Shown here one piece after another: positions 1 through 64,000 of a DNA stretch of 64,000 nucleotides. Positions within the stretch are counted from its first letter, which is position 1, and the number at the start of each line of letters is the position of its first letter. The position numbers and the translations under genes are program-made. The stretch is from Polyangia bacterium. Lineage in GTDB: Bacteria; Myxococcota_A; Polyangia; JAAYKL01. The notes under the pieces are model-generated. The model worked only from the letters and a program-made list of their open reading frames with translations. It did not search any database and was not told the DNA's origin. Location: contig JBNKCR010000129.1 of assembly GCA_050287845.1 (NCBI GenBank), forward strand, positions 7,364-71,363. The letters run 5' to 3'.

Positions 1-314
1 AGAATGTTGATGTCCTGTCCCAGCTCCTGTACTTCCGGGCGTTTTTGCAGGTGAATATTTATGTTATTCACAACTTGCGAGATGGGTGGATCGATGCGGG
101 AATCGTATCGGAGACACAGGCAGGCATCGTCGTGGTCAAACAGGCGACAGGATGCCTGCAGCACTTTCTGAATCTGTTCATCGCTGGTGTAATCAGGCCA
201 GGCCAGGATGCGAACCATTGCATCGGTCCCCATGGGCCATGGTGTGTATGCTCTGGCGATCTCCGAGAGCAGTGGTTTCTTTTTATCGGGGCGAAATACG
301 TCTTCGGATGTCAT
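1..314 (-). CDS. hypothetical protein, N-terminal fragment (gene runs past window start)
   Basis: Reverse-strand frame open from an ATG near 312-314 to the window edge (about 104 codons, MTSEDVFRPDKKKPLLSEIARAYTPWPMG...). Purine-rich AAGGAAG lies just upstream. Same strand as, and about 58 nt downstream of, the methyltransferase gene. No family recognised. Confidence 0.4.
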   Translation of the reverse strand, partial: MTSEDVFRPDKKKPLLSEIARAYTPWPMGTDAMVRILAWPDYTSDEQIQKVLQASCRLFDHDDACLCLRYDSRIDPPISQVVNNINIHLQKRPEVQELGQDINI

Positions 315-372
315 CTGCTTCCTTCTTTCAAAAATGAAATTTCATTTCTGCAAAAAATGAAACGCTGCATAT

Positions 373-1284
373 TTATTTCCATGCGGCCAGATATCCAACC
401 CAGGCTTCCATGTTGTCGGTAGTCTCACAAATGGCATATTCGTCATTTCCATTATCTTCATCAAACCAGGTGTCGATTTGTCTGAAACCGGATTCTTCCA
501 GAATATCCCGCAATTCCGGCATTGTCCAGAGGCGCCAGTCATACGTGAATGCCTTTTGCAGTTTGCTGCCATCGCGAAAGTGGAAATGGATGTGGCAGAT
601 CGTGTGATGGGTGATGGGGCAGAACTGATCCTGGTCCCAGATATAATCGAACTCGCCCATGTCGGTTGGTTCTTCCATTTTGAACTGGGCATCCGGACCA
701 CCATGCAAATCCAGAAGAAGGACGCCTCCCGGTTTGAGCGCTTTTCTGGCATTTTTAAAATAGTCCAGCAGGATTCGGCGCTGATGAAAAATGAAGTATG
801 AGAAATTGAAGGCGGCAATAACGTCGAAATGAGGTTTCGTATCCGCGTCAAGTACATCCCGGCAAAGAAGTGATATCCGCTGGGAATCTTCTTTCAATGG
901 GCGGACATTGTTTGTCATTCCCCATTCAAGGGTGTCCGCATCCAGATCGATGCCAACGGCGGTTCGGTCTGTGGCACTTTTTACCCACTGTGCACAGAGC
1001 AGTGCTGTGCCGCAGAAATCTTCCCGCAGGGTCATCGCAATTCGGTCAGATCTGGATGCGAATATTTCATCCATAAAAGACTGGGTGATTTCGGCATCCT
1101 GCACGGAACGCTGGTACAGGTCGTGTTTGTCGGCGGTTTCAGCGGTGAGAGCGATAACCGGTTTTTGATTTCGGGGTCTTTTCGTTTTCTGCTGTTTTCT
1201 TTTATTTTTCCGTGTCATATGGTCCGGAAGAATGCCAGAGTCCATCATGGATGACAAGGATTTATACCTGTTCTTCCGATTCAC
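373..1284 (-). CDS. class I SAM-dependent methyltransferase
   Basis: 303-aa ORF with methyltransferase-like motifs (EDFCGTALL glycine-rich motif I, acidic GIDLD, GGVLLLDL motif II). Basic Lys/Arg-rich N-terminus. True start may be an internal Met (1248 or 1218). Confidence 0.7.
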   Translation of the reverse strand: MNRKNRYKSLSSMMDSGILPDHMTRKNKRKQQKTKRPRNQKPVIALTAETADKHDLYQRSVQDAEITQSFMDEIFASRSDRIAMTLREDFCGTALLCAQWVKSATDRTAVGIDLDADTLEWGMTNNVRPLKEDSQRISLLCRDVLDADTKPHFDVIAAFNFSYFIFHQRRILLDYFKNARKALKPGGVLLLDLHGGPDAQFKMEEPTDMGEFDYIWDQDQFCPITHHTICHIHFHFRDGSKLQKAFTYDWRLWTMPELRDILEESGFRQIDTWFDEDNGNDEYAICETTDNMEAWVGYLAAWK

Positions 1285-1323
1285 AATGTGCGATGTTCAG
1301 CTTGGATGCTGCGTGTCTATTTT

Positions 1324-2229
1324 ATGAATATCATTACAAGAAATCCATTTCTGTTTTTACTGGTGGGCATCGTGTTCATCAGTTTCTCACCGGTGCTGGT
1401 GCTGGTTTCGGGAACAACTGCGTTGAAGGCCGGATTGTACCGACATCTGTTTGGACTCCTGTTTCTGTTGCCCTTTGTGCTGTCCAGAAAGGTGCGCTGG
1501 TACCACGGAAAATGGACGGTGCTGTTACCCGTGATGGCAGGAGTACTTTTTTTTGTGGATTTATGGAGCTGGCATATCGCCATTGGCCTCATTGGTCCTG
1601 GGTTGTCCACCCTGATTGGGAATTTTCAGGTATTTTTTGTCACGCTGATAGGGGTTGCCTTTCTCAGGGAAAGGCCGCCTGTGCGATTTTATCTGTCGAT
1701 TCCATTGGCGCTGACCGGTGTGTATTTTATTGGCAATTCAGCGGATGGCGTCGGCTCGCCGCAACTCACAGGCATGGCTCTTTGCCTGCTGGCCGCGCTC
1801 TGTTATGCCTTCTTTCTGATTATCAATCGAAAATCGCAAACGCTGTCCAAAAAAATCAGTGCGGAAATGAATCTGCTGTACATGACCCTTTGCGCTGGAA
1901 CACTGTTTGCGTTGGCCGTTGGCGCATCGGGGGAATCGTATGCGCTTCCGGATACCCGGGCTTTTGCAGCGTTGTTCGCCTATGGGCTCTTTCCGCATTT
2001 TATCGGCTGGATCATTATCATCCGGTGTCTGCCACTGGTAAATGCCACCGTTGCCGGAATGACGTTGCTGTTGCAGCCTGTGCTGACATTTGTGTGGGAG
2101 GTATTGCTGCTCGGAAGGCAGTTTGAGCCGTTACAGCTGTTCGGTGGTGCGCTGGCCATTGCAGCGATATATCTGGGAACCATGAAATCAGAGTCGGCGC
2201 ATTCCGACAGCGGGAATTCGCCGCTCTAG
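1324..2229 (+). CDS. DMT-superfamily (EamA-like) transporter
   Basis: About 300 aa, roughly ten hydrophobic helices in two halves, typical of EamA/RhaT drug-metabolite transporters. Start chosen at MNIITRNPF; ORF opens at 1288. Confidence 0.75.
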   Translation: MNIITRNPFLFLLVGIVFISFSPVLVLVSGTTALKAGLYRHLFGLLFLLPFVLSRKVRWYHGKWTVLLPVMAGVLFFVDLWSWHIAIGLIGPGLSTLIGNFQVFFVTLIGVAFLRERPPVRFYLSIPLALTGVYFIGNSADGVGSPQLTGMALCLLAALCYAFFLIINRKSQTLSKKISAEMNLLYMTLCAGTLFALAVGASGESYALPDTRAFAALFAYGLFPHFIGWIIIIRCLPLVNATVAGMTLLLQPVLTFVWEVLLLGRQFEPLQLFGGALAIAAIYLGTMKSESAHSDSGNSPL

Positions 2230-2290
2230 CCCCACAACTCTATAAAAATCACCAATCGACCGAATCTGGCGTGTGTCTTCGCAACTCAAT

Positions 2291-3616
2291 TTAGTCGGTA
2301 TTTCTTTTTCGCAGGTTGGCAAGGTGTTCGGCGATGCGTTGTTCGAATCCGGAAGGTCCTGGGTTGTAGTATCTGGTTCCAGAGAGTGTATCGGGCAGAT
2401 AGGTTTCGCCGGCCGCAAAACCGCCTTCGCTGGGGGGATATCGGTAGCCATCCCCGTAGCCCATTTCCTTCATCAGTTTGGTGGGCGCATTGCGCAGTCT
2501 GGGAGGAACCGGCAGCGGGCCATGTTTTTTGATGTCGCCTTTGGGGCCATAGATGGCGTCCACCTGTGCGTTGGATTTCGGGGCGCAGGCCAGATAGGTG
2601 CAGAGCTGTGCCATGGGATACGCCCCTTCAGGCATTCCCAGACGTTGAAAAGCCTGATCCGCGACCACGGCCAGTTGCAGCGCTCTGGGGTCTGCGTTGC
2701 CGATGTCTTCCGACGCGAAAATAATCATCCGCCGAAGCACGAACAGTGGATCATCTCCCGCCTCCAGCATGCGAAACATCCAGTAAAGCGCTGCATCCGG
2801 ATCTGAACCCCGCATGCTTTTGATAAACGCTGAAACCACGTTGTAGTGTTCTTCTCCCGATTTATCGTACAATAGCGCTTTGGCCTGAGCGGCTTCTTCG
2901 ACGCAGGCCACATCCACCACTCTGTCGTCGCTGTCCATGGCGTGATGGACACTCATTTCCAACGCGGTCAGTGCGTAGCGGGCGTCGCCTCTGGCATTCT
3001 GCGACAGAAACTGCAATGCATCAGTGTCGATGCGGACATCAAATTTGCCAAGACCACGTTGGGAATCCGCGATGGCCCGTTCCAGTACCATCAGAATATC
3101 ATCCGGACCAAGGGGCGTGAGAGTGAGCACTTTACATCTGGAGAGCAATGCCGCAATCACTGAGAACGAAGGATTCTCCGTGGTGGCGCCCACCAGCGTC
3201 ACCACCCCCTGTTCCACGCTTGGCAGCAGCGCATCCTGCTGAGCCTTATTGAACCGATGAATTTCGTCGATAAACAGAATGGTGCGTTTGCGGTAGTGGC
3301 TGCGCGCCATCCTTGCTTTCTGGATAATTTCCCGGACGTCTTTGATGGAACCACCAACGGCGGAATACGAGATAAATTCCGCACCAGTGTGGGCGGCCAA
3401 TACTCTGGCGAGAGTGGTTTTCCCCACACCGGGAGGTCCCCAGAATATCAATGACGGAATTCTATCGGCGCGAATGGCTTTTTCGAGAAACCGACCCTCG
3501 GCCAGCAGATGTTGCTGGCCTGCAATTTCCGATAATTCTCTCGGCCGCATGCGATCCGGAAGTGGCGACAATCGAATGTCGTTGTTTGCGGCGTGGACGA
3601 ACAGATCCTCAGTCAT
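2291..3616 (-). CDS. rarA: replication-associated recombination protein A (AAA+ ATPase RarA/MgsA)
   Basis: 441 aa; Walker A GPPGVGKTT, Walker B ILFIDEIHRF, and the conserved C-terminal RarA region (YPPSEGGF...YLPD). Collinear with E. coli RarA over the whole length by eye. Confidence 0.9.
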   Translation of the reverse strand: MTEDLFVHAANNDIRLSPLPDRMRPRELSEIAGQQHLLAEGRFLEKAIRADRIPSLIFWGPPGVGKTTLARVLAAHTGAEFISYSAVGGSIKDVREIIQKARMARSHYRKRTILFIDEIHRFNKAQQDALLPSVEQGVVTLVGATTENPSFSVIAALLSRCKVLTLTPLGPDDILMVLERAIADSQRGLGKFDVRIDTDALQFLSQNARGDARYALTALEMSVHHAMDSDDRVVDVACVEEAAQAKALLYDKSGEEHYNVVSAFIKSMRGSDPDAALYWMFRMLEAGDDPLFVLRRMIIFASEDIGNADPRALQLAVVADQAFQRLGMPEGAYPMAQLCTYLACAPKSNAQVDAIYGPKGDIKKHGPLPVPPRLRNAPTKLMKEMGYGDGYRYPPSEGGFAAGETYLPDTLSGTRYYNPGPSGFEQRIAEHLANLRKRNTD

Positions 3617-3637
3617 TTGGTGGAAACCGGGGAGGGA

Positions 3638-3913
3638 TTATTTGTCGCTCTTGGTTTTGATGCTGCTCAATTCGTCTTCTACCCGTGCGAGCGTCCGTTT
3701 GACTTCGTCCAGATCTGCCTGGGTGGCGACCTCCATGAATGATGTCAGTTGCTCTTTGCGGGTCCGAATGGCCTCAGAAACCTTGACGGGTACGGATATG
3801 GCTTTTTCAATGATCGTTCCCACCTGCTCGCTTTCCATGGCTTTGGTAATTACCGGCGAGTTCAACAGCTGCATCCCTTTGCTGATGGCGAGTTCTTTTA
3901 AATTGTCTAACAT
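3638..3913 (-). CDS. small coiled-coil protein (phasin-like or UbiK-like), function unknown
   Basis: 91-aa ORF 21 nt downstream of rarA on the same strand; heptad-like charged pattern (LARVEDELSSIKTKSDK). Confidence 0.45.
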   Translation of the reverse strand: MLDNLKELAISKGMQLLNSPVITKAMESEQVGTIIEKAISVPVKVSEAIRTRKEQLTSFMEVATQADLDEVKRTLARVEDELSSIKTKSDK

Positions 3914-3981
3914 GGTGTAACCCTTTCATCTGTCTTCAGAGAATCTATAGACGGGGCTCATGGTTTGTCAATCAATGAATG

Positions 3982-4998
3982 TCAAAGTGGTAATTTAAGT
4001 TGCCTGGGAATTCTGGAGAAATACACGGAGAACCCGGCTTTCTGAAACGCTATCGCACTGTTTTCTCCGGCGCCCGGACTGAGAAACACCGTTTGCACAC
4101 CACAACTTCTGGCAAACTGGATGAGCCCGGTCACATTTTCGGGCTCTCCGAAACGAAAGTGTTCTCCACGGGGAAGCATGTCCGTTTCCCGTCCGCAGTG
4201 GCAGGTGGGAATCTGACTGTTGGTGGTAAAATCTGATTTTAAAAAGGCGTCCTTCGGAACAATGACCACCCCGTCAACGGGCCACCGTCGATTCAGTCGT
4301 TTCACGGCGAGTTTTTCACCGGCGCAGATAGCGACTTCCCGCAGCAGGGCATACGACCGCCGATGGGCCCATAACGGGTATTCGCAATCGGACAGCGCTC
4401 CGACCACATCGAAAAGTGCTGTTGCGGAGTCGTACGTTGCGGCCAGCGCGATGTGCGTGGTATCAGCCTGGGCTTTAATGGCATCCAATAGTCTTGGCTT
4501 CATGGTTCTGGGAGCCGGAGGCCGCGAAAGAGCCGGGACAAAGTCGACAACCATAATATCCCACTTCCCCCGATGCACTGCCGGGCCAAGGAGAGGTGCG
4601 GTGGTTCTGATGCCGGATGTATAAAGGATTTTTTTTTCTTTAAACGTGATTTCCAGCATGGCTGCCCCGGGTCCCATCCCTGATGGCAGCAGACGCAGGT
4701 CCATTTTGCCCAATTTAAACAGGCGTTCGTAAGACACGGCAATGGCATCCATATGCTGACGCCGATTGCCAAGGGTGGCGACTGCAATATCCGAGCCGAT
4801 GATACGCCTGGTTCTGGCTTTCACCTTCATGTTCAAATCCGAAAAGAAGAGCAGTCCCGGATTCTGACTGCCGTTGAATGCCAACGGCGTTCCGGGCAAC
4901 TTAAATCCGTTGTCGTAGACTATACTTCTGGGGCGTTTGTCGGCGCTGCGTAGAAATATCAGGTGTTGGTCCAACTTTTTATCAATTATGTCATCCAC
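3982..4998 (-). CDS. hypothetical protein
   Basis: 338-aa ORF with no competing long ORF on the other strand; no diagnostic motif recognised. Confidence 0.5.
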   Translation of the reverse strand: MDDIIDKKLDQHLIFLRSADKRPRSIVYDNGFKLPGTPLAFNGSQNPGLLFFSDLNMKVKARTRRIIGSDIAVATLGNRRQHMDAIAVSYERLFKLGKMDLRLLPSGMGPGAAMLEITFKEKKILYTSGIRTTAPLLGPAVHRGKWDIMVVDFVPALSRPPAPRTMKPRLLDAIKAQADTTHIALAATYDSATALFDVVGALSDCEYPLWAHRRSYALLREVAICAGEKLAVKRLNRRWPVDGVVIVPKDAFLKSDFTTNSQIPTCHCGRETDMLPRGEHFRFGEPENVTGLIQFARSCGVQTVFLSPGAGENSAIAFQKAGFSVYFSRIPRQLKLPL

Positions 4999-5268
4999 AC
5001 CGGCAGGCTAGAAAATCAGTGTGAAAGTGTCAAGTTGCAACCGTCTATTCTCCTGGTTCCGGGGAATCTATTTTTCAGCAATCATGAAATCGTCAGCTGG
5101 CGCAATCCGGTCCCCGGCGCTCCTTTTCTTGTGTACCATAGCCGTTTTCCGTAATATGACACGTTGAATAGAATCCGGCGCGATTCCGTTATCAATAGAT
5201 GTGACGCAATTATTTGCCCCGGCAGGTCATTATTCTGAAAACATTGAGGATAGCATGCAGCGAGGAGA

Positions 5269-6060
5269 GTGACAGTGAAAAAATACGCCTGTGTCAGTTG
5301 TTTTATTTGTGTATTTCTGTTTTGTGGTATGGGTGCCATGGGTAAACAGGCCAAACCATCCGCCAGGTCTGCGGACGAGGTTCTGCAACTGGTGGACGAC
5401 AACCTCCTGAAGATGGAAGACTCCACGTACACGGTTGAACTGACAGTGGAACGGTCCGGCAAAATCGTTAAAACGATGGAATTCGAGGTGAAGCTCAAGG
5501 GACTTTTCAAAAAGCATATCACCTTCCTTGCGCCAGGGGATCTGGCCGGTACCGCCATCGTAACTACGGAGGATAAAATCACGTATGTGTTTATGCCGGC
5601 GTATCGCAAGGTCCGCCGTGTGGCATCCCATGTGAACAATCAGGGGTTCATGGGAACGGATGTTTCCGGCGAGGAACTGGGAACCGCAGCGTTGTCGAAG
5701 GGATGGAAGGGGAGCATTATTGAAGAAACGGACCAGCACTGGATTTTGAAACTGGTTCCTGAAAAAAGCACTGAGACTACCTATGCCAAAATGATTGTCA
5801 CGGTTTCAAAGCAATGGGGCGGGGTAGTGAAAATAGATTCCTACAACGGGGATGGCAAAAAAGTGAAAACACAGGAAAGGTCTAACTGGGAGTCATTCAA
5901 ATCCTCTGATGGCAAGGTAACGGTTACAATACCTACAGAATTTGTATTCACCGATCATCTGACCGGTTCACAGACACGAATGACGTTTCTGGGGTGTCAG
6001 GTGAATCAGAATATTCCGGACAGCCTGTTTACCCGACGTGCGCTGATGCGTGGCAAATAG
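5269..6060 (+). CDS. LolA-like outer-membrane lipoprotein-sorting family protein
   Basis: GTG start (alternative GTG at 5275) preceded by GAGGAG; N-terminal signal peptide; about 260 aa beta-rich protein of the type usually encoded beside RND/MMPL exporters. Confidence 0.6.
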   Translation: MTVKKYACVSCFICVFLFCGMGAMGKQAKPSARSADEVLQLVDDNLLKMEDSTYTVELTVERSGKIVKTMEFEVKLKGLFKKHITFLAPGDLAGTAIVTTEDKITYVFMPAYRKVRRVASHVNNQGFMGTDVSGEELGTAALSKGWKGSIIEETDQHWILKLVPEKSTETTYAKMIVTVSKQWGGVVKIDSYNGDGKKVKTQERSNWESFKSSDGKVTVTIPTEFVFTDHLTGSQTRMTFLGCQVNQNIPDSLFTRRALMRGK

Positions 6061-6068
6061 GAGAAAAG

Positions 6069-6902
6069 ATGAAGCCAGCTAAACGATATATACTTGAACT
6101 GTGGACGATTCTCGCGGTGCTGTGTTGTGGACTTCCGCTGCTGGCTGTATCCACAGATATACTCCTTCTGCTTCCGGGGTTTCCGGGAACGCCTGCACAG
6201 GCACAGCCATATGTGGACAGAATGTTGCGATATCTGGAGTCCGAATTGTCTCTGGCCGAAGGGAGCATGAACGGTGTGTTTCTGACAGATGGAACACAGG
6301 CATCTGAAAAACTCACGTCGGTGAAACCCGGACTTGCCCTTCTGGGGCCGTCTGTATACGCCGCACACGCCGGTAAAATGAAGATGAAAGTGATTGCCCG
6401 GATAACCGCCAATGGCCGTGGCGAGCAGCAGTATCACGTTATTGTAAAAAAAGAAGGTCCGACATCGCTGCTTTCGTTGTCCGGTAAGGTGAGTGGGACG
6501 GTGGTGCACGATGAAAAATACGTGCTGAATGTACTGCTGGACGCAAAGGTGCCCACCGGACAACTGACTTTTGAACCCAACCCGCGACCACTGCGCGCGC
6601 TGCGTAGTTTGGCCGCTGGTAAGGTTGATGCCGTCATTGTCGACGATGAAACACTCAGGTATATGGAAGAACTGGACTTCGCGGCTTCGTTGAAGAAAAT
6701 TTACACCACCGATGCGGTTCCCGCCCCATGCGTGGTGGTGATGAACGATGGACTCTCCATGGAAAAACAGCTGAAAAAAGCATTGATAGGTCTGTGCGGG
6801 GGAGAATCCGGAAAGGCGTTGTGCGAATCTCTGACTATATCCTCCATCCGTGCCGCCGGGGATGGCGACTATAAAGCGCTTTTGAGGCGATATAACCGGT
6901 AG
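6069..6902 (+). CDS. periplasmic solute-binding-like protein (PhnD/SsuA-like), function unknown
   Basis: ATG 8 nt after the LolA-like stop with AGGAGAAAAG RBS; signal peptide (ILELWTILAVLCCGLPLLAV); motifs DAVIVDDETLRYMEE and PAPCVVVMNDG resemble type-2 periplasmic binding folds. Longer ORF from 5994 rejected. Confidence 0.55.
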   Translation: MKPAKRYILELWTILAVLCCGLPLLAVSTDILLLLPGFPGTPAQAQPYVDRMLRYLESELSLAEGSMNGVFLTDGTQASEKLTSVKPGLALLGPSVYAAHAGKMKMKVIARITANGRGEQQYHVIVKKEGPTSLLSLSGKVSGTVVHDEKYVLNVLLDAKVPTGQLTFEPNPRPLRALRSLAAGKVDAVIVDDETLRYMEELDFAASLKKIYTTDAVPAPCVVVMNDGLSMEKQLKKALIGLCGGESGKALCESLTISSIRAAGDGDYKALLRRYNR

Positions 6903-7052
6903 GTTCAATCCATCCTCCTCAGTCAGTCCCGGCGCCTCCAACAATGATTCGAGTCATCATCCAATTTTTTTCATTGCCAATTTCCGTTCAGAGGTCATCT
7001 TTTTAAGGTTCACTGCATAATAAATAACTGAAATACCGGAAGGGAGGCCTCC

Positions 7053-9797
7053 ATGGCAAACGAACCCGTTGGTGTCCGTCTGAAAGAAACGGCGGAAGGA
7101 AAACGTCTGTTTCTAGAACCAAGTGTCCGATTGAATCAGTGGCGGAAGTGGGGGCCATATCTGAGTGAGCGGCAATGGGGAACGGTGCGAGAAGACTACA
7201 GTGACAACGGGGCGGCGTGGGAGTTTTTTCCCCACGATCACGCCCGTTCGAGGGCTTATCGCTGGGGAGAGGATGGAATAGGCGGTATCTGCGACAATCA
7301 CCAGATTCTCTGTTTTGCACTGGGGATGTGGAATGGGGTGGATGATATTCTGAAAGAGCGGCTTTTCGGACTGACCGGCAACGAGGGAAATCACGGAGAG
7401 GATGTGAAGGAGGTGTATCACTATGTGGACAGCACTCCCACGCATTCGTATATGCGGTTTTTGTATCGATATCCTCAGGGGAAGTTTCCCTATGCCGATT
7501 TGGCCACTGCGAAGCGCAACCGGGACAAGGATCGCAATCAGTTTGAATATGAACTTCTGGACACGGGGGTCTTTGACGAAAACCGGTACTTCGATATTGA
7601 AGTGACGTACGCGAAGCAATCCGAAGAGGATATTGTTATTCAGATTACAGCGCACAACCGGGGTGCGCAGCGAGCGCCACTCACCATATTGCCCACGTTG
7701 TGGTTTCGCAATCTGTGGTCATGGGGACTGCCGGGAAAAAACCGTCCCACCATTCAAAAATTAAGTGATACGTGTGTCAGAGCCCACAGCGATGAACGCC
7801 AGTTCGGCGATATGTATCTGTATATTGATGATGCGGATGAAGTGCTGTTCTGTAACAACGAAACCAACATGGAGCGATTTCATTGGGGCAGCAATCATGG
7901 CGCCCCTAAAAAAGATGCCATTAACAATTATATTACCCGGAAAGGTGGCAGTTACAATCTGGATCCCGACACGGGGACCAGAGCCTCCTTTCATTGCAGG
8001 CTGGAAATAGATGGCGGTGCCAGCCGGCGAGTGACCCTTCGTCTGAGCAGAACCGAGCAGGATACGCCGTTTCATGCTGCGCAGGGAATTATTACTCAGC
8101 GACAGGCGGAGTGTGACGCGTATTATGAAGAACTGTTTCGCGCAAAGAATCTGGACGACGAGAGGAAGTCCATTTCCCGGCAGGCATTTGCGGGAATGCT
8201 CTGGAGCAAGCAGTTTTATCACTATGTGGTCGAAGACTGGCTGAATGGCGATCCCCTTCCGCCGCGTCCGCCGGAGTCCCGGAAATACGGTCGAAATGCG
8301 GGGTGGAAGACCCTGTACAATGAGGACATCATTTCGATGCCGGATAAATGGGAGTACCCCTGGTTCGCCACCTGGGATCTGGCGTTCCATACGGTAACGT
8401 TTGCCCATATCGACCCGGACTTTGCCAAGCATCAGCTGCGACTGTTCACCTGCGAGTGGTTTATGCATCCCCTCGGACAACTGCCGGCATATGAATGGAA
8501 TTTCAACGACGTGAATCCACCGGTCCATGCGTGGGCCACCTGGCGGGTATACGAGATGGAGCGGGAACTGTTCGGTGTTGCGGATTCGACCTTTCTCACC
8601 CGGGTGTTCAGCAAGCTGCTGCTGTATTTCACCTGGTGGGTCAACCGCAGGGACGCTGAGGGGAACAATCTGTTTGAAGGTGGATTTCTGGGGCTCGACA
8701 ACATCAGCGCCATCGATCGGAGCAATTTGGATCTTGTGGGAAATGAAACGCTGGAACAGGCCGATGGTACGGCATGGATGGGAATATTCTGTTTGAATAT
8801 GCTGCGGATATCCGTCGAATTGGGAACGTTGAACGCAACACCGGCGACGGGGCGCGGCAACACCTATAGCGATTTGGCGTATAAATTTTTTCAGCATTTC
8901 CTGCTGATTGCCAATGCCTTCAATACCCTGGGACTTTGGGATGAGGATGATGATTTCTATTACGATGTGCTCAGAGTACCTCGGTCCACCATAAAGAATT
9001 ATCCCGGAAACCCGTCCGGCTTTGAGACCATTCCGCTCCGTATCCGATCCATGGTTGGGCTGCTTCCCCTGGCTGCTGTGGAACAGATTCCCCATATCGG
9101 CCAGCTCAGTGGGTCCACGGATTTCCGGGACCGGGTGCATTGGTTTGTGAACCATCGCCCGGATTTGACACAGAACCAGAACATTTACCTGGATGCATCC
9201 AATGATAATTTATATCTGTCTCTGGTAGGGCCGGAGCGGATGAAACGGATTCTGGCTCGCATGGTCGATCCCAATGAGTTTTTCAGTGATTTCGGCATCC
9301 GGTCGCTTTCCGCTGCACACGCATGGGAAAGGCAGCCATTTAAAATGCCTTACGAATTGTATGCCGAAGGCGGTGGGACGATTCAGCCGGAAGTAAAATA
9401 TCTGCCTGCGGAATCCGATACGGGTATGTTCGGTGGAAACTCCAACTGGCGAGGCCCGGTTTGGATGCCGGTGAACTATCTGCTCGTTGATGCATTGCAG
9501 AAACACCAGGCGTATTATCAATCACAAATCACCATCGAGTTCCCCATAGGCTCGGGTCAGCAATGCGAGCTCAGTGTGATTGCCAGGGAAATTGCGCGTC
9601 GACTGGTTGCCATCTTTCTCTCTCGCGACGGGCAGCGACCCGTGTATGGGAGTACCACGAAGTTTCAGAACGATGACAACTGGAAGGACTTCATTCTGTT
9701 TTACGAGTATTTTCATGGCGACAACGGCGCGGGGATTGGCGCCAGTCACCAGACCGGATGGACAGGTCTGGTGGCCAACCTGATACTGGAGCAGTAA
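7053..9797 (+). CDS. GH63-family glycoside hydrolase (mannosylglycerate/glucosylglycerate hydrolase-like)
   Basis: 914 aa; strong GGAGG RBS; N-terminal block WGPYLSERQWGTVREDYSDNGAAWEFFPHDHARSRAYRWGEDG characteristic of bacterial GH63/MGH proteins. Confidence 0.75.
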   Translation: MANEPVGVRLKETAEGKRLFLEPSVRLNQWRKWGPYLSERQWGTVREDYSDNGAAWEFFPHDHARSRAYRWGEDGIGGICDNHQILCFALGMWNGVDDILKERLFGLTGNEGNHGEDVKEVYHYVDSTPTHSYMRFLYRYPQGKFPYADLATAKRNRDKDRNQFEYELLDTGVFDENRYFDIEVTYAKQSEEDIVIQITAHNRGAQRAPLTILPTLWFRNLWSWGLPGKNRPTIQKLSDTCVRAHSDERQFGDMYLYIDDADEVLFCNNETNMERFHWGSNHGAPKKDAINNYITRKGGSYNLDPDTGTRASFHCRLEIDGGASRRVTLRLSRTEQDTPFHAAQGIITQRQAECDAYYEELFRAKNLDDERKSISRQAFAGMLWSKQFYHYVVEDWLNGDPLPPRPPESRKYGRNAGWKTLYNEDIISMPDKWEYPWFATWDLAFHTVTFAHIDPDFAKHQLRLFTCEWFMHPLGQLPAYEWNFNDVNPPVHAWATWRVYEMERELFGVADSTFLTRVFSKLLLYFTWWVNRRDAEGNNLFEGGFLGLDNISAIDRSNLDLVGNETLEQADGTAWMGIFCLNMLRISVELGTLNATPATGRGNTYSDLAYKFFQHFLLIANAFNTLGLWDEDDDFYYDVLRVPRSTIKNYPGNPSGFETIPLRIRSMVGLLPLAAVEQIPHIGQLSGSTDFRDRVHWFVNHRPDLTQNQNIYLDASNDNLYLSLVGPERMKRILARMVDPNEFFSDFGIRSLSAAHAWERQPFKMPYELYAEGGGTIQPEVKYLPAESDTGMFGGNSNWRGPVWMPVNYLLVDALQKHQAYYQSQITIEFPIGSGQQCELSVIAREIARRLVAIFLSRDGQRPVYGSTTKFQNDDNWKDFILFYEYFHGDNGAGIGASHQTGWTGLVANLILEQ

Positions 9798-10165
9798 TTG
9801 GGCTGCCGAAGACAACAACCTGTCACCGTATCGCTTCTCAGTTATCCGGATACGCTCCTGTGGTTCTGCCGGTGTGGCAGCATCGATTGGAAGCAGAATT
9901 CGCTGACCCAGACGGTATTCGCCTGATTTGGCTGATAAAATTGGTGCGTGCATCGATTTGTGGGGACAGGGAACGATTTTATTTTAGTGAAACTGTTTAA
10001 TTATGTTATGTATGACCTCTCTCAGGCGTCGGACAGGCAAAAAGCGACGTTTTCTATCTGCATGGATTGGCGGCCTGATGATTTTTTTGTGGGTTGACGA
10101 ATTTTTCTTTCAGAATCGACTTTCTCAGACACTTGCAGCTTTGAACTGTAACACGGAGCAGGAAT

Positions 10166-11380
10166 ATGTATTCTTCAACAATTAAGCCGAATCATCAGGA
10201 TCTGATGGGAGAAGGCAAGCAGTGGAGCGGTGGCATCGGTGCATTTGAAACCGTTCAGGCCGGGATTATTCCCTGCAGGAAGTCGGGTACCAACGGAACA
10301 GAAACGGTTTCATCCAACTGCTGGACAATCTGTTTTACCGCGGATTGGGTGGTGGTGGTGATGTGCGCGGGGGATTCTCAGATGCCACTCTCCTATGTGG
10401 CCGCGAATCGGGCGGAAAATATCGGGATGTCGGTACTGCAGTATGTGGATGTCCAGGGTGCTGCGGACACAATGGATAAACATCTGGATTCATATCTCGC
10501 CCCCGATGGCATTCTGGCGATGGATGTCATCAAGCTGGCCAAAGATGAAATACAGAAATTGGCCTCGATTTCGGAAACCAGATTCAAGGGCGCATTTCAC
10601 GGTGAACTGTACAATCTGCATAAAACGGGGCTGTCCATGGCCATTGGCGTGGTGTGTATAGACCGGTCCAGTCGCGACGCAGTGCTGTGGAAGTGTGGCA
10701 ATATCGACATCCTGTATAAGTATGGTGTCGATTATCTGTTGCAGGCGGCGTTTGAGGAGGATTCAACAGTCTGGTCCAGTAAAACCGGGTTGACGGCGTC
10801 TGCCCAGCTGTTGAAGTGCCAGGGAGTGGCGCAAATCAGCATGCGCAGCGCCGGCGCCAGGGACATGGCCTGTGCCATTTCGGAAACCAGCCTGCCGGAC
10901 TCGGAGTTCCAGCTCATTCGCACCGAGGAGGATGCCGCCTGGGTAACATGGTGTGCGACATCGGCGCCGGAAGAATTGGTGGAAATCACCAGCCAGCAAT
11001 TTGAGCACGGAAGGGAATTCACCGAAAGCATCCGGCTGGCCGAGGAAAGTGGCCATGGATTCTTTTATCTGGGCAACAGATTCTTTTCCATAGAAAATAT
11101 AGAATCAATATTCAGTGAAGGGGCTGTGGCCAGCGAGACCATGGGGCTCTGTCTGGCCAACTGTTCCCTGATAGACGATGGGTGTATTGCGCTGTTAAGC
11201 AATCTCAGATATGTGCGGTATCTGGATTTACGACACACATCCATAACCCCTGCCAGTCTCACATACCTGCAGAAATTCAAGAATCTGACATTTCTCGATT
11301 TAACTGAAACCCAAATTCGCGCCAGCCATCTTTCGGGGTTGGACTTTCCCGAAGGTATGCGGTTGAGAATCGACATCTGA
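10166..11380 (+). CDS. hypothetical protein with C-terminal leucine-rich-repeat-like segment
   Basis: 404-aa ORF; C-terminus LSNLRYVRYLDLRHTSITPASLTYLQKFKNLTFLDLTETQI has LRR periodicity. Confidence 0.5.
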   Translation: MYSSTIKPNHQDLMGEGKQWSGGIGAFETVQAGIIPCRKSGTNGTETVSSNCWTICFTADWVVVVMCAGDSQMPLSYVAANRAENIGMSVLQYVDVQGAADTMDKHLDSYLAPDGILAMDVIKLAKDEIQKLASISETRFKGAFHGELYNLHKTGLSMAIGVVCIDRSSRDAVLWKCGNIDILYKYGVDYLLQAAFEEDSTVWSSKTGLTASAQLLKCQGVAQISMRSAGARDMACAISETSLPDSEFQLIRTEEDAAWVTWCATSAPEELVEITSQQFEHGREFTESIRLAEESGHGFFYLGNRFFSIENIESIFSEGAVASETMGLCLANCSLIDDGCIALLSNLRYVRYLDLRHTSITPASLTYLQKFKNLTFLDLTETQIRASHLSGLDFPEGMRLRIDI

Positions 11381-11664
11381 TTCTTCTCGTCCAGGTTCAT
11401 GCAATTTTTCGCTCATCGATTCTGAACCCGCTGTCCCGTCGAATCAGGGGACATCAATGGATTTCTCCGCTCCGGCAACGGAACATTTGTTCGATTTTTT
11501 CCTGAGCTGCACCACCGTTGTGACGTCTTTTCCCGGGAGGGCGATGTCTTTTCCGGGGCTTTTCGCTTTTTGGTTTGAACCGGCATGTAAACTGACTATG
11601 ATGACCGCGGTTTCTATGAAATTTACGACAAGTACAACCTGCTATACGATATTGGAATAATTAA

Positions 11665-14154
11665 ATGAAATTTGACCGCTTTCTTCAACGCTGGGCGAGC
11701 ATCGTCTGCCGCTACCCTGTTCGCATCACTGTTTTTGCCCTTGCTTTTGCCCTTGCCGGGGCATTTCTCGCCACTCACATTAAAATAAAGAGTAGTTTCA
11801 CCAATTTGCTTCCGGACAATTCGTCTTCGGTCATCGATTTAAAGGAGATTTCCGCACGCATGGGGGGAATGGGCACCCTGATGATTCAGGTGGAAGGCAA
11901 GAGCCGAAACGACTTGCCGGCCATGGAGAAGTTCGCCGATGATCTGGCGAAGCGAATGGCTGCGTACCCTAAAGATGAAGTGCTTTTTGTGGACTACAAA
12001 GTAGATGCGCCCAAAGGGTTTTTCGAGCGAAATAAATACCTGTATGCCGATAAACAGGAGCTTTCGGATATTTACAAAGAACTCAAGGATTACATCGGCG
12101 ACAAAAAAGCCAAAGCCAATCCGTTCTACATCGATCTCGGAGATAACGACGACGACGAAAAAAAAGAAGCGCTGAATGTGGATGAGTACCGGGAGAAGTA
12201 CAACGAAAAGCTGAGCCGTTTCGATAAATACATTGATGGATATCTTACCAACGAGGCCGGGGATATGCTCATTGTAGTGGTGAAAACCCCCGGCGAAAAT
12301 ACCGGCGTGGATTTTGCGCTTCGCTTTGTGGACAAAGTGGAAAAGGAGATCGCCCAGCTCAATCCCAAAAAGTATTCCAAAAACATGGAGGTGTATCTCA
12401 CCGGAGAGCTCAAAACCCTCCCCGAAGAATACAACGCCCTGCGCAATGACATTCTGTTTGTGTCCAATCTCTGCGTGCTGCTGGTGTTACTGGCCGTATC
12501 CATCTATTACCGGTCGTTCAAGTTGACATTGGTTCTCAGTATTGGCCTGGTGTGTGGGGTGACCACCACCTTCGGTATTGTCTACCTGGCCATCGGATAC
12601 CTCACGGCGGCAACGGCATTTCTTGCGGCGGTGGTTTCCGGGAATGGCATCAATTTTGGCATATACTTCCTGGCGCGGTTCATTGAGGAGCGTGCCAATG
12701 GCAAACCCATGGAAGATACCATCGCCACCACCCTGAAGAGCACGGTGGTGTCGGTGGCCACGGCCGCATTTGCCGCTGGCGCCTCCTATGCATCCCTGAT
12801 GGCCACCCAGTTCAAGGGATTCAACCAGTTCGGGTTCATTGGCGGTATTGGCATGTTGATTTGTCTGGTGTTTGCGCTGACCCTCAACCCCGCATTGCTG
12901 GTTCTGATGGAACGATACTGGCCACTTTCGCAAAAGACGATAAACTCGTTTAAAAACAAAAAGAGTCTGGCGCATGTGGCCGCATGGCTGGTGGAGAACC
13001 ATTCCAGAAAGCTTCTGGTGTTCGGTGCCGTGGCCATTCTGGTATCTACCGTATCCCTGGTGATGTTTCTCCGGGACCCCTTTGAGTACGATTTTCGAAA
13101 TCTTCGCAATCAGTCTTCTCAGAAGTCCGGATCCGGTAAGCGGAGTGGCGAAGCCGAAGCCATTCTGGGAGAGCGGTCCAGTCCACACATCGTACTGGCC
13201 GACAATCTGGAACAGGTGCCTCTCATTAAAAAAGCGCTACGCAAGTATTACAAGGATAATCCTGACGAGCGCTGGCAGGCCATTAAATTCATTAAAACCA
13301 TTTACGACTATCTTCCGGGAACGGTGGCAGAGCAGAAAGAAAAAATCGATATTCTCAATAAAATCCGCGCTCTGGTGCTGAAGAACATCGATTTGCTCGG
13401 TGACGATAAAAAGCGGGACGAAATCATGGAGTTTGTTCCGGAAAAAGAGTTGTCGCCGGTGACGGTGGAAACGGTTCCCGAAGAGCTGGTGCGGCCTTAT
13501 GTGGAGCTGGACGGCACCCGGGGCACGTTGCTGCTGGTGGATATGAACGGCAGTATATGGCGCAAGGAAACCATGGAACGGTTTTCACGGGTCATCAAGC
13601 GGATTCGTCTGGAAGATGGAACAGTTATCCGTTCCAGCGGCAAGGTGGTCATCTTTAACGACATGCTCGATTTTGTGGCCAACGAAGCCCCCTGGGCCAC
13701 CCTGGGGGCGTTCATTGCGGTGCTCATTATTATCGGTATTTCTTTTCGGCGGCTCAAGCATTCGCTCATTGTGGGGGGCGCCATGATGACAGGTGTGATT
13801 CTCATGATGGGCGTTGCAGTGGCGTTTGAACAGAAACTGAACTTCCTTAATTTTATCGCCATTCCCATTCAATTCGGTATCGGGGTGGATTATACGGTGA
13901 ATATCTACGCCCGTTTCCTGCAGGAAGGGCCGGGGTCTATGGGCAGCATCCTGCGAAAAACCGGAGGGGCCGTTCTCATTACCAGCACCACCACCATCAT
14001 CGGGTATGGGTCCATGTGGTTTTCCATCAACGGGGCCATCAACTCCATGGCAAACCTGGCCAACATTGGCGAAGTTACCTGTCTGTTTACAGCCATGTTG
14101 CTGATGCCCGCCTTCGTTGCGGTGTTCGCCCACGGGTTGAAAAAGAAGGCGTAG
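11665..14154 (+). CDS. MMPL-family RND-superfamily exporter (HpnN-like)
   Basis: 829 aa; N-terminal TM helix, large periplasmic loops and two blocks of about six TM helices with sterol-sensing-like GxxxG-rich segments. Confidence 0.8.
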   Translation: MKFDRFLQRWASIVCRYPVRITVFALAFALAGAFLATHIKIKSSFTNLLPDNSSSVIDLKEISARMGGMGTLMIQVEGKSRNDLPAMEKFADDLAKRMAAYPKDEVLFVDYKVDAPKGFFERNKYLYADKQELSDIYKELKDYIGDKKAKANPFYIDLGDNDDDEKKEALNVDEYREKYNEKLSRFDKYIDGYLTNEAGDMLIVVVKTPGENTGVDFALRFVDKVEKEIAQLNPKKYSKNMEVYLTGELKTLPEEYNALRNDILFVSNLCVLLVLLAVSIYYRSFKLTLVLSIGLVCGVTTTFGIVYLAIGYLTAATAFLAAVVSGNGINFGIYFLARFIEERANGKPMEDTIATTLKSTVVSVATAAFAAGASYASLMATQFKGFNQFGFIGGIGMLICLVFALTLNPALLVLMERYWPLSQKTINSFKNKKSLAHVAAWLVENHSRKLLVFGAVAILVSTVSLVMFLRDPFEYDFRNLRNQSSQKSGSGKRSGEAEAILGERSSPHIVLADNLEQVPLIKKALRKYYKDNPDERWQAIKFIKTIYDYLPGTVAEQKEKIDILNKIRALVLKNIDLLGDDKKRDEIMEFVPEKELSPVTVETVPEELVRPYVELDGTRGTLLLVDMNGSIWRKETMERFSRVIKRIRLEDGTVIRSSGKVVIFNDMLDFVANEAPWATLGAFIAVLIIIGISFRRLKHSLIVGGAMMTGVILMMGVAVAFEQKLNFLNFIAIPIQFGIGVDYTVNIYARFLQEGPGSMGSILRKTGGAVLITSTTTIIGYGSMWFSINGAINSMANLANIGEVTCLFTAMLLMPAFVAVFAHGLKKKA

Positions 14155-14336
14155 TTTTTTCCATTCCATTTATTGCCACAGGTTTCGCGCTTTATCCCCG
14201 AAGCAGGCTTCCTTTCCATTGTCGCTGCGAATTCCGCAGGTATGACAGTTGCCCGCCTCTCAGAAGCAATGGTTCATCTCTGGGGGTCATTTATGGATTA
14301 CTTTAGAGATACTTCCGTACATCTCCGGAAGGAGGA

Positions 14337-17177
14337 TTATCCCTTTTCGGCTTTCAGCATGTGAACCACCCGTGAAATGCCGGTGACGATGATGAGACCG
14401 AGGGCGTAGGACATAATGATGAGACTGCCGGTGGAGGTTTTGATGTAGGTATCGCCCGGGCAAAGGGAATAGGAAAAGAGCAGGTTGGAAAATACCACCT
14501 GCAGCAGTAGCAGCGCCGCCGCCAGGGTGGCGGGCAGATACAGATTCGGGCGGCTATCGGGGGTCGATGGCCGCACGGTGAGTCGCACTGTCAGCCAGGC
14601 CAGCAGCAGGGGCTGCAGATAATAAAACACGAGTAGCGCAACACTCACGGGAAGAACCATTGGCATCCGGTAGCCGATAAATGCCTTGAGCACCATGAAG
14701 TTTCCGGGAGTGAACAACTGTCCCTGCATGGTGAGTGTGTGAACAAAGAACACAATAATCAGAAACGCCACATACACATGCCGTCGGAGGCTCCCTTCGA
14801 TATAGGCATTGTGTGCGTACAGCCATCTGAATACCAGTGCCGAGACGAAAAGTACGGTGAACTCTCCCCCTGTTTGCTGCTGGGTCATTACCGCAAGCAG
14901 CAGCAGTAGTAGCCAGTAGTCCCCGTGACCGGGTTTCTCTTTTTTGAGGGCCACAATCAGGAACGCAACCGTTGCCGCGAACAGCACTGCCAGCATGAGA
15001 TTGGAGTCCATGGCACTCAATCGATAAAACAGATGAAGCGAATACACCGCCGCCAGTGCGCTGTAACGAATGGGACGTCCGGCGACACCTTTGTAATGGC
15101 GGTTGATCCAGTATCCGAATCCGGCCAGCGTCACAAAAAAGAGAATACTGTGGCTGAGGGAATTGGTGCGAAGATAAATGGGTAGCTGCCTGAAAAAGTT
15201 GAGGCCGAGTTCGGGAATCTGGCACACGCCGGCAAAGGCAATGATTCCCAGCAGGGGCAAGGCTTTCACCAGCCGGTTTGCCACCGCGCCCGCGTCTGTG
15301 GACTGGTGATAATACGCGGCCGCCAGCAGTACAATATATCCCAGTGGGATAACGTATTGATAGTATCGGCACGGGGTGGCAATGACGAATGCGGTACTGA
15401 GGCCCCACAGCAGCAACGCCCCAACGCCGGGAGCTTCCGTTTTTGTTCGGGAAGCAGTTTTAAGGGCAAATACCAGATACAGCATCGCCGAGATTCCCAG
15501 TGTGGCATACAGATACAGCGCCCGTACGCCCGCAGACTGCTTGAGATACACCTGCGACGGAAACCAGTAAAAAACAAATGAAACTGCGATGGCAGCGATG
15601 GACACAATGCCGGCAGGTCGGAGAATCTGTCGGTTCAGCGCGGGATACAGGGGCATCCCCAGAAGCAGGCTTCCCGCAAACAGCCACCATGAATACGCTT
15701 TGGGCACCGTGAAAATTGCAGCCAGACAAACGATGGCGATGCCGGTGTGCCACAGGGATACGGGGCGGTTGAAGCTGGATGCCCAGAGCAATATCAGGAC
15801 TATGGCCAGAAGAATCCTGGGCAGCAGCAACAACGATGCGCTGGCATCGAATTTAATGCGATTCACCCCGGCAAGGAGCGCATCAATGGATGATGTGTCC
15901 ACGGTTTCACTGTCGCCGAACTGAGCGTTCAATGCGGTGTATAGCTTTTGCTTCTGGTCAAAAAGCTCGCGTTGGGCCAGACTGATCTGGTCCTGATATG
16001 CGGCGGTGAAAATATCCGGGAGCGATCCGCAGTTCTGGGTGGCGAGGGGTGCGCCTGTGAGCACCGATACAATGTTGACAATATCCACCTGGGGAATGGA
16101 CGCCAGCGATGTGTTTTTGATGCCTTCGCCAAAGGCCCACAGAAACGAGGTCTGTTCGTCCTTGCTGATTCCCCCATGCTGTCCGCGTTCGGTGGTGCCA
16201 TGATCACTGAGTACGAGCCACGCAATTTTTTCATTTTTAAATTCATCGGTCAGGTGGAGAAGTTCGGTTTCCAGATGCTGGTGCAGTTCCCTGAGAGGTT
16301 TGCCGTACACACCGTATTTGTGAGACATATGGCCGGTTTCTGCGATATGAATGGTAATGAGACCATTGCGTTTATCGCTGATGGCGGCTCGAAGCTTTTC
16401 CATCATGGTATCTGAGCCGTACTCCACGAAAAGCCCGAGATCCCGTCGGGTGAAGGAATCGTTAATCCCTCGCTTGAAATTGTCCAGCCATAGCGCTTCG
16501 CCGATATGATAGGTGCGCCGACCAGTCATCTGAACATTCTCGAAAATATTGTTGGCCACGGCTTCTTCGGCAAGAAAATCGGATTTTACCTGTACCAGCG
16601 ATGGCTGATCCCCGGTGCCAAGGGTGTAGACACCGGCGATGGTGAAGGTGAAGCTGTCGAGCAGCACCTTTGCCACAAAACCATCATGTTCGGCTTTGGC
16701 GTGCACTCTCTTGAGATTGCGCAGGGCGGTGTCATTGCTCAGGTCATCGTAAATGAACATTACCGTCTGAGATGCAATCGCCTGTCGATCGGTTGGCTGG
16801 GGGGCGAGGTTTGCCACTACTCGGTTCTGAAACCGGAGTTCGAACCATTCGCGTTCATTCAATAGGAACGCGAACGCTACGCCGAAACAGAAAAAAATTA
16901 TTGAGAGTGATGTAATGACCCTGGGTTGGGATAGTCTGAATTCTTTTTGCACAATAACCCCGTTTACGCCGTTTACCCGATACCGGTTGCTGCAATCTGC
17001 TGATGCTGCAGCGACGAAAAGGGATATAGCCTTAAGCCAATAAATTACCAAGGAGAAAAACCGATGAACCTGGCGCTCAGAACGGGGCGATTGGGCAATT
17101 CGCATCATCATTTCGACCACTGTCATCGGGACTGCAAATGAAAAAGGGCAGATTTGGCTTTGTTTGCACTTTTCCAA
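14337..17177 (-). CDS. membrane protein with N-terminal alkaline-phosphatase-superfamily domain (phosphoethanolamine-transferase / PigN-like architecture)
   Basis: 946 aa; TM anchor near aa 87-106; catalytic-type motifs (MFIYDDLSND, HIAETGHMSHKYG, LVLSDHGTTERGQHGG); then about 500 aa of polytopic membrane domain. Start uncertain (alternative Met at 17105). Confidence 0.7.
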   Translation of the reverse strand: MEKCKQSQICPFSFAVPMTVVEMMMRIAQSPRSERQVHRFFSLVIYWLKAISLFVAAASADCSNRYRVNGVNGVIVQKEFRLSQPRVITSLSIIFFCFGVAFAFLLNEREWFELRFQNRVVANLAPQPTDRQAIASQTVMFIYDDLSNDTALRNLKRVHAKAEHDGFVAKVLLDSFTFTIAGVYTLGTGDQPSLVQVKSDFLAEEAVANNIFENVQMTGRRTYHIGEALWLDNFKRGINDSFTRRDLGLFVEYGSDTMMEKLRAAISDKRNGLITIHIAETGHMSHKYGVYGKPLRELHQHLETELLHLTDEFKNEKIAWLVLSDHGTTERGQHGGISKDEQTSFLWAFGEGIKNTSLASIPQVDIVNIVSVLTGAPLATQNCGSLPDIFTAAYQDQISLAQRELFDQKQKLYTALNAQFGDSETVDTSSIDALLAGVNRIKFDASASLLLLPRILLAIVLILLWASSFNRPVSLWHTGIAIVCLAAIFTVPKAYSWWLFAGSLLLGMPLYPALNRQILRPAGIVSIAAIAVSFVFYWFPSQVYLKQSAGVRALYLYATLGISAMLYLVFALKTASRTKTEAPGVGALLLWGLSTAFVIATPCRYYQYVIPLGYIVLLAAAYYHQSTDAGAVANRLVKALPLLGIIAFAGVCQIPELGLNFFRQLPIYLRTNSLSHSILFFVTLAGFGYWINRHYKGVAGRPIRYSALAAVYSLHLFYRLSAMDSNLMLAVLFAATVAFLIVALKKEKPGHGDYWLLLLLLAVMTQQQTGGEFTVLFVSALVFRWLYAHNAYIEGSLRRHVYVAFLIIVFFVHTLTMQGQLFTPGNFMVLKAFIGYRMPMVLPVSVALLVFYYLQPLLLAWLTVRLTVRPSTPDSRPNLYLPATLAAALLLLQVVFSNLLFSYSLCPGDTYIKTSTGSLIIMSYALGLIIVTGISRVVHMLKAEKG

Positions 17178-17300
17178 TGATTACCATGGAGTGGGTAAAG
17201 AAGTTCACAATGAACGATTTTTACGTTAAGAGTTCCAGATAGATTACTCGGGAGACGCCCCCGGACCGGGTGCTCCCCCAGGAGACAGGGTTACTGTAAG

Positions 17301-19436
17301 ATGGCTCATTTTGGTGAAGTTTCGATTGTCGCAACTGCTCTTTTAACACTGATTGCGGTTTGGTTGGGTCTGTTCAGAAAAGATGCGAAATCTGATGATG
17401 CATTACGACGAATCATTCTGGCTGCAGCCACCATGGGGACCGTGGCTGGTGCTGTGCTGGTGTTTTTACTGGTGACCCACGATTATCGCGTTGCATATGT
17501 GCGGATGTATGCGGCTCGCTCCATGACATTGGGATATCTCGTCACCGCTCTGTGGGGAGGCCAGCAGGGGTCGCTCATGTTCTGGGCAATGCTTCAGTCA
17601 TGGTGCATGGCCGCAGTGGCATACTGGTTCAGGGAAAAGGATGAGCGCCTTATCCGGGTTGCCCTTGGAATTCTGGGGGGGATTGCGGTGTTCTTCTGGC
17701 TGCTGGTGCTGACTCAATCGAACCCGTTCAAGTTGAACGGTGAGGATCCGCTCACCAGTTCCGGTCTGAATCCATTGCTGCGGAACCCGTATATGGTGTT
17801 TCACCCGCCCACGCTGTTTCTGGGATTTGCCGGCTTCTCCATCCCATTTGCGATTGGACTGGCGGCCATGGTCCGGGGTCGGAGCGACAGCGAGTGGCTG
17901 GTGCCGCTTCGCCCGTTTGTCCTGGTGGCATTTGCCTTTCTCAGTGTGGGCAATATTCTGGGAATGGTCTGGGCATATGAGGAACTCGGGTGGGGCGGAT
18001 ACTGGGGATGGGACCCGGTGGAAAACGCGTCCCTGATGCCCTGGTTTACCGGCACTGCACTGGTGCACGCCATGATGGCCCAACGCCGATGGGGAATCAT
18101 GAAGCGCTGGACGCTTTCGCTGATTGTTGTAACCTGGCTGCTCACCATTTTTGGCACCTTTCTTACCCGCAGCGGCATCATTCAATCGGTGCATGCATTT
18201 TCTGATGCCACGGAGGGACCGTATCTGCTGGGGATCATCGGACTGGTGCTGGTGGCGTTTATCATTCTGATGATTGGGCGGTACAAGTCTCTTCATCCCG
18301 ATATGAAAGTGGAGCTCTGGTCCAGACAATGGATGTTTGAGCTGTCCAACTGGCTTTTCACTGCGGCGCTGCTCTTTGTGGGGCTGACAACCCTGTGGCC
18401 GCTGTTTCACGGGCTTCTCGAAGGGGAACAGGCCATGGTACCACCGGCCTTCTTTAACAAGTGGATGGTCCCCATTGGTCTGACGCTGTTTGCCACCGTG
18501 GGTGCATGTACGTTGCTGCCCGGGTCCAAAGCCTTGCGTCGGCCCGAAATTAGGCGCACCGTGCTGTCTCAGGCCATTGTGATTTCGATACTTTCGGCGG
18601 GCGCGGGCCTGCTGGTGGGGATACATCCGAATCTCGGTGGCGCGATGTCTGTGGCACCGGCAATCTCTGTTGGTCTGATTGTATTTGTGATGTTGTCGTT
18701 GTTCATTCAGATGCGAAAGAGTTATCTGGCGGGAAGTCGGACACGGCTTGGCGGGCAAACCGTGCACCTGGCGATGGTGTTGATGTACATCGGGTTTACC
18801 GGTGCGGGATTTGTGACAGAGAAAAAGGCCAATGTGGGTATGGGCGAATTCATGTATCTCGACGATGTGAAAATCACGTTTCTCGGATTGCGCTCCGACG
18901 TCAATTATGAGCGGGAAGCGCTGTTTGCCGACCTGGAAGTGGTGGAATCCACTGGCGCCGTTACTCTGGTTTCTCCGGCCCGTTATCTGTATCATTCTCA
19001 TCCGAAGCAGCCCACCAGCGAGGTCAATATTCTGATGGGCGTTAAACGCGATTTGTTTTTTATTCTTGGGGAAACGGAGGCCCAGACCGGGCGGGCGGTG
19101 ATTAAAGTATTGTCAAATCCACTGGTGATCTGGATTTGGCTTGGCGGTGTGCTTCTCGTGTTTGGTGCGCTACTGGCAATGTCCCGGGCAGGACTCAGAG
19201 ATGTTCTGCAAATGAAGCCCGCTATGCGGCAGCGGCTGTTTCCACTGGGCGTTGGTGCGATAGCTGTCGCGGCGGTATTGCTACCCGGCTATCTGTGGCT
19301 GGGGGTCCCGGGCGCCATAGCCTTTTTCGGTGTCCTCGGGCTTTTGACCGCTTTCGGTCTTCTCATGTATGCCGTGGTGAAAAAGACGACCATTGGGGAT
19401 GGCAATACAATTGAGCATGCGGATGACGGCAATTGA
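17301..19436 (+). CDS. ccmF: cytochrome c-type biogenesis heme lyase CcmF
   Basis: 711 aa; WWD-domain signature WGGYWGWDPVENASLMPW (aa 231-248); collinear with E. coli CcmF including the N-terminal WGGQQGSLMFW block. Confidence 0.85.
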   Translation: MAHFGEVSIVATALLTLIAVWLGLFRKDAKSDDALRRIILAAATMGTVAGAVLVFLLVTHDYRVAYVRMYAARSMTLGYLVTALWGGQQGSLMFWAMLQSWCMAAVAYWFREKDERLIRVALGILGGIAVFFWLLVLTQSNPFKLNGEDPLTSSGLNPLLRNPYMVFHPPTLFLGFAGFSIPFAIGLAAMVRGRSDSEWLVPLRPFVLVAFAFLSVGNILGMVWAYEELGWGGYWGWDPVENASLMPWFTGTALVHAMMAQRRWGIMKRWTLSLIVVTWLLTIFGTFLTRSGIIQSVHAFSDATEGPYLLGIIGLVLVAFIILMIGRYKSLHPDMKVELWSRQWMFELSNWLFTAALLFVGLTTLWPLFHGLLEGEQAMVPPAFFNKWMVPIGLTLFATVGACTLLPGSKALRRPEIRRTVLSQAIVISILSAGAGLLVGIHPNLGGAMSVAPAISVGLIVFVMLSLFIQMRKSYLAGSRTRLGGQTVHLAMVLMYIGFTGAGFVTEKKANVGMGEFMYLDDVKITFLGLRSDVNYEREALFADLEVVESTGAVTLVSPARYLYHSHPKQPTSEVNILMGVKRDLFFILGETEAQTGRAVIKVLSNPLVIWIWLGGVLLVFGALLAMSRAGLRDVLQMKPAMRQRLFPLGVGAIAVAAVLLPGYLWLGVPGAIAFFGVLGLLTAFGLLMYAVVKKTTIGDGNTIEHADDGN

Positions 19437-20124
19437 ACGAATAGACCACATATCCATTAAAGAGGTGACCAAACTGTTCGGCGCGCAGGCAGCGCTGAAG
19501 AAAGTGTCACTCGATTTCCGAACAGGGGAAACTGTGGGGATTATCGGCCAGAACGGTGCGGGAAAGTCCACGTTGCTTTCCATTCTGTCCACGGTGATGA
19601 AACCGACTTATGGGTGCATGGAAGTGAATGGCGCCGCCGCTGGTCCCCTGTTGCGCGGCAGAATCGGGGTGTTGTCCCACAAGGCATTGGTATATCCCGA
19701 GTTGACCTGCGAAGAGAATCTTACCCTTTTTGCTGATTTGTACGGAGTCAATCGAAGCACGGTTACCCGTCTGGAAAAACAACTGTTTCTGACGGAATTT
19801 TTTGCAGATCGGCCCGCTGGAGTGTTGTCGCGGGGGCAGTTGCAGCGACTTTCGCTGGCCAGGGCGCTGATTGCTTCTCCGGATGTTCTATTGTTGGACG
19901 AACCCTCTTCAGGCCTGGATGGAAAGTCCACCCGGTTGATTGAAACACTGGTTGCCGAACATCGCGAGAAGCAGGGGATTTCCCTTATGGTGTCTCATGA
20001 TCCGGCACTGGTGGCGCACTTGTGTACTCGGGTTGTACTGCTGGTTCAGGGGCAGGTGAAAGTGGAATGCGGCGCATGTGACGCAACAGAAATTGCCCGG
20101 ATGCTGGAGGAGAGAGCGCTGTGA
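19423..20124 (+). CDS. ccmA: heme exporter ATP-binding protein CcmA
   Basis: Walker A GQNGAGKST, ABC signature LSRGQLQRLSLARAL, Walker B LLLDEP; overlaps the ccmF stop. ORF opens at 19393; start at MTAIERI chosen. Confidence 0.85.
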   Translation: MTAIERIDHISIKEVTKLFGAQAALKKVSLDFRTGETVGIIGQNGAGKSTLLSILSTVMKPTYGCMEVNGAAAGPLLRGRIGVLSHKALVYPELTCEENLTLFADLYGVNRSTVTRLEKQLFLTEFFADRPAGVLSRGQLQRLSLARALIASPDVLLLDEPSSGLDGKSTRLIETLVAEHREKQGISLMVSHDPALVAHLCTRVVLLVQGQVKVECGACDATEIARMLEERAL

Positions 20125-20798
20125 ACTGGATGAAAACGGCCTGGTGTATTTTTTTGAAGGATTTGCGTATCGAGCGAAAAACCGGGCAGATTGTACCCAC
20201 TACGTTTGTGTTTGCACTGCTGGTGGTGGTGCTGTGCGCGTTTGCGTTTGATTTGAATAAAAACACGGTGTCCAATGCCGGTGCCGGGGCGTTGTGGCTG
20301 GCCATTTGCTTTTCGGGCGTTCTGGCGGTGGGCCGAAGTTACCTCAAGGAAAGAGAAATGGGCGTATGGTCCGGGCTGCTCCTGTCGCCCGCTTCGAAGA
20401 CCGGTTTCTATCTGGGAAAACTACTGGGGCTCATGGTGTTCCTGTTGTTGGTTTCCGTATTGCTTCTGCCACTGGTGCAGCTCTTTTTTCATGTGTCCGT
20501 TTTTTCCAATCTACACCGCATCGCGCCCATTCTGCTGCTTGGTATTCTCGGATTCTGCGCTGCTGGCGCGCTGTTTGGTGCCATGATTGTGAGAACGTCC
20601 GTTCGGGATCTGGTATTGGGAGTGGTCCTTCTGCCACTGATATCGCCCGTGCTGATTCTGTGTTCCAAAGCTACCCAGCTGGCCGTTTCCGGTGCAGCGT
20701 TTTCGGCGATACTGGAGTATTTGCGACTGGTGGTAGTGGCGGACGTGCTTTTCCTTGCAACTGGCATATGGTTGTTTGAGTTTTTGATGGAGGACTGA
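20121..20798 (+). CDS. ccmB: heme exporter membrane protein CcmB
   Basis: 225 aa, six hydrophobic helices; ATGA start/stop overlap with ccmA. Confidence 0.8.
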   Translation: MNWMKTAWCIFLKDLRIERKTGQIVPTTFVFALLVVVLCAFAFDLNKNTVSNAGAGALWLAICFSGVLAVGRSYLKEREMGVWSGLLLSPASKTGFYLGKLLGLMVFLLLVSVLLLPLVQLFFHVSVFSNLHRIAPILLLGILGFCAAGALFGAMIVRTSVRDLVLGVVLLPLISPVLILCSKATQLAVSGAAFSAILEYLRLVVVADVLFLATGIWLFEFLMED

Positions 20799-21025
20799 AC
20801 TGCAAATACGGATGCATCTGCAGTACCGGTATCCGGAAATTAATCGCGAGTTTCACGTTCCTTTTCTTCGCCTGCCCAATTCAGTTTTATTATCCAAATG
20901 CTTTAATTTTACTGGAATGTTGAAAAGATTGGTTAAAAATGTGCATGACTTCTTGACCAGTGTTAGATTGGAGCTAAACAAACTTCGTTCAAATCATAAA
21001 TTGTATAGCAAGACGGAGGAGTGTC

Positions 21026-21376
21026 ATGTCGACTACGACTAAAAAGAAATCAGCACCTGCAAACAAAACCACCAGGAAGGCCAGCGCCCCGAAAGCAACC
21101 GCGAAGTCTGCCGCACCCAAAAAGCAGAGTACTTCGAAAACGGCGGCCCCCAAAACGGAGGCCCCTAAAAAAGCTGCGGCAAAGAAACCGTCTTCGGGGA
21201 ATGGCACATCCAGAGCAAAGGCGCAGTCCCGATTGCGTCAGCAGAGCGACAACATTGTCACCCATGAGATGATAGCAAATAAGGCGTACGACATCTGGGC
21301 TCAGAATGGCTATCCCCATGGCATGGATATGCAGAACTGGCTCCAGGCAGAGCGGGAACTGCGCGTTCACAACTGA
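21026..21376 (+). CDS. DUF2934-domain protein with Lys/Ala/Pro-rich N-terminal tail
   Basis: 116 aa; C-terminal motif IANKAYDIWAQNGYPHGMDMQNWLQAEREL matches the DUF2934 signature; N-terminal 70 aa is a histone-H1-like basic low-complexity tract. Confidence 0.65.
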   Translation: MSTTTKKKSAPANKTTRKASAPKATAKSAAPKKQSTSKTAAPKTEAPKKAAAKKPSSGNGTSRAKAQSRLRQQSDNIVTHEMIANKAYDIWAQNGYPHGMDMQNWLQAERELRVHN

Positions 21377-21594
21377 GTCGGGTTTCAGTTCACGCGTCAT
21401 AATGAGAATTATCATTCCAAAAAATATGTTTGCGAGACGCGGTAGACTGCGCGTGGCTCATGGTCTCGGGAAATAGTGTGTAAACGCCGCTTCGTTTGGA
21501 TGGGGGGAGGTGCAATGTGGTGGTCTGTGCCGGACCGGGGAAGGCATGGTTCAGGAATGGCCTTGCCGATTCATCAACGGTATATTGACCCGGC

Positions 21595-22917
21595 CTAATC
21601 CCAATTGGCCGACTTCGTATCCCATGCGGGATCAGAACAATAGGGGCAACTGTCGCCTACCAGCATTCCTTTTCCGGCGTCGCTTTCATCCCCTTTGAGG
21701 GTCCATTTGAGCCATGCCAGAATAATTTTCGTGAAATCGCCGCTCCCGCCCTGGCCCAGGTCGCCACCGTGTCCGATGTCCTTGCTGAAATACATAATCG
21801 GATTTTCAAGCTTGCTGATGGCATCGTAGTCGCGAAGTCCATTTTCGTAGGCCATATCACTGGGGCCGCCCTGCACAAACAGCACTGGCGTGTGAACGGT
21901 CTGATAAAAGGCATTGTCGGCCGCGAACATGCCGCTGCTGGTCAGCCCCCAGTTTGTCATCCGGGGATCACCTGCGGTGCCTTCGGCCATTAATCCACCG
22001 CAGGAGAAACCGTTGGCTGAGATTTTTGTGGGGTCAAGCTTGTGATAGTAGGGACTGCAGGGTTTGTGATTCTGCTCAATCGCCCAATCAATATATCTGA
22101 TTAGCGGTGCGCCCATTGCAGTCATGTCTCCGGTATCCATGCTGCGATTGCTGGCGTCGCCAGGGGTGCCATCCGCTACAACGAAAAATCCGTAGGAGGC
22201 AATTTCACCCATTGCTGCGGAGTTGGACCCGCCGTTTCGGGAACAAGCACCCTCACCCCATACAAATATGGGGAACCGTTCCTGGGCGTCCAGGTCGGCG
22301 GGACGGTAAATGGTGCCCTCGTTGATGCCGGAATCCGGATTTGTCTCTACCACCACATCATATGGACCGCTTCCGCTGGCGTTTATGCTGCTGACTTTCT
22401 GTGAATCTGTGCAGCTTCCATCAATATCCGGGCCGTCCACGTCACCGTCCGAATCTGTATCGGTGTCGGTGTCTGTATCGGTGTCGGTGTCGGTGTCTGT
22501 GTCTGTGTCGGTATCTGTATCGGTATCAGACTCCGGAATGGTCGCGCCTTCGCAACAGCGCAGCTCTCCTTCGCAGACGCCATTTCTTGCGGTGCCGTCC
22601 CACGAAACGCAGTGGGCCAGACATTCGTATGCGCAGATATCATCTGCATCGGAGTCCGTGTCTGTGTCTGTGTCGGAATCCGTGTCGGTGTCAGTGTCCG
22701 AATCTGTGTCGGTATCGGTATCCGAATCGGTATCAGTATCGGTATCCGAATCTGTGTCGGTATCGGTATCGGTATCCGAATCGGCGTCGCTGTCCGAATC
22801 AGAGTCGTCGGACGAGGAATCGTCTCCGGTGGTGTCCACTCCGCATGTCGGAAATGCGGTACATGCGAAAATCAGCAAAAATGCATACAGTACCATTTTT
22901 ATATTTTTTAACTTCAT
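21595..22917 (-). CDS. secreted alpha/beta-hydrolase esterase with Asp-Thr/Asp-Ser repeat linker
   Basis: Start chosen at MKLKNIKMVLYAFLLIFAC (signal peptide; ORF opens at 22977). Two acidic repeat tracts separated by a six-Cys segment, then a catalytic domain with nucleophile elbow GFSCGG. Confidence 0.75.
   Translation of the reverse strand: MKLKNIKMVLYAFLLIFACTAFPTCGVDTTGDDSSSDDSDSDSDADSDTDTDTDTDSDTDTDTDSDTDTDTDSDTDTDTDSDTDTDTDSDADDICAYECLAHCVSWDGTARNGVCEGELRCCEGATIPESDTDTDTDTDTDTDTDTDTDTDTDTDSDGDVDGPDIDGSCTDSQKVSSINASGSGPYDVVVETNPDSGINEGTIYRPADLDAQERFPIFVWGEGACSRNGGSNSAAMGEIASYGFFVVADGTPGDASNRSMDTGDMTAMGAPLIRYIDWAIEQNHKPCSPYYHKLDPTKISANGFSCGGLMAEGTAGDPRMTNWGLTSSGMFAADNAFYQTVHTPVLFVQGGPSDMAYENGLRDYDAISKLENPIMYFSKDIGHGGDLGQGGSGDFTKIILAWLKWTLKGDESDAGKGMLVGDSCPYCSDPAWDTKSANWD
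22425..22821 (-). repeat. coding hexanucleotide microsatellite (GAY-ACN/AGY)n encoding (D-T/D-S)n
   Basis: Runs of gtatcggtgtcggtgtctgt-type units on the plus strand (about 22440-22520 and 22640-22800), inside esterase codons 53-185. Confidence 0.8.
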
Positions 22918-23317
22918 TATATTGGTTCCTTTCAATTTGTTTTCAGGTCCCGGTTCCATTCGGGGCGAATACTCCATAAAAAATCACAGAATTTTCAGAG
23001 TTCCAGTATCCCGACAGCAAGTGAACAGCGCAGGAATAGTGACATTATTTATGCAAAATGCTGTTTTTCGGAAACGCGACGACTGCGTCGAAAAACATTC
23101 CACGCTGGTTGGTTTCAGTCTGATTGTCGCGTCGGATGCGGATTCGGAGCATATTGACTCCATGCGGATTGTCTAATAAGGAACCCATGAGAAACTGGGC
23201 TTCTGAGCATCTTTTTTTGTAAAGACATCTCAGGGGAAAATGGTAGGATGCCGTTTTTCTGAAAATCAGAAAATCACAATGTATGAACATTCGCAAACTG
23301 GAACATAGGCAACCTGC

Positions 23318-25612
23318 GTGAGTGACGATTCGAAAATTAATGAAGTGATAGCAGAGGAGCAGGCGCTCCTCTCAAAAGTAGTAGTTCATCTGACAACCTC
23401 CTCCAGAAAATCCAGTGTTTACGCCGATTATGATGCGGAATTAATCGAACTTCGGGATGCCCTGGCCGAAGCATTGCCTGAAGATGTACCGTCTCTTGTC
23501 GAGCAGATGACGCGTCTGCAGGCCATTGCGGCACAGCGGGGTCAGGGAGAAGATGTACCGGTGGATCCGGCAAGTCCGTATTTCGGCCACATGCAATTAG
23601 AAGAGGATGGCGAAATTCGGGATGTTCTCCTTGGCAAGCGTACCTACATTTCACCGGGGGATGGCATCCGTATCGTGGATTGGCGAAACGCGCCCGTGAG
23701 CCGTATGTATTACTGCTACGACGAGGGCGATGATTATGAAGAGAGTTTTGGCGGCAAGGTGCGCAGCGGCACTATTTCCACTCGCCGATCGATTACCATC
23801 ACCCGGGGCCAGTTGAGGCGCGTGGATTGTCCCCTGGGGACGTTGGTGAAAAAGGGGGAAGAGTGGATTCGGCTGCGAGAGGCCGGTGCAAAACTTTCAG
23901 GGGGACAGGGCAGTGCCATTCGGGGAACGCGGACGGGGAAATTGGGAGTGGATGCCTATGGCGACTTCAGACAGGACAAGCATTTGCCTGAGATTTCGGC
24001 CCTGCTCGACAAGGATCAGTTTGCACTGATTTCAAGTGATGAGGATGAGCTGCTTGCGGTTCAGGGAAGTGCGGGTTCCGGAAAAACCACAGTGGGACTT
24101 CATCGCATTGCGTATCTGGCATACAGCAGAACAGCTAAAGTGAAGCCATCGAATACTGTCATCATCGTATTGAACAGCGCGCTGGCATCGTACATTGCGG
24201 ATGTGTTGCCGTCTCTTGGGGTTCGCGGGGTCAAGGTCTGGACGTTTGAAAACTGGTGCTCGCGTCTGAGAAAACGGCACATCCCCGGTCTGCCGTCTTT
24301 ATACAGCGAATGGACGCCATCCATTGTGTCCCGTGTGAAAAAGCACCCGGCGTTGCTTCGCATTCTGGATGACTGGGTGGACATGCAGGACGAGACTCTG
24401 ACTGAGAAGATGCTGAAAACGGTCAGCGGTTACAATGATGCTGCCAGGGTGGAAAAAGCATGGAAAACCATTCAACGTCTGCCCATTGAGATTCGGAGGA
24501 GACGGATGCTCAAGTGGCTCGATGGCGAAGCGCGGATTGGGAGAGATACCGGTGATGGTCTTGATATGAAAACCGCGATTGCCCTCGATTCAGCGCTGCA
24601 GCGGATGGGGGAGGTGACAGATGATGTGGTGAATGACTGGGCTGATCTGTTTACGGATAAACGCCAGTTGAAGCATATGTTCGAAACCCACGCCCCGGCG
24701 GAATTTACGGAGTCGGAGCTGGATCGTGTTCATCAATGGTGCACAGATGCATATAAAAAAATATTTGATCAGATGGACGATGATGGCGAAGAGACGATTG
24801 AGGAAGATGACCGCGCAACTATTGACAGGGAAGACGACGCCATTTTGCTCCGACTTTATCAGCTGAAAAAGGGTTGGCTGCGGGAAGGGGGAAAACGTAT
24901 CGAATATGACCACATGATGGTTGATGAAGTGCAGGACTTCAGTGCGCTTGAAGTGCGGGTGTTGATTGGCGCTGTAGGGCAGAACCGTCCGATAACCCTT
25001 GCCGGAGATACAGCGCAGAAAATTGTTCGGGAAGGCGGATTTGATAATTGGGAAGGTTTCATTGACGACCTCGATGTTCAGAATGCCAGACTGGAGCCGC
25101 TTAAGATTGCATATCGGTCCACCATTGAGGTGATGGAAGTGGCGAGAGCCGTGCTCGGACCCCTTGCGGGAGATGAATCGGTGGCCACCCGTCATGGCGC
25201 CCCGGTGGAGGTTCACCAATTTTCAGATCCGGGGCAGGCGGTAGATTTTCTGGGTACCTCGCTTCGGGAACTGTTTCTCAGGGAGCCTCTGGCCAATGTG
25301 GCGATTATTGCCCGGCACGTGAACCAGGCAAAACTGTACTATCAGGGATTGAAGAAGGCGGAAATTCCCAGATTGCGTCTGGTTGTGGAACAGGATTTCT
25401 CTTTTACCCCCGGTATCGAAGTCACTGAAATCCGGCAGGTAAAAGGGCTGGAATTCGATTATGTGGTGATGGTGGAGTGTAATGAGGATTCCTACCCGGT
25501 CACCGACGAAGCCCGGCATCTGTTGCACGTGGGAATGACCCGTGCGGCTCACCAGTTATGGCTGATAACTACCGCGAATCCGTCTCAGCTCATCCCGAAG
25601 AATCTTCTTTGA
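23318..25612 (+). CDS. HelD-like UvrD-family helicase (RNA-polymerase-associated helicase IV type)
   Basis: 764 aa; GTG start; N-terminal region with IVDWRNAPVSRMYY motif; Walker A GSAGSGKTTVGLHRIAYL; C-terminal helicase motifs (LLHVGMTRA). Confidence 0.75.
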   Translation: MSDDSKINEVIAEEQALLSKVVVHLTTSSRKSSVYADYDAELIELRDALAEALPEDVPSLVEQMTRLQAIAAQRGQGEDVPVDPASPYFGHMQLEEDGEIRDVLLGKRTYISPGDGIRIVDWRNAPVSRMYYCYDEGDDYEESFGGKVRSGTISTRRSITITRGQLRRVDCPLGTLVKKGEEWIRLREAGAKLSGGQGSAIRGTRTGKLGVDAYGDFRQDKHLPEISALLDKDQFALISSDEDELLAVQGSAGSGKTTVGLHRIAYLAYSRTAKVKPSNTVIIVLNSALASYIADVLPSLGVRGVKVWTFENWCSRLRKRHIPGLPSLYSEWTPSIVSRVKKHPALLRILDDWVDMQDETLTEKMLKTVSGYNDAARVEKAWKTIQRLPIEIRRRRMLKWLDGEARIGRDTGDGLDMKTAIALDSALQRMGEVTDDVVNDWADLFTDKRQLKHMFETHAPAEFTESELDRVHQWCTDAYKKIFDQMDDDGEETIEEDDRATIDREDDAILLRLYQLKKGWLREGGKRIEYDHMMVDEVQDFSALEVRVLIGAVGQNRPITLAGDTAQKIVREGGFDNWEGFIDDLDVQNARLEPLKIAYRSTIEVMEVARAVLGPLAGDESVATRHGAPVEVHQFSDPGQAVDFLGTSLRELFLREPLANVAIIARHVNQAKLYYQGLKKAEIPRLRLVVEQDFSFTPGIEVTEIRQVKGLEFDYVVMVECNEDSYPVTDEARHLLHVGMTRAAHQLWLITTANPSQLIPKNLL

Positions 25613-25805
25613 AACAATTTGTTGATTTTTTTTGAAACAGTTTGTTACACCGGTGGGCAGATGAGTTATATCCGTAACTGAAATGAATCACTGTGACGCT
25701 GGGGGTACGGTGTGATGGCAGCGGCTTCCTGATTTGGCGATGTATATGCACGCGAGATAACCGAATCGTCGCATGTATTGTGCACAGGGAAGGATAATAA
25801 CCGCC

Positions 25806-27194
25806 ATGCATATTCCTGAAGAACTTTTTGAACTGGTGTTTCAGAGCATCAGCGAAGGGGTTTTCACTGTCGATGAAAATTTTCGAATTACCGCATTCAA
25901 CAGCGCTGCGGAGAAAATTACCGGAATTCCGGCGGAAATGGCCGTGGGACGAAAATGTCACGAAGTGTTTCGGGCCAATATCTGTCAGAACCGCTGTGCC
26001 CTGAAACATACCCTTCAAACGGGAAATCCCCGGTCGGATGTGCGGGTGGATGTACTGGATGCCAATATGGACCCCATTCCCATTGAAGTGTCCACTGCCG
26101 TTCTTCGCGATACGGACGGACGGATGATAGGCGGCGTGGAAATCTTTCGGGATATCAGTGAAATTGAACTGCTGCGGGGCGAGCTGGGGCAGCGGCACGA
26201 GTTTTCCCGCATCATTGGTGCCAGCCCTGCCATTCAGTCTGTCCTGTCGGTGGTGCCACAGGTGGCGCAGTCTGATGCGGCCGTGCTCATCCAGGGGCAG
26301 AGCGGCACCGGGAAGGAACTGGTTGCCGGTGCCATCCACGAACTGTCACGCCGCCGTGACAAGGCGCTTGTCAGAGTCAATTGTGCGGCATTGCCGGATA
26401 CGCTTCTGGAATCAGAACTTTTCGGATATATGAAAGGCGCATTTACCGGGGCGGTGGCGGACAAACCGGGCCGGTTTGCGCAGGCCGATGGGGGGACGCT
26501 GTTTCTGGACGAAATTGGAGACATATCACCGGCGTTTCAGGTAAAGCTGCTCCGCGTGCTCGAAGAAGGGGAGTTTCAACCTCTGGGCAGCACGCGAACC
26601 ATCACCGTTGATGTGCGATTGATTTGCGCCACAAATCTGGATTTGGCGCAGATGGTCCGCGATGGTACTTTCCGGGAAGATCTGTATTACCGGATTCGGG
26701 TGGTACCGTTGCATATGCCTTCCCTGGCAGAGCGCCGACAGGACATCCCCATGCTCATCGACCATTTCGTGAAACTGATTTCGGCCAGAATGGGTAGACG
26801 GCCGCCAGGGTTCAGTCCCCGTACCATGCGACTTTTATATGAATATCATTATCCTGGAAATGTACGTGAACTGCGAAACATTCTGGAGCGCGTTCTGGTG
26901 CTCTGCAACCAGGACGTGGTGGAACCACCGTGTTTGCCCCCGGAAATATACATGCCCCGTCATTTCGAATCCGCTTCGGTTGTCCCTGGGGAAGAGGCGG
27001 AACCGGGTAGATTGGCCGCCAATAACGATTCCCTTCGGAGAAGTGTTTCGCCGCCTTACCTGGCCGGAGATGAAGCGGCGACCTTGAAGCAGGCGCTGGC
27101 AGCTGCTTCCTGGAATCGGAATCTGGCGGCAAAACGCCTTGGAATCAGTCGTACTACACTCTGGCGCCGTATGAGAAAATACGGCCTCGAATAA
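25806..27194 (+). CDS. sigma-54-dependent transcriptional activator with N-terminal PAS domain
   Basis: PAS-like N-terminus; AAA+ sigma-54 interaction domain with Walker [15 protein letters not shown] motif, arginine finger region; C-terminal Fis-type HTH ([24 protein letters not shown]). ORF opens at 25773. Confidence 0.85.
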
Positions 27195-27282
27195 ATCTCC
27201 GTTCGAAGTGCAGATGTTATAGATGTTTTTTTGAACAGTCGTTTTGTTGATTTGCCCTTCCAGATAGGGCAACCATTTATGG

Positions 27283-27603
27283 ATGTCTTTTCGGGAAAAA
27301 TGGCGGCATGCATTTGCGCTGGAACCGGCTTTGCCGCCGGAGCCGGAGACACTGCCGGGTGTGCTGGAAAAATTTGCGGCACAGGTGGTGGAACGTCGGA
27401 TGGAGACACCGGCAATTCTGTTTCTGGAGATGGCGCGCCCCCTCAATTTCATTGGCAGCCAGTTGATATTTGCGGTCACTCCGGTAGCGGGGCTGTTTAA
27501 AACGGACCACGAGCTCAACGAAGTTGCCCGTGCGCTGGAACACCGGGGTGCCATTGAGAGAATGGTTCAGCGCATCGAGCAACTTTCCCTGGAACGGAAA
27601 TGA
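27283..27603 (+). CDS. hypothetical small protein (first gene of a three-gene operon)
   Basis: 106-aa ORF whose stop overlaps the start of the next gene (ATGA). Confidence 0.5.
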   Translation: MSFREKWRHAFALEPALPPEPETLPGVLEKFAAQVVERRMETPAILFLEMARPLNFIGSQLIFAVTPVAGLFKTDHELNEVARALEHRGAIERMVQRIEQLSLERK

Positions 27604-29378
27604 CTGACTTTGAAGGTGCCAATGAAGGTCGGGTCATCGTTATCACCGATTGCGGGTCCACTACCACCAAAGCCATTCTGATTGAGAAAACAAATGGCGT
27701 GTATCGGCAAGTCTGTCGCGGAGAATCTCCCACGACAGTGGAAGCACCGGTGGAAGACGTGACTGTAGGAGTAAAGCGCGCATTGACGGACTTGTCGGCA
27801 ATCAGTGGCAGACAGCTGATCGACGAAAAAAATGACATTATCCGACCGGCCCGGGGCAGGGTTGGATGCGACTGGTATATTTCCACATCGTCTGCCGGTG
27901 GTGGATTGCAGATGGCGGTTCTGGGACTGGTGAAAAACATCAGTGCATCGTCGGCGCTGAAAGCGGCCCTGGGGGCTGGTGCAATTGTGACCGAATGCAT
28001 CGCCAGTGATGATGAAAAGGATACCCTCGCTCAGGTGGAACGGCTGCGCAGGCTACGGCCGGATATGGTGCTGCTGGCCGGAGGCACCGATGGCGGGCAA
28101 ACGACAGGCGTGGTGGAATTGGCGGAACTGCTGGCCCTTGCGGAACCGCAACCCCGATTCGGGGACAGATTTCAGTTGCCGGTGGTGTATGCGGGAAATC
28201 GGGATGTCCGTGATGAGGTAGGTCGGATTCTATCGAAAACCGCAAAAGTGATTCATACAGACAATGTGCGTCCGACCATTGAAGCAGAGACACTGACATT
28301 TGCACGGGATCGCATTCATTCGCTTTTTCTGGAGCATGTGATGCAACAGGCGCCCGGCTTTTCAAAACTTCTCGCCCTGTGTGATACCGATGTGATGCCA
28401 ACACCGTCCGCGGTTGGAAAAATGCTGCAGCTTCTTGGCGAAAAGCAGGGCATCAATGCATTGTGCGTGGATATTGGCGGCGCGACCACCGACGTATTCT
28501 CTGTAATGAATGGCCAATTCAATCGGACGGTCAGCGCCAACCTGGGGATGAGTTACTCCGCTGCGTTTGTGCTGAAGGAATGTGGTCTCGAAAATATCAG
28601 TCGATGGTTGCCGGTTGAAATGGATGAGGGCGAATTGCTCAATCAGGTAATGAACAAGACCGTTCGCCCCACCACGATTCCCGATACGGAAGAAGCGCTG
28701 ATGGTGGAGCAGGCTCTGGCCCGGGAAGCATTGAGAATATCATTGGAACAGCACACGGCGTTTGCCCACGAATTGAAAGGTGCGGTGACAGAACGCAACA
28801 TTGATGGTGGATTTTCTTCGGGTCAGGTGGCGAAGTGGCGCATGGCCAATGTGAATCTGCTGATTGGTTCCGGCGGTGTGCTTTCCCATGCGCCCTGTGA
28901 AATGCAGACCGTGGCCATGCTGGTCGATGCCTTTTTGCCGGAGGGCGTAACAGTGATTGCCAGGGACTCGGTATTCATGATGCCCCACCTCGGGGTGTTG
29001 AGTGGCATGGATGAAAATGCCGCGCTGGAAGTGTTTTTCAACGATTGTGTTATTCCGCTGGTAACGTCCGTGGTGCCGAAGGGACGATGGAAAGCGGGAC
29101 AGTCAGTTGTATCCTATCGGTTTTCGTCTGAATCCGGTCAGCATTGGTCGGGGACGCTTCGCTGGGGCGAGCTCAAAATGTGCCGTGCGCCGGATGGCGG
29201 CATGTTGACCCTGACACCGGCGCGGCATGTGGATTCGGGATTCGGTCCGGGGAAACCGGGGACGATTTCAGTTAAGCCCTCGCGCCTGGGAATATTGTTT
29301 GATGGAAGATCCCGCCCTCTGGTCAACCGGGATGCCAACCTGTGGCAATCACTTTTTAAGGAGGGGCCCCATGAGTAA
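27600..29378 (+). CDS. ASKHA-fold ATPase, glutamate-mutase-L (GlmL/MutL)-like
   Basis: 592 aa; two nucleotide-binding-like motifs in the arrangement seen in GlmL: ITDCGSTTTKAIL near the N-terminus and VDIGGATTDVFSV mid-protein. Confidence 0.6.
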   Translation: MTDFEGANEGRVIVITDCGSTTTKAILIEKTNGVYRQVCRGESPTTVEAPVEDVTVGVKRALTDLSAISGRQLIDEKNDIIRPARGRVGCDWYISTSSAGGGLQMAVLGLVKNISASSALKAALGAGAIVTECIASDDEKDTLAQVERLRRLRPDMVLLAGGTDGGQTTGVVELAELLALAEPQPRFGDRFQLPVVYAGNRDVRDEVGRILSKTAKVIHTDNVRPTIEAETLTFARDRIHSLFLEHVMQQAPGFSKLLALCDTDVMPTPSAVGKMLQLLGEKQGINALCVDIGGATTDVFSVMNGQFNRTVSANLGMSYSAAFVLKECGLENISRWLPVEMDEGELLNQVMNKTVRPTTIPDTEEALMVEQALAREALRISLEQHTAFAHELKGAVTERNIDGGFSSGQVAKWRMANVNLLIGSGGVLSHAPCEMQTVAMLVDAFLPEGVTVIARDSVFMMPHLGVLSGMDENAALEVFFNDCVIPLVTSVVPKGRWKAGQSVVSYRFSSESGQHWSGTLRWGELKMCRAPDGGMLTLTPARHVDSGFGPGKPGTISVKPSRLGILFDGRSRPLVNRDANLWQSLFKEGPHE

Positions 29379-30432
29379 TCCGGCATCGCCTGTGCTGACT
29401 GTCTGCGGCAATATGAGTCTTGCACGAACGCGTAGGATACCGCCCGGGGCAAGGATCACCGTGGAACGGCATAGCGGAGTATGCGCGACGGATGTGGTGG
29501 CAACAGCGGACGTTTCGGGGCAGATGGTGTCGGTGGATGCCGCGGCGTTATTGGGCGTGGCCAAGGGGAGAATCCTCGATTGTCTGGCAGTTGGTATTGG
29601 CGACAAAGTAACTGAAGGTCAGGTGATTGGACGACGGGATGCGCTTATGGGAATATTTAAAACCGTACTTGTATCGCCTCTGAATGGCACCGTGGAAAGT
29701 GTATCCCGGGTGTCTGGACATCTGATGATACGCGAAACATCGCATCCGGTAAATGTGCGCGCGTATATCGCTGGACGTGTTGAAAAGATAGACCAGAAGA
29801 ACGGAGTGACGGTTTCAACCACCGGTGCACTGATTCAGGGGGTCGTCGGTGTAGGCGGCGAAGTGACTGGCACACTCTGTTCGACTCGGGACGAAAATCT
29901 GGCCGGTCGAATTGTGTGTGCCTTTGAATCGATAGATGCGCAGGGACTTCGTCATTTTCGCGATGCAGGTGCGCTTGGTGTGATTGCACCGGGGATTGAT
30001 GGAAAAGCGTTGATGAATTTTTGTGGTGCGCATTTGAATCCAGCGGCGACCGGGGATGAAAACGTGGGAATTACCATGGTGTTCACAGAAGGGTTCGGTG
30101 CGCTGCCAATGGCGGCGAAAACCCGAAGTATACTGATGGCGCTGATGAACCGGGAAGTATCGATGAGCGGCGTCACTCAGGTGCGGGCGGGAGTGATTCG
30201 ACCGGAGCTGATTGGTCCGCCAGTGACGGTGGCTGATGGTGAAAATTCTCATTCTATCCCCGGGCGTCTCGTTAAAATCCTCCGGGGACGCCACATGGGG
30301 CGCGAAGCCCTTATCATGGATGAACCGGCAACCCCCCAACTTCTGCCATCCGGCATTTCTGCGCTCATCTACAGGCTGAAACTGACCGATAGCGGAGACG
30401 TCATCACTGTTCCAAGGGTAAATGTGGAGTAG
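29371..30432 (+). CDS. hypothetical protein, translationally coupled to the GlmL-like gene
   Basis: Start at MSNPASPVLT overlaps the upstream stop by 8 nt; 353 aa; Gly/Val-rich with a barrel-sandwich-hybrid-like segment (GQVIGRRDALMGIFKTVLVSPLNGTV). ORF opens at 29227. Confidence 0.55.
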   Translation: MSNPASPVLTVCGNMSLARTRRIPPGARITVERHSGVCATDVVATADVSGQMVSVDAAALLGVAKGRILDCLAVGIGDKVTEGQVIGRRDALMGIFKTVLVSPLNGTVESVSRVSGHLMIRETSHPVNVRAYIAGRVEKIDQKNGVTVSTTGALIQGVVGVGGEVTGTLCSTRDENLAGRIVCAFESIDAQGLRHFRDAGALGVIAPGIDGKALMNFCGAHLNPAATGDENVGITMVFTEGFGALPMAAKTRSILMALMNREVSMSGVTQVRAGVIRPELIGPPVTVADGENSHSIPGRLVKILRGRHMGREALIMDEPATPQLLPSGISALIYRLKLTDSGDVITVPRVNVE

Positions 30433-30523
30433 ACACACACATAGATGCGTCATTGAATTTGCTCTATACTCTACGTTCGGGAATTTGCATCGGCACAGAC
30501 AGAGGCTTCGGTCTCAGATTCCT

Positions 30524-31441
30524 TCATGTGGTTTTTGCTTTTGCGTATTCAATTTCCGGATAGATTTTTTTAATGCACGCTGGACAGATGCTGTGACTGA
30601 AAATCACGTCAGCGTGCCGGGACAGATAAATCTCCATCTGGTTCCAGTATCCTTTGTCGTCCCGAATCTGCTTGCACGACGAACAGATTGGTAACAGTCC
30701 CTGTAACGTTTGGCTTTTTTCGATGGAATCCAGCATCTGGGCGGACACAACGTATCGCTTGCGACTGACAAACTCAGTGTAATATGCGAGAAATGTGAAC
30801 GCGAGCATGAAACTGATAAAAAAGAAGTTGTAAATAAGAAATATAAACGCATTTGTTGGCACGATGACCCCAATCAAGAGCTCAAAAATGACCATGCTGC
30901 CCATGAGGGCGAAAATGGAGTATGTGAAGCCGATACCCACAGTACAGAATATGCCGCAGAAAGAAAGCACAACGCCCATGATATACGGAGAGAATACGCC
31001 GGGGGGACTGAGCGCTGTCTGGATGGTGCAGAATGTACCCACCAGAATAATAAAAAGCGTTGAACTCCACACCAGATAGGGTCTGATGGGATGCCACCAC
31101 GAGAAAGCCAGCATTGCACCTGCCAGACTCAACAGAATGATTCTTGAGGTGATGACCAGAGCGGCCTGCGGTCCAAAGAAGGGCTTGTCCAGGATGCTGA
31201 AAATACTGCCGAACAGGATCACCATGATCCACGCGACACGGACAAAATTTATCGTTGAATCAACCGTTGTCTGACGGTATTTTTTTTCGATTTGATTATC
31301 CAGAAAGTGTAACAGAAATTTGTGGAGTCGATACTTTTCGGCGTTCATATTCACATCTTCAATTGCAGTGCCTGATTGGTTCGAAACAGCCGAATCCGGG
31401 TGCGGAATAACCAGGGCGTTGTCAGTCAGCTTGAGCAGCAA
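30524..31441 (-). CDS. polytopic membrane protein with C-terminal CxxC-N(27)-CxxC tail
   Basis: About six hydrophobic helices followed by the cytoplasmic tail LPICSSCKQIRDDKGYWNQMEIYLSRHADVIFSHSICPACIKKIY. Start may be the internal MNAEKYRL (31348). Confidence 0.6.
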   Translation of the reverse strand: MLLKLTDNALVIPHPDSAVSNQSGTAIEDVNMNAEKYRLHKFLLHFLDNQIEKKYRQTTVDSTINFVRVAWIMVILFGSIFSILDKPFFGPQAALVITSRIILLSLAGAMLAFSWWHPIRPYLVWSSTLFIILVGTFCTIQTALSPPGVFSPYIMGVVLSFCGIFCTVGIGFTYSIFALMGSMVIFELLIGVIVPTNAFIFLIYNFFFISFMLAFTFLAYYTEFVSRKRYVVSAQMLDSIEKSQTLQGLLPICSSCKQIRDDKGYWNQMEIYLSRHADVIFSHSICPACIKKIYPEIEYAKAKTT

Positions 31442-31585
31442 CTATGTCCAGTGATCAAATGTGTTTCAAATTGCGGCTTTTGCAAATGAAAAGGAGCGGG
31501 TGCATGCATTTCTGGAGAAAAGGTGGCAAATGGACTGCAGGGTTATTGGTTTACTTGTCACCCGCGATGAACGGCGGCACCCCAT

Positions 31586-34500
31586 TCAGGGAGTATGCGG
31601 TTTGAACCCGCCTCCACCGGGGGTTTCGATGGTGAGGATGTCCCCGGGAAATACATCTACCGTATCACAGCCCCCCAGTGAAAGTTGCGTACCGTCTGCC
31701 CGTTGCAGGCTGTTTTTTCCCGGAGCGCCATTTTGACCGCCAAAGAGCCCTCTGGGGGCGTGGACGCGGTGACTCGATACAATGCTGACCGTCAGAGGCT
31801 CTTTGAAGGCAATGCGACGGATAGCACCGTTTCCGCCATTGAAGCGCCCCGGACCGCCGCTGCCATGCCGCACGGAAAACTGTTCCAGTTTCACTGGAAA
31901 TCGGGATTCCAGCACCTCGGGGTCCGTTATTCTGGAGTTGGTCATGTGGCATTGAATCGCGTCGGTGCCGTGAAACGATTGGCCGGCCCCACTGCCGCCA
32001 CAGATGGTTTCGTAGTATTGATACTGATAATTGCCGAAAGTGAGGTTGTTCATAGTCCCCTGGGAACCAGCCAGTTTGCCAAGGGCCTGCAACAGAACAT
32101 CCACGATGTGCTGGGAGGTTTCCACGTTGCCTGCCACCACGGCCATGGGATAGCCGGGGTGGAGTATGCATCCTTCCGGTACAATGATTTCAAGGGGAAT
32201 GAGACAGCCGCTGTTCAACGGAATGTCTCTTGTGAGTGTGCGAAAGACATAGAGTACCGCGGCATGGGTGATGGACAGGGGGGCATTGAAATTGTGTCCG
32301 GGGTTTTGCGGTGAGGTCCCGGTAAAATCAATTCGGGCGGTTCGTGCCGGCTGGTCGATATGAACACTCACACAAATCCGGTCTCCTGTATCCATTTCAA
32401 TTTCGGCAGCGCCGTTCTGCAGGGTAGTGAGCACCTCCCGCACCGATGCGGCGGCGTTGTTCTGGACGTGGGTCATGTAGTTGGTGACCACGACCGTTCC
32501 GAACTGGCTCACCAGATGACAGAGCTCCGCATCGCCTTTGGCATTGGCGGCCACCTGCGCACTGATGTCGGCGATATTGCACTGCACATCTCTGGCCGGA
32601 TGCGCAGATGCCAGAAACCGCTGTTGCAGTTCAGCTTCCTGGAATTCTCCGCGGTGGGCTATCCTTATTCCGTCGAACAGGATGCCCTCGTCATCAATGT
32701 GCACACTGTCGGGGGGGATCGAACCGGGGGTGGTGCCGCCGACATCGGCGTGATGTCCCCGGCTGGCAACAAAAAAGAGAGGCGTTTTTGCATTGGCCGC
32801 AAACACCGGCGTCACCACCGTGAGGTCAGGCAGGTGGGTACCGCCGTGATAGGGGGAATTGAGCAGGAACACATCGCCTTTTTCCATGGGGGAGTATTTC
32901 TCAATGATGGCCCTGACACTGGGGGACATGGAACCAAGATGAACGGGAATATGTGGGGCATTGGCCACCAGATTTCCCTGTGCGTCAAACACGGCGCAGG
33001 AAAAGTCCAGCCGTTCCCGGATATTGACTGACGCTGCCGTATTCTGGAGGGTGTATCCCATCTGTTCGGCCACGTTCATAAAACGGTTGTTGAACAGTTC
33101 CAGAAACACGGGGTCCACATCAGTGCCGACGGCAACCGTTTTGGGTAATGGCTTATGTCGGGTAAGGAAAAAGTGTCCGGCCGTGTGCAGCGTGGCCTGC
33201 CAACCCGGTTCAACCACGATGGTGGAATTGGGCTCGATGATAATACACGGACCGGTCAGTACCGCGCCCGGATGCAGGTCGTGGCGAAGGAAGATACTCG
33301 CATCCAACCATTTGCCGCCGGTAAAGAAACGGGTGTGCTTTCCCTCTTCAAGGATATATGAATCAGTAAGTGTTTCCGAAGCGTCTCGGGGCGTCATGCC
33401 TCCCTGACGTACTTCACACACGGCCTTGGCCACTTCGATGGGTTTTCGATTGAAAACAAATCCGAACCGGTTGCGGTGAATTTCTTCAAACTCTTTACGC
33501 ATCTGAGTGATGGCGCCGAACGGGACTGAAAGGGGGCTGTCTGTCCCTGAATATCGAAGCAGCAACCGCTGATACACCACCGGCGGTCGAAAGTGGGAGG
33601 AAAGCTCGGTGGCACACGCCCGGTTCAGTTTTTCAAATATGGCATGGAGCCCGGGGATATTTTCTTCCACCAGTTCGAGAAGTACCGAACGTTCCTTTAC
33701 CACCACGTTGTCGGCCAGTCCCATCCCCAGGGCGGAGAGCACGCCCGCTTCGGGATGGATGAACACGCGGGTCATTCCCAGCACGTCAGCTGTGCGGCAG
33801 GCATGCTGCCCCCCGGCGCCGCCGAAGCAGCACAGGGTGTATTCCCGAACGTTGTATCCCCGTTGCACTGAAATTCGCTTGATGGCCTGCGCCATATTTT
33901 CCACGGCGATGTCCAGAAAGCCTTCCGCGATGTCGGCGACGCTTCTGGATGTTCCGAAGGACCGGTTGATTTCGTCGGTCAAGGTCTCAAGCCGCAACAC
34001 CGCAGCCGCCCTATCGAGAGACTCGTCGCCGGATGGACCGAATACCTTTGGAAAATACTCGGGCAATATTTTTTTCAGCACCACGTTGCAGTCTGTCACC
34101 GTGGGCGGTCCGCCGCGGCGGTACGATGCCGGACCGGGACTGGCACCGGCGGATTCCGGTCCCACCTGGCAGCGGCCATCACTGAATTTGAGAATGGATC
34201 CGCCGCCCGCCGCCACGGTGTGAATGTTGAGCATGGGGCACTGCAGGCGGACATCGGCGATTTCGGATTCGTAGTTGAGTTCGTACTCACCGTTAAAGTG
34301 GGCGACGTCCGTGGAGGTGCCTCCCATATCAAAGGTAATCACGTTGTGATATCCGGCGGCCCGGCAAGTGGTGACTGCGCCAACGATGCCTCCGGCCGGC
34401 CCCGAAAGAATGCTGTCTTTGCCCTGAAAATGGGCGGCATCTATGAGGCCGCCATGGGATTGCATGAACATAAGCGACGGCATACCGCCATCCGGCGTTG

Positions 34501-35224
34501 CAGCGTTTGTATGCAGGCTTGATTGTACCTGCGAAACATAGCGTTTGAGGAGCGGTGACAGATATGCATCCACCACGGTGGTATCACCGCGACTGATAGC
34601 CTTGATGGATGGACTGATGCGGTGCGATACCGATATGTGATGAAAACCCATTTCAACCGCAATATCTGCAATCCGGTTTTCATGGGTCCCGTTGCGGTAT
34701 CCGTGCAACAGCACAATCGCCACGGTCCGAACGCCGGAAGACAGGATACTTTTCAGAACTCTGCGGGTATGGGGTTCATCCAATGGTGTCAATATAACGC
34801 CATTTGCATCAATCCGCTCCCGAATTTCATGGACACTTTCGTACAGGGCCAGCGGTCTCTGAATGTGCAGTCTGAATAGATCGCGGCGATGCTGATAGCC
34901 GATGTGAAGCAAATCTCCGAAGCCTTCGGTCACCAGAAGTGCCACCCGTTCCCCCCTGCGTTCCAGCAGCGCATTGGTACCTACCGTGGTACCCATCTTC
35001 ACCACTTCGATTTTGTCGGTGGTCCATGGGGAAGGATCTGCATCGGCGAGAAGTTTGCGGATGCCAAAAATGGCAGCATCCTTGTACTGCTCCGGATTTT
35101 CAGACAAGTATTTGGCGGAATGAATCTGCCCATCGGGCGAGCGGCCGACCACGTCGGTGAAGGTGCCCCCCCGATCTATCCAGAATTGCCATCGGCGGGT
35201 TTCGGAATGTTTTTTTCTGTTCAC
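31586..35224 (-). CDS. 5-oxoprolinase / hydantoinase family protein (fused HyuA-HyuB type)
   Basis: 1212 aa; N-terminal hydantoinase-A ASKHA motif [13 protein letters not shown] and a C-terminal hydantoinase-B-like half, in one polypeptide. Confidence 0.85.
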
Positions 35225-35367
35225 TGGGGTTTTCCTTCAACATCGGTCAGGCTCATGTCGCTGCATTTTGTTGCTGCTCAGCAACAGTTTTGGCGGGAAG
35301 ATAACACATTCGACAAATGGATGTCGTGCCAAATCAATGGGTGTAACGCGCCAATAGAGTGTCATCA

Positions 35368-36840
35368 TCAGGCTGGATTCGCCTGGCGCATCCGGCGTCG
35401 CAGCATGCAGCCGGTGACTTCAATGGGGTGACTGCGCAGACTTTCGTTGATGCTCGACAGGGTACGGTTGTCAACCGCTGTTTCACCGGATGAGAGTCCT
35501 TTGCCAATCACCGTTGTATCCACTGTGGTCATGAAATCGCGCAACAACGGGATGCAGGCGTTTGAAAAGAGGTAGTTGCCGTACTCTGCAGTATCCGAGA
35601 TGGTGATGTTCATTTCTTTCAGTTTTTTGCGGGCAATGGTGTTGGCAATGAGGGGCGTCTCATGGAGCGCCTCATAATATGCCGACTCCGGATAAATGCC
35701 GGCGGCGGTCATGGCTTCAAATGCCAGCTCCACCCCGGATTTGATAAACGCCACCATCAGAATACCGTTTTCAAAATAGTCCTGCTCCGGAATACTGTCC
35801 TTATCATCGCTTCTGGAATTTTCAAAGGGCGTCCGGGCGGTTTCCGAACGCCATCTGAGCAGATCCGCATCGTTGTTGGCCCAGTCCGCTATCATGGCGG
35901 CCGAGAAGTCGCCGGTGAGAATTTGCTCCATGTGTTTTTCAAACAATGGCCGCAGGATGTCCTTCAGGGTATCCGCCAGCTCGCAGGCCCGCACCCGGGC
36001 GGGATTGGACAGCCGGTTGAGCATCAGTGTGATGCCGCCCTGCTTGAGTGCATCGGTGATGGTTTCCCATCCATACTGAACCAGCGTTGCCGCATAGGAA
36101 GGGGCGATGCCGCCGGCAATCATTCTGTCGTAGCACAGGATGGATGCGGTCTGCTGGATCCCGCAGAGAATGGTCTGTTCTCCCATCAAATCCGATTTCA
36201 CCTCCGCCACAAATGAGGATTCCAGTACCCCCGCCCTATCACAACCCAATCCGCAGCAATAGGCTTTGGCCGTTTCGATTCCCCCGTTTTCCGGGTCATT
36301 CTCCCGGTGAACGGCAATGAGCGCCGGCACGCCGAATCCCCGCACATATTCCGCACGCACTTCTGAACCGGGCGATTTCGGCGCCACCATAATCACCGTG
36401 ATGTCGTCGCGAATGCGCATGCCTTCCTCGACAATATTGAATCCATGGGCGTACAGAAGCGTTGCCCCTTTTTTCATCAGAGGCATCACCGTTTCCACCA
36501 CCGCTGAATGTTGCCGGTCCGGTGTCAGATTGGCCACAACGTCGGCGGTGGGAATCAGCGTGTCACTGGTGCCCACTTCAAAGTGGTTTTCAACTGCCCG
36601 AATGTAACTGGGGCCGCGGTTGTCAATGGCTTCCTGTCGCAGGGCATAGGCCACATTCAAACCACTGTCTCTCAGATTGAGTCCCTGGTTGAGCCCCTGG
36701 GCGCCGCATCCGACAATGACAATCCGCTTACCCCGAAGACGCGCCACGCCGAAAAACTCGCTCGCATCCATCATTCGACAGCAGCCGAGTTCTCTGAGCT
36801 TCTGTGCAAAAGTCAGGGTATTGAAAAAATTCTGTCCCAT
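35368..36840 (-). CDS. ilvC: ketol-acid reductoisomerase, class II
   Basis: Start at MGQNFFNTL aligns with E. coli IlvC Met1 (MANYFNTL); Rossmann motif [12 protein letters not shown]; conserved [19 protein letters not shown] and C-terminal [13 protein letters not shown] blocks. ORF opens 24 codons upstream. Confidence 0.9.
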
Positions 36841-36964
36841 TGGTGTTTTCCTTTCACGAATCCACACGCCGATTTCGCCAGTGTGCGCACGTGTGGGGGC
36901 GGCAATTGCCAACCGTACAGAAAGTTTAGGAAAGAAGACTTGTTGCGTAAAGTGAATCTATGTA

Positions 36965-36995
36965 AATATGTAATTGCGTAATATGCAACAATAGG
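36965..36995. promoter_or_regulatory. putative LysR-type (IlvY) operator, TTGC-N7-GCAA dyad in the ilvC-ilvY divergent intergenic region
   Basis: Sequence ttgcgtaatatgcaa about 17 nt upstream of the ilvY start, fitting the T-N11-A LysR box architecture; position approximate. Confidence 0.35.
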
Positions 36996-37005
36996 ATGGC
37001 GAAGT

Positions 37006-37902
37006 ATGGACCATGGTGATTTACGAAATTTTATTGCCCTTGCTGAAACACTGCATTTTGCAAAAGCGGCAGCGCGGGTGCACATCAGTCCCTCCGCGCT
37101 CACCCGGGGAATTCAGCGGCTGGAATCCGAGGTGGGCCATACCCTCTTTGCCCGGGGAAACCGACATGTGAAGCTTACCCCGGCGGGGCGGACTTTTCTT
37201 ACTTACGCCGAAGGGGTGCTGGCGGACTGGGAGACCTGTCGTGCCACCCTGCAGAAAAAGGGCGACGTGGTGGAGGGCTCCCTCTCCATCTACAGTTCGA
37301 TTACCGCAGTGTACACCATTCTTTCCGCAGTGCTGCGTCCCTTTCGCAATCGATATCCGGCGGTACAGGTGAATCTGTCCACTGGCGCGGCGGCGGATGC
37401 CATTGGCAGGGTGCGAGACGGTCTGGCGGATTGTGCGGTGGCGGCTATGCCGGAGACGCTGCCTGCCTCGGTTTCTTTTTTGAACCTCACCACCACGGCC
37501 CTGGTGTGTATCGCCCCGGTGGGATTCAGGCGGATTCCCCGATTCAATCCGGCGGGGGGAGTGGATTGGCAGCGTACCCCCATCATTATGCCGGACAGAG
37601 ATGCGGCGCGAACCATGCAGCAGAAATGGTTTCTGGCCCAGGGCATTGCGCCGTTGATTTTTGCGGAAGTGGCCGGAAATGAAGCCATCATTGCCATGGT
37701 CAGCCTTGGATTCGGTGTGGGGATTGTTCCGGAAATCGTGCTGAATCAGAGTCCATTGCGGGAAAAGGTGCAGATCCTCAATATTTTGTCACCATTGCCC
37801 CCGTATGCCATCGGTGTTGTCTACGCAACCCGCCGGGAGACGGACCCCAGAATTGCCGCCTTCTGCGACGTTGCCCGGGAAACTGCCCTGGGAACCGGTT
37901 GA
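37006..37902 (+). CDS. ilvY: LysR-family transcriptional regulator IlvY
   Basis: 298 aa; N-terminal wHTH (LHFAKAAARVHISPSALTRGIQRLE); divergent from ilvC as in enterobacteria; collinear with E. coli IlvY by eye. Confidence 0.8.
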   Translation: MDHGDLRNFIALAETLHFAKAAARVHISPSALTRGIQRLESEVGHTLFARGNRHVKLTPAGRTFLTYAEGVLADWETCRATLQKKGDVVEGSLSIYSSITAVYTILSAVLRPFRNRYPAVQVNLSTGAAADAIGRVRDGLADCAVAAMPETLPASVSFLNLTTTALVCIAPVGFRRIPRFNPAGGVDWQRTPIIMPDRDAARTMQQKWFLAQGIAPLIFAEVAGNEAIIAMVSLGFGVGIVPEIVLNQSPLREKVQILNILSPLPPYAIGVVYATRRETDPRIAAFCDVARETALGTG

Positions 37903-37919
37903 AGCGCGGGAGTATCCGC

Positions 37920-38456
37920 TTATTCAACTTTTATAAAGCGGTCCGGGGAAACATTGCAGACGGGACAATCTTCGGTGGGTTCTCCCACGTGCACATATCC
38001 ACAGACGGAACATACGTAATAATCGCTTTCCCGTTCATCGAGCATGTGGTCAATGGCGCTCCGGTACAGTTTGCCATGCACCTCTTCGGCATCCCGCGCC
38101 TGAGAAAAGCTGATTTCCGCAGCGCGGTTCCCCTCCTCAATGGCAGTTTTGATGAACCTGGGATAAATGCCTTCGCTGATTCGGGTTTCGCTTTCAAAAC
38201 TCTCCTGGAGATTCTCCTGGGTGGATTTAATGACGCGCAGGATGCGCAGATGTTTCAGGGCGTGAATCTCCTCCGCGGCACTGATGGCGCGGAACAGACG
38301 AGCCATCTGGGGATATCCCTCCCTATCCGCCTTTTCGGCAAACCCTTTAAGACGCAACGCTGCCGTTGCTTCCCCGACAAACGCTTCGTAAAGATTGTCC
38401 TCGGTTTTCTGTTTTTCCGGTTTGAGTTTCAAAGCTTCCATTTCCTGCTCCATCAT
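37920..38456 (-). CDS. rbr: rubrerythrin
   Basis: 178 aa; ferritin-like diiron four-helix region with E-x-x-H pairs, then C-terminal rubredoxin-like CSVCGYVH...CPVC. Confidence 0.85.
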   Translation of the reverse strand: MMEQEMEALKLKPEKQKTEDNLYEAFVGEATAALRLKGFAEKADREGYPQMARLFRAISAAEEIHALKHLRILRVIKSTQENLQESFESETRISEGIYPRFIKTAIEEGNRAAEISFSQARDAEEVHGKLYRSAIDHMLDERESDYYVCSVCGYVHVGEPTEDCPVCNVSPDRFIKVE

Positions 38457-38527
38457 TTGCCATCGGTATATTGGTGATACCCGGCGATTTTATCCATGTC
38501 TGTTGCCATTGAAATATGAGTTTATTG

Positions 38528-38564
38528 CGCTGCTAACTGGTATAGTAATACCAGTTAGCAGAAT
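38528..38564. promoter_or_regulatory. perfect 13-bp inverted repeat (TGCTAACTGGTAT-N4-ATACCAGTTAGCA), candidate operator upstream of rubrerythrin
   Basis: Read directly from the sequence; about 75-105 bp upstream of the rbr start and followed by a TATAAT-like hexamer; position approximate. Confidence 0.4.
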
Positions 38565-38989
38565 TACTATAATCACAGATTCCGGATTCTCACCTGAATT
38601 TGCGATAAAATGTGTACTTTTTTCAGTGGCACACTGCGGCACAGTCGCCGAATCGGTGTTCAAACCGAATTCATCTTTAAATTCAGGCACATAACATAAA
38701 TGGAGCTAAGCAATCGGCAGTGGAATAGCACTTGCATCCGGAGTGGGCGTATAAAAAAGCCATCTCGCGGACCAGACGCTTTATTGGCCGAAACGGCCAT
38801 CCCGGGTTCGCCCGTACCGCAGGAGGGGTAAAAATTGCCATGGTACGGGCGAACCCATATTTCAGACACCCCGGTTCAGATTCCCGCAGATAATCCGCCC
38901 ATACTGTTGACGTTGCTCACCGGATTTCTTAGGTATCGCATCCGGACAGATATGCGCGGTGCGAAGAAAACCGGTGGGGATGAAGGCCT

Positions 38990-41077
38990 ATGACACAGAA
39001 CAGAACGCAGACTGAAGAAAAGCACTATCTCGATACCATACAGGGCAAGCTGAAAACGGCCTATGCATCGCTGGACCATCGGGTGAACCGGTACGCAAAG
39101 GAAATCCAGGAGCAGAAAACATATCTGTGGGAGCAGCGCAGCGACATGGATCATGCGGAAAAGGTCTCTTCGAGGCAGGCAGCGCTGCAGATGGTTCGGA
39201 GCGGAGAAATGGCGCAGAAAAGCCAGTCCCGGATAGCCCGGCTGATTCAGTCGCCCTGGTTCGGTCGAATCGATTTCAGACGCACGCCATCCGCCGATTC
39301 GTCGCGAATGATATATGTGGGAGTTCACTCCTTCTCCGACGATGACACTGGCAATATTTTCATCCACGACTGGCGCGCCCCCGTGTCCACCATGTTTTAC
39401 GACTTTGAACTCGGTCCGGCCCGATACGATTCTCCGGACGGCCTGATTGACGGAGAGCTCACCCTGAAACGTCAGTTTCGAATTCGCAACGGCGAAATGG
39501 AGTTCATGCTCGAAAGCGGGCTGAACATCATGGATGACGTTCTCCAGGAGGAACTCAGTCGCACATCGGATGAGCGGATGAAAAACATTGTGGCCACCAT
39601 TCAGCGGGATCAGAATGCCATCATTCGAAACGAAGACGCCGACGTGCTGATTATTCAGGGGGTTGCCGGGTCGGGGAAAACATCCATTGCCCTTCACCGG
39701 ATAGCGTTTCTTCTTTATCGTCACCGGGAGACATTATCATCGAAAGATATCCTCATTATTTCACCCAATCGGGTGTTCGGGGATTTTATCGCCAACGTGC
39801 TGCCGGAATTGGGCGAAGAACAGATCGCGGAGCTGGGTATGGACGACCTCGCCGACGAGCTGCTGGAGCGCAAAATAAAGTTTCAGACTTTTTTTGAAGA
39901 AACCCTGGCCCTGATGGAAAAAGGCGATGATGCGCTGCGGCAACGCATTGCGGCGAAATCAACGGTGGACTTCATCCGAAAGCTCGACGCGTATATCGCC
40001 CATGTGGAATCCACCCGTTTCGCGGCCACGGATGTATGGATTGGCAACTATGCGGTGCCCGCCTGGGTTGTCGAGCAGGCTTTCAGCAAGCGGCCGGATC
40101 TTCCGCTGACAAAGCGAATCGGATGGGCGGCAGAAGTGGTGGTGCACGAAGTCTGGGTGAAGTACCGGTATGAAGTCCCGGCGAAGGAGCGGGCGCAGCT
40201 CAAACGGGATATTGGCAAAATGGTTAAAAAATCGACGTTGCGGGCCCTGTACAGGGAATTCTTCGCCTGGCAGGGGAGGCCGGAGCTGTTCAAAGCGGGG
40301 CCTCGGGGGAAGTTGGAACACGCGGACGTGTATCCGTTGATATATCTGAAAATAAAAGTGGAAGGCATTTCTTTGCCCTATCCGCAAATCAGACATCTGC
40401 TGGTGGATGAAATGCAGGATTATACACCGGTGCAGTATGCGGTACTCGGCAAACTGTTTTCGTGTGCCAAAACGATTCTCGGCGATTCGTCCCAATCTGT
40501 GAATCCCTACAGCTCGTCGAAATCAGAAACCATCGGCGAGGTGTTTGCGTCTGCTGAATGTGTGCAGCTCCAGAAGAGTTATCGGTCCAGCTATGAAATT
40601 ACCCGGTTCGCCGGCGCCATGTTTCCGGACTTGAATATCGAAGCGATTGAGCGCCACGGTGAATCGCCGAATGTGCGGCCGTGCAAATCCCGGAAAGAGG
40701 AGATGGACACCATACAGACAGAGCTCCGTCACTTTAAACAGGGGAGCGCACGAACTATTGGCGTCATCTGTAAAAGCCAGAAACAGGCGCAGAAACTGTA
40801 TAGCGAAATTGTAACGAATTTTCCCGAGGCGCAATTGCTCACGGAAAAAAGCAATGCATTCAAAAAAGGTATCATCGTTGCGGCGGTGCACATGTCAAAG
40901 GGACTCGAATTCGACGAGGTGCTGCTGCCCAATGCATCTGCCGAAAATTATGGCAATCGGATGGATCGTCATCTGCTGTACGTGGCCACGACGCGGGCCA
41001 TGCACCGACTGACCCTGACGTACTCCGGATTGCCATCTCCCTTTATTCCCGAACCACCGCTGAACGAATCAGAGTAG
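38990..41077 (+). CDS. HelD-like UvrD-family helicase, second paralog
   Basis: 695 aa; IHDWRAPVSTMFY motif; Walker A GVAGSGKTSIALHRIAFL; C-terminal LLYVATTRA. Confidence 0.75.
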   Translation: MTQNRTQTEEKHYLDTIQGKLKTAYASLDHRVNRYAKEIQEQKTYLWEQRSDMDHAEKVSSRQAALQMVRSGEMAQKSQSRIARLIQSPWFGRIDFRRTPSADSSRMIYVGVHSFSDDDTGNIFIHDWRAPVSTMFYDFELGPARYDSPDGLIDGELTLKRQFRIRNGEMEFMLESGLNIMDDVLQEELSRTSDERMKNIVATIQRDQNAIIRNEDADVLIIQGVAGSGKTSIALHRIAFLLYRHRETLSSKDILIISPNRVFGDFIANVLPELGEEQIAELGMDDLADELLERKIKFQTFFEETLALMEKGDDALRQRIAAKSTVDFIRKLDAYIAHVESTRFAATDVWIGNYAVPAWVVEQAFSKRPDLPLTKRIGWAAEVVVHEVWVKYRYEVPAKERAQLKRDIGKMVKKSTLRALYREFFAWQGRPELFKAGPRGKLEHADVYPLIYLKIKVEGISLPYPQIRHLLVDEMQDYTPVQYAVLGKLFSCAKTILGDSSQSVNPYSSSKSETIGEVFASAECVQLQKSYRSSYEITRFAGAMFPDLNIEAIERHGESPNVRPCKSRKEEMDTIQTELRHFKQGSARTIGVICKSQKQAQKLYSEIVTNFPEAQLLTEKSNAFKKGIIVAAVHMSKGLEFDEVLLPNASAENYGNRMDRHLLYVATTRAMHRLTLTYSGLPSPFIPEPPLNESE

Positions 41078-41394
41078 TAGATTCTGTATATGTTCTTGCC
41101 ATCGTAAGCCCGCCGGAACAGCGGTCGGCCCACCCAGGGCAGTACAAATATAAATTTTTTATTCGATTGGAAAATATCTCATTCAATGGGACGATAGAGT
41201 GACGATTCGCAAAAAATAAACTACCGACTCCACAAAATGAAAAAAATGGTGTACATGAGGATTACGTTGCTGATTTATGCGAAAAAATCATCACATCCCT
41301 ACCGGCATTCTGCTTTAAGCTGCGCTGGTTAGATTACGTTACTCACATATCTGAAGCTTTTGTATCAGACATTGACCCCGGGCAATTTGGAGGA

Positions 41395-42747
41395 ATGACT
41401 ATGGATAAATTTTTTGAAACACTCAGTAGAGAAGTCAGGGAGAACGATGCCATTTCGAATGATATGTTCAAGAAGTTCAATGTCAAACGGGGGCTGCGCA
41501 ACGAAGATGGCAGTGGCGTGCTGGTGGGTCTTACGGAAATCTCAAGTGTTATGGGGTATACGAAATACGACGAGGAAGTAGTTCCTGTTGAAGGCCGTCT
41601 GTTCTATCGGGGATTCGATGTGAAAGACCTTGTTACCCTCGATGTCGAGCTTCAGGCGAAGCATTCTCTTTTCGAAGAAACGGCATATCTTCTTCTGGCG
41701 GGCAAACTTCCAGATCAGAAGGAACTTGCGTATTTCCGTCAATTGCTGGCATCCAATCGCAGATTGCCGAAAAATTTTGTGCGGGATCAGCTCTCCACAT
41801 TCCGGACGCCTGATATTATGAACGCACTGGCACGTTCGGTGCTCACTCTGTATATGTCGGATTCAAACCCGGACGACACAGCTCTTGACAATCTGCTTCG
41901 GCAGTCGGTGGAGCTGATTGCCAAAGTGCCATCCATTGTGGCCTATGCGTATCGGGTGTATCTGGAAGCTTTCAAACAGCAGAGTCTGATTATTCACAAA
42001 TCGAATCCGGAATACACCACCGCGGAGAACTTCCTGCATCTGATTCGAGATAACGGTCAGTTCACCGATACCGAAGCCCGGGTTCTCGATACGGCCCTGG
42101 TGCTGCATGCCGACCACGGTGGCGGAAACAACTCCACGTTTGCCGCGCGGGTTGTCACGTCCAGTGGCACGGACACCTACTCGGCCATCGCCGCAGCGCT
42201 TGGTTCGTTGAAAGGGCCTCTGCATGGTGGCGCCAATCTCTACGTGATGAAAATGATGGACAGTATTAAAGCCGATGTATCGGACTGGAATGACAACGAG
42301 CAGCTGCGCAGTTACATCCTGAAAATATTGAATGGAGAGGTGGGGAACGGCTCCGGAAAGGTTTATGGATTCGGGCATGCCGTGTATACCCTGAGCGATC
42401 CCAGAGCCAAAATCCTTAAACAATACGCTGAACAACTGGCCAATGAGAAAAATCGAACCGAGGAATTTGCGCTGTATGCCAAGTTGGAAGAAATTGTCCC
42501 CGAGGCATTTGCCGAGTTTAAGGGCGGCGGGAAAGTGGTGGCTCCGAACGTGGATTTCTACAGCGGATTTGTGTACGACTGCATGGGGATTCCAAGGGAA
42601 GTATATACCCCTCTGTTTGCCATGGCGCGCGTCGCAGGCTGGGTGTCCCATCGCATAGAGGAAATACTGGTTCAGCGGCGCATCATGCGTCCCGCTTACA
42701 AAAACGTCACGACCATCCGAACTCATACGCCGCTCAATAAACGATAG
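41395..42747 (+). CDS. citrate synthase (or 2-methylcitrate synthase)
   Basis: 450 aa; signature GFGHAVY and HADHGGGNNSTF active-site region; ADHEG-type catalytic His context. Confidence 0.85.
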   Translation: MTMDKFFETLSREVRENDAISNDMFKKFNVKRGLRNEDGSGVLVGLTEISSVMGYTKYDEEVVPVEGRLFYRGFDVKDLVTLDVELQAKHSLFEETAYLLLAGKLPDQKELAYFRQLLASNRRLPKNFVRDQLSTFRTPDIMNALARSVLTLYMSDSNPDDTALDNLLRQSVELIAKVPSIVAYAYRVYLEAFKQQSLIIHKSNPEYTTAENFLHLIRDNGQFTDTEARVLDTALVLHADHGGGNNSTFAARVVTSSGTDTYSAIAAALGSLKGPLHGGANLYVMKMMDSIKADVSDWNDNEQLRSYILKILNGEVGNGSGKVYGFGHAVYTLSDPRAKILKQYAEQLANEKNRTEEFALYAKLEEIVPEAFAEFKGGGKVVAPNVDFYSGFVYDCMGIPREVYTPLFAMARVAGWVSHRIEEILVQRRIMRPAYKNVTTIRTHTPLNKR

Positions 42748-43144
42748 ACTCAATCAATTCAGAATCCGCTCGTCTGGCCCGGTTTGGGGCGTCACAATCA
42801 TCGGTTCACTTTCTGTTGAAAAAATAGCGGCAACGTACAATCAGGTTTCTGCATACTCCATGCAGCAGTTTTCGGATAACTTTCCCGTGAATTGCCACCT
42901 GCATTCAGCTTTCGCACACCCTGTAAAAAGCACAGTGCACGATACAGATAGTCTGGGCTTCAATTGTAAAACACTTTTTTTAATTTGCAGGCCCATCCGG
43001 AGTGTGACTGGCATTTCCTGTGCAATGAACACGAACATACTCTTTGCCGGCGAGGAAACCGGGATGCGTTCCGTTTTTGCAGCGCGTCTCAAACAAACAC
43101 TTTTACATTTCCTTAACTATGGGGAAAGACCAGGAGAAAGAATT

Positions 43145-43807
43145 ATGAAAAGAAGAAGTATTTTTGCATTGGTATTGTCGACGATTCTGTCATTTTCAGC
43201 ATTGGCTTCTGCACAGGAAATTATTCCGTCGTTTCAACTTCGTCTCGACAATGAAATTTATCCCATGACTCAGAGTGACCCACAAAGTGAGCCACAGACA
43301 TGGACCGCCGTGTTTTATCTGAACGAGGAGGAAGCTGAGCGAAATGAAGGGGTTCAGGCCAATATTGACTTCCAGATTGGGGATTTGACAGGGGGCACCA
43401 GCTGGTCCTATTGCTACTATCTGGAGGAGAATGTTTCCGTTCCCGAAACCGGACTGATTACAGAGAAAGGTGATATCAATCAGGTGCCTTTCCGCCTGTC
43501 TGCGGACGACCAGATTCCGGGCCGGTACAAAGCAGTACTTAACGCCAGTAGCGGTGCCATCGATTTCACATATCTGGATGAAGGCACCCTGGGAGACGTG
43601 AACCTTGATGGGGTTGTGGATATCGTAGATTCGCTGCTGATTTCTCAGGACTACGTCCACACCCCCATTACCTCTACCTACGAAACGGATCTTGCGGATG
43701 TTAATTGTGATGGAAGCGTGAATGTCGTTGATTCATTGCTGATTGCCCAGGCGTACGTTCAGGTTCAAAGCGCCATCGACACAATCGCGGAATGTGCCGC
43801 CAACTGA
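43145..43807 (+). CDS. secreted protein with C-terminal dockerin-type tandem repeat
   Basis: Start at MKRRSIFALVLSTILSFSALASA (signal peptide, GGAGAAAG RBS upstream; ORF opens at 42860). C-terminus has two Ca-binding-loop-like repeats, DVNLDGVVDIVDSLLISQDYV and DVNCDGSVNVVDSLLIAQAYV. Confidence 0.7.
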   Translation: MKRRSIFALVLSTILSFSALASAQEIIPSFQLRLDNEIYPMTQSDPQSEPQTWTAVFYLNEEEAERNEGVQANIDFQIGDLTGGTSWSYCYYLEENVSVPETGLITEKGDINQVPFRLSADDQIPGRYKAVLNASSGAIDFTYLDEGTLGDVNLDGVVDIVDSLLISQDYVHTPITSTYETDLADVNCDGSVNVVDSLLIAQAYVQVQSAIDTIAECAAN

Positions 43808-44002
43808 AGCGCTGACCACTTAACTCTCCATTTTGATTCGCCTGACCCCGTTTTCTCAATACAATTGAAGCTGACGTTATCAGATGCAGAAATGCGCAGT
43901 CAGTGCCACCAAACAAAATCATTCCGAGCGTATGTGTTGGGGCACTGATGGGAGCAAAGGTGTGGGCGTTCCCACAGCGCATGACGAGGGAAAAAATGGG
44001 GG

Positions 44003-45199
44003 TCAGAACTGGGAGAAAAACGCCCATGTATCAGCGGGAACCCAGGAAGACGCGCCTCCCGGCGTTGGTGTGTTGCCACCGACGAAGATGCAGGCCCGTA
44101 CGGGGTACCCCTGTTGGCAACCTTCGAAATCAACGCACTCCGGTGTATTACCGCTACTATCAGTGGGGTCGGGCATGGCCTCGGCAAATGCATCCCGGCC
44201 CATGCCCGGGTCCGGCGCTATGCACCCGTTTGTCTTCGCAAAATCCTGCAGCGGTGGTACGCCGTACCCCGGATATTTGCAGACACTGTCGTTGATGCCA
44301 TGGGTCATATAATAGGCAACGGGACTGCTGTGCTGCTCGCAGCCACTCATTGGGCCCCCGGAATGAGCCGCAACCGCGCGAATCACATCCCCCATGGCGC
44401 AGGCCATGGCATAGGACATGGAACCGCCCATACTGAAACCCTCGCAGAAAATGCGCGATTTATCGATGCAAAGTTCGTCCTCCATTTTTGAGATCAGCTG
44501 ACGGGAAAATTCGACATCATCCCCATTGCGGTTCCACCAGGCATTGTTCAGCCCCTGGGGGGCGACAAAAATCGTACTCCCCTCGGCCAGATTCCATAGA
44601 CCATAATAGGAGCCCTGACTGACCCAATCCGACGTTTCGCCCATCGAATGATACGCCATCATTAAACGATATGGTTTATTGTTGTCGTAATCATCCGGAA
44701 TCTTGAGGTTGTATGAGCGGCTTGAGCCCGAGACATCTATGGATAGTCCGTTTCCACTCGAAAGCGTCGATGTTTTCCCGCAGCCGGCGCTTTTGTCGGG
44801 ATCACCATCTGTATCGGTATCCGTGTCGGTAACCATTTCCGTTTCCGTTTCCGTTTCCGTTTCCGTTTCCGTTTCCGTTTCCGTGTCCGTGTCGGTATCG
44901 GTATCGGTATCGGTGTCTGAACCCGTGTCGGAATCCGAATCAGAGTCTGAATCCGTGTCGGAGTCTGAATCCGTGTCGGAGTCGGAATCCGTGTCGGAGT
45001 CGGTATCCGAATCTGTATCTGTATCTGTATCGGAATTGGTATCGGTAGCTGTATCGGTATCCGAATTTGAATCGGCATCACTGCTGTTGATGTCACTAGT
45101 CTTATCTTGATTGACTAGTTCTGTATCGACGCACGTTGCCAGGGCAAATGAGATAATCATCAGAAAAAACAGATGTTTCCAGTCAGATATGCAATCCAT
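44003..45199 (-). CDS. secreted esterase (PHB-depolymerase / feruloyl-esterase-like alpha/beta hydrolase) with Asp-Thr/Asp-Ser/Glu-Thr repeat linker
   Basis: Start at MDCISDWKHLFFLMIISFALATC (signal peptide; ORF opens at 45298); about 100-aa acidic repeat tract; catalytic domain with GFSMGGSMSYAMACAMGD nucleophile elbow and several Cys. Confidence 0.75.
   Translation of the reverse strand: MDCISDWKHLFFLMIISFALATCVDTELVNQDKTSDINSSDADSNSDTDTATDTNSDTDTDTDSDTDSDTDSDSDTDSDSDTDSDSDSDSDTGSDTDTDTDTDTDTETETETETETETETEMVTDTDTDTDGDPDKSAGCGKTSTLSSGNGLSIDVSGSSRSYNLKIPDDYDNNKPYRLMMAYHSMGETSDWVSQGSYYGLWNLAEGSTIFVAPQGLNNAWWNRNGDDVEFSRQLISKMEDELCIDKSRIFCEGFSMGGSMSYAMACAMGDVIRAVAAHSGGPMSGCEQHSSPVAYYMTHGINDSVCKYPGYGVPPLQDFAKTNGCIAPDPGMGRDAFAEAMPDPTDSSGNTPECVDFEGCQQGYPVRACIFVGGNTPTPGGASSWVPADTWAFFSQF
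44797..45094 (-). repeat. coding hexanucleotide microsatellite encoding (D-T/D-S/E-T)n
   Basis: Runs of gtatcggtatcggtgtc and gtttccgtttccgtttcc units on the plus strand inside the esterase gene. Confidence 0.8.
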
Positions 45200-45378
45200 A
45201 AAAAGTCTCCCTTCTTCGGTAAACCCTCTAACCGCAACAGAACTTCGCTGCGGTGATGTATTCTCCCGCTGTCTCGGTAGGTTGCCGTGCCAATACAAAG
45301 TGTTGAGGAGAAGGAGAAATGGGTTGGGATATCTGAACTATCGGCGGATGTCAAGATAGTTGTCGCATGAGTGTTGCA

Positions 45379-46224
45379 TCATGCGGCCTCCTTAATTGAG
45401 ACTTTTGCCGGATTGAGGGACACCGTTTCTACCGGGATCCAGTTTCGTGTTTTTCCAGTCCAACGGTTTGGTTCTTTTTGTTTTGCACTCTCATAAACCA
45501 AATGTCGTTGACGCAAAATTTCTTTATCATCACCATTATGGCGCGCCTCGGGGGTAACGAAGCGGATGCCGCTGTGTAAGTGTTTTGTATTGTACCAAAT
45601 CACAAATTTCTCCATCCAGCGCCTTGCTGAATCGATGGATTCAAACGGCTTGTGAGGGTATTCTGGTCTGTACTTTAATGTTCTGAAGATTGACTCGGAA
45701 TAGGGGTTATTATCGCTTACTCCCGGGCGACTGAAAGATGCCATCACGCCAGGCTGGTCAAGTGTCGCAAGCATTGTGGCGCCTTTCATCGGGCCGCCGT
45801 TGTCTGAATGCAAAGAAAGCTGATTTGCATCTACACCATTGGCGTCAATAATCTGGACAATCATGGCAGATGAAATTTCCATACACTCACGGTCGTGAAT
45901 TTCCCATCCAATAATCTTTCTGCTCCAAACGGCCAGCACAAGATACGGATAATAAAACGTTCCTCTGACCGCTGCAGGCAAGTACGAAATATCCCAACTC
46001 CACACCTGATTGGGGCCCGTTGCCAAAAGTTCATCGGGTCGATTGTGCGTTGCGGGTTTTGAGGATTCTCGATGTTGCTGTTGTCCCTCCTCACGAAGAA
46101 TCCGATACATGGGAGACTCGGATGCCACGTACACGCCGCTATCAGCCAACCTGGGTACAATTTGATAGTTCCCTTGAAGGGTTGACCGATACGCCCAAAG
46201 AAGCGCTGACAATGGGCATCGCAT
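45379..46224 (-). mobile_element. IS3-family transposase remnant (OrfB integrase-core part only; OrfA and the 5-prime part missing)
   Basis: Integrase-core (rve) signature PNQVWSWDISYLP...YYPYLVLAVWSRKIIGWEI and the DDE region; no HTH OrfA frame upstream; transposase-like similarity starts only about 30 codons into the ORF. Confidence 0.7.
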
Positions 46225-46439
46225 CTATTCTTGACGCAAAAGAAATCGCGATGCTGGCCATTGGAAAACACAAATCGAAGATTCTTCAGCGGATAGTTGA
46301 GTCACCCCCTTCAATAATGGTACCGGCATCTTTTCTCTTTTCGCACCCTCAGACAGTTATTTTCGCAGACAGTGCAGCCGGCCAACTTCTCGATCGACAA
46401 CGCGCTGACGTGACCTGGTTTCCATCCCCTCTGAAGTAA
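46130..46439 (+). pseudogene. glucosamine-6-phosphate deaminase (NagB/6-phosphogluconolactonase family) 3-prime fragment
   Basis: C-terminal about 80-100 aa (ALTMGIASILDAKEIAMLAIGKHKSKILQRIVE...SHPQTVIFADSAAGQL) parallels E. coli NagB residues about 185-250; no upstream two-thirds of the gene; abuts the IS3 remnant. Confidence 0.6.
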
Positions 46440-46575
46440 CACGTGAACAATTCTGACCAGTGTCGTATTGATGCCGCATCTAAAACGTTTCAGCGGAAGT
46501 GGTCAAGTAAGAGTCGAATATCCTTTTCGCCCTGATTGTCTGTGAAAGGCACTATAACCGGCTCTGAGAGTTCTG

Positions 46576-47448
46576 CTACATGTGCCTGGCGAACAGTTTG
46601 CTCATGGCATCCCGGGAGATGGGGGGCTGTTTTACGAGTGGTGTGGTCTCGATTTGGGGAATCCGGTCCTGGAAAGCGTTGCCGCTGTCATCGTGGTAAA
46701 AGAGCCCCACCGGAATCTCGTCGCCCCAGGCCATGGCTTTTTCAATGGCCCGGATGCGATCGTTGGTTGGATAATCCGGGTCATCGTTGATATTCACGAT
46801 GCGGTCTTTGTACCACTTGAAGGTGTTCACTTTGTTCATGCTCACACAGGGTTGGAGAATTTCGATGTAACTGAGGCCTCTGTGCTTCACGCCCATCTGA
46901 ATCAATTCGGACAGATGTTTGGTGTCGCCTGAAAAACTGCGCGCCACAAAACGACATCCAAGGGTCAGCGCCAGCGCCGGTCCGCGCAGGGGATACGATA
47001 TCACGCCACGGGGCTGAAGCCTGGTCTGCAGTCCCATGTCACTGGTGGGGGACGCCTGCCCCTGGGTCAATCCATAAATCTGATTGTTGTGAACCATCAG
47101 CGTCACATCAATGTCCCTGCGGAGGGTATGCAGAAAATGTCCGCCACCTTCACCATACATATCCCCATCCCCGGAGTTCAGGAGAATGGTCATATCTTCA
47201 TTGGCCAGCTTGGCGCCGGTGGCGGCAGGCAGTGCACGTCCATGAAGACCACAGTATGCGTTGGCCGTGATGTACTGGGGCAGCTTGGCTGCCTGACCGA
47301 TTCCAGCCATCATCATCACTTCGTGGGGTTCTTTGCCCAGCGCTTCCAGTGCGTCCTTTACGGCGGCAAGAATGCCAAAATCGCCGCAACCGGGGCACCA
47401 TGCGGTTTCTTTTACTGTACAGATATTGAACGATTTGCACTCACTCAT
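46576..47448 (-). CDS. 2-oxoacid:ferredoxin oxidoreductase, beta (TPP-binding) subunit
   Basis: 290 aa; N-terminal Cys cluster (CPGCGDFG); TPP-binding GDG motif (NSGDGDMYGEGGGH); overlaps the alpha gene stop/start. Confidence 0.85.
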   Translation of the reverse strand: MSECKSFNICTVKETAWCPGCGDFGILAAVKDALEALGKEPHEVMMMAGIGQAAKLPQYITANAYCGLHGRALPAATGAKLANEDMTILLNSGDGDMYGEGGGHFLHTLRRDIDVTLMVHNNQIYGLTQGQASPTSDMGLQTRLQPRGVISYPLRGPALALTLGCRFVARSFSGDTKHLSELIQMGVKHRGLSYIEILQPCVSMNKVNTFKWYKDRIVNINDDPDYPTNDRIRAIEKAMAWGDEIPVGLFYHDDSGNAFQDRIPQIETTPLVKQPPISRDAMSKLFARHM

Positions 47449-49148
47449 TTTACCACCTCCAGAACCGCTTCGGTCAGGTCTTCGACAATATAGGGCCGAC
47501 CATCGTATTTCGTCATGATTTCGGGCTTGATGCCGGTGCTCTGAGCGATGATGGCTGCCAGTTGACCCGTACTGTTGCCTTCCACCGAGATGATGCGTTT
47601 GCTTTTTTCAACCGCGCTGCTGAACTGTCTGGTTGGAAATGGCCAGATATCCGTGAGATGCACGTGATTGAGATGCACCCCCCGTTCTTTCAGAATGGCC
47701 ACGGACTCTGACAGGGTATCTCCAGTGGAACCCCAGCTGACCACTGCCACTTCAGCGTCCCTTGTGCCACTGGTCTGCACATTGTACGTGGCACTCAGTC
47801 GCGCGGTTTTCCGTGCGCGCTTTTCAACCATAGCCTTTCTGATTTTCGGATCATCCGTAATGTGGCCGGTCTCCACATGTTCGTGGCTGTCGGTGAGCAT
47901 CAGATGTTTGCTCTGCCCCGGGTACGCTCTGGGAGAAATGCCTGAATCCGTAATGGCATATCGTTTGTACTCAGTCATCTGAGACAGTGTTCTGGTTGAG
48001 ATCATCGACGTTTCTGTGGGAATCCGATCCAGATTGTACTGATCAACCGTGAAGAACGAATCCGCAATATGCTGGTCAGAAAGCACAATCACCGGAATCT
48101 GGTATCGGTCGGCGATATTGAATGCCCTTGCGGTGATGTAAAAAATATCTTCCGCGTTGGTGGCGGCCAGAACCGCCCGGGGGAAATCCCCATGGCCGGT
48201 GAACGTGGAGAAGAGCAGATCGGCTTGCTCCTGACGGGTGGGAAGCCCGGTTCCAGGACCGCCGCGCTGGCAGTTGACAATGACAAGAGGCACCTCTGAA
48301 ATACCGCAGAGGGAAATCGTTTCACTCATAAGCGCCATACCGCCACCGGATGTGGATGTCATGGCGCGAACGCCCGCCATGGACGCGCCCACTGCCTGAT
48401 TCACCGCGGCGATTTCGTCTTCTGCCTGTTCTGTGACGATGCCTGCAGTCACCTCGGCATTGGCCAGGTAGGTGATAATACCGGTGGAAGGCGACATGGG
48501 ATAGCAACTGATGAATTTCATGTTCGCCGAAAGCGCTCCCAGCGCAGCGGCTTCGTTTCCGTTGAGAAACAATCTGGATGGCGCGCCGTCAATGGTTGGA
48601 AGCGAACCCAGTCTGCCCGCATGGGCTTTTCCCCGGGTGTTGCCTTCCGCTGCCGCACCGATGTTACCGGCCGAGATGGTCTCGTCCCTGAAACGCTCCC
48701 TGAAAAGGGTATTGAGAAGTTCAATATCCAGACCAAGGACACCCAAAACGAATCCCACCGCTGCGGAGTTGGAGTAAATGGGCTTCTTTCCAGTCTCCAT
48801 CGCAATCTGTCTGAGTGGGACATCGATAATCCGGGGATCGGCGATGTTCGCCTTCAGTGTAGCATTGTCAACGATCGCAATGCCATCTTTGTGGAGCGCT
48901 TCAATGTCGCTCTCCATTTTTTCCCTGTCGAGGGTGACCAGTAAATCCACCTGCTTTTTCATCGCCCACACGGGGACATCGCTGATGCGCAGTTGAAAAA
49001 AGTTATGTCCGGCGCGAATTCGCGACTCTGAATCCTGCACGCCAAACACGTGGTAACCGGCCCGCACGCAGGCCTTTCCCAGCAGTTTTCCGGTACTCAG
49101 AAGTCCCTGTCCGGCTGCTCCAGCCAATCTGATATTAATGTCGGTCAT
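47445..49148 (-). CDS. 2-oxoacid:ferredoxin oxidoreductase, fused gamma-alpha subunit
   Basis: 567 aa; N-terminal gamma-type domain (LAGAAGQGLLSTGKLL) fused to an alpha-type domain (CYPMSPSTGI, GGPGTGLPT). Confidence 0.85.
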   Translation of the reverse strand: MTDINIRLAGAAGQGLLSTGKLLGKACVRAGYHVFGVQDSESRIRAGHNFFQLRISDVPVWAMKKQVDLLVTLDREKMESDIEALHKDGIAIVDNATLKANIADPRIIDVPLRQIAMETGKKPIYSNSAAVGFVLGVLGLDIELLNTLFRERFRDETISAGNIGAAAEGNTRGKAHAGRLGSLPTIDGAPSRLFLNGNEAAALGALSANMKFISCYPMSPSTGIITYLANAEVTAGIVTEQAEDEIAAVNQAVGASMAGVRAMTSTSGGGMALMSETISLCGISEVPLVIVNCQRGGPGTGLPTRQEQADLLFSTFTGHGDFPRAVLAATNAEDIFYITARAFNIADRYQIPVIVLSDQHIADSFFTVDQYNLDRIPTETSMISTRTLSQMTEYKRYAITDSGISPRAYPGQSKHLMLTDSHEHVETGHITDDPKIRKAMVEKRARKTARLSATYNVQTSGTRDAEVAVVSWGSTGDTLSESVAILKERGVHLNHVHLTDIWPFPTRQFSSAVEKSKRIISVEGNSTGQLAAIIAQSTGIKPEIMTKYDGRPYIVEDLTEAVLEVVK

Positions 49149-49337
49149 GAGGTCTCGGGCTCCATTTTCTGTTGATATACATTGAGAATAGTATCTCGCT
49201 TTCTATATTCGCAATCACCAGAGTTAAACACATCTCAGGCTGAGTGCAACCTCACCGTCGTAACATCCGGCCTTCATCGGACAGATGCTTCGGGAATTAC
49301 ATCAGACATGAAAGTAAACATGATGCTGCGCGGCCAA

Positions 49338-49853
49338 TCAGGCGCCATCGAGACCATGACGCTCTGATGCGTCAAACCAGGCTTCGGGGTCCTGCAGATA
49401 CGCAAGGGAATCTTCGATGGAAAGCTGGTGATCATGTTCGATTTTTTTCAGAAAACCGAAGAATTCCTGTTCTCTGGGGTTCTTGCATTTTTTCACCAGA
49501 TCCGCATAGAAGTCTGCGGCGTCTTTTTCAAACTGAGCTGCCGCTTTCAATGCTTCAATATCACTGTCGTCGTGGGCTTTTGTTTCTTCAGCCTTGTAGT
49601 CGAGTTTTTCGAGCTCTTCTTTTACATTGCTGTCCTGCATTTCCAGGTTCACATCTTCTGGCCATGCGCCATCCGCCAGGAGCGTACTGTGGAGTTTGTT
49701 AATCCACCGTTTGTGGTCTTCCTCTTCCTCCGCCAGCGTTTCAAGCAGACGTTTCACCACGGGATTGGTCGAACGGGCCGCCTCTTTCAGATAGTAATCT
49801 TTTTCGCGTTGCTCATTGTCCATTGCAAATTTTATTGAAGAAATTTTATCCAT
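49338..49853 (-). CDS. ferritin-like / rubrerythrin-like diiron domain protein
   Basis: 171 aa; paired E...E-x-x-H helices (TLAEEEEDHKRW, KKIEHDHQL); no rubredoxin module. Confidence 0.6.
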   Translation of the reverse strand: MDKISSIKFAMDNEQREKDYYLKEAARSTNPVVKRLLETLAEEEEDHKRWINKLHSTLLADGAWPEDVNLEMQDSNVKEELEKLDYKAEETKAHDDSDIEALKAAAQFEKDAADFYADLVKKCKNPREQEFFGFLKKIEHDHQLSIEDSLAYLQDPEAWFDASERHGLDGA

Positions 49854-49896
49854 AACTTTGCTCCTTTACAAAAATCGATGTCCACAAAAGTGAAAA

Positions 49897-50385
49897 CTAG
49901 TTTTCCACCAGCACAACCTCATCGTATTCGACTTCAAATCGCAGTTTGTGCTTTGCTTCTTCCTGGGCCAGCGCAAGAAACAGCGCTTTAATCTCGGGGG
50001 TATCCACTCGACTCGCCAAATCCATGTACAGGCGGAATGCCTGTTTCTCCTGTTGCATGGCAAACAGCAGAATATCCTGGTACGACGGGGATTCACCCAG
50101 CTTCACAGGAACTGTATAATCCGAGAGCTTCATATCGGATGTCGCCGAAGCGCTCTCCAGTACATCTTCGCCTTCCAGAACGTCCTCAAGCTTTTTCCGG
50201 TGTTCCATTTCTTCTTCAGCGTACTCCAGAAAGATTTTTCTGATTTCATTGTTCTTCGCCCTGGCGGCCAGATCGGTATAGAGTACCGCTGAGCGCTGTT
50301 CAAGAGATATGGCATACTCCAGGATGTCCTTTGTGCTCAGGTGTCCGGTCATCGTTATATTCTCACCATTACGTAAGACAGGCAC
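49897..50385 (-). CDS. ferritin-like / rubrerythrin-like diiron domain protein
   Basis: 162 aa; YAEEEMEHRKKL and LAQEEAKHKLRF motifs; start may be the internal MTGHLSTKDI (50352). Confidence 0.6.
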   Translation of the reverse strand: MPVLRNGENITMTGHLSTKDILEYAISLEQRSAVLYTDLAARAKNNEIRKIFLEYAEEEMEHRKKLEDVLEGEDVLESASATSDMKLSDYTVPVKLGESPSYQDILLFAMQQEKQAFRLYMDLASRVDTPEIKALFLALAQEEAKHKLRFEVEYDEVVLVEN

Positions 50386-50441
50386 GGGTGTTGCGCAAAA
50401 CGCTTACGGATTCGGGCAACACTTTCGCGCCTGCGGATTCA

Positions 50442-50984
50442 TCAGAAATATCGTTTCAACAGTCCGGCAAATGCCTGACCGTGCCTTGCTTCGTCTTTGC
50501 ACATTTCATGTACGGTATCGTGAATGGCATCGTAATTCAGCTGTTTGGCTTTGGTTGCGATGTCCTTTTTCCCCTGGCAGGCGCCGTGCTCCGCAGCGAC
50601 GCGCATTTCCAGGTTTTTCTTTGTGTCTGCCACAAGCACTTCACCCAGAAGCTCAGCAAACTTGGCCGCATGTTCCGCTTCTTCGAATGCAATGCGTTTG
50701 TATGCTTCGGCAACTTCCGGATACCCTTCGCGTTCCGCCTGTCGGCTCATGGCGAGGTACATGCCCACCTCCGTGCATTCGCCCATGAAATTCTGACGCA
50801 ATCCTTCCAGTATTTCGGCGTCAACATCTTTGGCCACGCCAATGCGATGCTCATCCGCCCAGGTCATTCCGGTACCGGACTGCTCCTGAAATTTTTCTTT
50901 GGGGGCGCCGCATTGGGGGCATTTGTCCGGCGCACTGTCGCCTTCGTATACGTAACCACAAATGGTGCAAATGTATTTTTTCAT
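50442..50984 (-). CDS. reverse rubrerythrin (N-terminal rubredoxin-like, C-terminal ferritin-like)
   Basis: Start at [15 protein letters not shown] (ORF opens at 51005); CxxC...CxxC at the N-terminus (CTICGY...CPQCGAP), then a diiron four-helix region ([20 protein letters not shown]). Confidence 0.8.
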
Positions 50985-51065
50985 TTGATACTCCTCTTTT
51001 TTCAATCGGTTAATTGTTGTTGATGTGATTGCATCATTAATGTCTCCGCGCGTATTGTCAATCGC

Positions 51066-51311
51066 TCATGTGTGCCACTTGCCTGCAATCCGATGCTTCT
51101 CACACTCTTTTTCTGTGAGTTTGATCAGTCTGTAGGCGGTATCGCGCAAAATACTGTAAATCACGCCACAGGAATCATCATCCCTGTCCCGGTCGCCCTC
51201 ATCCGCCAATGCCAGCATTTCCTGGCTGAGTCGCATGGTTCTGAGCAGATTGTCGTTGTACGGTTTGTACGGTTTTGTCATCTCGCCATCCATTCTGCGA
51301 TGTATCACCAT
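51066..51311 (-). CDS. hypothetical small protein
   Basis: 81-aa ORF directly upstream, same strand, of the reverse rubrerythrin gene; no motif recognised. Confidence 0.35.
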   Translation of the reverse strand: MVIHRRMDGEMTKPYKPYNDNLLRTMRLSQEMLALADEGDRDRDDDSCGVIYSILRDTAYRLIKLTEKECEKHRIAGKWHT

Positions 51312-51635
51312 TTTTCCGCCGGCATCGCGATGGCAGGCTATTTAGCGAATGCCATGCCAGTTTAAAAAAACGTTTAATATCAACCTGTTGATTGAATTGT
51401 TGTTCAAAAATGTCTCATTGGCAGTGTCTCGGCGCGTTGCTTCCGGGGCTGTGAGACAAACGGCCGACGAGACAGATACTGCGGCGACAAATCGGTGTTG
51501 GTGCGGTCAAATCCTGCCTGAAAGAGATTGTGTCGAGGTTCGCAGTAGCGGCGGGAACTTCCATGATTACAGTGGTGAAACAGCAGATCACAATCATATA
51601 TAACCGTGCAGTTTGCACAGTGATACAGGAGAACA

Positions 51636-51902
51636 ATGATGAGCAGCCCCAAAACCTATGAATACAGGGCCAATCTTTCCCGGGAACAGATTCTGGAATA
51701 TCTCGAGAATGTTGCAGCCGGTATCCGGTCCGGTAAAGTGATATTACAAAACGGACAGGGGGAGCTGGCGCTGGAAACAACCCCCACCACCAGGCTCGAA
51801 GTGTCTGTGAAGCAGAGCGCTAAATCCACCGGTCTGAAACTCAAGTTCAAGTGGCGAAATGATACCGATTCCCGGGATGAGTCCAGTACCGCGGAGAACT
51901 GA
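51636..51902 (+). CDS. hypothetical small protein (amphi-Trp-domain-like)
   Basis: 88-aa ORF with GGAGAA RBS; pattern ELALETTPTTRLEVSVKQSAKSTGLKLKFKW resembles the amphi-Trp small-protein family. Confidence 0.45.
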   Translation: MMSSPKTYEYRANLSREQILEYLENVAAGIRSGKVILQNGQGELALETTPTTRLEVSVKQSAKSTGLKLKFKWRNDTDSRDESSTAEN

Positions 51903-52200
51903 GCGCCGCCGGGATGAGTTCTCTCCCCGGAATGCCGGGATGCGATTCCCATGGTTTTACTGATGGTGAATATTTACCGGATTTTTGAAAACGGATGTTT
52001 TATCACCGAAATATGCCGAAAAAGTGGAAACCCGGTCTTCAGCACTGTCCGGAAATGCCGATTTTCAGGGTGTCTCTCAATTGCGCATGTATCGCTTATG
52101 CGAGCAAACCAGTTGGCAGAAACATTGAACAGAACTGAAGCATTGAACAGAATTGAAACATTGAAATCATCACCATACGAACCCGGGATAATGAGAGATC

Positions 52201-53019
52201 ATGACCTTTTTGGAACCGTATTCGAGCCCGCGTGTACTTGCCACGGCCGGTCTCCCCAATGAGCAGGATCGCTTTTCAGACGCAGGGATAATTTCGAAAG
52301 CGCCCGTGGAGGTGACCCACGAACTGGCTTCGCTGCTGGCGCACCTGCATGAGCGCGTATCTCCCAACTATCGTCCGCGCGAAATCATTCTGGAGCTGTT
52401 GGCCGAGCTCGAAAGAAAATCGGCATTCACCGCCCAGCATTCGATGAAGGTGGCCACCGTTGCCCGCATTCTCGCCAAATCACTGCATCTCGATATTGTG
52501 GCCCTGGAGCGAATCAGCCTTGCTGCGTTACTCCACGACGTGGGCAAACTGGTGATTCCCATCCGCATCCTGAACAAAAAGAAAGCGTTGTCGGATGCAG
52601 AACGCCGTTGCATCCAGACCCATGCCGTATTCACCGATGTCATCCTCTCCGCATTTCCCATCTTCGATGCCATTCGGGGGATTGCCACACTGCATCACGA
52701 ACACCTCAATGGCACCGGGTATCCGTTCGGGTATGGCGGCAGCGACCTTTCCATGGAAACGCGGATTATCACCGTGTCCGACATCTTTGTTGCATTGACC
52801 GAAGATAGACCCTATCGCCCCGGCGTGACCCAATCCGCCGCACTCCACAAGCTGCAGATGCTGGCCAGTGAGGATATTGTGGACCGCAGGCTGGTGGAAA
52901 GTGCCAGGCAACATCTGCTTCCCCACAACCACTCTTCCGCCATCTGGTTTCCATCCCGGACCGCCATCTCCATCGCCCTCGATTTCGAGTCCCTGCAGAC
53001 TGCCGGAATGATTTCGTAA
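52201..53019 (+). CDS. HD-GYP domain phosphohydrolase (putative c-di-GMP phosphodiesterase)
   Basis: 272 aa; HD motif LLHDVGKL and GYP motif HLNGTGYPFG. Confidence 0.8.
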   Translation: MTFLEPYSSPRVLATAGLPNEQDRFSDAGIISKAPVEVTHELASLLAHLHERVSPNYRPREIILELLAELERKSAFTAQHSMKVATVARILAKSLHLDIVALERISLAALLHDVGKLVIPIRILNKKKALSDAERRCIQTHAVFTDVILSAFPIFDAIRGIATLHHEHLNGTGYPFGYGGSDLSMETRIITVSDIFVALTEDRPYRPGVTQSAALHKLQMLASEDIVDRRLVESARQHLLPHNHSSAIWFPSRTAISIALDFESLQTAGMIS

Positions 53020-53114
53020 TCACCTTTCTTTCAGGGACATAAGAAATATGCGACGTGCGGGTCCTGTGCTATAACAATCTCTGGTTTACAAAGCGTGACA
53101 ACAAGGGAGGTCCT

Positions 53115-53999
53115 ATGAATCGATTGGGTATCAGTCTCTGTATCTGCATCTTTGCCATCGGTTGCGGTGGCGGTAATCCAGCCATATCGGATTCGGCAGT
53201 TTCACCTGCCCGGGAAAATTCTGATGGAAACGTTTCCACGGCACCGGGAGGCGTTGATGAGTTCGGCACCAGAACCGGTGATGCATCCGGGGGCGGGGTC
53301 AGTGGTTCGAAGTTGACCCCCACGGAAACCGAAGCCGTGCTGAAACTGATTGTGCAGTCCGAAGGCGTTGGGCCAATGGCGAAGGTGGTGGTGAGAGCGG
53401 TGACTTTGGACGGAAAGAAATTTTACACGCCGGAAACGGATTCCATGGGATACACGGAAATTCTGGTGCCCAGGGGAGCGCAGTTGACGCTCACGTATCT
53501 GTCTCTGTTCACCGATGATATTCAGAAGCAGACCGTCATTCCCGACAAACCCCATGTGACCATGAAACTGACACTCACCTGGATTCCCCCCAAACCCCGG
53601 CCCATTGAAACGCCGGATCCCGGGGTGCTGATTGCGCAATCCCCATCTGCTGAACCATCTCTCATCCTGGATGGCGTGGTGTTCGATACCGGCAAATCCA
53701 CGCTTCGTCCGGAATCCTACGAGCACATTGAATCGGTGCTGGAATACCTCACATATAAACCCAGTGCGATTATTGAGCTGTCCGGTCACACGGACAACGT
53801 GGGCAATCCGAAGAAGAATCTGAATCTTTCCGAAGATCGGGCAAACGCGGTGCGGGACTATCTGATTTCAAAGGGGATAGATGGCAGTCGCATCATTGCA
53901 GTGGGATATGGCGAGCAACGGCCGATTGCGTCCAACAATACCGAAGAAGGACGCCAATTGAATCGACGTACCGAAGCCAAAGATATCGCAAAACTATAG
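53115..53999 (+). CDS. OmpA-family lipoprotein (peptidoglycan-binding OmpA/MotB C-terminal domain)
   Basis: Start at MNRLGISLCICIFAIGC with AGGGAGG RBS (ORF opens at 53055); lipobox AIGC; C-terminal domain with NLSEDRANAVRDYL...GYGEQRPI. Confidence 0.8.
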   Translation: MNRLGISLCICIFAIGCGGGNPAISDSAVSPARENSDGNVSTAPGGVDEFGTRTGDASGGGVSGSKLTPTETEAVLKLIVQSEGVGPMAKVVVRAVTLDGKKFYTPETDSMGYTEILVPRGAQLTLTYLSLFTDDIQKQTVIPDKPHVTMKLTLTWIPPKPRPIETPDPGVLIAQSPSAEPSLILDGVVFDTGKSTLRPESYEHIESVLEYLTYKPSAIIELSGHTDNVGNPKKNLNLSEDRANAVRDYLISKGIDGSRIIAVGYGEQRPIASNNTEEGRQLNRRTEAKDIAKL

Positions 54000-54222
54000 C
54001 GCCACGGGCAGGACGGTGCGACGCTTCCCCGGTGCGCCGGGATGTGAAGCCCACCGCATCGCCGGTCTGTCGCCTAAACAACGAGACGGCCTTTCGTAAT
54101 ATTATTAATTTAGCAATTATTTGTTTTCGGTAAGTACAGAAAATACGTGTAGTTTTTGGTTCGCGCAGTGGTATAAACCTTTGGAACGGATAAAAAATGA
54201 TTTTCGCAACCCCGGACCAGAT

Positions 54223-55851
54223 ATGACATTGATCCGTTTTTTATTGAGTGCGTCCCTGAAAATGACGCTGCTCACCATATTCGTGGCACTGCTCAGCGGC
54301 GCATTCAGCGGCGCCGTTGTGGCTGTGGTGCATCGGACGATTGAATCAGACCGTGAACTGACGCTGCTGCTGGGTATCGCATTTGTTCTGGCGGCGACCG
54401 GTAAACTGATTACCGGATATTTCAGTGAAGTCATGCTCACCAGAAGAGCGCAGACCGCCGTCGCCGCGTTGCGTCTGGACCTGGTTCGCAAACTGCAGCG
54501 GGTGCCGTTCAAGCGCTTTGAGGAGTTGGGACAGGCGAGGATTCTCACCACCTTCACCGACGATGTGGCGTCAGTAAGCCAGGGGCTGTACCAGCTGCCG
54601 GCATTCACCATCAACGTTGCGGTGTCTCTGGGCGGGGCGCTGTACCTGGTATATCTGTCGTGGCAGACACTGTTTCTCCTCGGCGGGCTGTCGCTCATTG
54701 GCGCCCTGGTGTATCGCTTCATGCTGAGACGTGCATGGCGGGTGTATGGCCTGGCGCGCGATGAGCGGGATCGACTGAACAATCACCTCGTTACATTGAC
54801 CCGGGGTATGAAGGAACTCAAACTGCACCGACCGCGACGTCATGCCTATACCGAAGTTGAGCTCCAACACAGCACCGACAGGCTCATGGAACTGGATGTC
54901 AAATCCCACTCGCGGTATATTCTGGCCCACAGCACCACCCATTTTTTTCTGATGGTCCTCATCGGACTGATTGTATTTGTCTCGCCCCAGCTCCTGCATA
55001 TTTCCGAAACCACGGTGACCGGATATGTGTTGATTGCACTTTTTCTGATGGGACCCCTGAGCGGGATTGCCGGCACCATGCCGGTATTCAGCCGGGCCGG
55101 GGTGGCTGTGGATCGCATCCGCAAACTGGGGATTTCATTCGATTCCGGCAAGCAGGAAAAAGCGGTGGTCACTGCAGAGGACGCCGCGTCGTTTATGGAA
55201 ATATCGCTGAATGAGGCCACATGTGTCTATGAAAGGGAAGGGGACGCCCCCTTTACCCTTGGACCGGTGAACCTGAAATTCGGTCCGGGCGAATTGATTT
55301 TTATTACCGGCGGAAATGGAAGTGGCAAGTCTACCCTCGCGAAGTTACTCACCGGTCTGTATGCACCCGGGGACGGTCAGATTCTGTGGAATGGCACACC
55401 GGTGACTGACGAAAATCGGGATGATTACCGGCAGCTGTATACCACGGTGTTTTCAGATTTCTTTTTATTTGAATCGCTGCTGGGACTGGATTCCCCCAAT
55501 CTGGACACCCGGGCGCAGAGCCATTTGAAAAATCTGGGACTCGATAAAAAAGTGCGCATTGAACATGGCGCATTGTCAACGGTGAATCTTTCAACCGGAC
55601 AACGAAAGCGGCTGGCATTGCTGACCGCATATCTTGAAAATCGACCAATCTATGTGTTTGACGAGTGGGCAGCGGACCAGGACCCGTCGTTCAGAAAAGT
55701 GTTTTATGAAGAACTGATTCACGATTTGAAAGCAGAGGGCAAAACAATCCTCGTGATTACGCATGATGACAGATATTTTCACCTGGCGGACCGACATTTT
55801 GAAATGAGGGACGGGCAGATGGCAGAACGGGACAGACAAAAAAAGGAATAG
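54223..55851 (+). CDS. cyclic-peptide/siderophore-type ABC exporter (fused permease-ATPase)
   Basis: Start at MTLIRFLL (ORF opens at 54121); N-terminal six-helix permease; C-terminal ATPase with Walker A GGNGSGKST, signature LSTGQRKRLALL, Walker B IYVFDEW. Confidence 0.8.
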   Translation: MTLIRFLLSASLKMTLLTIFVALLSGAFSGAVVAVVHRTIESDRELTLLLGIAFVLAATGKLITGYFSEVMLTRRAQTAVAALRLDLVRKLQRVPFKRFEELGQARILTTFTDDVASVSQGLYQLPAFTINVAVSLGGALYLVYLSWQTLFLLGGLSLIGALVYRFMLRRAWRVYGLARDERDRLNNHLVTLTRGMKELKLHRPRRHAYTEVELQHSTDRLMELDVKSHSRYILAHSTTHFFLMVLIGLIVFVSPQLLHISETTVTGYVLIALFLMGPLSGIAGTMPVFSRAGVAVDRIRKLGISFDSGKQEKAVVTAEDAASFMEISLNEATCVYEREGDAPFTLGPVNLKFGPGELIFITGGNGSGKSTLAKLLTGLYAPGDGQILWNGTPVTDENRDDYRQLYTTVFSDFFLFESLLGLDSPNLDTRAQSHLKNLGLDKKVRIEHGALSTVNLSTGQRKRLALLTAYLENRPIYVFDEWAADQDPSFRKVFYEELIHDLKAEGKTILVITHDDRYFHLADRHFEMRDGQMAERDRQKKE

Positions 55852-55859
55852 TATTTTTT

Positions 55860-58800
55860 ATGTTGGCATATGGAATAGATACCATCAACGAAGCTTTAAA
55901 ACGAAATGCAGAGCAGTATGGCGACGACATTGCGTTCCGATTCATCCAGGGCGGTACAGATGAAAAGAGTATCACCTACGCCGAACTGTATTCGAGAGCG
56001 CTGCAGATAGCTTCGCAGTTTCGATTGGCAGAAATCCCGTTACAGTCGAAGGTATTGATTCTGTATCCGTCCTCCCTTGAATACATCTGCACGCTGTTCG
56101 GTTGTTTTCTGGCGGGGACAACCGCGATACCGGCGTATCCACCGGTGTTCAACCGGTCACTCTCCGCCCTGCGGAATATCGTTCTCGATTCCGGAGCAAC
56201 CATCGCCTGTGTGGAATCGGCGATTCGGGAGCAGTTGCAACCGTTGCTTCACACGGAGTCCTGGCTCGAAAATCTGAACTGGATGACCCCGGAAGAAGAT
56301 GTTGACGACGCCGTCGATACGAGCGCCCTGCCAGATGTGGCGCCGGAAGACCTGGCCGTTCTGCAATACACGTCCGGTTCCACCAGTGCCCCCAAAGGCG
56401 TGATGTTGTCCCATCGAAATCTGGTGGCCAATGCCCATATGCTCATGGCGCGTGTGCAGGCGACCGCCCGGGTAGACAGAATGGTCGCCTGGCTGCCCCC
56501 GTTTCACGATATGGGTCTCATCGGGAGTATTCTGGCGCCGGTATGCGCCCGGGTGGAATCCACCCTGATGCCCCCCAGTTCGTTTATCAAAAAGCCCCTT
56601 CGCTGGCTGGAAGCGATTTCCAGATATCGGGGAACCATCACTGCGGCGCCGGATTTCGCGTACGAGATGTGTGTGCATCGCACCCCTCCGAAGCAGCGGG
56701 AACTGGTGGATCTCTCCAGCCTGCGCGTGGCCCTGAACGGGGCGGAGAAGGTTCGCGAAGACACGCTGAACCTGTTCTGTGATGCGTTTAAATCGCAGGG
56801 ATTCTCAATGTCGGCATTTGCGCCGTCCTACGGGTTGGCGGAAGCGACACTGGGGGTTGCCATCAAACGGAATGGCAATACGCCGCTTGCCCGCCGATTT
56901 GATACGGAGAAACTGAAGGAAGGGTTGGCGGTCCCGGTCGGCGGCGATGACGGCACATCCCTGGTCACCTGCGGCAAGCCCCTCGATGGCGTGGATGTGA
57001 AAATTGTTTCCATTGAAACGCGGCAAGTCGTTACACCCGGGATGATTGGCGAAATTTGGGTGCGCAGCGCCAGCGTGTCCAGGGGATACTGGCAGAAAAT
57101 CGAGTTGAGTCGTGAGATTTTTGAAGGAACGCTGCCTTCGGATGGCAGACCGGATGAGAAGTATCTGGCCACCGGTGATTTGGGATTCCTGTATGACAAT
57201 GAATTGTATGTGACCGGCCGCCACAAGGATCTGATCATTGTGCTGGGGGTCAATCATTATCCGGAAGACATCGAGAAAACAGTTGAATCCGCCCATCCCG
57301 CCATCCGGCAACATACTGTCATTGCGTTTGCGCTGCCGATAAACGGGACCGAGCGCGTGGTGGTGACCACTGAGATTGCCCGGGGCAATGAATTCGCCCT
57401 CGACGACATCATTGGTGCCATCCGCAATGCCATCAGCACCCGACATCAGTTGCCGGTGTACGATATTGTGCTGCTTCCCCAGGGAGGACAGGTGGCCAGG
57501 ACCACCAGCGGGAAGCCACGGCGCAGCGCGTCCCGGCAGAAGTACGAAGCCAACGGGTTTACGCCGCTGGGAAGCAGTCAGATGCAGCAGGGGACAGAAT
57601 CGGGTTCTCCGGCGGAAGAAATTGCAGTGGTCCAGCGGGTCATGGCGGAAGTGCTTTCGGTGGACCGGGTTTCAGCAGACGACGACTTCTTTGCCCTGGG
57701 CGGACATTCGCTCATCGCCACCCAGCTGGCCTCCCGGTTGGCATCTCTCTGGGAAAGAGAGGTGCCCGTGCGGGTGATATTCGAGCGGCCGACGGCTGCC
57801 CGGCTGGCGGGGGTGCGGCACTCGCTGCCGGTGACCGGAAAACGGAATCAGATACAGAAGGTGGACCGAAGCGGTCCGCTGGTGCTTTCCCACTCTCAGG
57901 AGCGAATGTGGCTGTTGCACCAGCTGGAACCGGATGGCACGGCATACAATGTTTCCGGTGCGGTAGTGGTGGATGGTCCGTTCAACGTGGTCCATTGCCA
58001 GACGGCGATGCAGCGCCTGGTTGACCGCCATGAAACCCTGCGAACCACTTTCCCTTCCGAAGGCGGTACGGTTTCTCCCATGATTCACTCCAATGTGAAA
58101 ATCAACGTTGTTTGTGAAGACCTGTCGAGCGCCGATGACCCGCTGGAACAGGCCGCACGCAAGGGGTCGCTGCTGGCCCACAGGCCGTTTGATCTGGCGA
58201 GGGATTTGCTGATACGGGTTGCCATATTCAAAGTTGCCGACGTTCGGCATGCCATTGTCATTTCGATGCATCATGTCATCTCCGATGCATGGTCTCTGGG
58301 CGTGGTGCTCAAAGAAATCATGGAAGACTACCTGGCATTGAACCGGGGCGAAGTTCCGACTTCGGTGGTGCCGGACATTCAGTATGTGGATTACGCGGCC
58401 TGGTTCCGGCCCGTCGTGGAAAGTGAACGGTTCAATGATGAACTGTCGTATTGGCGGAACCGACTGCAGGGCACACCGAATCTTGAACTGCCCACCGATC
58501 GGTCCCCGGGTTCGAATGTGAGTTCAGCAGGGGAAATGGAACGACTGCAAATTTCGGAAACCCTGCGCAATGAAATTGAGGATTTGGCCCATCAACATGG
58601 CGCCACGCCATTCATGGTGATGCTGCTGGCCTTTGAAACCCTGTTGTACCGGTACAGCCGGCAAACGGATTTTGCCATCGGGGTGCCCATTGCCAACCGC
58701 AATCATCATCAGTCCGAACATCTGGTTGGCACCCTGGTCAATACCCTGGCTTTCCGCGCGAATCTGAATCCAAAGGAGGCATTCAGTGCGCAACTGGAAC

Positions 58801-61775
58801 GCATCCGGGAAGACTGCCTCGATGCGTATGCCCATCAGCAGTTGCCGTTTGAGCGGCTGGTGCAGGAACTGCATCTCGAACGGCGAGCGGGACAGACGCC
58901 CCTGGTGCAGGTGATGTTTGACTACGCCAATCCGCCCATGCCAAAGGCCCGGACCGACGAATTTTCGCTATCGCCCCTGTTCATTTCGAGACGGGCTGCC
59001 CAGTTTGATTTGAGTCTGCTCACCCTGGATTCCGAAATCGGATTCGTGACAGCGATGGAATATAGGAGCGATTTATTCGATGCGTCCACCGTGCGGCGCA
59101 TGCTGGACCATTACCTGCGTATTCTGAAATTGGCGGTCACCAATCCCACTCAGCGTCTTTGTGACATGGCGTTTCTTTCTCAGGATGAAATCCGGGAAAT
59201 CGTTGCTCTCGGCGCCAGCACAAATATGAAACCGGTTTCATCGGATACCACGGTCGCGCGCATTGTGGCTGGTGCCGATGGGGTGACAGGTAAAATGGCG
59301 GTGACAGATGAAGTCGATGGGATCACGTACGGCAGGTTGATGGAACTGACTCGTACGGCTGCCGCAAAGATGGCTGCGGCCAACGTGGCAGCGGGAAGCC
59401 GGGTGGCAGTATGTCTGGAACGGTCACGGCTGATGCCGGCGGCACTGCTGGCGGTGCACTGGCTGGATGCGGCGTACGTACCCATCGACCCGCATTTCCC
59501 GGCTGAACGGGTGAGATACATGCTGTCGGAGACCACGCCCGCGGTGGTGGTCTGCGATGAGGCCACCACCGCCGCGTATCCGGAGTTGGCGCAATACCCG
59601 TGTCTGCGGATTGAAGACGTGGTACAGAGCGAGCCCCTCACGCCACCACCTCTGACCACCCGACCCGATTCCACGGCGTATATTATTTTTACTTCCGGCT
59701 CCACGGGAAAACCAAAAGGAGTGGAGATTCCCCAGCGCGCCATGCTGAACTTTCTGGAGTCCATGGCCCATACACCGGGAATGACTGCCACCGATCGCCT
59801 GCTGTCCGTCACCACCATATCGTTTGACATTTCAGTGCTCGAAATCTTTTTACCGCTGCTCTGTCAGGCCGAAGTGAAGATTGTCGGCAGCGATACGGCA
59901 TTGAACGCCCAGAAACTGCGGGGAATACTGGAAGAGACTGATGTCACCGTGATGCAGGCCACGCCGGTCACCTGGCGGATGCTCATTGAATCCGGATGGG
60001 CAGGCAGCGATTTGTTGACGGTACTCTGCGGCGGTGAAGCAATGCCCGCTGATCTGGCGGAACAGTTGGTTACTCGCAGTAAAGCCCTGTGGAATATGTA
60101 TGGGCCTACGGAAACCACCGTGTGGTCCACGGTTCAGCAAATCAGAACAAAGGAAGCCATTGATATTGGCCGGTCCATTGATCGGACCGCAGTGTATATT
60201 CTGGATGCCACAAAACAGCTTTGTCCCATTGGTGTCACTGGCGAAATCTATATCGGCGGCGCCGGCGTGGCCAAAGGATATTTCAAGCGTCCGGAACTCA
60301 CGCAGGAGCGATTTGTCAAAGACCCCTTTACCCCCGGATTCGGCGATCGCATGTATGGTACCGGCGATCTTGGACGCATGCGATCGGATGGCACATTCGA
60401 ATGTTTCGGTCGTCTGGATCATCAGGTGAAAATTCGTGGATACCGCATTGAGCTGGGTGAAATTGAAGTTGCGCTGAAACAATTGCCCGAAGTGGCGGAT
60501 GCGGTGGTCATTCCCTGGGAGGTAACCCCCGGGGATGCGCGTCTTTCCGCCTATATTATCGCAGAAGGGACGGCGCCAGAGAGCGAGCAACTGCGAAATG
60601 TACTTCGAAAATCGCTGCCGGGATACATGGTGCCCAGCTGGTTCACGGTGATGGCCCAGTTCCCCACCACGCCCAACGGTAAAATTGACCGCAAGGCACT
60701 GCCTGGCCCCGATGCGAAACTGGAAGTGCAGAGCCCGCTGAGAGTCGCCCCGCGGAGTGAGACAGAGAAAGCGCTGGCCGTCCTGTGGGCCCGGACCCTG
60801 GATGTGACCCATCCGAGTATTACCGACAACTTCTTCGATGTGGGACACTCGCTGCTGGCTGCCCGGTTGTTCGGGCAAATCGAAAAAGAGATGGGGGTTT
60901 CGCTCCCCCTGTCGGTGCTGTTTTCGCATCCCACCATTGAGATGCTGTCCGCATACATCGACGGACAGGTCGATGAACTGGGGTATTACGAACTGAAATA
61001 TGTGGTGCCCATCAAACCCCGGGGGCGCGCCACGCCGGTGTTCTGTATCCACGGCGCCGGGGGGAACGTGCTCAATTTTGAGTCCCTCGCAAGGCATATC
61101 GACGCGGATTGTCCACTGTATGCCATCCAGGCCCGTGGGGTGCATGGCACGGAAACGCCCTTTGACACCATTGAAAAGACGGCGTCGGCCTATCTGGAAG
61201 AAGTCATGGAGATTCAACCGACCGGTCCATACATTATCATGGGATACTGCGCCGGTGGGGTTGTGGCATTTGAAATGGCCAGGCAGATTCAGTTGAAAGG
61301 TGACATGGTGCGGGATTTGATTCTGATAGATACGTTCCGTCCCGGGGTTGGCTATACCATTCCCTCATTCGGCAAACGGGTGCTTCGCGCGGCGACCAAA
61401 GGTCCGGGGCATTTCTTCCGACACAGTTTCTCCAGGCTGCATCGAATTAAAGAGGACAACGCCAATCTGAAGGCGCTGAACAGGCACCTGAGCGCCGGCG
61501 AGCCGGTGCCCCACGAACTGAGGACCCTTTGGCTGACCCGGGCGTTTCTGGACTCCGTTGAAAAGTACCAGCTGCCGGTGTACGATGGGGCACTCACCAT
61601 CTTTGAAGCGGCGGATGTTCCTTCGGATCTGGTGTGCAGTGAGCCCAATCTGGGATGGGATGGATACGCTGCGTCCATCAGTTGCACCAAAGTGCCGGGA
61701 GGCCACCTCACCCTCACCGACGAACCCAACGCAAAAGTCCTGGCCACCGAACTCTGCAACCGCCTCCACCGCTGA
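55860..61775 (+). CDS. non-ribosomal peptide synthetase, FAAL - carrier - C - A - carrier - TE (single amino-acid module with lipid-loading domain)
   Basis: 1971 aa. FAAL-like domain aa 1-565 (TSGSTSAPKGV). Carrier GGHSL (Ser617). C domain HHVISDAWS (aa 804-812). A domain core motifs FTSGSTGKPKGV, FDIS, NMYGPTE, GEIYIGGAGVAKGY, YGTGDL, GRLDHQVKIRGYRIELGEIE, LPGYMVP, PNGKIDRKAL. Second carrier FFDVGHSL (Ser1664). TE with IHGAGGN and GYCAG. Confidence 0.9.
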   Translation: MLAYGIDTINEALKRNAEQYGDDIAFRFIQGGTDEKSITYAELYSRALQIASQFRLAEIPLQSKVLILYPSSLEYICTLFGCFLAGTTAIPAYPPVFNRSLSALRNIVLDSGATIACVESAIREQLQPLLHTESWLENLNWMTPEEDVDDAVDTSALPDVAPEDLAVLQYTSGSTSAPKGVMLSHRNLVANAHMLMARVQATARVDRMVAWLPPFHDMGLIGSILAPVCARVESTLMPPSSFIKKPLRWLEAISRYRGTITAAPDFAYEMCVHRTPPKQRELVDLSSLRVALNGAEKVREDTLNLFCDAFKSQGFSMSAFAPSYGLAEATLGVAIKRNGNTPLARRFDTEKLKEGLAVPVGGDDGTSLVTCGKPLDGVDVKIVSIETRQVVTPGMIGEIWVRSASVSRGYWQKIELSREIFEGTLPSDGRPDEKYLATGDLGFLYDNELYVTGRHKDLIIVLGVNHYPEDIEKTVESAHPAIRQHTVIAFALPINGTERVVVTTEIARGNEFALDDIIGAIRNAISTRHQLPVYDIVLLPQGGQVARTTSGKPRRSASRQKYEANGFTPLGSSQMQQGTESGSPAEEIAVVQRVMAEVLSVDRVSADDDFFALGGHSLIATQLASRLASLWEREVPVRVIFERPTAARLAGVRHSLPVTGKRNQIQKVDRSGPLVLSHSQERMWLLHQLEPDGTAYNVSGAVVVDGPFNVVHCQTAMQRLVDRHETLRTTFPSEGGTVSPMIHSNVKINVVCEDLSSADDPLEQAARKGSLLAHRPFDLARDLLIRVAIFKVADVRHAIVISMHHVISDAWSLGVVLKEIMEDYLALNRGEVPTSVVPDIQYVDYAAWFRPVVESERFNDELSYWRNRLQGTPNLELPTDRSPGSNVSSAGEMERLQISETLRNEIEDLAHQHGATPFMVMLLAFETLLYRYSRQTDFAIGVPIANRNHHQSEHLVGTLVNTLAFRANLNPKEAFSAQLERIREDCLDAYAHQQLPFERLVQELHLERRAGQTPLVQVMFDYANPPMPKARTDEFSLSPLFISRRAAQFDLSLLTLDSEIGFVTAMEYRSDLFDASTVRRMLDHYLRILKLAVTNPTQRLCDMAFLSQDEIREIVALGASTNMKPVSSDTTVARIVAGADGVTGKMAVTDEVDGITYGRLMELTRTAAAKMAAANVAAGSRVAVCLERSRLMPAALLAVHWLDAAYVPIDPHFPAERVRYMLSETTPAVVVCDEATTAAYPELAQYPCLRIEDVVQSEPLTPPPLTTRPDSTAYIIFTSGSTGKPKGVEIPQRAMLNFLESMAHTPGMTATDRLLSVTTISFDISVLEIFLPLLCQAEVKIVGSDTALNAQKLRGILEETDVTVMQATPVTWRMLIESGWAGSDLLTVLCGGEAMPADLAEQLVTRSKALWNMYGPTETTVWSTVQQIRTKEAIDIGRSIDRTAVYILDATKQLCPIGVTGEIYIGGAGVAKGYFKRPELTQERFVKDPFTPGFGDRMYGTGDLGRMRSDGTFECFGRLDHQVKIRGYRIELGEIEVALKQLPEVADAVVIPWEVTPGDARLSAYIIAEGTAPESEQLRNVLRKSLPGYMVPSWFTVMAQFPTTPNGKIDRKALPGPDAKLEVQSPLRVAPRSETEKALAVLWARTLDVTHPSITDNFFDVGHSLLAARLFGQIEKEMGVSLPLSVLFSHPTIEMLSAYIDGQVDELGYYELKYVVPIKPRGRATPVFCIHGAGGNVLNFESLARHIDADCPLYAIQARGVHGTETPFDTIEKTASAYLEEVMEIQPTGPYIIMGYCAGGVVAFEMARQIQLKGDMVRDLILIDTFRPGVGYTIPSFGKRVLRAATKGPGHFFRHSFSRLHRIKEDNANLKALNRHLSAGEPVPHELRTLWLTRAFLDSVEKYQLPVYDGALTIFEAADVPSDLVCSEPNLGWDGYAASISCTKVPGGHLTLTDEPNAKVLATELCNRLHR

Positions 61776-61799
61776 ATCACTGAATTCGAACAGGAAGAC

Positions 61800-61860
61800 A
61801 TCGGATACGCCTGGTTGGCGTATCCCCGGGATCGCTGGGCTCCAGTCCTGTTTTCTGCAG
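61800..61860 (+). terminator. candidate intrinsic terminator after the NRPS gene
   Basis: Perfect 9-bp stem GGATACGCC/GGCGTATCC with 5-nt loop about 28 nt after the stop, and a short T run (tgttttctg) about 25 nt further on; the T tract is not adjacent, so weak. Confidence 0.3.
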
Positions 61861-62094
61861 TGCACATTGATGTGTAGAGGAGGGGAAGACGATAATGACG
61901 GTCATTGCTTTCTGATATCGGCGCCGTTTTGCACTGCTGCTTCGGATAGATCATGATAAATTTTTAAACATGTTTCTGAAATTGGTGGCGATGAAGATGC
62001 CTCCAGAACACTCCGCCATTGTTTCAGCAATTTCTCCATCTCAGGACAGTGATCATTATAAAATTGCCACCTTGCTTCCGCTGCATCCCGCCCG

Positions 62095-62365
62095 ACTTCG
62101 TTGCTCGTCGGTCGCATACCCCGGTATGTTCCGCTCCTCGCGCCTTGCCGGTCCGGCGCAGCAAATGCCATGTTGGAAATTTTATTTCGACCACTGTCCT
62201 TAGGTCTTGCTCATAAATAACTCTGCCATTCATGCAACAAACTTGACATCCCTGCTGCGTTGCTCCTCCTCGCCATACCGCCAGTATGACTCGTTGTCGC
62301 GCCTTGCCGGATATGTCATCCTGTTACCTGAATCAACAGATTTATTTATGAGCAAACCCTTAGAC
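62095..62365. repeat. intergenic composite repeat: about 55-bp imperfect direct repeat plus about 20-bp inverted repeat (ttgctcataaataa core)
   Basis: Copy A about 62099-62155 and copy B about 62258-62312 share cgttgctc...cgcgccttgccgg; inverted copies of (c)ttgctcataaataa at about 62204-62220 and 62341-62361. Confidence 0.4.
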
Positions 62366-62444
62366 AAAATTAAATCTGAAGTTTAATTTTGTCTGATTTT
62401 GTTTTGGGGAACAGGAGATCTCCCCTGCTGGATGCATAAACCAT

Positions 62445-63116
62445 TCAATTCAGAATATGGGGCAAAACGAGGCGCAGGTCTTTGTGTGGGATTTCCACGT
62501 CGCAGAGGTTGGCGAGGGTTTGGGATTTGCAGTTGAAGGCAATGGAGAGGCCGGCGGATTTGGCAATCCAGATGTCGTTTTCGTTGTCGCCCACAAATAC
62601 GGCCTGTTCTGTGGCGATGCCCGCCTTTTCGCACAGATGACGCAACCCGTCGGCTTTGGCTTCCACGTCAAACGGGGTGTGAATGCCCCCGTCAATATCG
62701 CCGGATGCATTGAAATGGATGCGGTTGATGAGCACGTCGTCGAAGGCGAAATGGGGAAACAGCACATCGAGCACCGTCTGAATGGAACCGGACACCACGG
62801 CCACCGCCAGTCCCGCAGCCTTCAGGGTCTTAAGGGTTTCCATGGCGCCGCACATGGGTTTCAGTGTGCGACACATCTGAATGATACCGTTGCGGTTGGC
62901 CCCGGCTGCCCGAAGCAGTTTTAAATCGTGGCGAAACCATTCTTCGTAGGTGATGGCGCCGGAAAAATAGTCGTCGTAGGCCTGCTGTCGTTCTTTGGGG
63001 TCGGTATGGAACCCTTCGTGCAGGGTTTTCCAGATGTACACCGTATCGTCAACCAGGGTGCCGTCCAGATCGAAACATACAAGGGAATAGGGGAGCGGGA
63101 ATTCAGATGTGTTCAC
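62445..63116 (-). CDS. HAD-superfamily hydrolase (phosphatase-like)
   Basis: 223 aa; motif I LVCFDLDGTLVDD near the N-terminus; motif IV region VFVGDNENDIWIAKSAG. Confidence 0.75.
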   Translation of the reverse strand: MNTSEFPLPYSLVCFDLDGTLVDDTVYIWKTLHEGFHTDPKERQQAYDDYFSGAITYEEWFRHDLKLLRAAGANRNGIIQMCRTLKPMCGAMETLKTLKAAGLAVAVVSGSIQTVLDVLFPHFAFDDVLINRIHFNASGDIDGGIHTPFDVEAKADGLRHLCEKAGIATEQAVFVGDNENDIWIAKSAGLSIAFNCKSQTLANLCDVEIPHKDLRLVLPHILN

Positions 63117-63988
63117 AGTCGGTTCCGTTTTAAAAATTCTTCAATCTTAAGACTGATGAGGTCCGGATATTCCAGGGGAACAAAATGGGTGCCGCCTTTT
63201 ACCAGTAAAAATTCCCGATGGGATTTGTCGCCCCGGGTGAACTCCCGGGTGCGCCTTTGCGGAATGAGTTTGTCCATACTGCCGGAAACCGCCAGTATGG
63301 GGTTCTGGGAATCTTTTACAATGGCGGAGGCATTGTGTCTGGATGCCATCTGCTGGTAGTAGGTGTAGTGGCGGGTGGGGATGTTCACAAAGTCGCGAAT
63401 GATGGCATCCATAATCAGTTCGTCGGCGGAAGGCGCCATCAGGCCCAGTCTTCTGGCCCAGCGACTGGGATGTTCATTCTTTCGAATCATCTTGCGAAGT
63501 CTCGAGACCGCTTCTTCCTTCTGGGACAGCCATTCCACCGTCTGGGTGAGGTTGGGGCGGATGCCAATGGTTTCAAACAGGGGGTCGCTCAAGTGGGCAA
63601 ACGGTTTTCCGGCAACGCCACTGATGGCGACCAGGGCCGCAATATCGGACGACGCCAGACACTCCGCTGCCACCTGAGTCCCGAAGGACCAGCCAATCAG
63701 AATGGCTCTTCTGTGACCGTCCTGCGCCATCAACTCCTGTTGAAACCCCGCCAGCAGCGGGACATCCAGCTCCCGTTTGGCAAAGAGCGAAGATGATGCG
63801 TCGTAGCCGGGATACTCAATCATGTAGAGCGGATGATTGCTTCGCAGCACGGCGGCAAGGCTGGACCAGATAAGATAGGTGCCAAATACGCCACCCCACA
63901 TGTAGACGGGGATTCCGGAATCGTTGTCACAGATGCTGCGCACGGTGAGTTCGCAGTCACAATGCATCTTCCGGGATTCAATCTGCAT
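63113..63988 (-). CDS. alpha/beta-fold hydrolase
   Basis: 291 aa; nucleophile elbow GWSFG (ILIGWSFGTQVAAE); stop overlaps the HAD gene start; start codon lies 12 nt from the window end. Confidence 0.7.
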   Translation of the reverse strand: MQIESRKMHCDCELTVRSICDNDSGIPVYMWGGVFGTYLIWSSLAAVLRSNHPLYMIEYPGYDASSSLFAKRELDVPLLAGFQQELMAQDGHRRAILIGWSFGTQVAAECLASSDIAALVAISGVAGKPFAHLSDPLFETIGIRPNLTQTVEWLSQKEEAVSRLRKMIRKNEHPSRWARRLGLMAPSADELIMDAIIRDFVNIPTRHYTYYQQMASRHNASAIVKDSQNPILAVSGSMDKLIPQRRTREFTRGDKSHREFLLVKGGTHFVPLEYPDLISLKIEEFLKRNRL

Positions 63989-64000
63989 GGTCAGTCCATC

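Follow-up and report, generated by a model that had tools for sequence, protein, structure and literature searches.

How a long tract of acidic dipeptide repeats comes to stand in front of a bacterial hydrolase domain, and whether the domain behind it still works as an esterase, are the questions raised by a gene at 44003..45199 (minus strand, hereafter gene A) of the window, by which we mean the whole 64,000-nucleotide stretch of DNA that was analysed. A first-pass annotation of this stretch had pointed out that a second gene, at 21595..22917 (minus strand, hereafter gene B), carries a comparable tract ahead of a different catalytic domain, and had suggested that the tract is a mobile or convergently acquired module shared by the two. 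In this paper, we report a computational analysis of the coding sequence, family identity, spacer, catalytic residues and genomic setting of gene A.

Coding sequence and layout of gene A

The open reading frame of gene A runs on the minus strand from an ATG at 45199 to a stop codon at 44003 and encodes 398 amino acids arranged as a signal peptide, an acidic spacer and a FaeC-family alpha/beta-hydrolase domain. A ribosome-binding site (AGGGAG) lies 7 nt 5' of the ATG, and a TTG at 45298 is an alternative possible start.

The signal peptide, read from the sequence, covers residues 1-23 (MDCISDWKHLFFLMIISFALATC; 45131..45199, minus strand), which are hydrophobic and in which T-C comes after a cleavage-type A-L-A motif. 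The n-region (MDCISDWKH) lacks a net positive charge; this unusual feature may be a further mark of decay, or may mean that the true start is elsewhere. Checked against the lipobox pattern [LVI][ASTVI][GAS]C, gene A gives L-A-T-C, in which the Thr at -1 is non-canonical and which is overlapped by the A-L-A signal peptidase I motif; homologues of gene A have canonical lipoboxes at the equivalent place. The product is probably exported, with the weak n-region charge leaving export uncertain.

The spacer occupies residues 24-136 (44792..45130, minus strand) and the catalytic-type alpha/beta-hydrolase domain residues 137-398 (44006..44791, minus strand), the latter being recognised from an AF2 model, Foldseek and profile searches against PDB. 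Of the 10 Cys in the catalytic part, most fall at positions that are invariant in the family, and the frame is intact through the conserved C-terminal ...SQF of the family. The layout first described for this gene, namely a signal peptide, acidic repeats, a GFSMGG motif and several Cys, is thus borne out. No Pfam Dockerin_1 match was obtained in gene A itself, which would therefore not be classed as a cellulosome component. The C-terminal substrate-binding domain and linker of PHB depolymerases are absent, as the protein ends with its catalytic domain (...FFSQF). A promoter and terminator scan of 43700..46700 returned nothing above shuffled expectation.

Family identity of the two hydrolase domains

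The catalytic domain of gene A matched PDB chain 8jh8_A by phmmer (E 2.1e-44, query 5-267, chain 8-248), and the family profile of gene A matched the same structure with an E value of 2.4e-61. An AF2 model of the domain built from 41 sequences (pLDDT 94.5, pTM 0.92) again had 8jh8_A as its best Foldseek match in PDB (E 1.1e-26, TM 0.85/0.94, of which 0.94 is target-normalised, rmsd 2.1), followed by AoAxeB and esterases of the PHB-depolymerase family. Entries 8JH8 and 8JH9 are feruloyl esterase D of Acremonium alcalophilum (AaFaeD), a member of the ESTHER FaeC family and of fungal FAE subfamily SF5; the activities of the FaeC family are those of feruloyl and acetyl-xylan esterases (PMC12103068). 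Sequence and predicted fold together show that gene A encodes a FaeC-family alpha/beta-hydrolase.

In a structure-based alignment the gene A domain and AaFaeD are 37% identical, and they have in common the GxSxG elbow, the HGxxD acid motif, the Cys pattern and the C-terminal ...FFSQF. They differ in that gene A is bacterial, has a 113-residue acidic N-terminal spacer missing from the fungal enzyme chain, carries some 20 extra residues (330-353) inserted at its surface, and has Asn in place of the His of 'GGH' in AaFaeD.

A total of 762 homologues of gene A were found. The 120 closest are mostly unnamed metagenome proteins, and those with a named source belong for the most part to MAGs of Polyangiaceae, Deltaproteobacteria and Fibrobacteria. 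Bacterial 'PHB depolymerase family esterases' (e.g. P0001 and P0038, 'Ricin and PHB depolymerase fusion') are 60-78% identical to gene A over the catalytic domain, which in them too comes after a signal and a long low-complexity spacer, but their spacers are rich in Gly, Thr, Ser and Ala and follow canonical lipoboxes, and their His is always kept. The name given to these proteins is a family-level one and not a demonstrated function, since the curated PHA-depolymerase models matched gene A over part of their length and below their cut-offs (NCBIfam NF050058, 68.7 against 150 bits; TIGR01840 esterase_phb, 38.2 against 107.85 bits).

Gene B encodes a lipobox-like signal, an acidic tract, a mini-module with six Cys, a further acidic tract and a hydrolase domain that is PETase/cutinase-like (PDB 9w68 and 2fx5, E 6e-12 to 3e-10); Pfam PF12740 is present in its homologues, and its Ser305 and His383 are intact. 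The first-pass annotation had given the two genes the same architecture, which stands for the overall plan and falls short in two details: the elbow of gene B reads GFSCGG instead of GFSMGG, and its acidic tract is split by the six-Cys module, which is 36 residues long. That the two catalytic domains differ was rightly seen: the best BLASTP E value between them is 9.8, with no detectable similarity, and they fall into separate hydrolase families. A recent duplication of gene B was considered as the origin of gene A and rejected on the same grounds; it had also been doubted at the outset, and the pairwise comparison found the domains to be unrelated where a recent copy would be near-identical.

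Composition and repeats of the acidic spacer

The 113 residues of the gene A spacer consist of D-T/D-S and then E-T dipeptide repeats, with 47 Asp or Glu, 48 Thr or Ser and a net charge of -45. In a six-frame translation of the window, at least five consecutive [DE][TS] dipeptides occur in genes A and B only. Two such tracts at the same position on two unrelated hydrolases within 64 kb, together with an IS3-family remnant that adjoins gene A, are what would recommend the idea of a mobile module moved between hydrolase genes by recombination or IS activity.

The repeat DNA itself argues otherwise. As a null model, the linker proteins were held fixed and their synonymous codons shuffled; the longest identical DNA stretch between the two linkers is 23 nt, compared with a null mean of 17.7, and 5% of the shuffles reach 23. 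Tandem Repeats Finder gave periods of 6 and 18 nt for gene A (across 44836..45079) and of 12 and 24 nt for gene B, and the preferred Thr codon in the linkers is ACG in gene A (14 of 31) as against ACC in gene B (19 of 32). The IS3 remnant, moreover, lies outside gene A and not at the boundaries of the spacer.

Within the gene A linker, a (GAAACG)n hexamer run that encodes (ET)n was found at 44836..44890 (minus strand; 9.2 copies with 97% matches by Tandem Repeats Finder). The longest exact self-repeat in this linker DNA is 43 nt, whereas the maximum under synonymous-codon shuffling is 38 nt. Being longer than any codon shuffle produced, the run points to a recent slippage expansion, in frame and in place.

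Spacers among the relatives of both genes

Spacers of other compositions occupy the same site in the relatives of both families, which also tells against an imported module. Of the 120 homologues closest to gene A, about 70 have N-terminal extensions of more than 100 residues. The extensions of 21 homologues were read: most open with a lipobox-type signal, and a Gly-dominated (G/T/S/A) spacer is found in nearly all. Acidic exceptions in this family are P0052, whose spacer reads GDGDADAD, and P0119, a fragment that carries TDTDTD. Among the spacers of the gene B family, 74 are Gly-rich and a few are rich in Thr, Ser, Pro or Asp. One orthologue-like member of that family, P0150, shows the acidic tract, six-Cys module and acidic tract of gene B with different repeat units (DGD/DAD/DTD), a pattern that indicates that the layout was inherited vertically and its repeats remodelled locally.

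A neighbour-joining tree of the catalytic domain places gene A with P0004, P0001, P0003, P0012 and P0025, and joins P0038 and P0052 to this group next. The spacers of P0001, P0003, P0012 and P0038 are Gly/Ala-rich and that of P0052 is acidic; P0004 and P0025 are fragmentary and have hardly any spacer or none. As Gly/Ala-rich and acidic spacers are interleaved in this clade, the type of spacer appears to switch among close relatives.

Judged from these sequences, a long low-complexity tether before the catalytic domain is the ancestral and normal layout in both families, and its composition alone varies. We conclude that the spacers of genes A and B were probably built locally and independently of each other, because their longest match lies within the null, their periods and Thr codons differ, the GAAACG run looks like slippage and spacer types are interleaved among relatives. 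The mobile module proposed in the first-pass annotation is accordingly very improbable. Its other suggestion, convergent acquisition, was broadly right as a description of local spacer remodelling, but the feature is an ordinary one, as nearly all full-length homologues have spacers there.

A protein search with the linker alone retrieved 53 short low-complexity proteins, devoid of domain information, from unrelated taxa (Deltaproteobacteria, Alphaproteobacteria, Methanoregula and Lokiarchaeota), which indicates no more than that tracts of this kind occur widely. Outer-membrane lipoproteins commonly have disordered N-terminal linkers (bioRxiv 10.1101/2021.01.05.425367), and in the linkers of cellulases it is length and type that are conserved rather than sequence (PMC3490864). 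Both the linkers of Gram-negative lipoproteins and the Pro/Thr/Ser linkers of cellulases resemble the gene A spacer in being a low-complexity tether between the anchor end and a folded domain. The gene A spacer differs from the lipoprotein linkers in being strongly polyanionic and in following a signal without a canonical lipobox; the linkers of E. coli lipoproteins are also much shorter. Long acidic dipeptide repeats are likewise a feature of the staphylococcal MSCRAMM adhesins (ClfA, ClfB, SdrC and SdrD), in which the Ser-Asp repeats form an extended spacer between the anchor and the functional domain. In gene A, however, the repeat is N-terminal beside the signal peptide, and both the LPXTG anchor, absent from its sequence, and the adhesin A-domain are missing; the NCBIfam MSCRAMM models matched the gene A repeats only, with 44-47 bits against cut-offs of 999-2500, and these matches are compositional. 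By analogy with such systems, the spacer would be a tether and is presumably disordered.

Loss of the invariant histidine

Gene A was aligned with its 120 closest homologues for a comparison of residues. The nucleophile Ser256 of the GFSMGG elbow (codon AGT, 44432..44434, minus strand) is retained, Ser being found in 120 of 120 homologues, and in the AF2 model it sits between strand E114-124 and helix H126-137. Also retained is Asp304 of HGIND, the presumed acid of the triad (codon GAC, 44288..44290, minus strand; Asp in 119 of 120), which follows strand E164-170 in the model. At residue 376 (codon AAC, 44072..44074, minus strand) gene A has Asn where all 120 homologues have His, the His codon CAC being one base away, and this is its sole departure among 35 invariant columns. 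The column aligns with the His of 'GGH' in 8jh8, and in the model Asn376 lies in the loop between the last core strand (E236-241, domain numbering) and the last helix. From its invariance and topology, we infer that position 376 corresponds to the canonical site of the catalytic His and that the His of the homologues serves as the catalytic base.

The wider family was examined by means of 146 representatives of clusters at 50% identity. His occupies position 376 in 111 of the 126 aligned cells, and the remaining cells adjoin alignment gaps. At highly conserved columns (at least 95%), gene A departs at 4 of 79 compared with a family median of 0, and its terminal branch in the neighbour-joining tree is about twice the median. 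Alpha/beta-hydrolases without this His lose activity by orders of magnitude. Gene A is probably not a working esterase, since the invariant His of its triad is replaced by Asn; the alignment and the predicted fold suggest that the protein is most likely catalytically dead or severely impaired.

The call of Asn instead of His depends on a single base in one assembly. Metagenomes scanned for the sequence that surrounds the Asn codon, the codon itself being given as NNN, yielded 0 matches, and no public contig matched when gene A and the neighbouring citrate synthase were looked up by exact sequence. It could be argued that gene A encodes a secreted esterase with full activity, in which Asn376 is an assembly or consensus error or a minority variant, or in which another base is used. 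Such a reading is in keeping with an intact frame, with the conservation of Ser, Asp, the oxyanion-region His184 and the conserved Cys, and with a native codon composition and a good ribosome-binding site. We nevertheless regard it as unlikely: the loop FVGGNTPTPGG contains no other His that might substitute, the residue beside Asn376 is also off the majority (Gly in gene A, Asp in 89 of 120 homologues), and three of the departures at highly conserved columns come in addition to that of the His, whose removal from enzymes of this fold is so costly.

The IS3 remnant and the 2.8-kb indel

Gene A is convergent with a gene for a dockerin-domain secreted protein (43145..43807, plus strand; Pfam Dockerin_1, E 1.8e-9) and stands beside a remnant of an IS3-family transposase (45379..46224, minus strand), an arrangement already recorded in the first-pass annotation. 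The remnant lies just upstream of gene A on the same strand and represents the integrase-core part alone (Pfam rve and rve_3, E about 2e-13), with orfA absent; it reached 150 bits against a cut-off of 160 with the NCBIfam IS3 model, over positions 150-367 of 369. Abutting its truncated end is a 3' gene fragment (46188..46439, plus strand), probably of a glucosamine-6-phosphate isomerase / 6-phosphogluconolactonase-like gene, which matched positions 167-217 of 225 of PF01182 with E 1.4e-5 and, at 25.5 bits, just below the cut-off of 27.

The closest genome found for comparison was the MAG Deltaproteobacteria bacterium ZodW_Metabat.284 (L001), whose citrate synthase is 83% identical to that of the window. 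The order helicase, citrate synthase, and then dockerin, 2-oxoacid:ferredoxin oxidoreductase beta and alpha, and rubrerythrin-like genes is common to both, with the dockerin orthologue of L001 at 15293..15943. The gap between the dockerin and oxidoreductase beta genes, however, is 95 bp in L001 and 2.77 kb in the window, and the homology ends at both of the stop codons flanking the extra DNA. The synteny comparison called for at the outset therefore finds the flanking order kept and the gene A block missing: 2.8 kb that hold gene A, the IS3 remnant and the PF01182 fragment are lacking in L001 between the same flanking genes. Since the dockerin gene is conserved there without gene A, the two are probably neighbours by accident and not a functional pair. 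A metagenome scan with the dockerin protein gave two distant dockerin-domain matches only.

No repeats bracketing 43808..46575, inverted or direct, were found beyond 15-19-mers at chance level. An IS3 composite transposon was rejected as the origin of the block, given one truncated orfB copy on one side and the lack of bracketing repeats. The GC content at third codon positions is 0.63 in the catalytic part of gene A, 0.57-0.66 in most neighbouring host genes, 0.52 in the dockerin gene and 0.48 in the IS3 remnant, so that gene A is, by composition, apparently native and the IS3 remnant a foreign element. The best matches of gene A come from high-GC Polyangiaceae. A recent horizontal gain from that source was rejected, as the value of 0.63 matches the host genes and, being host-like, does not suggest a fresh import.

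With one relative compared, the 2.8-kb indel may represent a gain or rearrangement in the window or a loss in L001. The two gene remnants show that a rearrangement of the site took place in the lineage of the window, and a block that includes an IS3 remnant points to one that was IS-associated. Neither the position of gene A inside this IS-scarred indel nor the loss of its invariant His had been remarked on in the first-pass annotation.

Probable inactivation or possible non-catalytic binding

The loss of the base while the fold residues, the disulfide Cys and the Ser and Asp of the substrate pocket are kept may also be read as the mark of a repurposed pseudoenzyme under selection. Gene A would then encode a protein that is tethered at the surface and binds feruloylated or acetylated xylan, or polyester, without catalysis, and its polyanionic stalk, long and still expanding, would itself be functional, for instance in cation binding or in repulsion from the cell surface. 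A pseudoenzyme clade is not seen, as all 120 of the closest homologues have the His and the wider family departs from it only in cells adjoining alignment gaps; gene A is moreover surrounded by gene remnants, and the n-region of its signal is weak. We consider this reading distinctly unlikely. Doubtful enough to be offered as speculation is its more ambitious form, in which a selected surface pseudo-esterase recognises esterified plant or polyester polymers as a non-hydrolytic binder or sensor and is displayed on a hyper-acidic stalk made variable in length by slippage, and in which the D-T/D-S stalk is a style of exoprotein tether found throughout this uncultured deltaproteobacterial lineage.

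Inactivation of gene A is the most likely outcome, while a repurposed binder and an assembly error are both less likely. The fold may still be under purifying selection, as the reading frame, Ser, Asp and the family-invariant Cys are kept.

Conclusions

The account that we favour, with a probability of roughly 60% for the whole, is that gene A encodes an exported protein of FaeC fold with a spacer made in place, that its His has been lost at an IS-scarred locus and that the protein is inactive. The product would consist of a Sec-type signal, a polyanionic spacer of about 110 residues and a FaeC-family alpha/beta-hydrolase domain. Its relatives carry a lipoprotein-type signal and a long low-complexity tether that would keep the enzyme off the cell surface; in gene A, the tether would have grown in place by replication slippage, with no module imported in common with gene B. 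A one-base change would have turned the His of the Ser-Asp-His triad into Asn, with Ser256 and Asp304 remaining, and what is left would be either a gene inactivated recently or a binder that lacks catalysis. Gene A can be summarised as a probably secreted FaeC-family esterase homologue on a low-complexity tether typical of its lineage, the notable point being the missing invariant His.

These findings call for caution in annotation. Gene A would automatically be called a PHB depolymerase or esterase and would enter metabolic reconstructions of this uncultured anaerobe under that name, when its closest solved relative is a feruloyl esterase of fungal type and the catalytic His is missing. Should selection be acting on the protein without the His, this would make it a natural pseudo-esterase binder, of some interest for the design of polymer-binding proteins. 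Gene A may also serve as a small and clean example of how long low-complexity tethers on secreted bacterial hydrolases are fixed in position and rebuilt in composition, Gly-rich in most relatives and polyanionic here, with the rebuilding probably brought about by local repeat slippage rather than by the shuffling of modules.

Indels and gene fragments around gene A

Comparison with L001, the closest genome found (the MAG Deltaproteobacteria bacterium ZodW_Metabat.284), revealed a 1130-aa gene between the citrate synthase and dockerin genes (L001 11566..14958), where the corresponding interval of the window (42748..43144) is only about 400 bp long. Counting the gene A block, there are two indels within 4 kb, the housekeeping genes being otherwise syntenic. 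On the other side of gene A, which encodes a FaeC-family hydrolase, the IS3 transposase remnant is truncated at its 5' end and there meets, head-on, what is probably a fragment from the 3' part of a glucosamine-6-phosphate isomerase / 6-phosphogluconolactonase-like gene (46188..46439, forward strand). This fragment matched positions 167-217 of the 225 in PF01182 with an E-value of 1.4e-5, the match falling slightly short of the Pfam cut-off. This junction looks like the scar of an IS-mediated deletion.

Gene A and the dockerin gene convergent with it are separated by a 195-bp gap containing a 16-nt inverted repeat (43900..43948; 81% complementary, 17-nt loop) which may be a terminator hairpin common to both genes; a consensus terminator scan made no call for this repeat.

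Elsewhere in the window, a 1971-aa non-ribosomal peptide synthetase-like gene (55860..61775, forward strand) contains AMP-binding, condensation, AMP-binding, PP-binding and thioesterase domains.

Start site and acidic repeats of genes A and B

The signal-peptide n-region of gene A, MDCISDWKH (residues 1-9; 45173..45199, reverse strand), carries a net charge of about -1, where a positive one is usual, and the reading frame is open upstream as far as a TTG codon at position 45298, which leaves both the start site and the efficiency of export uncertain.

In gene B, the comparison gene with a PETase/cutinase-like hydrolase domain, the acidic tract is divided in two by a 36-residue six-Cys mini-module (residues 93-128; 22534..22650, reverse strand; ICAYECLAHCVSWDGTARNGVCEGELRCCEG), for which no Pfam match was obtained. 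The C-x-Y-E-C...CC module was present in only one of 120 homologues, P0150 (GCA_050291665.1), and is likewise flanked there by acidic repeats. The module may be a small binding domain rich in disulfides.

Long forward-strand ORFs, at 44703..45110 in gene A and 22310..23176 in gene B, cross the repeat tracts in antisense and would encode (VS)n/(SE)n; they were rejected as genes, being artefacts that mirror the repeats coding for D-T/D-S.

The gene A tract also includes a near-perfect (GAAACG)x9 hexamer run (44836..44890). As the run is in frame, slippage would alter the length of the spacer and leave the ORF unbroken, and the run is a candidate for length polymorphism within the population.

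Follow-up and report, generated by a model that had tools for sequence, protein, structure and literature searches.

The window, i.e. the whole stretch of 64,000 nucleotides that was analyzed, contains two truncated genes that meet head to head: 818 bp of an IS3-family insertion sequence (IS) and the last 90 codons of a nagB gene (glucosamine-6-phosphate deaminase family). The locus is an ordinary IS-associated deletion scar, composed of an IS3-family fragment and a nagB stub that both represent pseudogene fragments; an esterase-like gene and the genes of a 2-oxoacid:ferredoxin oxidoreductase operon are found in its vicinity. The features of the scar and of its surroundings are the following (coordinates of the window, strand, description):

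42860..43807, + strand: dockerin-like gene with two dockerin-like repeats at the C-terminus, DVNLDGVVDIVDSLLISQ and DVNCDGSVNVVDSLLIAQ
44003..45298, − strand: esterase-like / alpha/beta-hydrolase-like gene (weak Pfam hits only)
45349..46166, − strand: IS3-family IS remnant, right-hand 818 bp (nt 918-1735 of the 1735-bp intact element; gap-free blastn)
45349..45371, − strand: right terminal inverted repeat (IRR), intact; matches the inverted left repeat (IRL) of contig L001 (9-32) at 23/24
45379..46166, − strand: orfB pseudogene that covers residues 91-352 of a 352-aa intact OrfB, as judged from P0001 and P0123 (domain matches: Pfam rve, rve_3; NCBIfam IS3)
45379..46224, − strand: chimeric 281-aa ORF; codons 1-19 antisense to the nagB remnant, codon 20 straddling the junction, the rest OrfB
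46020..46439, + strand: chimeric 139-aa ORF; first 49 codons antisense to the IS remnant
46166..46167, no strand: deletion junction; IS homology ends at 46166 (blastn), NagB homology starts from codon S-S-L-E-G-L at 46167
46167..46439, + strand: 3′ remnant of nagB, 90 codons plus stop (TIGR00502, PRK02122, Pfam, PDB 2ri0)
49338..51023, strand not given: three clustered rubrerythrin-family genes (precomputed gene list of contig L002)
55860..61775, + strand: non-ribosomal peptide synthetase-like gene, 1971 aa, with AMP-binding, PP-binding, condensation and thioesterase domains (precomputed gene list of contig L002)

The esterase-like product, apparently a secreted protein or a lipoprotein, possesses a long linker of Asp-Thr/Asp-Ser repeats, the length of which differs between the window and the corresponding contig of a related strain (L083, see below; 78 indel columns). 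The non-ribosomal peptide synthetase-like gene and the rubrerythrin cluster are located downstream of the oxidoreductase operon. No Rfam match indicative of a structured RNA was obtained for 43500..47000, and the scar region revealed no convincing promoter or terminator.

With the oxidoreductase beta subunit as synteny anchor among GTDB genomes, Zodletone 'Deltaproteobacteria' MAGs were identified as the closest genomes (82-86% amino acid identity). In L081, the best of them, a dockerin-like gene, the counterpart of window 42860..43807, comes directly after the oxidoreductase operon, and this arrangement argues that window 43808..46575, which comprises both remnants and the esterase gene, is lineage-specific accessory DNA. 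The dockerin-like orthologue that adjoins the operon in L081 is 50% identical to the protein of the window. Neither nagB nor the esterase gene was present at this position in the loci of the nearest relatives (L081, L003, L004), and the closest relatives do not reconstruct the ancestral locus. A pre-deletion allele, be it a full-length IS at the site or an intact nagB by the oxidoreductase operon, was not found.

The IS3-family remnant and its intact relatives

A protein search with the transposase ORF of the window yielded relatives of 59-90% identity, most of them 330-352 aa in length, starting approximately 90 residues earlier and equipped with HTH domains. The contig of the best protein match (L001, 1744 bp) holds a complete element: inverted repeats of 23 bp, TGTCAGGATAGTTGTCGCATGAG and TGTCAAGATAGTTGTCGCATGAG, at positions 9 and 1743 delimit an IS of 1735 bp that contains an orfA encoding 174 aa with HTH_Tnp_1, nine consecutive A preceding a G, and an orfB that overlaps in the −1 frame. 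Contig L084 harbors an intact copy of the same layout (562-2296) that is even closer to the remnant; both contigs include both IS ends, and their repeats match at 23/24. The OrfA of L084 matches positions 1-85 of the NCBIfam IS3 transposase model (NF033516), and the intact OrfB proteins P0123 (98% identical to the remnant) and P0001 score 196.8 and 197.8 bits, respectively, above the family threshold of 160 bits.

The part of this element that is preserved in the window was delimited by gap-free blastn alignments, in which window 46166-45348 corresponds to L001 926-1744 (91% identity) and window 46166-45339 to L084 1479-2306 (98.4% identity); the remnant thus represents the right 47% of the intact IS. 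The missing 917 bp comprise the IRL, orfA, the A9 slippery site and OrfB residues 1-90 with the HTH part. This left part was not found anywhere in the 64-kb window by blastn, nor did a search of the window for orfA, the A-run frameshift site and the IS left half reveal any of them. Of the two terminal repeats, the IRR alone is present (read from its outer end as TGTCAAGATAGTTGTCGCATGAG, with the outermost TG at 45349-45350), and the IRL is missing from the window; the orfB pseudogene is devoid of the HTH_23/HTH_32 part. The 281-aa ORF matches the NCBIfam IS3 model at positions 150-367/369 with 150 bits (E 1e-43), a value below the cut-off because the protein is truncated; the IS481 model was the runner-up with 59.7-115.6 bits versus a cut-off of 224. 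The codons of the DDE triad have been retained (45991-45993 for the first D, 45802-45804 for the second D and 45694-45696 for E), and the catalytic motif of the 281-aa ORF (D78, D141, E177, K184; spacings 63, 36 and 7) conforms to the D(~57-63)D(35-36)E pattern with K/R about seven residues past E (motif according to PMC5771124). Because one IS end and the DNA-binding part are gone, the remnant is predicted to be incapable of transposition.

The organization into orfA and orfB, the frameshift and the DDE motif are features of the IS3 family (PMC5771124). The intact copies L001 and L084 resemble IS911, IS150 and ISSau2 in their overlapping ORFs, AnG-type slippery site, OrfA HTH, TG...CA repeats, DDE residues and K seven positions past E; the window remnant is alike in its D-63-D-36-E spacing but differs from the family by the absence of IRL, orfA, frameshift site and OrfB HTH. 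With 1735 bp, the intact element is longer than the members of the IS150 subgroup (1200-1400 bp; PMC5771124). Since the nearest annotated plasmid-borne transposase relatives, which are labelled IS3 family, are at most 56% identical, the element would, as judged from its sequence, be an unnamed member of the IS3 family. A metagenome scan with OrfB for further close copies gave only relatives of ≤64% identity.

The flanks of the L084 copy (…CTCTG / IS / TCCGCC…) show no clear target duplication of the short (3-5 bp) kind that IS3-family elements generate, but a short metagenome contig of this kind could join flanks of different copies; in the window, the left end of the IS is deleted. TCCGCCG is located just outside the IRR in both the window (45341..45348) and L084 (2297-2304), and CCCYCTG just outside the IRL in both L001 (1-8) and L084 (554-561); these similar bases may reflect a target-site preference or an element that reaches a few bases past its TG...CA repeats. 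The six terminal bases of the IRR (45349..45354; − strand, outward direction) form TTGACA, a perfect −35 hexamer that faces the esterase gene. The circle-junction promoter of IS3-family elements makes use of such an outward −35 arrangement at the IS end. A hybrid outward promoter from the IRR tip into the esterase gene was considered and rejected, as a consensus scan revealed no complete promoter with the present flank.

The nagB remnant and the chimeric reading frames

The forward-strand fragment terminates with a stop codon at 46437-46439, and its matches are confined to the C-terminal end of the models: positions 178-248/259 of TIGR00502 (54 bits versus a cut-off of 236.9), 200-279 of PRK02122, 167-217/225 of Pfam Glucosamine_iso (PF01182; 25.5 bits versus a cut-off of 27) and residues 162-231/234 of PDB 2ri0 (E 8e-12). 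In solved NagB structures, these 90 residues correspond to the helices and strands at the C-terminus. An alignment with seven full-length homologues shows that, unlike NagB proteins (PF01182, TIGR00502), the stub lacks the N-terminal ~175 residues with their conserved DEY and NGHIAFNEPGS motifs; its scores are far below the family cut-offs. Instead of a full-length NagB domain (~230-270 aa above the curated thresholds), solely the C-terminal 90 residues are encoded; the active-site region, which occupies the N-terminal two-thirds, is missing, and the DNA upstream of 46167 is IS-derived. With the active-site region gone, the stub is expected to be unable to deaminate glucosamine-6-phosphate, and this locus gives no grounds for assigning NagB activity to the organism.

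A tblastn match to E. coli NagB (an approximate query sequence) extended beyond the junction to 46107; it was dismissed as chance similarity, this DNA being 98% identical to the IS. The IS-derived codons F-D at the junction align with non-conserved positions of NagB homologues and are not informative on microhomology.

A close intact nagB orthologue was not detected in an exhaustive HMMER search of 1.84 billion representative proteins (best matches 40-53% identical). An exact 29-mer from the remnant gave no match among metagenome contigs, and a word-indexed protein search with the remnant retrieved its own cluster only. The stub derives from a lineage of NagB proteins that has been sampled poorly.

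Two open reading frames run across the junction. The 281-aa ORF on the reverse strand, for which NCBI calls a shorter version of 243 aa (P0125), is a by-product of the fusion and no native gene. For the 139-aa ORF on the forward strand, NCBI calls a version of 105 aa that starts at 46122 (P0121), and the JGI entry P0127 (139 aa) is named '6-phosphogluconolactonase/glucosamine-6-phosphate isomerase/deaminase'. Public databases thus carry the chimeric ORFs P0121, P0125 and P0127 as proteins; these entries are spurious, and both ORFs deserve a pseudogene flag.

The deletion junction and the decay of the remnants

At 46166/46167, the interior of the IS directly abuts the interior of nagB with zero filler bases. 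The sequence-only reading, which had placed the breakpoint near 46130, was thus approximately 36 bp off. It had recognized correctly that the reverse-strand ORF contains the IS3 integrase core (rve, rve_3, NCBIfam IS3 positions 150-367/369) without the OrfA/HTH part, and that the forward strand encodes the C-terminal ~80-100 residues of a NagB-family enzyme (90 residues, with matches at the C-terminal end of the models only). Neither an intact OrfA with a frameshift site upstream of the transposase nor a full-length NagB frame across the locus was detected when looked for. The OrfA/OrfB architecture that this reading took for granted is realized in the intact element (L001, L084), and the IS3 inverted repeat that it suggested to search near 45300..45380 is the intact IRR at 45349..45371. 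Intact copies, which it likewise proposed to look for, were obtained for the IS in relatives (L001, L084), while the 64-kb window contains no other fragment of the IS or of nagB.

The junction was compared with two further assemblies. The Logan contig L002 (SRR36185847) spans the junction and agrees with window 45531..56439 at 100% identity; the JGI contig L083 (sample 3300077100) is 96.4% identical to window 44791..48273, and its junction is the same base for base. This bears on the question whether contigs of a metagenome-assembled genome were mis-joined at a repeat: an IS is a repeat, assemblies often break or mis-join at IS copies, and the Logan contig indeed ends within the IS remnant, at 45531. 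However, the identical junction is found in three assemblies (NCBI contig, Logan SRR36185847, JGI 3300077100), and the JGI sequence originates from a strain that is ~3.6% divergent, with common derived substitutions in both scar copies. The same junction in a strain of this divergence effectively excludes an assembly chimera, which we regard as extremely improbable. The scar junction is real, and the deletion is older than the split of the window and L083 strains.

Both remnants are dead and drift as pseudogenes. Between the two strains, they differ by 13 nonsynonymous and 1 synonymous change (in the nagB remnant, 3/3 differences are nonsynonymous), as opposed to 8 nonsynonymous and 23 synonymous changes in two neighboring oxidoreductase genes; the counts are small (Fisher p = 4e-5, or 0.006 when a cluster of 8 changes is treated as a single one). 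Relaxed constraint on the remnants is thereby shown. With L084 and L001 as intact references for polarization, the scar lineage was found to have acquired T>P, L>P, L>P and D>N as well as one synonymous change before the strain split; of these five derived changes, which both scar copies have in common, four are nonsynonymous, three of them leading to proline. The window copy later gained D>A, and the IS remnant of L083 has acquired extra indels of +1, +3 and −5 bp.

These data also bear on a possible retention of the truncated OrfB for a function, e.g. as trans-acting inhibitor of intact IS copies. The triad D78/D141/E177 is intact in an ATG-initiated ORF of 281 aa, and OrfB alone inhibits transposition in IS3-family elements (PMC5771124). 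Nevertheless, the remnant of the sister strain contains frameshifting indels, the substitutions are almost all nonsynonymous, with three changes to proline as well as D>N and D>A at conserved positions, and the start codon together with the first 19 codons is accidental antisense nagB. The probability of such a retained function is considered close to nil.

Adjoining the junction, L083 shows eight substitutions within the 32 bp of window 46100..46131, mostly changes to G on the + strand and none of them common to any intact IS copy; this observation could be due to a local cluster of mutations or to an error in sequencing or assembly.

Origin of the scar

The arrangement is best explained by a single IS insertion upstream of the esterase-like gene, followed by a single illegitimate deletion from the interior of the IS into the interior of nagB, with both pieces now being pseudogenes (probability of roughly 85%). 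According to this scheme, a 1735-bp IS3-family element with a − strand transposase would have been inserted upstream of the esterase-like gene; the intact ancestor would have possessed orfA, an A9 run for −1 frameshifting, orfB and 23-bp repeats ending TG...CA, and a nagB gene would have been oriented convergently to the 2-oxoacid:ferredoxin oxidoreductase operon. A single illegitimate deletion, which did not involve transposase catalysis, would then have joined IS nt 918 to about codon 176 of nagB and would have removed the left end of the IS, orfA, the frameshift site, the first 90 orfB codons, the intervening DNA and the catalytic two-thirds of nagB. We infer the order of these events, the occurrence of one deletion and not several, and the mode of recombination. 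In classical transposase-mediated adjacent deletions, the deletion starts exactly at the IS end and leaves the IS whole; in contrast, the breakpoint of the window lies inside the IS and not at its end, which makes illegitimate recombination by the host more likely than a transposase-mediated adjacent deletion.

The sequence-only reading had considered both genes as 5′-truncated in a rearrangement scar from which the 5′ halves were deleted, and loss of the intervening DNA is indeed the best explanation. It had assumed, however, that the IS was inserted into nagB and that both genes lost their 5′ halves in a subsequent deletion. Deletions that follow the insertion of an IS into a gene are commonly seen, and the direct head-to-head contact of the two truncated genes would agree with such a history. 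With the IRR kept, though, the 5′ part of nagB would be expected at 45348 and below, where the upstream region of the esterase-like gene is located; a NagB probe detected no NagB N-terminal similarity outside the IRR or elsewhere in the 64-kb window. Since the intact IRR adjoins the esterase upstream region and not the 5′ part of nagB, an insertion into nagB is disfavored, and its rescue would require an extra deletion on the IRR side, i.e. three events versus two. We consider this course of events unlikely.

Alternatively, the missing halves might have been moved and not lost, if a reciprocal rearrangement or translocation had placed the left part of the IS and the 5′ part of nagB elsewhere in the genome. 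The inspection covered 64 kb of a larger genome, and the source contig measures 160 kb, which leaves room for this explanation; on the other hand, neither the left half of the IS nor a NagB N-terminal segment is present in the window, and for geometric reasons a simple inversion between the breakpoints would probably not join the right part of the IS to the 3′ part of nagB. A relocation of the missing halves is therefore regarded as very unlikely.

An insertion upstream of the esterase-like gene with one subsequent deletion is in line with the IS-associated deletions and partial IS copies of genome erosion, in which the IS is likewise cut internally, fused to unrelated chromosomal DNA and accompanied by fragments of adjacent genes. 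The scar provides a base-resolved example of one deletion that would have destroyed both an IS and a neighboring sugar-catabolism gene in an uncultured Zodletone-type 'Deltaproteobacteria' lineage; its importance is small and consists mainly in annotation housekeeping.

A further parallel to IS-associated deletions is that the same IS has been truncated a second time elsewhere. At a second locus, L084 contains the full-length IS, whereas contig L165 from another metagenome, with a left flank 98.8% identical to that of L084, contains an IS cut at nt 1358, to which other DNA is joined. The latter represents an independent internal truncation of the same IS and shows that such truncation recurs. 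Internal truncation at two independent loci (the window; L165 versus L084) raises the idea of a specific recurrent process of the host or the element that cuts inside the IS and deletes outward (e.g. excision-enhancer-like activity or abortive copy-out), as opposed to random illegitimate recombination. Alternatively, the DDE-bearing OrfB stub might be kept as inhibitor of active copies; to this group of explanations we assign a very low probability. The second locus of the IS (L084 1-2443, L165 4415-6400) is situated between RND/MFP efflux genes and a DUF2147/OEP pair.

Follow-up and report, generated by a model that had tools for sequence, protein, structure and literature searches.

The closest studied analogue of the NRPS reported here belongs to the A. 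baumannii operon A1S_0112-A1S_0119, whose NRPS AB3403 (A1S_0115) is represented by PDB entries 4ZXH and 4ZXI, the latter with Gly and AMP bound, and whose product is still undefined. Our locus lies in what we call the window, the whole 64-kb stretch of DNA that was analysed. In both systems an acyl-AMP ligase and an acyl carrier domain (ACP) feed a single C-A(Gly)-PCP-TE module (condensation, adenylation, peptidyl carrier and thioesterase domains), and both encode an efflux pump, of the RND type in A. baumannii and of the ABC type in the window. They differ in that A. baumannii has a gene each for ligase, ACP and NRPS, which in the window form one polypeptide, and in that the acyl-CoA dehydrogenase, the porin-like gene, A1S_0118 and the PPTase of the A. 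baumannii operon are missing from the operon in the window. Nor are the C domains specially related (AB3403 scores 108 bits against that of the window, TycC6 230).

[quoted passage not shown] They share the loading logic of the window NRPS, the C domain acylating the first amino acid, but run on into many modules, whereas the window NRPS ends after one amino acid with its own TE. FrsA, which serves the FR900359 side chain, is a monomodular acyl-amino-acid NRPS with a starter C domain. Like these three proteins (FrsA, SwrW and ClbN), the window NRPS would use a single module to make an N-acyl amino acid, and the terminal TE sets the fate of the product in FrsA and SwrW; in all three, however, the starter C domain accepts an acyl group that primary metabolism supplies as acyl-CoA or acyl-ACP, and FAAL and ACP are absent, whereas the donor of the window NRPS would be made in cis. 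SwrW (serrawettin W1) and ClbN (colibactin prodrug motif) belong to the same class as FrsA. The same predicted product class, N-acyl-glycine, is shared with GlsB/GlsA and OlsB-type N-acyltransferases (glycine lipids, commendamide) and with N-acyl amino acid synthases; their enzymology is unrelated, these being small acyl-ACP-dependent acyltransferases without adenylation or carrier domains. A literature search returned no characterised FAAL-ACP-C-A(Gly)-PCP-TE protein and no NRPS-made N-acyl-glycine, which is not proof of absence. Because fused FAAL-ACP-C-A starts and a split Gly/Cys-TE analogue in A. baumannii were already known, the architecture is less exotic than it was first taken to be. 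The chemistry is well known, and no principle of NRPS enzymology is challenged.

The NRPS gene (55860..61775, + strand) encodes 1971 aa from an ATG start, with the six-domain, single-module architecture FAAL-ACP-C-A(Gly)-PCP-TE(Cys). An identical protein is on record at NCBI, where its contig measures 160 kb. The first-pass annotation, made from the letters and reading frames, had already read six domains from this frame, and Pfam gives them in the same order (FAAL, ACP, C, A, PCP, TE) with E-values from 1e-25 to 1e-145, so that chance is ruled out as an issue for the calls. The motifs quoted in that annotation (GGHSL, HHVISDAWS, A3-A10 and VGHSL) are all found in the protein. Catalytic motifs are intact in six of the six domains, and those of the termination module are complete (HHVISDAWS, FTSGSTGKPKG, NMYGPTE, YGTGD, GRLDHQVKIRGYRIE, NGKIDR, VGHSL and the triad Cys1797/Asp1824/His1949). 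The ACP (57612..57818, + strand; Pfam PP-binding, with the match split into two stretches) carries its phosphopantetheine site, Ser617, in a GGHSL motif that is unchanged across the NRPS family. The PCP (60771..60959, + strand; aa 1638-1700 by Pfam PP-binding) carries Ser1664 in DVGHSL, which is one Gly short and is the same within the NRPS's own clade.

The FAAL domain (aa 8-570; 55881..57569, + strand) is covered by Pfam AMP-binding and by the DIP2-like/FAAL C-terminal subdomain. The top 15 of the 18 PDB matches of aa 1-571 are FAALs or FAAL-type loading domains, including the olefin synthase FAAL, FadD23, FadD32 and FadD28, and the Legionella and E. coli FAALs; the 3 others are McyG and an 'amino acid adenylation domain' protein. 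The FAAL-specific insertion, for which the criterion was about 20 aa extra between motifs A5 and A6, is present, the A5-to-A6 spacing being 68 aa, whereas the protein's own A domain has 42 aa there. Alignment to the olefin-synthase FAAL 7R7G is full-length (397 bits), with gaps of only 1-2 residues in the insertion region. FAAL subfamily models are also the best NCBIfam matches of the loading domain, all of them below their whole-protein cut-offs (NF004509, 460 bits, cut-off 775). In sequence, aa 8-570 are thus more similar to FAALs than they are to either acyl-CoA ligases or amino-acid A domains.

The C domain (aa 675-1114; 57882..59201, + strand; Pfam E 4e-100) has its HHVISDAWS motif at aa 804. 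Its scores against solved LCL-type domains were 230 bits (TycC6), 228 bits (Txo2) and 213 bits (DhbF), versus 110 bits (SrfAA), 74 bits (RzmA) and 68 bits (CDA-C1) for starter C domains. By this comparison of scores, the domain resembles the elongation (LCL) type and not the acyl-CoA starter type, which answers against the starter clade the question that the first-pass annotation had raised. An LCL-like domain fits an acyl donor that is carried by a carrier protein.

The A domain (aa 1144-1608; 59289..60683, + strand; Pfam AMP-binding at 1144-1475 and AMP-binding_C at 1534-1608) has the specificity code DILQLGMVWK when aligned to GrsA-PheA, with GrsA itself giving DAWTIAAICK as a control on the reading. 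We take DILQLG(L/M)(I/V)WK to be a glycine code. It is kept as DILQLGM[IV]WK in most of 13 single-module relatives, beyond which 2 more full-length members were found, and among solved structures the C-A-T part is closest to Gly modules (LgrA module 2, DhbF, and AB3403 with Gly bound). Glycine is therefore strongly predicted as the activated amino acid, and the code makes N-acyl-glycine the predicted product.

Upstream lies a gene (54223..55851, + strand) for a fused permease-ATPase ABC exporter of 542 aa, which belongs to the TIGR01194 cyclic peptide export family (SyrD/PvdE/YojI type) at 474.3 bits (cut-off 286.2), has Pfam ABC_membrane and ABC_tran domains, and starts at a Met (54223) that matches the start of its homologues. 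Its TAG stop occupies 55849-55851, and the NRPS ATG follows 8 nt later, preceded by a Shine-Dalgarno AAGGA 12 nt 5′ of that ATG; the adjacency and the exporter type that had been proposed both stand, the latter on the TIGR01194 score. An AT-rich intergenic spacer (54000..54222, + strand) 5′ of the ABC gene is likely the promoter region of a two-gene operon, and an extended -10-like TGGTATAAA can be picked out by eye near 54168-54177. Generic promoter and terminator scans gave counts at chance with no above-chance site in this spacer, where no Rfam element was found either, and the 670-nt gap 3′ of the NRPS has neither a credible ORF nor an Rfam match. An OmpA-family gene lies directly 5′ of the ABC-NRPS pair.

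We consider it rather likely that the operon produces an N-fatty-acyl-glycine, or a compound derived directly from one, and exports it. A PPTase encoded outside the window would prime Ser617 and Ser1664. The FAAL, to judge from its homology and its insertion, would adenylate a free fatty acid, probably of medium to long chain, and then load it onto the fused ACP, since a FAAL cannot transfer to CoA. Meanwhile the A domain is predicted to activate glycine and load the PCP, and the architecture suggests that the LCL-like C domain would condense acyl-S-ACP with Gly-S-PCP to N-acyl-glycyl-S-PCP. The TE would accept this chain on Cys1797 as a thioester and then release it, most simply by hydrolysis to free N-acyl-glycine, this being the least certain step. 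The TIGR01194 ABC protein, by its conserved pairing with the NRPS, may carry the amphiphile out of or across the inner membrane. By analogy the product is probably a surfactant, a signal or an envelope lipid, of a kind tied to surface behaviour in the A. baumannii system. The compound detected for that system differs from a simple N-acyl-glycine, which is a point against such a product.

Much of the doubt about release comes from the TE itself (aa 1726-1961; 61035..61742, + strand; Pfam Thioesterase, type I), whose triad sits in the motifs GYCAGG, LIDT and PGGH. The nucleophile is Cys and not Ser. It is Cys in 13 of 14 family members, in which the Asp and His are invariant, versus Ser in 113 of the 149 nearest TE relatives. 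In an ordinary hydrolytic TE the nucleophile is normally Ser, and because a conserved Cys is unusual the true release may not be hydrolysis. The TE would then pass the acyl-glycyl group to an amine, an alcohol, a lipid or sugar head group or a second chain, or would free an electrophile, and the product would be a conjugate, an oligomer or a reactive species. Such transfer does occur in TEs of the same broad fold group, and the Pks13 TE is among the best matches of ours. The Pks13 TE moves its product onto trehalose. The TE of the monomodular FrsA transesterifies an N-acyl-amino acid onto an acceptor, and the AB3403 pathway yields Ac-505, which its authors explain as the adduct that glutathione forms with an electrophilic precursor. 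We nevertheless find non-hydrolytic release unlikely, though worth keeping in mind: an acceptor-making gene is conserved beside no family member, glycine lacks a side chain through which the product could cyclise intramolecularly, and the Asp is at the classical spot, 27 residues past the nucleophile. This last point separates the window TE from the ObiF (beta-lactone) and SulM (beta-lactam) TEs, in which Cys likewise replaces Ser but the Asp follows strand beta7 and a beta-hydroxy or beta-amino side chain is needed; the SulM motif is Gln-Cys-Asn, whereas the window TE has Tyr-Cys-Ala (GYCAGG) and glycine as its substrate. ObiF is a weak match to the window TE in the profile search (29 bits).

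An AlphaFold model of the TE (pLDDT 89) has the AB3403 TE as its closest fold, and the same TE is the top profile match; by alignment it too has Cys at the nucleophile position (GWCFGG). AB3403 is treated as an analogue and not as a demonstrated orthologue, the TE score of 67.6 bits not being the top one in the single-sequence search and the C domain being distant. We also tried, and dropped, a general rule that a Cys nucleophile goes with a terminal Gly module. The fetched loci divided into 41 Ser/other, 9 Ser/Gly, 9 Cys/other and 3 Cys/Gly, and the 3 Cys/Gly cases are only the window's own contig copy (L001) and two family members (L002 and L003).

The NRPS family is small and consists of single-module proteins of about 2,000 aa, mostly metagenomic. 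ABC orthologues with 57-60% identity adjoin the NRPS relatives in two loci (L082 and L083), and the ABC-NRPS pairing is kept in loci of 54% and 70% GC despite altered gene order and orientation. A second clade has instead a conserved PPTase-NRPS-MOP flippase arrangement (Polysacc_synt/MOP). In each of the two clades, conserved partners are limited to those for export and priming. The exporter is absent from the 17-kb contig (L002) of a close relative, P0006. The six-domain architecture was found in none of the genome-representative matches listed in a TE-alignment search, where the best match listed had 38% TE identity. Stand-alone C-A(Gly)-PCP-TE genes of Mucilaginibacter, Hymenobacter, Winogradskyella and others were ruled out as split versions of the NRPS; they follow an A-PCP hybrid protein of about 2,200 aa, not a FAAL and an ACP.

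These partners bear on whether the product is a secreted metabolite at all. It could instead be a structural glycine lipoamino acid of the envelope, which the ABC protein, or in the second clade the MOP flippase, would move to the periplasmic leaflet or the outer membrane: the sole conserved partners are translocators of the lipid-flippase type (the ABC protein has weak MsbA similarity), tailoring, regulatory and immunity genes are not conserved, and the gene directly upstream in the window is of the OmpA family. Known glycine lipids are made via GlsB/GlsA in Bacteroidota and a 2026 review mentions no NRPS route, so that an independent glycine-lipid route elsewhere is conceivable. We hold a structural role to be quite improbable all the same, since TIGR01194 members are annotated as exporters of peptides, siderophores or microcins, the OmpA neighbour is not conserved, and the family is sporadic, with no member in the best 80 genome-representative matches listed, unlike a core membrane-lipid pathway.

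Exported N-fatty-acyl-glycine, the reading we prefer, also agrees with a locus that is complete in itself. Downstream of the NRPS are a HAD gene (62445..63116, - strand) and an alpha/beta hydrolase gene (63113..63988, - strand), both assigned by Pfam. Their convergent orientation is as first described, but their place in the locus is not upheld: they form the 3′ end of a glycine-cleavage operon (gcvT-gcvH-gcvP-hydrolase-HAD) that converges on the NRPS and extends past the window, and were ruled out as tailoring genes. Because the downstream genes are convergent and belong to another operon, the locus does not form part of any larger assembly line. The HD-GYP and OmpA genes, which had been offered as possible members, adjoin the pair here but are not conserved beside relatives. 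No other NRPS/PKS domain, PPTase or MbtH-like gene was found within the 64 kb, and with the intact motifs this bears out the earlier proposal that a FAAL-primed NRPS of one module, complete in itself and served by its own exporter, makes a lipo-amino acid. That the NRPS is part of a larger or trans-acting assembly line, or an inactive relic, is very unlikely: the window has no PPTase or MbtH-like gene and shows only 2.2 kb 3′ of the NRPS, but the ORF runs from loading domain to TE with all catalytic residues intact, the 55 kb upstream hold no other NRPS/PKS domain, the converging gcv operon lies downstream, and the relatives are stand-alone genes in six differing contexts, with a copy more than 90% identical in another sample.

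If the prediction holds, the locus would be a minimal self-contained lipopeptide machine of one protein and an adjoining pump, compact enough to serve as a part when N-acyl amino acid surfactants are engineered. It would also give N-acyl-glycines an NRPS route that does without the GlsB-type acyltransferases found in Bacteroidota, and offer a simpler handle on the products of Gly-specific, Cys-TE, acyl-primed single-module NRPSs such as AB3403 and on why they use Cys. More speculatively, and with rather low confidence, FAAL, glycine module, Cys TE and translocator may together form a previously unrecognised, scattered route to glycine lipoamino acids, in which the Cys TE may transfer to an envelope acceptor or free a reactive acyl-glycine, which would make the product an envelope lipid or a signal of surface behaviour and not an antibiotic. 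Were that so, the fused NRPS would be a tractable model for the product of the A. baumannii AB3403 motility/biofilm pathway.

As for the host, the anaerobe suggested in the first-pass annotation is plausible. Genes for rubrerythrins and for a 2-oxoacid:ferredoxin oxidoreductase lie in the window, and the citrate synthase encoded there shares 80-83% identity with those of 'Deltaproteobacteria bacterium' MAGs.

The + strand ORF at 55860..61775 codes for a 1971-aa NRPS. Pfam recovers its six domains in the order proposed by the first-pass annotation: AMP-binding with a DIP2-like/FAAL C-terminal subdomain (aa ~8-570), a first PP-binding domain, Condensation (aa 675-1114, E 4e-100), a second AMP-binding with AMP-binding_C (aa 1144-1475 and 1534-1608), a second PP-binding domain (aa 1638-1700) and Thioesterase (TE, aa 1726-1961). 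All catalytic residues are present, namely Ser617 of the ACP (GGHSL), HHVISDAWS at aa 804, motifs A3-A10, Ser1664 of the PCP (VGHSL) and the TE triad. An identical protein is present in NCBI, encoded on a contig of 160 kb. No other NRPS/PKS domain, PPTase or MbtH-like motif was found within the 64 kb, so the NRPS appears to be complete and stand-alone and not a fragment of a larger assembly line, the finding that by the annotation's own terms would have refuted it. No Rfam elements were found in 51-64 kb.

The fused permease-ATPase ABC gene lies upstream on the same strand (54223..55851). Its protein scores 474 bits against TIGR01194, the cyclic peptide export ABC transporter family (curated cut-off 286), and its TAG stop is 8 nt from the NRPS ATG, in agreement with the exporter assignment and gap first reported. 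AAGGA is found 12 nt 5′ of this ATG, and an AT-rich spacer of 223 nt lies 5′ of the ABC gene. The two genes probably form a single operon with its own promoter region; a generic promoter scan gave a result at chance level. The original observation is thus confirmed and its core interpretation supported, with three sharpenings suggested by sequence: the amino acid would be glycine, the TE would use cysteine and the pairing with an exporter appears conserved.

The loading domain looks like a genuine FAAL. Every best NCBIfam and PDB match is a FAAL, it aligns full-length to the olefin-synthase FAAL 7R7G (397 bits), and its A5-A6 spacing is 26 residues longer than in the A domain of the same NRPS, an extension that we read as the FAAL-specific insertion. 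Alignment of the A domain to GrsA-PheA gave the specificity code DILQLGMVWK; as a control, the GrsA-PheA positions gave DAWTIAAICK, as expected. We take DILQLGMVWK to be a glycine code, a reading that agrees with the solved structures nearest to the C-A-T part, the Gly-activating modules LgrA module 2, DhbF and AB3403 (an Acinetobacter baumannii C-A-PCP-TE NRPS). The C domain scores 213-230 bits against the elongation-type domains of TycC6, Txo1/2 and DhbF, and only 68-110 bits against the solved starter domains of SrfAA, RzmA and CDA-C1. On the starter-versus-LCL question raised earlier, this score comparison, which is not a phylogeny, argues against an acyl-CoA starter type. With an acyl group donated from a carrier, a non-starter C domain makes mechanistic sense.

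The proposed mechanism would begin with a PPTase, encoded elsewhere, priming both carriers. The FAAL would then adenylate a free fatty acid and load it on the ACP, the A domain would load glycine on the PCP, and the C domain would form N-acyl-glycyl-S-PCP; the TE would take the chain onto Cys1797 and release it for export by the ABC protein. Sequence evidence is strong for FAAL loading, glycine loading and condensation (the second to fourth steps), while we infer how long the chain is, how it is released and what the product does. We consider it fairly probable that an N-acyl-glycine, or a direct derivative of one, is made and exported.

Most of the 120 best relatives are multimodular NRPSs with the FAAL-ACP-C-A start in common, at 33-40% identity; such fused starts were already known in multimodular NRPSs. 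The single-module proteins among the 120 number thirteen, about 1,900-2,030 aa long and 43-50% identical over their full length, and with the window NRPS they make up a family alignment of 14 sequences. The carrier serines, HHxxxD, TE Asp and TE His are invariant. All 14 have a Gly-like A-domain code (DIL...WK), which in eight is the canonical DILQLGM[IV]WK. An exhaustive TE-only search at E<1e-30 yielded 737 cluster representatives, with identities of 44% at most; the nearest 149 include two further full six-domain proteins and about a dozen fragments with GYCGGG. In a TE-alignment scan of one genome per species, the best identity among the matches listed was 38%, and no six-domain member occurred among the 80 best loci of those matches. 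Judging from these relatives and searches, the six-domain family is small, though it appears real and recurs; most of its members so far come from metagenome contigs.

The genome-representative TEs nearest the window's (up to 38% identity among the matches listed) carry GYSGGG and end proteins of about 2,070-2,150 aa, in which NRPS domain models recognise PCP-TE only; these are presumably single-module PKS-like enzymes. They were found in Chloroflexota, Ramlibacter, Hyphomicrobium, Planctomycetota, Pyxidicoccus and Sneathiella (fetched loci L004, L006, L012, L013, L025, L034, L036, L044, L077 and L081).

The conserved TE cysteine is the main loose end of the proposed mechanism. In the TE motif GYCAGG (61242..61259; NRPS aa 1795-1800) Cys replaces Ser, which makes Cys1797 the predicted nucleophile. 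Asp1824 is at the classical position, 27 residues after it, and His1949 lies within VPGGH. Cys occupies the nucleophile position in 13 of the 14 aligned sequences, as GYC[AG]GG. It is in the minority in the wider TE clade (30 of the nearest 149, with Ser in 113) and shows no link there to Gly specificity; the literature calls Cys a ‘less common’ TE nucleophile. The characterised Cys TEs of ObiF and SulM need a beta-nucleophile and differ from the window TE in Asp placement, so their feature does not carry over to a glycine substrate. Precedent for non-hydrolytic release comes from FrsA, whose TE moves an N-acyl amino acid to an acceptor by transesterification, and from the Pks13-type TEs among the best matches; we regard such release from the Cys TE as the less probable reading, but a serious rival.

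Of the systems studied so far, the A. baumannii A1S_0112-0119 operon comes closest. Its products are an acyl-AMP ligase, an acyl-CoA dehydrogenase, an ACP, AB3403 (Gly bound in structure 4ZXI), an RND pump and a PPTase. The operon is quorum-sensing regulated and required for surface motility, pellicle formation and virulence. By alignment the nucleophile position of the AB3403 TE is likewise Cys (GWCFGG), and this TE is both the best profile match and the best fold match of the window TE model (pLDDT 89). However, AB3403 is not the top sequence match when the window TE alone is the query, and the two C domains are not close; it is therefore a functional analogue, not an orthologue. Ac-505 from the AB3403 pathway has a C15 hydroxyacyl chain, a Gly-derived unit and a Cys-Gly thioether, and is in its authors' reading the glutathione adduct of an electrophilic precursor. 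Bacteroidota glycine lipids are made by GlsB/GlsA acyltransferases, and a 2026 review mentions no NRPS route. No description of a six-domain FAAL-Gly-TE enzyme or its product was found in the literature searched. The logic of this orphan biosynthetic locus is that of the textbooks and so should hold no great surprise for a specialist; a bench test is worthwhile because the locus is minimal, the family is recurrent and uncharacterised, and the result may shed light on the AB3403 puzzle.

Conserved neighbours of the family appear to be transport and priming genes only; no tailoring enzyme is conserved beside its members. In the window's clade, the NRPS genes of relatives P0005 and P0025 (L082 and L083, 54% and 70% GC) directly adjoin an ABC gene of 542-545 aa, downstream and convergent, whose protein is 57-60% identical to the window's, higher than the identity of the NRPSs themselves. 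A second clade (P0085, P0076 and P0083) has a conserved cassette of three genes in the order PPTase, NRPS and Polysacc_synt/MOP-type flippase on a single strand (L003 9369..17483, L084 7002..15537 and the P0076 contig, JGI 3300075153). It is unusual to find an NRPS paired with a flippase of the lipid-linked-sugar type; identity between the two flippases compared is only 32%. The 17-kb contig of relative P0006 carries no exporter.

The HAD and alpha/beta-hydrolase genes, first assigned to the locus, are instead the last two of a tightly packed gcvT-gcvH-gcvP-hydrolase-HAD operon (gaps of 2 nt and -4 nt at these two genes) that enters from beyond the window edge and converges on the NRPS. The order (62445..64000 of the window, - strand, and 1..6681 of L086, the adjoining contig locus) is K+ channel, gcvT-gcvH-gcvP subunit, alpha/beta hydrolase and SerB-like HAD phosphatase, the last two occupying a position that might have been expected to hold a second GcvP subunit. 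A glycine-cleavage operon here adjoins a glycine-specific NRPS; the adjacency is absent in relatives and may be coincidence.

The HD-GYP and OmpA genes, whose membership had been left open, are absent beside the relatives, and we do not count them as part of the locus. Three family members have cyclic-di-GMP signalling genes a few kb away at most (HD-GYP at 52201..53019 of the window, a TPR-GGDEF protein at L084 1..1726 (L084/L085) and a PilZ protein at 14742..15110 of L002), which may be chance since such genes are abundant in these genomes. The A. baumannii analogue affects motility and biofilm.

The NRPS gene has a GC content of 0.572 (0.528 for the whole window and 0.477 for the 670-nt gap 3′ of it), and an rve-type integrase/transposase gene (45379..46224, - strand) lies ~8 kb upstream of the locus. 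Together these may hint at horizontal acquisition, or the contrast may merely be NRPS composition. A block at 46576..51005 (- strand) that looks like an oxidative-stress and anaerobic-metabolism island holds a two-subunit 2-oxoacid:ferredoxin oxidoreductase and, after it, three distinct paralogues of the rubrerythrin family, of which one has a rubredoxin-like domain at its N terminus. For the window citrate synthase, identity to proteins of ‘Deltaproteobacteria bacterium’ MAGs is 83% and 80% (next <66%). Because of these matches, the three rubrerythrins and the oxidoreductase, the host is likely an uncultured lineage of deltaproteobacterial grade, and the anaerobe first suggested becomes an anaerobic or microaerophilic one. 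Three long ORFs of 946, 431 and 404 aa (14337..17177 and 44003..45298, - strand; 10166..11380, + strand) matched nothing in Pfam at E<=1e-3 to 1e-5. A dockerin type I domain, carried by a 315-aa protein (42860..43807), is unusual for a genome of deltaproteobacterial grade.

Follow-up and report, generated by a model that had tools for sequence, protein, structure and literature searches.

Among the closest known systems to the synthetase described here is AB3403 (A1S_0115; ABBFA_003403; PDB 4ZXH/4ZXI) from Acinetobacter baumannii, which is encoded within operon A1S_0112-0118/0119 and whose structure was solved with glycine bound (PMC10510592). The operon is thought to produce a surface-active lipopeptide (PMC4457973), and its product, Ac-505, which has been assigned only tentatively, is not a simple N-acyl-glycine and contains non-standard linkages (PMC5376624). 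The thioesterase (TE) domains ObiF and SulM, which have a cysteine nucleophile and form a beta-lactone or beta-lactam, carry the aspartate of their catalytic triad at position II, after strand beta7, and a non-acidic residue at position I (PMC11298585). Cysteine nucleophiles have been termed 'less common' in TE domains (PMC11298585, PMC6668435), and the usual practice is to treat a Cys-TE as a sign of exotic release chemistry (beta-lactones, monobactams). Beyond ObiF, SulM and AB3403, our literature search returned neither a survey of Cys-TEs nor a characterized enzyme with the architecture FAAL-T-C-A(Gly)-T-TE, which is the subject of this analysis.

Domain organization and predicted glycine specificity of the synthetase

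The gene lies at 55860..61775 (+) of the window, by which we mean the whole 64,000-nucleotide stretch of DNA that was analysed; all features given below are on the same (+) strand. It encodes a single-module lipo-amino-acid synthetase of 1971 amino acids with the domain order FAAL - T1 - C - A(Gly) - T2 - TE(Cys), as assigned from the ORF and from Pfam and NCBIfam matches, and an identical 1971-residue protein is also called as a gene in a second (Logan) assembly. The fatty acyl-AMP ligase (FAAL)-like loading domain (residues 8–570; 55881..57569; Pfam AMP-binding and AMP-dom_DIP2-like) matches the NCBIfam fatty-acid--AMP ligase models PRK05850, PRK09192, FadD21 and FadD32 with E-values of 1e-110 to 1e-138, at scores that fall below model cutoffs designed for stand-alone proteins. 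A further NCBIfam model, PRK05691, covers residues 8–1491, and we take this match to be of the PvdL type. The ACP-like carrier domain T1 (57621..57824) was recognized by Pfam PP-binding in two stretches and, in a motif listing, by the motif FFALGGHSL (Ser617, codon 57708..57710). It is followed by a condensation domain (residues 675–1114; 57882..59201; PF00668, 336 bits), in which the active-site motif HHVISD can be read off the sequence at 58269..58286, and by an adenylation domain (residues 1144–1608; 59289..60683). The second carrier domain, T2 (a PCP; residues 1638–1700; 60771..60959; Pfam PP-binding), carries Ser1664 (codon 60849..60851) within the motif FFDVGHSLL, which by comparison with relatives is the usual motif minus one glycine. 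Directly C-terminal to T2, the TE domain extends from residue 1726 onward (61035..61772) and matches PF00975 at 98.7 bits (cutoff 26.4).

The specificity code extracted from the adenylation domain, at positions set by hand on GrsA numbering, is DILQLGMVWK, for which glycine is predicted. It agrees at 8 of 10 positions with DILQLGLIWK, which we take to be the canonical glycine code. P0144, P0187 and P0115, which are its closest full-length relatives, have the identical code, and that of a further relative, L001, is nearly the same. Of the solved C-A-T relatives, LgrA module 2 scores best (816 bits), and AB3403 aligns at 596 bits over residues 16–1168 of the C-A-T-TE query; both of these solved proteins activate glycine (PMC10510592).

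The thioesterase carries a cysteine in a canonical nucleophile elbow

Translation of 61017..61775 gave PVFCIHGAGGNVLNF ... IIMGYCAGGVVAFEMA, which forms the C-terminus of ORF 55860..61775 (+) and reproduces the sequence on which the original prediction, of a cysteine at the nucleophile position of a TE domain, was based. That cysteine is residue 1797, encoded by TGC at 61248..61250 exactly as had been claimed, within the elbow GYCAGG. In phmmer alignments Cys1797 falls on the catalytic serine or cysteine of five solved TEs, inside the elbow, including the serines of Skyxy-TE (7crn; GWSLG), Pks13-TE (GWSLGG) and EntF (GYSLGG) and the cysteine of AB3403 (GGWCFGG). An AlphaFold model of the domain (pLDDT 94.5) positions the cysteine between a strand (86–91) and a helix (93–107), which corresponds to a classical nucleophile elbow. 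The PF00975 match and both of these analyses uphold the view that the TE domain is genuine and that this residue occupies its nucleophile position.

The same alignments and model identify the two remaining members of a putative catalytic triad. Asp1824 (codon GAT, 61329..61331) lies right after strand beta6 (LILIDTF; strand 112–118 of the model), at position I, and aligns to the IDT/LDT aspartate of AB3403, EntF and Pks13. His1949 (codon CAC, 61704..61706; PGGHLT) follows the last strand (232–240) and aligns to the GEH motif of Pks13. Both positions are invariant in the clade of TE domains to which the query belongs (Asp in 19 of 19 members, His in 19 of 19). A second acidic residue, after beta7, varies within the same 19 members (Asp in 12, Glu in 5 and other residues in two), and an acidic residue after beta7 is common in Ser-TEs too. 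The domain has the GxS/CxG elbow, the acid after beta6 and the histidine after the last strand of an alpha/beta-hydrolase; as judged from alignment and model, it is the predicted canonical Cys-His-Asp counterpart of the usual Ser-His-Asp TE, with the same class of geometry as the AB3403 Cys-TE.

Cysteine and serine nucleophiles among related thioesterases

Among 283 related TE domains, 64 have a cysteine nucleophile. In a neighbor-joining tree, cysteine is found in 18 of the 19 TEs of the query clade, and the sister group is entirely serine. The claim that cysteine-for-serine TEs are uncommon agrees with the wording of the literature (PMC11298585, PMC6668435), but does not hold within this family, where they are not rare. 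Gly-terminated modules in the fetched loci divide into 18 with cysteine and 17 with serine (n = 35, a sample picked by similarity to the Gly module and so providing no baseline), and a strict link between a glycine terminus and cysteine was rejected on that split. Cysteine and serine have switched many times among the related domains.

The full-length members of the clade that were compared (P0144, P0187 and L001; n = 3) share the FAAL-T-C-A(Gly)-T-TE architecture. Equal architecture and the same glycine code also occur with Ser TEs in two loci (L003 and L004), so the cysteine is not a requirement of the assembly line. A search of 185,579 GTDB species genomes returned no close ortholog of the synthetase, the best match being L001 (42% identity), which derives from a Steroidobacteraceae MAG. 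We conclude that the conserved cysteine is a trait of a known, poorly understood enzyme type, like AB3403, and its conservation suggests a selective reason that goes beyond simple hydrolysis.

An exporter gene lies immediately upstream

The gene upstream of the synthetase, at 54121..55851, encodes an ABC exporter that combines membrane and ATPase domains in one chain (Pfam ABC_membrane and ABC_tran) and is of the type that exports cyclic peptides. The protein reaches 474 bits with NCBIfam TIGR01194 ('cyclic peptide export ABC transporter'), for which the cutoff is 286. In the Logan assembly the gene is called from 54223. Its stop codon is 9 nucleotides upstream of the synthetase start, and the two genes are probably co-transcribed. 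A promoter and terminator scan of 51800..62600 gave sites that did not rise above those in shuffled sequence, so that the operon is not defined by the scan. Neither an acyl-CoA dehydrogenase nor a PPTase was found among the scanned ORFs of the window; the neighbouring ORFs that were scanned include no sulfotransferase, beta-hydroxylase or aldolase gene; and a six-frame search gave no motif match to an MbtH-like partner. The neighbours of related synthetases are likewise exporters or a PPTase, and no other biosynthetic genes.

Windowed GC content over the synthetase gene is 0.56–0.59, against about 0.52, and its GC3 of 0.655 lies inside the range of neighbouring genes (0.58–0.69). Recent horizontal transfer is not supported, given that GC3 is within the neighbour range despite the somewhat higher windowed GC.

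A proposed pathway ending in release from Cys1797

The reading that fits the synthetase best is a fused version of an AB3403-like FAAL + ACP + C-A(Gly)-T-TE(Cys) system, and we consider it likely that it is a one-module lipo-amino-acid synthetase that makes an acyl-glycine, releases it through the Cys-TE (most likely to water) and relies on its neighbour for probable export. In such a pathway the FAAL-like N-terminal domain would adenylate a fatty acid and then place it on T1, the A domain would load glycine onto T2, and the C domain would couple both to give N-acyl-glycyl-S-T2. Thiol-to-thiol exchange would move the chain to Cys1797 of the type I TE, forming a thioester acyl-enzyme, and an incoming nucleophile activated by His1949 and Asp1824, most likely water, would release free N-acyl-glycine. 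The product would probably be exported by the cyclic-peptide-type ABC exporter encoded immediately upstream.

The original prediction had held that both the product and the release mechanism would be hard to predict by analogy. This remains so for the release step; the scaffold, an N-acyl-glycine, is predictable. By analogy, hydrolysis that frees a plain acyl-glycine may be too simple a picture, because Ac-505, the product of the AB3403 operon, departs from that structure. Also counting against our explanation are the unusual GHS motif in T2, a predicted carrier domain; the lack, among the scanned window ORFs, of a PPTase and of the acyl-CoA dehydrogenase that the Acinetobacter operon has; the conservation of the cysteine; and the fact that Pks13-TE, an acyl-transferase, provides the PDB sequence matches that run full length and extend over the lid.

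Alternative explanations for the cysteine

It is barely conceivable that the cysteine is an artefact in which a serine codon was misread or misassembled (TGC for TCC). The change would take one substitution, and the serine nucleophile codons of related loci are indeed TCN in 22 of 22. However, the Logan assembly made from run SRR36185847 shows 100% identity across 16,213 bases that include the Cys codon, GYCAGG is retained in an ENA ortholog from a different source (P0115; 1974 residues, 91% identity), the elbows of the nearest relatives read GYCGGG or GYCAGG, and cysteine is present in 18 of the 19 clade members and, among the genomic loci that were fetched, in 21 TE domains; an error was rejected on the second assembly, the ortholog and the clade conservation. 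It is also highly improbable that release closes a strained four-membered ring, a beta-lactone or a beta-lactam, as with ObiF and SulM. The query does share the cysteine nucleophile and GxCxG motif of those enzymes (PMC6668435, PMC11298585), and ObiF1 is a weak sequence match (E = 1.7e-3). Against this, the triad aspartate is at position I, where it is invariant in the clade, and not at position II (PMC11298585); the elbow reads Tyr-Cys-Ala rather than the Gln-Cys-Asn of SulM; and the scanned neighbouring ORFs supply no sulfotransferase, beta-hydroxylase or aldolase. ObiF and SulM act on a terminal residue with a beta-hydroxyl or beta-amine (such as 2,3-diaminopropionate), and the code of the query is of the glycine type; since a terminal glycine has neither a beta-OH nor a beta-NH, no four-membered ring could be closed. 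The glycine code, the aspartate position, the elbow motif and the fold ranking together led us to reject ObiF/SulM-like chemistry, and the proposed connection with strained-lactone release does not hold for this enzyme.

A rather unlikely possibility, although a far stronger one than either of these, is that release is not hydrolytic: an external amine, thiol or alcohol would resolve the Cys1797 thioester, or a hydroxyl on the fatty chain would attack it to give a cyclic or dimeric depsipeptide, and the end product would be something other than free N-acyl-glycine. With a thioester acyl-enzyme, aminolysis and thiolysis are favoured, and Pks13-TE, which gives the best full-length matches including the lid and is the top Foldseek hit, passes its acyl chain, a mycolate, to trehalose; the nucleophile of Pks13-TE is itself a serine, however. 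The contrast between 18 of 19 cysteines in the clade and the all-serine sister group hints at a chemical reason for the residue, but the Ser TEs of L003 and L004 indicate that this assembly line does not require it. The exporter family is named after cyclic peptides, and non-standard linkages connect the glycine and the Cys-Gly unit of Ac-505 (PMC5376624); at the query locus the acceptor is purely putative, with no acceptor-supplying gene nearby and only exporters or a PPTase at related loci. More speculatively, fused FAAL-T-C-A(Gly)-T-TE(Cys) enzymes might constitute a widespread, uncharacterized family of uncultivated bacteria in which the cysteine hands the acyl-glycyl chain to a nucleophile other than water (an amine, a thiol or a lipid hydroxyl). 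If so, they would make an undescribed class of lipo-glycine conjugates, and the odd linkages of Ac-505 would be explained as well.

Comparison with known systems

The N-terminal part of the synthetase resembles that of PvdL-type enzymes (FAAL-T-C-A...) and the lipoinitiation of the daptomycin type (FAAL + ACP + C), in which a fatty acid is activated by a FAAL-like domain, borne on a T domain and used to N-acylate the first amino acid. Those assembly lines run on for many modules, whereas the query ends after one glycine with a Cys-TE. For the TE itself, the best full-length sequence alignments, lid included, are to Pks13-TE of Mycobacterium tuberculosis (E about 2e-18), which is also ranked first by Foldseek and has its triad aspartate and histidine aligned with those of the query; unlike the query, it belongs to a PKS, uses a serine nucleophile and acts on a mycolate.

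With ObiF (obafluorin) and SulM (sulfazecin) the query shares a GxCxG elbow in a C-terminal NRPS TE and a thioester acyl-enzyme intermediate, which for the query is predicted. Those two enzymes have the aspartate after beta7 (position II), group with type II TEs, and need a beta-hydroxy or beta-amino terminal residue from which to make four-membered rings, whereas the query has position I and glycine (PMC11298585, PMC6668435); similarity is also much lower. This case brings out a second, apparently larger group of Cys-TEs, with a canonical triad layout and glycine-terminated lipopeptide modules, to which the beta-lactone rule of thumb is inapplicable. For genome mining, GxCxG by itself does not mean 'strained ring'; the position of the aspartate and the last amino acid need to be checked.

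This second group includes AB3403, for which a structure has been solved, whose function is unexplained and whose operon has an influence on motility, pellicle formation and virulence. Like the query, AB3403 is a C-A-T-TE termination module with a glycine A domain (PMC10510592) and, in a residue-by-residue comparison with 4zxh (GGWCFGG on GYCAGG), a cysteine nucleophile accompanied by a triad aspartate at position I (PMC11298585). In both systems the acyl chain comes from an adenylating enzyme and an ACP (PMC10510592; PMC5376624), although in the query the predicted FAAL and ACP domains share a single 1971-residue protein with the module. The AB3403 TE is the best solved match to the query TE at about 24% identity over the whole domain, with the phmmer alignment confined to the N-terminal half because the lid half is too divergent. 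The hosts also differ (Acinetobacter for AB3403, and for the query an uncultivated deltaproteobacterium-like MAG), as do the accessory genes: neither a counterpart of A1S_0113, the acyl-CoA dehydrogenase in that operon, nor a PPTase was found among the scanned ORFs of the window, and only the ABC exporter is adjacent. As a two-gene relative of AB3403, consisting of an exporter and a fused synthetase, this locus could serve as a simpler model for the role of the cysteine.

Cysteine at the thioesterase nucleophile position

The sequence described in the original prediction, including the segments PVFCIHGAGGNVLNF and IIMGYCAGGVVAFEMA, was recovered by translation of positions 61017..61775, which form the C-terminus of a 1971-residue synthetase ORF (55860..61775, + strand). 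The codon at 61248..61250 (+) is TGC and encodes Cys1797, exactly as originally given in both coordinates and sequence. A phmmer search of all PDB chains aligned the surrounding GYCAGG motif with the catalytic serine of the thioesterases (TEs) Skyxy-TE (7crn, GWSLG), Pks13-TE (GWSLGG) and EntF (GYSLGG), and with the catalytic cysteine of A. baumannii AB3403 (4zxh, GGWCFGG). Asp1824 (LILIDTF) was aligned to the IDT/LDT aspartate of AB3403, EntF and Pks13, and His1949 (PGGHLT) to the Pks13 histidine. In an AlphaFold model of the TE domain (61 input sequences; pLDDT 94.5, pTM 0.91), the cysteine lies between a strand (86-91) and a helix (93-107), the aspartate directly after strand 112-118 (beta6), and the histidine after strand 232-240. 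Alignment and model agree on Cys1797 as the predicted TE nucleophile, in keeping with the role first proposed for it.

That this cysteine is an artefact, a miscalled serine, is very unlikely, because an identical protein is also called in the Logan assembly of run SRR36185847 (in a contig of 16,213 bases, 100% identical to window positions 45860..62072), an independent ENA protein in a 90% cluster (P0115; 1974 aa, 91% identical) keeps GYCAGG, the aspartate and the histidine, and all three top matches in a word-index search contain GYCGG.

Synthetase architecture and gene neighbourhood

Pfam matches in the synthetase comprise two stretches each of AMP-binding and PP-binding, AMP-dom_DIP2-like (aa 457-563), Condensation (aa 675-1114), AMP-binding_C (aa 1534-1608) and Thioesterase (PF00975), which starts at aa 1726 and, at 98.7 bits, exceeds the cutoff of 26.4. 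Among NCBIfam models, those for fatty-acid--AMP ligases match aa 8-570, and PRK05691, a match that we take to be PvdL-like, covers aa 8-1491. The resulting order is FAAL-T1-C-A-T2-TE (fatty acyl-AMP ligase, carrier, condensation, adenylation, carrier, thioesterase). The ten-position A-domain code, extracted by script after its positions had been set by hand against GrsA numbering, is DILQLGMVWK; glycine canonically has DILQLGLIWK. Among solved structures, the C-A-T part matches LgrA module 2 best (816 bits), a module that activates glycine. AB3403, matching the same part at 596 bits, was solved with glycine bound (PMC10510592). Given the glycine-type code, these glycine-binding relatives and the domain order, the chain carried on T2 is expected to be N-acyl-glycyl-S-T2.

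The T2 motif (FFDVGHSLL, 60831..60857; Ser1664 codon at 60849..60851) is one glycine shorter than the LGGHSLL or LGGDSLL of the relatives checked. This deletion is real, since P0115 shares it.

A fused ABC exporter (54121..55851, +) ends 9 nt 5' of the synthetase and passes the curated cutoff of TIGR01194, named 'cyclic peptide export ABC transporter'. Upstream, the other neighbours encode an OmpA-like and an HD-domain protein; downstream lie a HAD phosphatase gene in convergent orientation and one for an alpha/beta hydrolase. None of these has a visible biosynthetic role, and the window yielded no gene for an acyl-CoA dehydrogenase, a PPTase or an MbtH-like protein. Synthetase GC3 (0.655) is inside the range of neighbouring genes and thus gives no clear sign of recent transfer, despite a transposase ORF with rve-type integrase core domains ∼9.6 kb upstream (45379..46224, -).

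Elsewhere in the window, two 2-oxoacid:ferredoxin oxidoreductase subunit genes followed by three rubrerythrin-domain genes (∼46576..50400, -; gene calls on the Logan contig) suggest an anaerobic or microaerophilic host. The citrate synthase of this uncultivated bacterium shares 80-83% identity with proteins of MAGs labelled 'Deltaproteobacteria bacterium'. A 315-residue ORF (42860..43807, +) contains a type I dockerin domain, unusual outside cellulosome-forming bacteria. Four putative long ORFs match no Pfam family at E <= 1e-5: 14337..17177 (-, 946 aa), 44003..45298 (-, 431 aa), 21595..22977 (-, 460 aa) and 10166..11380 (+, 404 aa).

Cysteine and serine among related thioesterases

A scan of 185,579 species genomes yielded no close synthetase ortholog; the best match, in a Steroidobacteraceae MAG (L001, 42% identity), has the same six-domain order and GYCAGG. 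TE matches in the 80 fetched loci (L001-L080) have cysteine in 30 cases and serine in 24, and ORFs that end in a TE and carry a glycine code in their final A domain divide 18 to 17; in that group, L003 and L004 have the FAAL-T-C-A(Gly)-T-TE order with a serine TE. Among 211 TE domains aligned from the best 150 clusters of an exhaustive HMMER search (1.84 billion representatives), 43 have cysteine, 160 serine and 8 Asp, Gly or Ala.

In a rough neighbor-joining tree of 283 TE domains (64 Cys and 214 Ser among them), the nucleophile residue changes at least 19 times. The window TE falls in a 19-member clade (18 Cys, 1 Ser) nested in an 84-member group, the rest of which are GYSGGG serine TEs; two sampled proteins of the latter type (P0181, P0197) are KS-AT-KR-DH-ACP-TE polyketide synthases. 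Full-length cysteine members of the clade (P0144, P0187, L001) have one common architecture and a glycine code. In the fetched loci every serine codon is TCN (22/22, with no AGY) and every cysteine codon TGY (21/21, TGC or TGT); a single C/G substitution in the middle of the codon therefore separates the two states. Given its conservation in the clade and the repeated switches in the tree, cysteine is an ancient trait that this small family has kept, and one that recurs across the wider TE neighbourhood.

The triad aspartate after beta6 (position I) is present in 212/213 serine TEs and 19/19 clade members of the same alignment, and in 25 of the 46 other cysteine TEs (the rest being Asn 13, Glu 3, Gly 2, His 2 and Gln 1). 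Cysteine nucleophiles that go with a lost or replaced triad acid, as in these other lineages (e.g. L021, L023, L029, L069, L080, P0128 and P0130-P0132), are reminiscent of Cys-His-Asn hydrolases. Many top TE relatives (P0125, P0128-P0132, P0139, P0141, P0164) have two TE domains per protein. Several place one cysteine TE mid-polypeptide, just after the first A domain, and a second at the end, an arrangement suggestive of a head-to-tail fusion of two termination modules.

Release mechanism and comparison with known systems

The three structurally known NRPS cysteine TEs named in the literature consulted are ObiF, SulM and AB3403; ObiF forms a beta-lactone and SulM a beta-lactam, both require a beta-hydroxy or beta-amino terminal residue, and both have the triad aspartate after beta7 (position II) and group with type II TEs (PMC11298585; PMC6668435). 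AB3403, termed uncharacterised, has it at position I (PMC11298585). The original prediction had linked the cysteine to unusual release such as strained lactone formation, and this main implication does not hold. Unlike ObiF and SulM, the window TE has its aspartate at position I, as do all members of its clade, and its substrate chain is predicted to end in glycine; its elbow reads Tyr-Cys-Ala rather than Gln-Cys-Asn, ObiF1 is a marginal phmmer match (E 1.7e-3), and the top Foldseek matches are Pks13-TE, Skyxy-TE and AB3403. We therefore reject strained-ring release and group this TE with AB3403, as a predicted member of a structurally documented kind.

Most likely, transthioesterification would move the acyl-glycyl chain from the pantetheine of T2 onto Cys1797, after which His1949 and Asp1824 would activate water and N-acyl-glycine would be set free and exported. 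This account as a whole, in which hydrolysis is the default mode of release, is probably correct. Capture of the thioester intermediate by a nucleophile other than water is unlikely: the conserved cysteine, a lid region resembling that of the acyl-transferase Pks13-TE, and the odd structure of Ac-505 would favor it, but a gene supplying an acceptor is absent. Ac-505, linked to the AB3403 operon, is a 505 Da compound comprising a hydroxylated C15 chain, Gly and Cys-Gly in non-standard linkages (PMC5376624; PMC4457973).

These observations are useful mainly because they call for caution over GxCxG TEs in genome mining and offer a simple model for AB3403-type systems. AB3403 is the A1S_0115 ortholog, and its operon, on which surface motility and pellicle formation depend, encodes an adenylating enzyme (A1S_0112), an acyl-CoA dehydrogenase (A1S_0113), an ACP (A1S_0114) and the C-A-T-TE module (PMC5376624; PMC4457973). 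Relatives of the window synthetase are equally minimal in gene context: that of L001 has genes for a MOP-type flippase and RND pumps on its flanks, and only an Sfp-type PPTase comes after the P0002 fragment. Whereas the adenylating enzyme of the AB3403 operon is a separate protein, the window synthetase looks like the same logic fused in one polypeptide, without the accessory genes of that operon around it.

Follow-up and report, generated by a model that had tools for sequence, protein, structure and literature searches.

The 64-kb window, that is, the whole stretch of DNA analysed, carries on its forward strand (+) a gene for a single-module lipo-NRPS of 1971 aa (55860..61775), whose domain order FAAL-T1-C-A-T2-TE was read from the ORF list, the translation and the Pfam domain table. 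The 5.9-kb reading frame has no interruption, all catalytic motifs checked are intact, and an identical protein is present in public assemblies. Upstream lies an ABC exporter gene (54223..55851, +) encoding a fused permease and ATPase (Pfam ABC_membrane and ABC_tran; NCBIfam TIGR01194). The public gene call begins at 54223 and yields 542 aa, while the ORF itself stays open further upstream, as far as a TTG at 54121. Direct reading of the junction shows 8 nt between the exporter stop codon and the start codon of the NRPS. The exporter scores 474 bits against TIGR01194, 'cyclic peptide export ABC transporter', above the threshold of 286, and falls in this NRPS-associated exporter family. Neither a phosphopantetheinyl transferase gene nor an MbtH-like gene was found in the 64-kb window, Rfam at gathering thresholds returned zero RNA families in it, and a promoter and terminator scan gave a number of sites no higher than in shuffled sequence.

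The N-terminal part of the synthetase, about aa 1-570 (55860..57569, +), is a FAAL domain according to its PDB matches and to Pfam AMP-binding and AMP-dom_DIP2-like, the latter (aa 457-563) being compatible with a FAAL-type C-terminal subdomain. Its 15 best distinct PDB matches all belong to the FAAL family: 7r7g ranks on top (E 7.5e-118), and matches include a PKS-associated ligase (7r7g and related entries), Legionella 3kxw, FadD23, the FadD32 group, FadD28 and E. coli 3pbk, whereas acyl-CoA ligases score far lower (<=103 bits). Among NCBIfam models, those for FAALs match this region best, yet all remain below cut-off (NF004509, 460 bits for a cut-off of 775; NF006624, 432 for 600; NF009124, 423 for 922), which we read as divergence inside the family and not as exclusion, because these cut-offs were set for stand-alone proteins. 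The acyl carrier T1, recognized by Pfam PP-binding in two stretches, has the attachment motif GGHSL (57699..57713, +) with Ser617 as predicted phosphopantetheine site. The condensation domain follows at aa 675-1114 (57882..59201, +; Pfam Condensation, 336 bits) and contains the active-site motif HHVISDA at aa 804-810 (58269..58289, +). It scores 216-231 bits against elongation-type C domains (TycC 2jgp, 231; Txo2, 229), as against 74 bits for RzmA 7c1h and 68 bits for CDA-C1 4jn3, both starter C domains. Given these far lower scores, we do not regard the domain as a starter (lipoinitiation, acyl-CoA-using) but classify it as elongation-type, fed by a carrier-bound acyl group.

The adenylation domain covers aa 1144-1612 (59289..60695, +). 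Pfam detects AMP-binding at aa 1144-1475 (PF00501, 485 bits, cut-off 29.9) and AMP-binding_C at aa 1534-1608 (PF13193, 36.6 bits, cut-off 24.5), with no methyltransferase or oxygenase insertion within the domain, and TIGR01733 scores 541 bits (cut-off 317). Motifs A1-A8 and A10 are all recognizable, including A3 (FTSGSTGKPKG), A7 (YGTGD) and A10 with its catalytic lysine (PNGKIDRK, aa 1605-1612; 60672..60695, +); A2 is atypical, WLDAAYVPID versus the usual KAGGAYVPID. An earlier note, written from the sequence alone, had flagged the stretch 59292-60780 and anchored a specificity code on A4, A5 and A10. This stretch is in frame within ORF 55860-61775 (+), and the three anchors are found in that frame at the places claimed.

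We extracted the ten specificity residues by a MAFFT L-INS-i pairwise alignment to GrsA-PheA, one of the checks that the note had proposed; the reference was compared with PDB 1AMU (556/557 aligned residues match), and its index equals the published numbering. The code obtained is DILQLGMVWK. Positions 235 (D1323), 236 (I1324) and 239 (L1327) lie in motif A4, FDISVLE, aa 1322-1328 (59823..59843, +). Position 278 is Gln1366 in VMQATP (59955..59957, +; two alignments), and the segment from A4 to this residue is gapless in the alignments to both GrsA and AB3403, a termination module from Acinetobacter baumannii. Positions 299 (Leu1389) and 301 (Gly1391) lie in VLCGGEA (60024..60032, +; two alignments), where the string LCGGEA matches AB3403 residue for residue. 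Motif A5, NMYGPTETTVW, aa 1412-1422 (60093..60125, +), supplies positions 322 (M1413), 330 (V1421) and 331 (W1422), and Lys1608 within A10 (60681..60683, +; pairwise alignment and motif location) supplies position 517. An independent 220-sequence alignment returned the same code. In that alignment neighbouring modules show textbook codes (DLFNNALTYK, DFWNIGMVHK and DALWLGGTFK) and GrsA itself shows DAWTIAAICK, which validates the alignment columns. The eight residues previously placed by eye (D-I-L-Q and M-V-W-K) thus all prove correct, and positions 299 and 301, which had been left unplaced, resolve as Leu and Gly. Asp235, from which an alpha-amino acid substrate had been proposed, is present together with Lys517, consistent with that proposal.

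Just two substitutions, L to M at position 322 and I to V at 330, separate DILQLGMVWK from the classical glycine code DILQLGLIWK, and a 2025 compilation of assembly lines with known products lists 299, 322 and 330 as the variable positions among glycine codes (PMC12283262). The resemblance to a published glycine code reported earlier becomes an exact match there: DILQLGMVWK is listed under Gly(11) for PabJ and under N-Me-Gly(11) for Arg2, and all DILQ-x-G-x-x-WK rows correspond to Gly or N-Me-Gly (PMC12283262 Table S7). No code for a large hydrophobic or charged substrate emerged from the computed alignment. The top PDB match for the whole A domain was LgrA (585 bits), a known Val/Gly synthetase. 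This score adds up hits to two A domains (288 + 295 bits), and LgrA's own glycine domain has the unrelated code DIANLCIIYK (PMC12283262 Table S7), so that the match is uninformative on specificity and gives no support. Instead, only the pocket stretch was searched against the PDB. The two best matches for this A4-A5 stretch are AB3403 (4ZXI), gapless over 125 residues and 45% identical, followed by the glycine domain of DhbF (5U89); 4ZXI was crystallized with AMP and glycine, and 5U89 with a glycyl-vinylsulfonamide (PMC10510592). Taking code and pocket matches together, we consider it very probable that the flagged region is the A domain of a one-module lipopeptide synthetase with a predicted selectivity for glycine. 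Specificity codes are predictive, not definitive.

Downstream of the A domain, the peptidyl carrier T2 spans aa 1638-1700 (60771..60959, +; Pfam PP-binding). Compared with the usual FFxLGGHSL, its attachment motif, FFDVGHSL (Ser1664), lacks one residue, visible as a gap in the family alignment, and is unchanged in P0122, a 90.5%-identical protein from a separate assembly. The thioesterase at aa 1726-1961 (61035..61742, +; Pfam Thioesterase, PF00975, 98.7 bits, cut-off 26.4) has the triad Cys1797 (GYCAGG), Asp1824 (LILIDTF) and His1949 (PGGHLT). It aligns end to end with the mycobacterial Pks13 TE (E about 2e-18), the Cys falling on the GWSLGG serine, the Asp on LIDAV and the His on GGEH. The nucleophile is a Cys, not the usual Ser, and is a Cys in 13/14 close family members; the closest-but-one relative, P0005, has Ser. 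The idea that a Cys thioesterase is exceptional was dropped, as a TE-only search of 1.84 billion representatives found both GYSGGG and GYCGGG to be common in this TE subfamily.

We found 14 homologues of the same architecture, 43-50% identical, and all carry DILQLG[MLV][IV]WK. In a scan covering one genome per GTDB species, the best match is 42% identical. FAAL-C-A-TE proteins that are further removed (Steroidobacteraceae, Hydrogenophaga luteola, a gammaproteobacterial MAG) depart from the code by one residue, and DILQxGxxWK occurs in 49/219 A domains of the alignment set. Two-module relatives have a different code in their other module, which makes the glycine signal module-specific, not merely lineage-wide. 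An exporter or flippase gene adjoins the synthetase gene in 9/10 family loci examined, this window counted. An ABC gene, 60% identical, adjoins P0005; the majority of related loci have a MOP-type flippase gene in place of the ABC exporter, often together with a phosphopantetheinyl transferase gene, which lies directly upstream in five related loci. A survey of the open-access literature (FAAL reviews, lipoamino acids) found no characterized FAAL-T-C-A(Gly)-T-TE enzyme, and it appears that no member of the compact family has been characterized, though each part is of a known kind.

The most likely product of the synthetase, judged from sequence, would be an N-acylglycine. From the domain order, the intact catalytic motifs, the code with its conservation and the gene linkage, we infer glycine as the actual substrate, as well as fatty-acid chain length, release mode and export. 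The FAAL domain would adenylate a fatty acid and load it onto T1, while the A domain would adenylate glycine and load it onto T2. The elongation-type C domain would then form the amide bond, giving an N-acyl-glycyl-S-carrier. The TE would take the N-acylglycyl product onto Cys1797 and release it, the simplest mode being hydrolysis, which would yield free N-acylglycine, and the ABC exporter encoded 8 nt upstream could carry the product over the inner membrane. The observations counted against the N-acylglycine reading are the 45% pocket identity to AB3403, the short T2 motif and the window's lack of a phosphopantetheinyl transferase gene; the Cys nucleophile and the Pks13 TE similarity make simple hydrolysis less certain.

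Three other readings were weighed. Loading of another small amino acid, for instance L-alanine, or promiscuity between Gly and Ala would lead to a different N-acyl amino acid. A few tabulated codes are indeed common to both residues, DIVQLGLVYK as Gly(17)/Ala(9) and DIFNNALIYK as Gly(3)/Ala(4) (PMC12283262), and a sister FAAL-C-A-TE clade has Ala for Gln at position 278 (DILA.GM[IV]WK), so the pocket does vary across the wider family. However, the shared codes differ from ours at 239 or 278, and at 331; every DILQ-x-G-x-x-WK entry of the compilation, the exact code included, is Gly or N-Me-Gly (PMC12283262 Table S7), and in both of the solved structures nearest over the pocket stretch the ligand is glycine or a glycyl analogue. 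We judge such a departure from glycine improbable. A gene that is decaying or inactive and makes no product, whether through its short carrier motif or for lack of a phosphopantetheinyl transferase, seems more improbable still. T2 lacks one residue in the usual GG(H/D)S loop, and neither a phosphopantetheinyl transferase nor an MbtH-like gene is at hand in the window; the transferase may nevertheless be encoded elsewhere in the genome, and the frame is unbroken over 5.9 kb with every catalytic motif checked intact. P0122, a 90.5%-identical counterpart in an independent assembly, is likewise full-length and has the same code and T2 motif, which argues for purifying selection.

The remaining reading retains glycine but changes the release: the TE Cys would hand the N-acylglycyl group on to an acceptor with a hydroxyl or amine, or join two units, without hydrolysis. 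Acceptors could be a sugar, glycerol, a second lipid or an envelope polymer, and the product a more complex envelope lipid. The Pks13 TE of mycobacteria moves an acyl chain onto trehalose, and the similarity of our TE to it points this way, as do the Cys conserved in 13/14 close relatives and the MOP/Wzx-type flippase (Polysacc_synt) found in most related loci instead of a peptide exporter. The catalytic cysteine of ObiF1 also serves non-hydrolytic release (PMC10510592). On the other side, our TE resembles the Pks13 TE only modestly, either Cys or Ser commonly occurs as nucleophile in the TE subfamily (P0005 has Ser), and in the loci examined no conserved glycosyltransferase or tailoring gene stands beside the synthetase. 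We judge transfer-type release rather unlikely.

Among the closest known systems, AB3403 (ABBFA_003403; PDB 4ZXH/4ZXI) shares the C-A-T-TE layout, and its match, at 596 bits, runs through C-A-T to halfway into the TE. Its code, read from the alignment, is DILQLGVVWK, one residue off DILQLGMVWK. Its upstream acyl donor is carrier-delivered, as here, and its pathway product is described as undefined (PMC10510592). AB3403, by contrast, relies upstream on a stand-alone adenylating enzyme and a stand-alone carrier, where our synthetase has its FAAL and carrier in one chain with the module, and the two C domains are distant (109 bits). Module 1 of DhbF (bacillibactin synthetase, 5U89) is glycine-activating like ours, with the code DILQLGLIWK as read from the alignment, and of the single-domain matches in the PDB it scores highest over the whole A domain (393 bits). 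DhbF is, however, a two-module siderophore synthetase primed with an aryl acid rather than a fatty acid, and was crystallized with a bound MbtH-like protein, for which this window has no gene. The N-terminal unit of PvdL (PDB 9LCP and related entries) shows the same order of acyl-adenylating domain, carrier, C, A and carrier in one protein; it matches our C-A-T region with 445 bits, its C domain is moderately similar (136 bits), and it goes on with further modules, whereas our synthetase is single-module. A FAAL start is also common to the daptomycin line (DptE/DptF) and to those of puwainaphycin and related cyanobacterial lipopeptides. In these lines the FAAL loads a carrier with a fatty acid and a C domain couples the first amino acid (PMC9113097, PMC11837247, PMC4219810), but they run over many modules, whereas here one amino acid is handled by six domains in one polypeptide.

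Two further systems, SwrW (serrawettin W1 / serratamolide synthetase) and the NAS glycine-lipid N-acyltransferases, make fatty acyl amino acids from a minimal enzyme and are functional analogies only. NAS-type enzymes are small acyltransferases with no relation to NRPSs. SwrW uses serine and couples two units, and is not known to contain a FAAL or an acyl carrier. It is the classic single-module NRPS making a lipo-amino acid (PMC3353980). The Alcanivorax glycine-glucolipid was dropped as an NRPS-made parallel, since the corresponding paper names only glycosyltransferase candidates and calls the pathway unresolved.

The specificity call is in itself a routine one for a well-understood kind of enzyme, such as standard NRPS software produces; the added value lies in the gene context. 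The predicted product has its head group set by the code, so that the gene may be viewed as a self-contained N-acylglycine synthetase with an exporter coupled to it, in an uncultured anaerobic organism that resembles deltaproteobacteria; its affiliation was deduced from citrate synthase, 80-83% identical to proteins of 'Deltaproteobacteria bacterium' MAGs. With two genes in 7.6 kb the system should be easy to express heterologously. N-acyl glycines from other biosynthetic routes are known as membrane lipids, surfactants and host-active signals. The same compact architecture and glycine code recur beside membrane flippases in many environmental genomes. A bolder and unlikely proposal is that these loci represent an unrecognized widespread cassette, composed of an optional phosphopantetheinyl transferase, FAAL-T-C-A(Gly)-T-TE(Cys) and a MOP flippase or ABC exporter, in which the TE would act as an acyltransferase onto an envelope acceptor. 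If this were true, diverse and mostly uncultured Gram-negatives would make N-acylglycine envelope lipids or signals by an NRPS, and not by the known N-acyltransferases.

The adenylation (A) domain at 59292-60780 lies in frame within a single 5,916-nt ORF on the + strand (55860-61775) that encodes a synthetase of 1,971 residues. In this protein Pfam delineates, from the N-terminus, AMP-binding followed by a DIP2-like C-terminal subdomain (aa 1 to about 565), a first carrier (T1), condensation (aa 675-1114), a second AMP-binding domain (aa 1144-1475) completed by AMP-binding_C (aa 1534-1608), a second carrier (T2, aa 1638-1700) and a thioesterase (TE, aa 1726-1961). The closest solved relatives of the N-terminal domain are all fatty acyl-AMP ligases (FAALs): 7r7g (E 7.5e-118), Legionella 3kxw, FadD23, FadD32, FadD28 and E. 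coli 3pbk. NCBIfam FAAL models are likewise its best matches, yet they score under their whole-protein cut-offs. By these similarities the N-terminal domain is assigned as a fatty acyl-AMP ligase, so that the second AMP-binding domain is the sole amino-acid-activating domain of a one-module lipo-NRPS.

An earlier note had read the specificity residues of this domain by eye as D-I-L-Q-x-x-M-V-W-K, close to a glycine code, from three anchor motifs that were found where it placed them: A4 (FDISVLE, aa 1322-1328), A5 (NMYGPTETTVW, aa 1412-1422) and A10 (PNGKIDRK, aa 1605-1612). We extracted the code by pairwise MAFFT L-INS-i alignment to GrsA-PheA. The reference GrsA sequence matches PDB 1AMU at 556 of 557 aligned residues, its index corresponds to the published numbering, and its own code reads DAWTIAAICK. 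The alignment, which runs without a gap from A4 to position 278, yields DILQLGMVWK (D1323, I1324, L1327, Q1366, L1389, G1391, M1413, V1421, W1422 and K1608), an exact match to a glycine code. The two positions left open in the earlier reading are filled by Leu (299) and Gly (301), since L-C-G-G-E-A aligns with I-T-A-G-S-A of GrsA. A second, independent alignment, of GrsA with 219 A domains drawn from 120 homologous NRPSs, returned DILQLGMVWK again, and both alignments bear out all eight residues placed by eye. Other modules in the 219-domain alignment show textbook codes (DLFNNALTYK, DFWNIGMVHK, DALWLGGTFK, DVWHISL..K), which indicates that its columns are correctly read. Motif A2 of the domain (59463-59489, aa 1202-1210) reads WLDAAYVPID versus the common KAGGAYVPID.

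The substrate associated with this code can be looked up in a 2025 compilation that covers 2,051 A domains of assembly lines whose products are known; the main code cluster of its 93 glycine domains is variable at positions 299, 322 and 330 (PMC12283262). In Table S7 of that work D-I-L-Q-L-G-M-V-W-K appears as Gly(11) for PabJ and N-Me-Gly(11) for Arg2, and glycine is given for DILQLGLIWK (28 cases), DILQLGLVWK, DILQLGMIWK, DILQLGVIWK and DILQLGVVWK (PMC12283262). The likeness first described as close is thus an identity at ten of ten positions with a glycine entry (PMC12283262). When the PDB was searched with only the 128 residues of the pocket stretch from A4 to A5, AB3403 (4zxh/4zxi) and then DhbF (5u89) ranked highest, with codes of DILQLGVVWK and DILQLGLIWK as read from the alignments. 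4ZXI contains AMP and glycine, while 5U89 is the DhbF glycine module trapped with glycyl-vinylsulfonamide (PMC10510592). AB3403 aligns with the pocket stretch over 125 residues at 45% identity; this gapless alignment to a crystal structure with bound glycine, the nearest thing to a structure-based alignment, gives the same residues and not a different code. The top match in a whole-domain search, LgrA, was set aside: its score adds two domains and is uninformative on specificity, and its own glycine domain has a code different from DILQLGMVWK.

The code is also conserved. DILQLG[MLV][IV]WK recurs in all 14 proteins that share the six-domain architecture (1,892-2,034 aa, 43-50% identical) and in a 90.5%-identical protein of another assembly. 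One-residue variants occur in more distant FAAL-C-A-TE proteins from Hydrogenophaga luteola KCTC 42501 and from two MAGs, one of Steroidobacteraceae and one gammaproteobacterial. Overall, DILQxGxxWK is found in 49 of the 219 A domains. In two-module relatives a code of this type is confined to one module, the other having quite different residues; the code therefore tracks the module and not the lineage. Published codes, solved structures, conservation and module specificity thus agree on glycine as the predicted substrate of DILQLGMVWK, an attested glycine code. The original specificity call is correct and routine; the enzyme is of an already known kind, of which it is a new member.

Two further groups of relatives were apparent. 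Many Nitrospira MAGs encode a protein of about 3,085 aa with two modules, FAAL-T-C-A-T-C-A-T-TE (proteins P0021-P0035 and others; loci L008, L011 and L012), with a first code of DGTV[IV]AEVWK and a second, glycine code of DILQLGMIWK. A sister FAAL-C-A-TE group has Ala for Gln at position 278 (DILA.GM[IV]WK), and its substrate may be other than glycine. Its TE nucleophile is Cys in proteins P0269, P0315 and P0268, and Ser in locus L047 (Terracidiphilus gabretensis S55).

The remaining catalytic sites of the synthetase could be located. Phosphopantetheine-site serines are Ser617 in GGHSL (T1) and Ser1664 in FFDVGHSL (T2), and the condensation domain has the active-site motif HHVISDA. This domain scores 231 bits with TycC, 229 with Txo2 and 216 with DhbF C2, all of elongation type, against 74 with RzmA and 68 with CDA-C1, which are starter domains using acyl-CoA; its much greater proximity to the former fits a donor offered on the fused carrier. 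The T2 attachment motif (60831-60854, aa 1658-1665) is one residue short of the usual FFxLGGHSL, which all other family members keep. It is not a sequencing error, as the same motif recurs in the 90.5%-identical protein, whose assembly is independent.

In the thioesterase, the triad Cys1797/Asp1824/His1949 is in place, and at the nucleophile elbow GYCAGG (61242-61259, aa 1795-1800) cysteine replaces the usual serine. Of 14 close relatives, 13 also have Cys as the nucleophile. When 1.84 billion representatives were searched with the TE alone, 730 relatives came up at E <= 1e-30, among which GYSGGG and GYCGGG are both common; the cysteine is therefore a subfamily feature and no singularity. The best solved matches are the NRPS TE 7crn and the TE of Pks13, the latter an acyltransferase. 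By analogy with the catalytic cysteine of ObiF1, the Cys nucleophile leaves room for non-hydrolytic release.

Directly upstream, the gene at 54223..55851 (+) specifies an ABC protein with fused permease and ATPase, which belongs to the NRPS-associated TIGR01194 family (474 bits versus a cut-off of 286). Between the stop codon of this gene and the synthetase ATG lie 8 nt, and AAGGA is present within its 3' end, a layout that makes co-translation of the two genes probable. Just upstream of the exporter are genes for an HD-GYP-type protein (possible c-di-GMP phosphodiesterase) and an OmpA-family protein. The other genes of the window are ordinary chromosomal ones (citrate synthase, ketol-acid reductoisomerase, oxoprolinase, CcmF, UvrD-like helicases, pyruvate:ferredoxin oxidoreductase, rubrerythrins), and no further NRPS/PKS, MbtH-like, phosphopantetheinyl transferase or MOP flippase genes were found in the 64 kb. 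The intervals 44003-52000 and 52201-53999, which take in the HD-GYP and OmpA genes, also hold genes for subunits of pyruvate:ferredoxin oxidoreductase and for three proteins of the rubrerythrin family, indicative of anaerobic life. The source is an uncultured bacterium absent from the species representatives of GTDB; its citrate synthase shares 80-83% identity with proteins from MAGs labelled 'Deltaproteobacteria bacterium', and a protein identical to the synthetase is encoded on a 160-kb NCBI contig and on a contig derived from SRA. Downstream of the synthetase, the intergenic segment 62040-62363 contains, side by side, two units of about 159 nt that are each flanked by 27-35-nt imperfect inverted repeats and share the exact 14-mer TCGCGCCTTGCCGG (at 62138 and 62297), present nowhere else in the window. 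The units match no Rfam family and may form a small repeated or hairpin element.

A transporter also adjoins the synthetase in most related loci. In seven of them, encoding homologues P0083, P0094, P0085, P0076, P0113 and P0078 plus the Steroidobacteraceae locus L002, the neighbour is a Polysacc_synt (MOP/Wzx-type) flippase gene (L082, L083, L084, L086, L002 and two JGI contigs). The locus of P0005 (48% identical) has as an alternative an ABC exporter 60% identical to that of the window, and only the P0006 locus, among those examined, is without a transporter. What recurs is thus a synthetase paired with a membrane exporter, embedded among unrelated housekeeping genes, for example beside lpxC-ftsZ. 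A phosphopantetheinyl transferase gene lies just upstream in five loci (P0083, P0085, P0076, P0113 and the Hydrogenophaga locus L004, which has no flippase).

Domain order, motifs, code and gene linkage are directly observed; we infer glycine as the substrate, the chain length, how the product is released and its export. Most likely, as the simplest reading, the FAAL would load a fatty acid onto T1 and the A domain glycine onto T2, the C domain would make N-acyl-glycyl-S-T2, and the TE would set N-acylglycine free. Each part of the synthetase is of a known kind. The A domain is of the standard glycine type, and AB3403, its closest structural analogue, likewise receives an upstream substrate from a carrier protein (PMC10510592). 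Lipoinitiation by FAAL, carrier and C domain is well established in lipopeptides of the daptomycin type and in those of cyanobacteria (PMC9113097, PMC11837247, PMC4219810). PvdL has the same fused start. A characterised six-domain fused enzyme halting after one glycine was not found in the open-access literature. The added interest, which is moderate, lies in the family to which the synthetase belongs: compact, exporter-linked, cysteine-thioesterase enzymes that would act as lipo-glycine synthetases.
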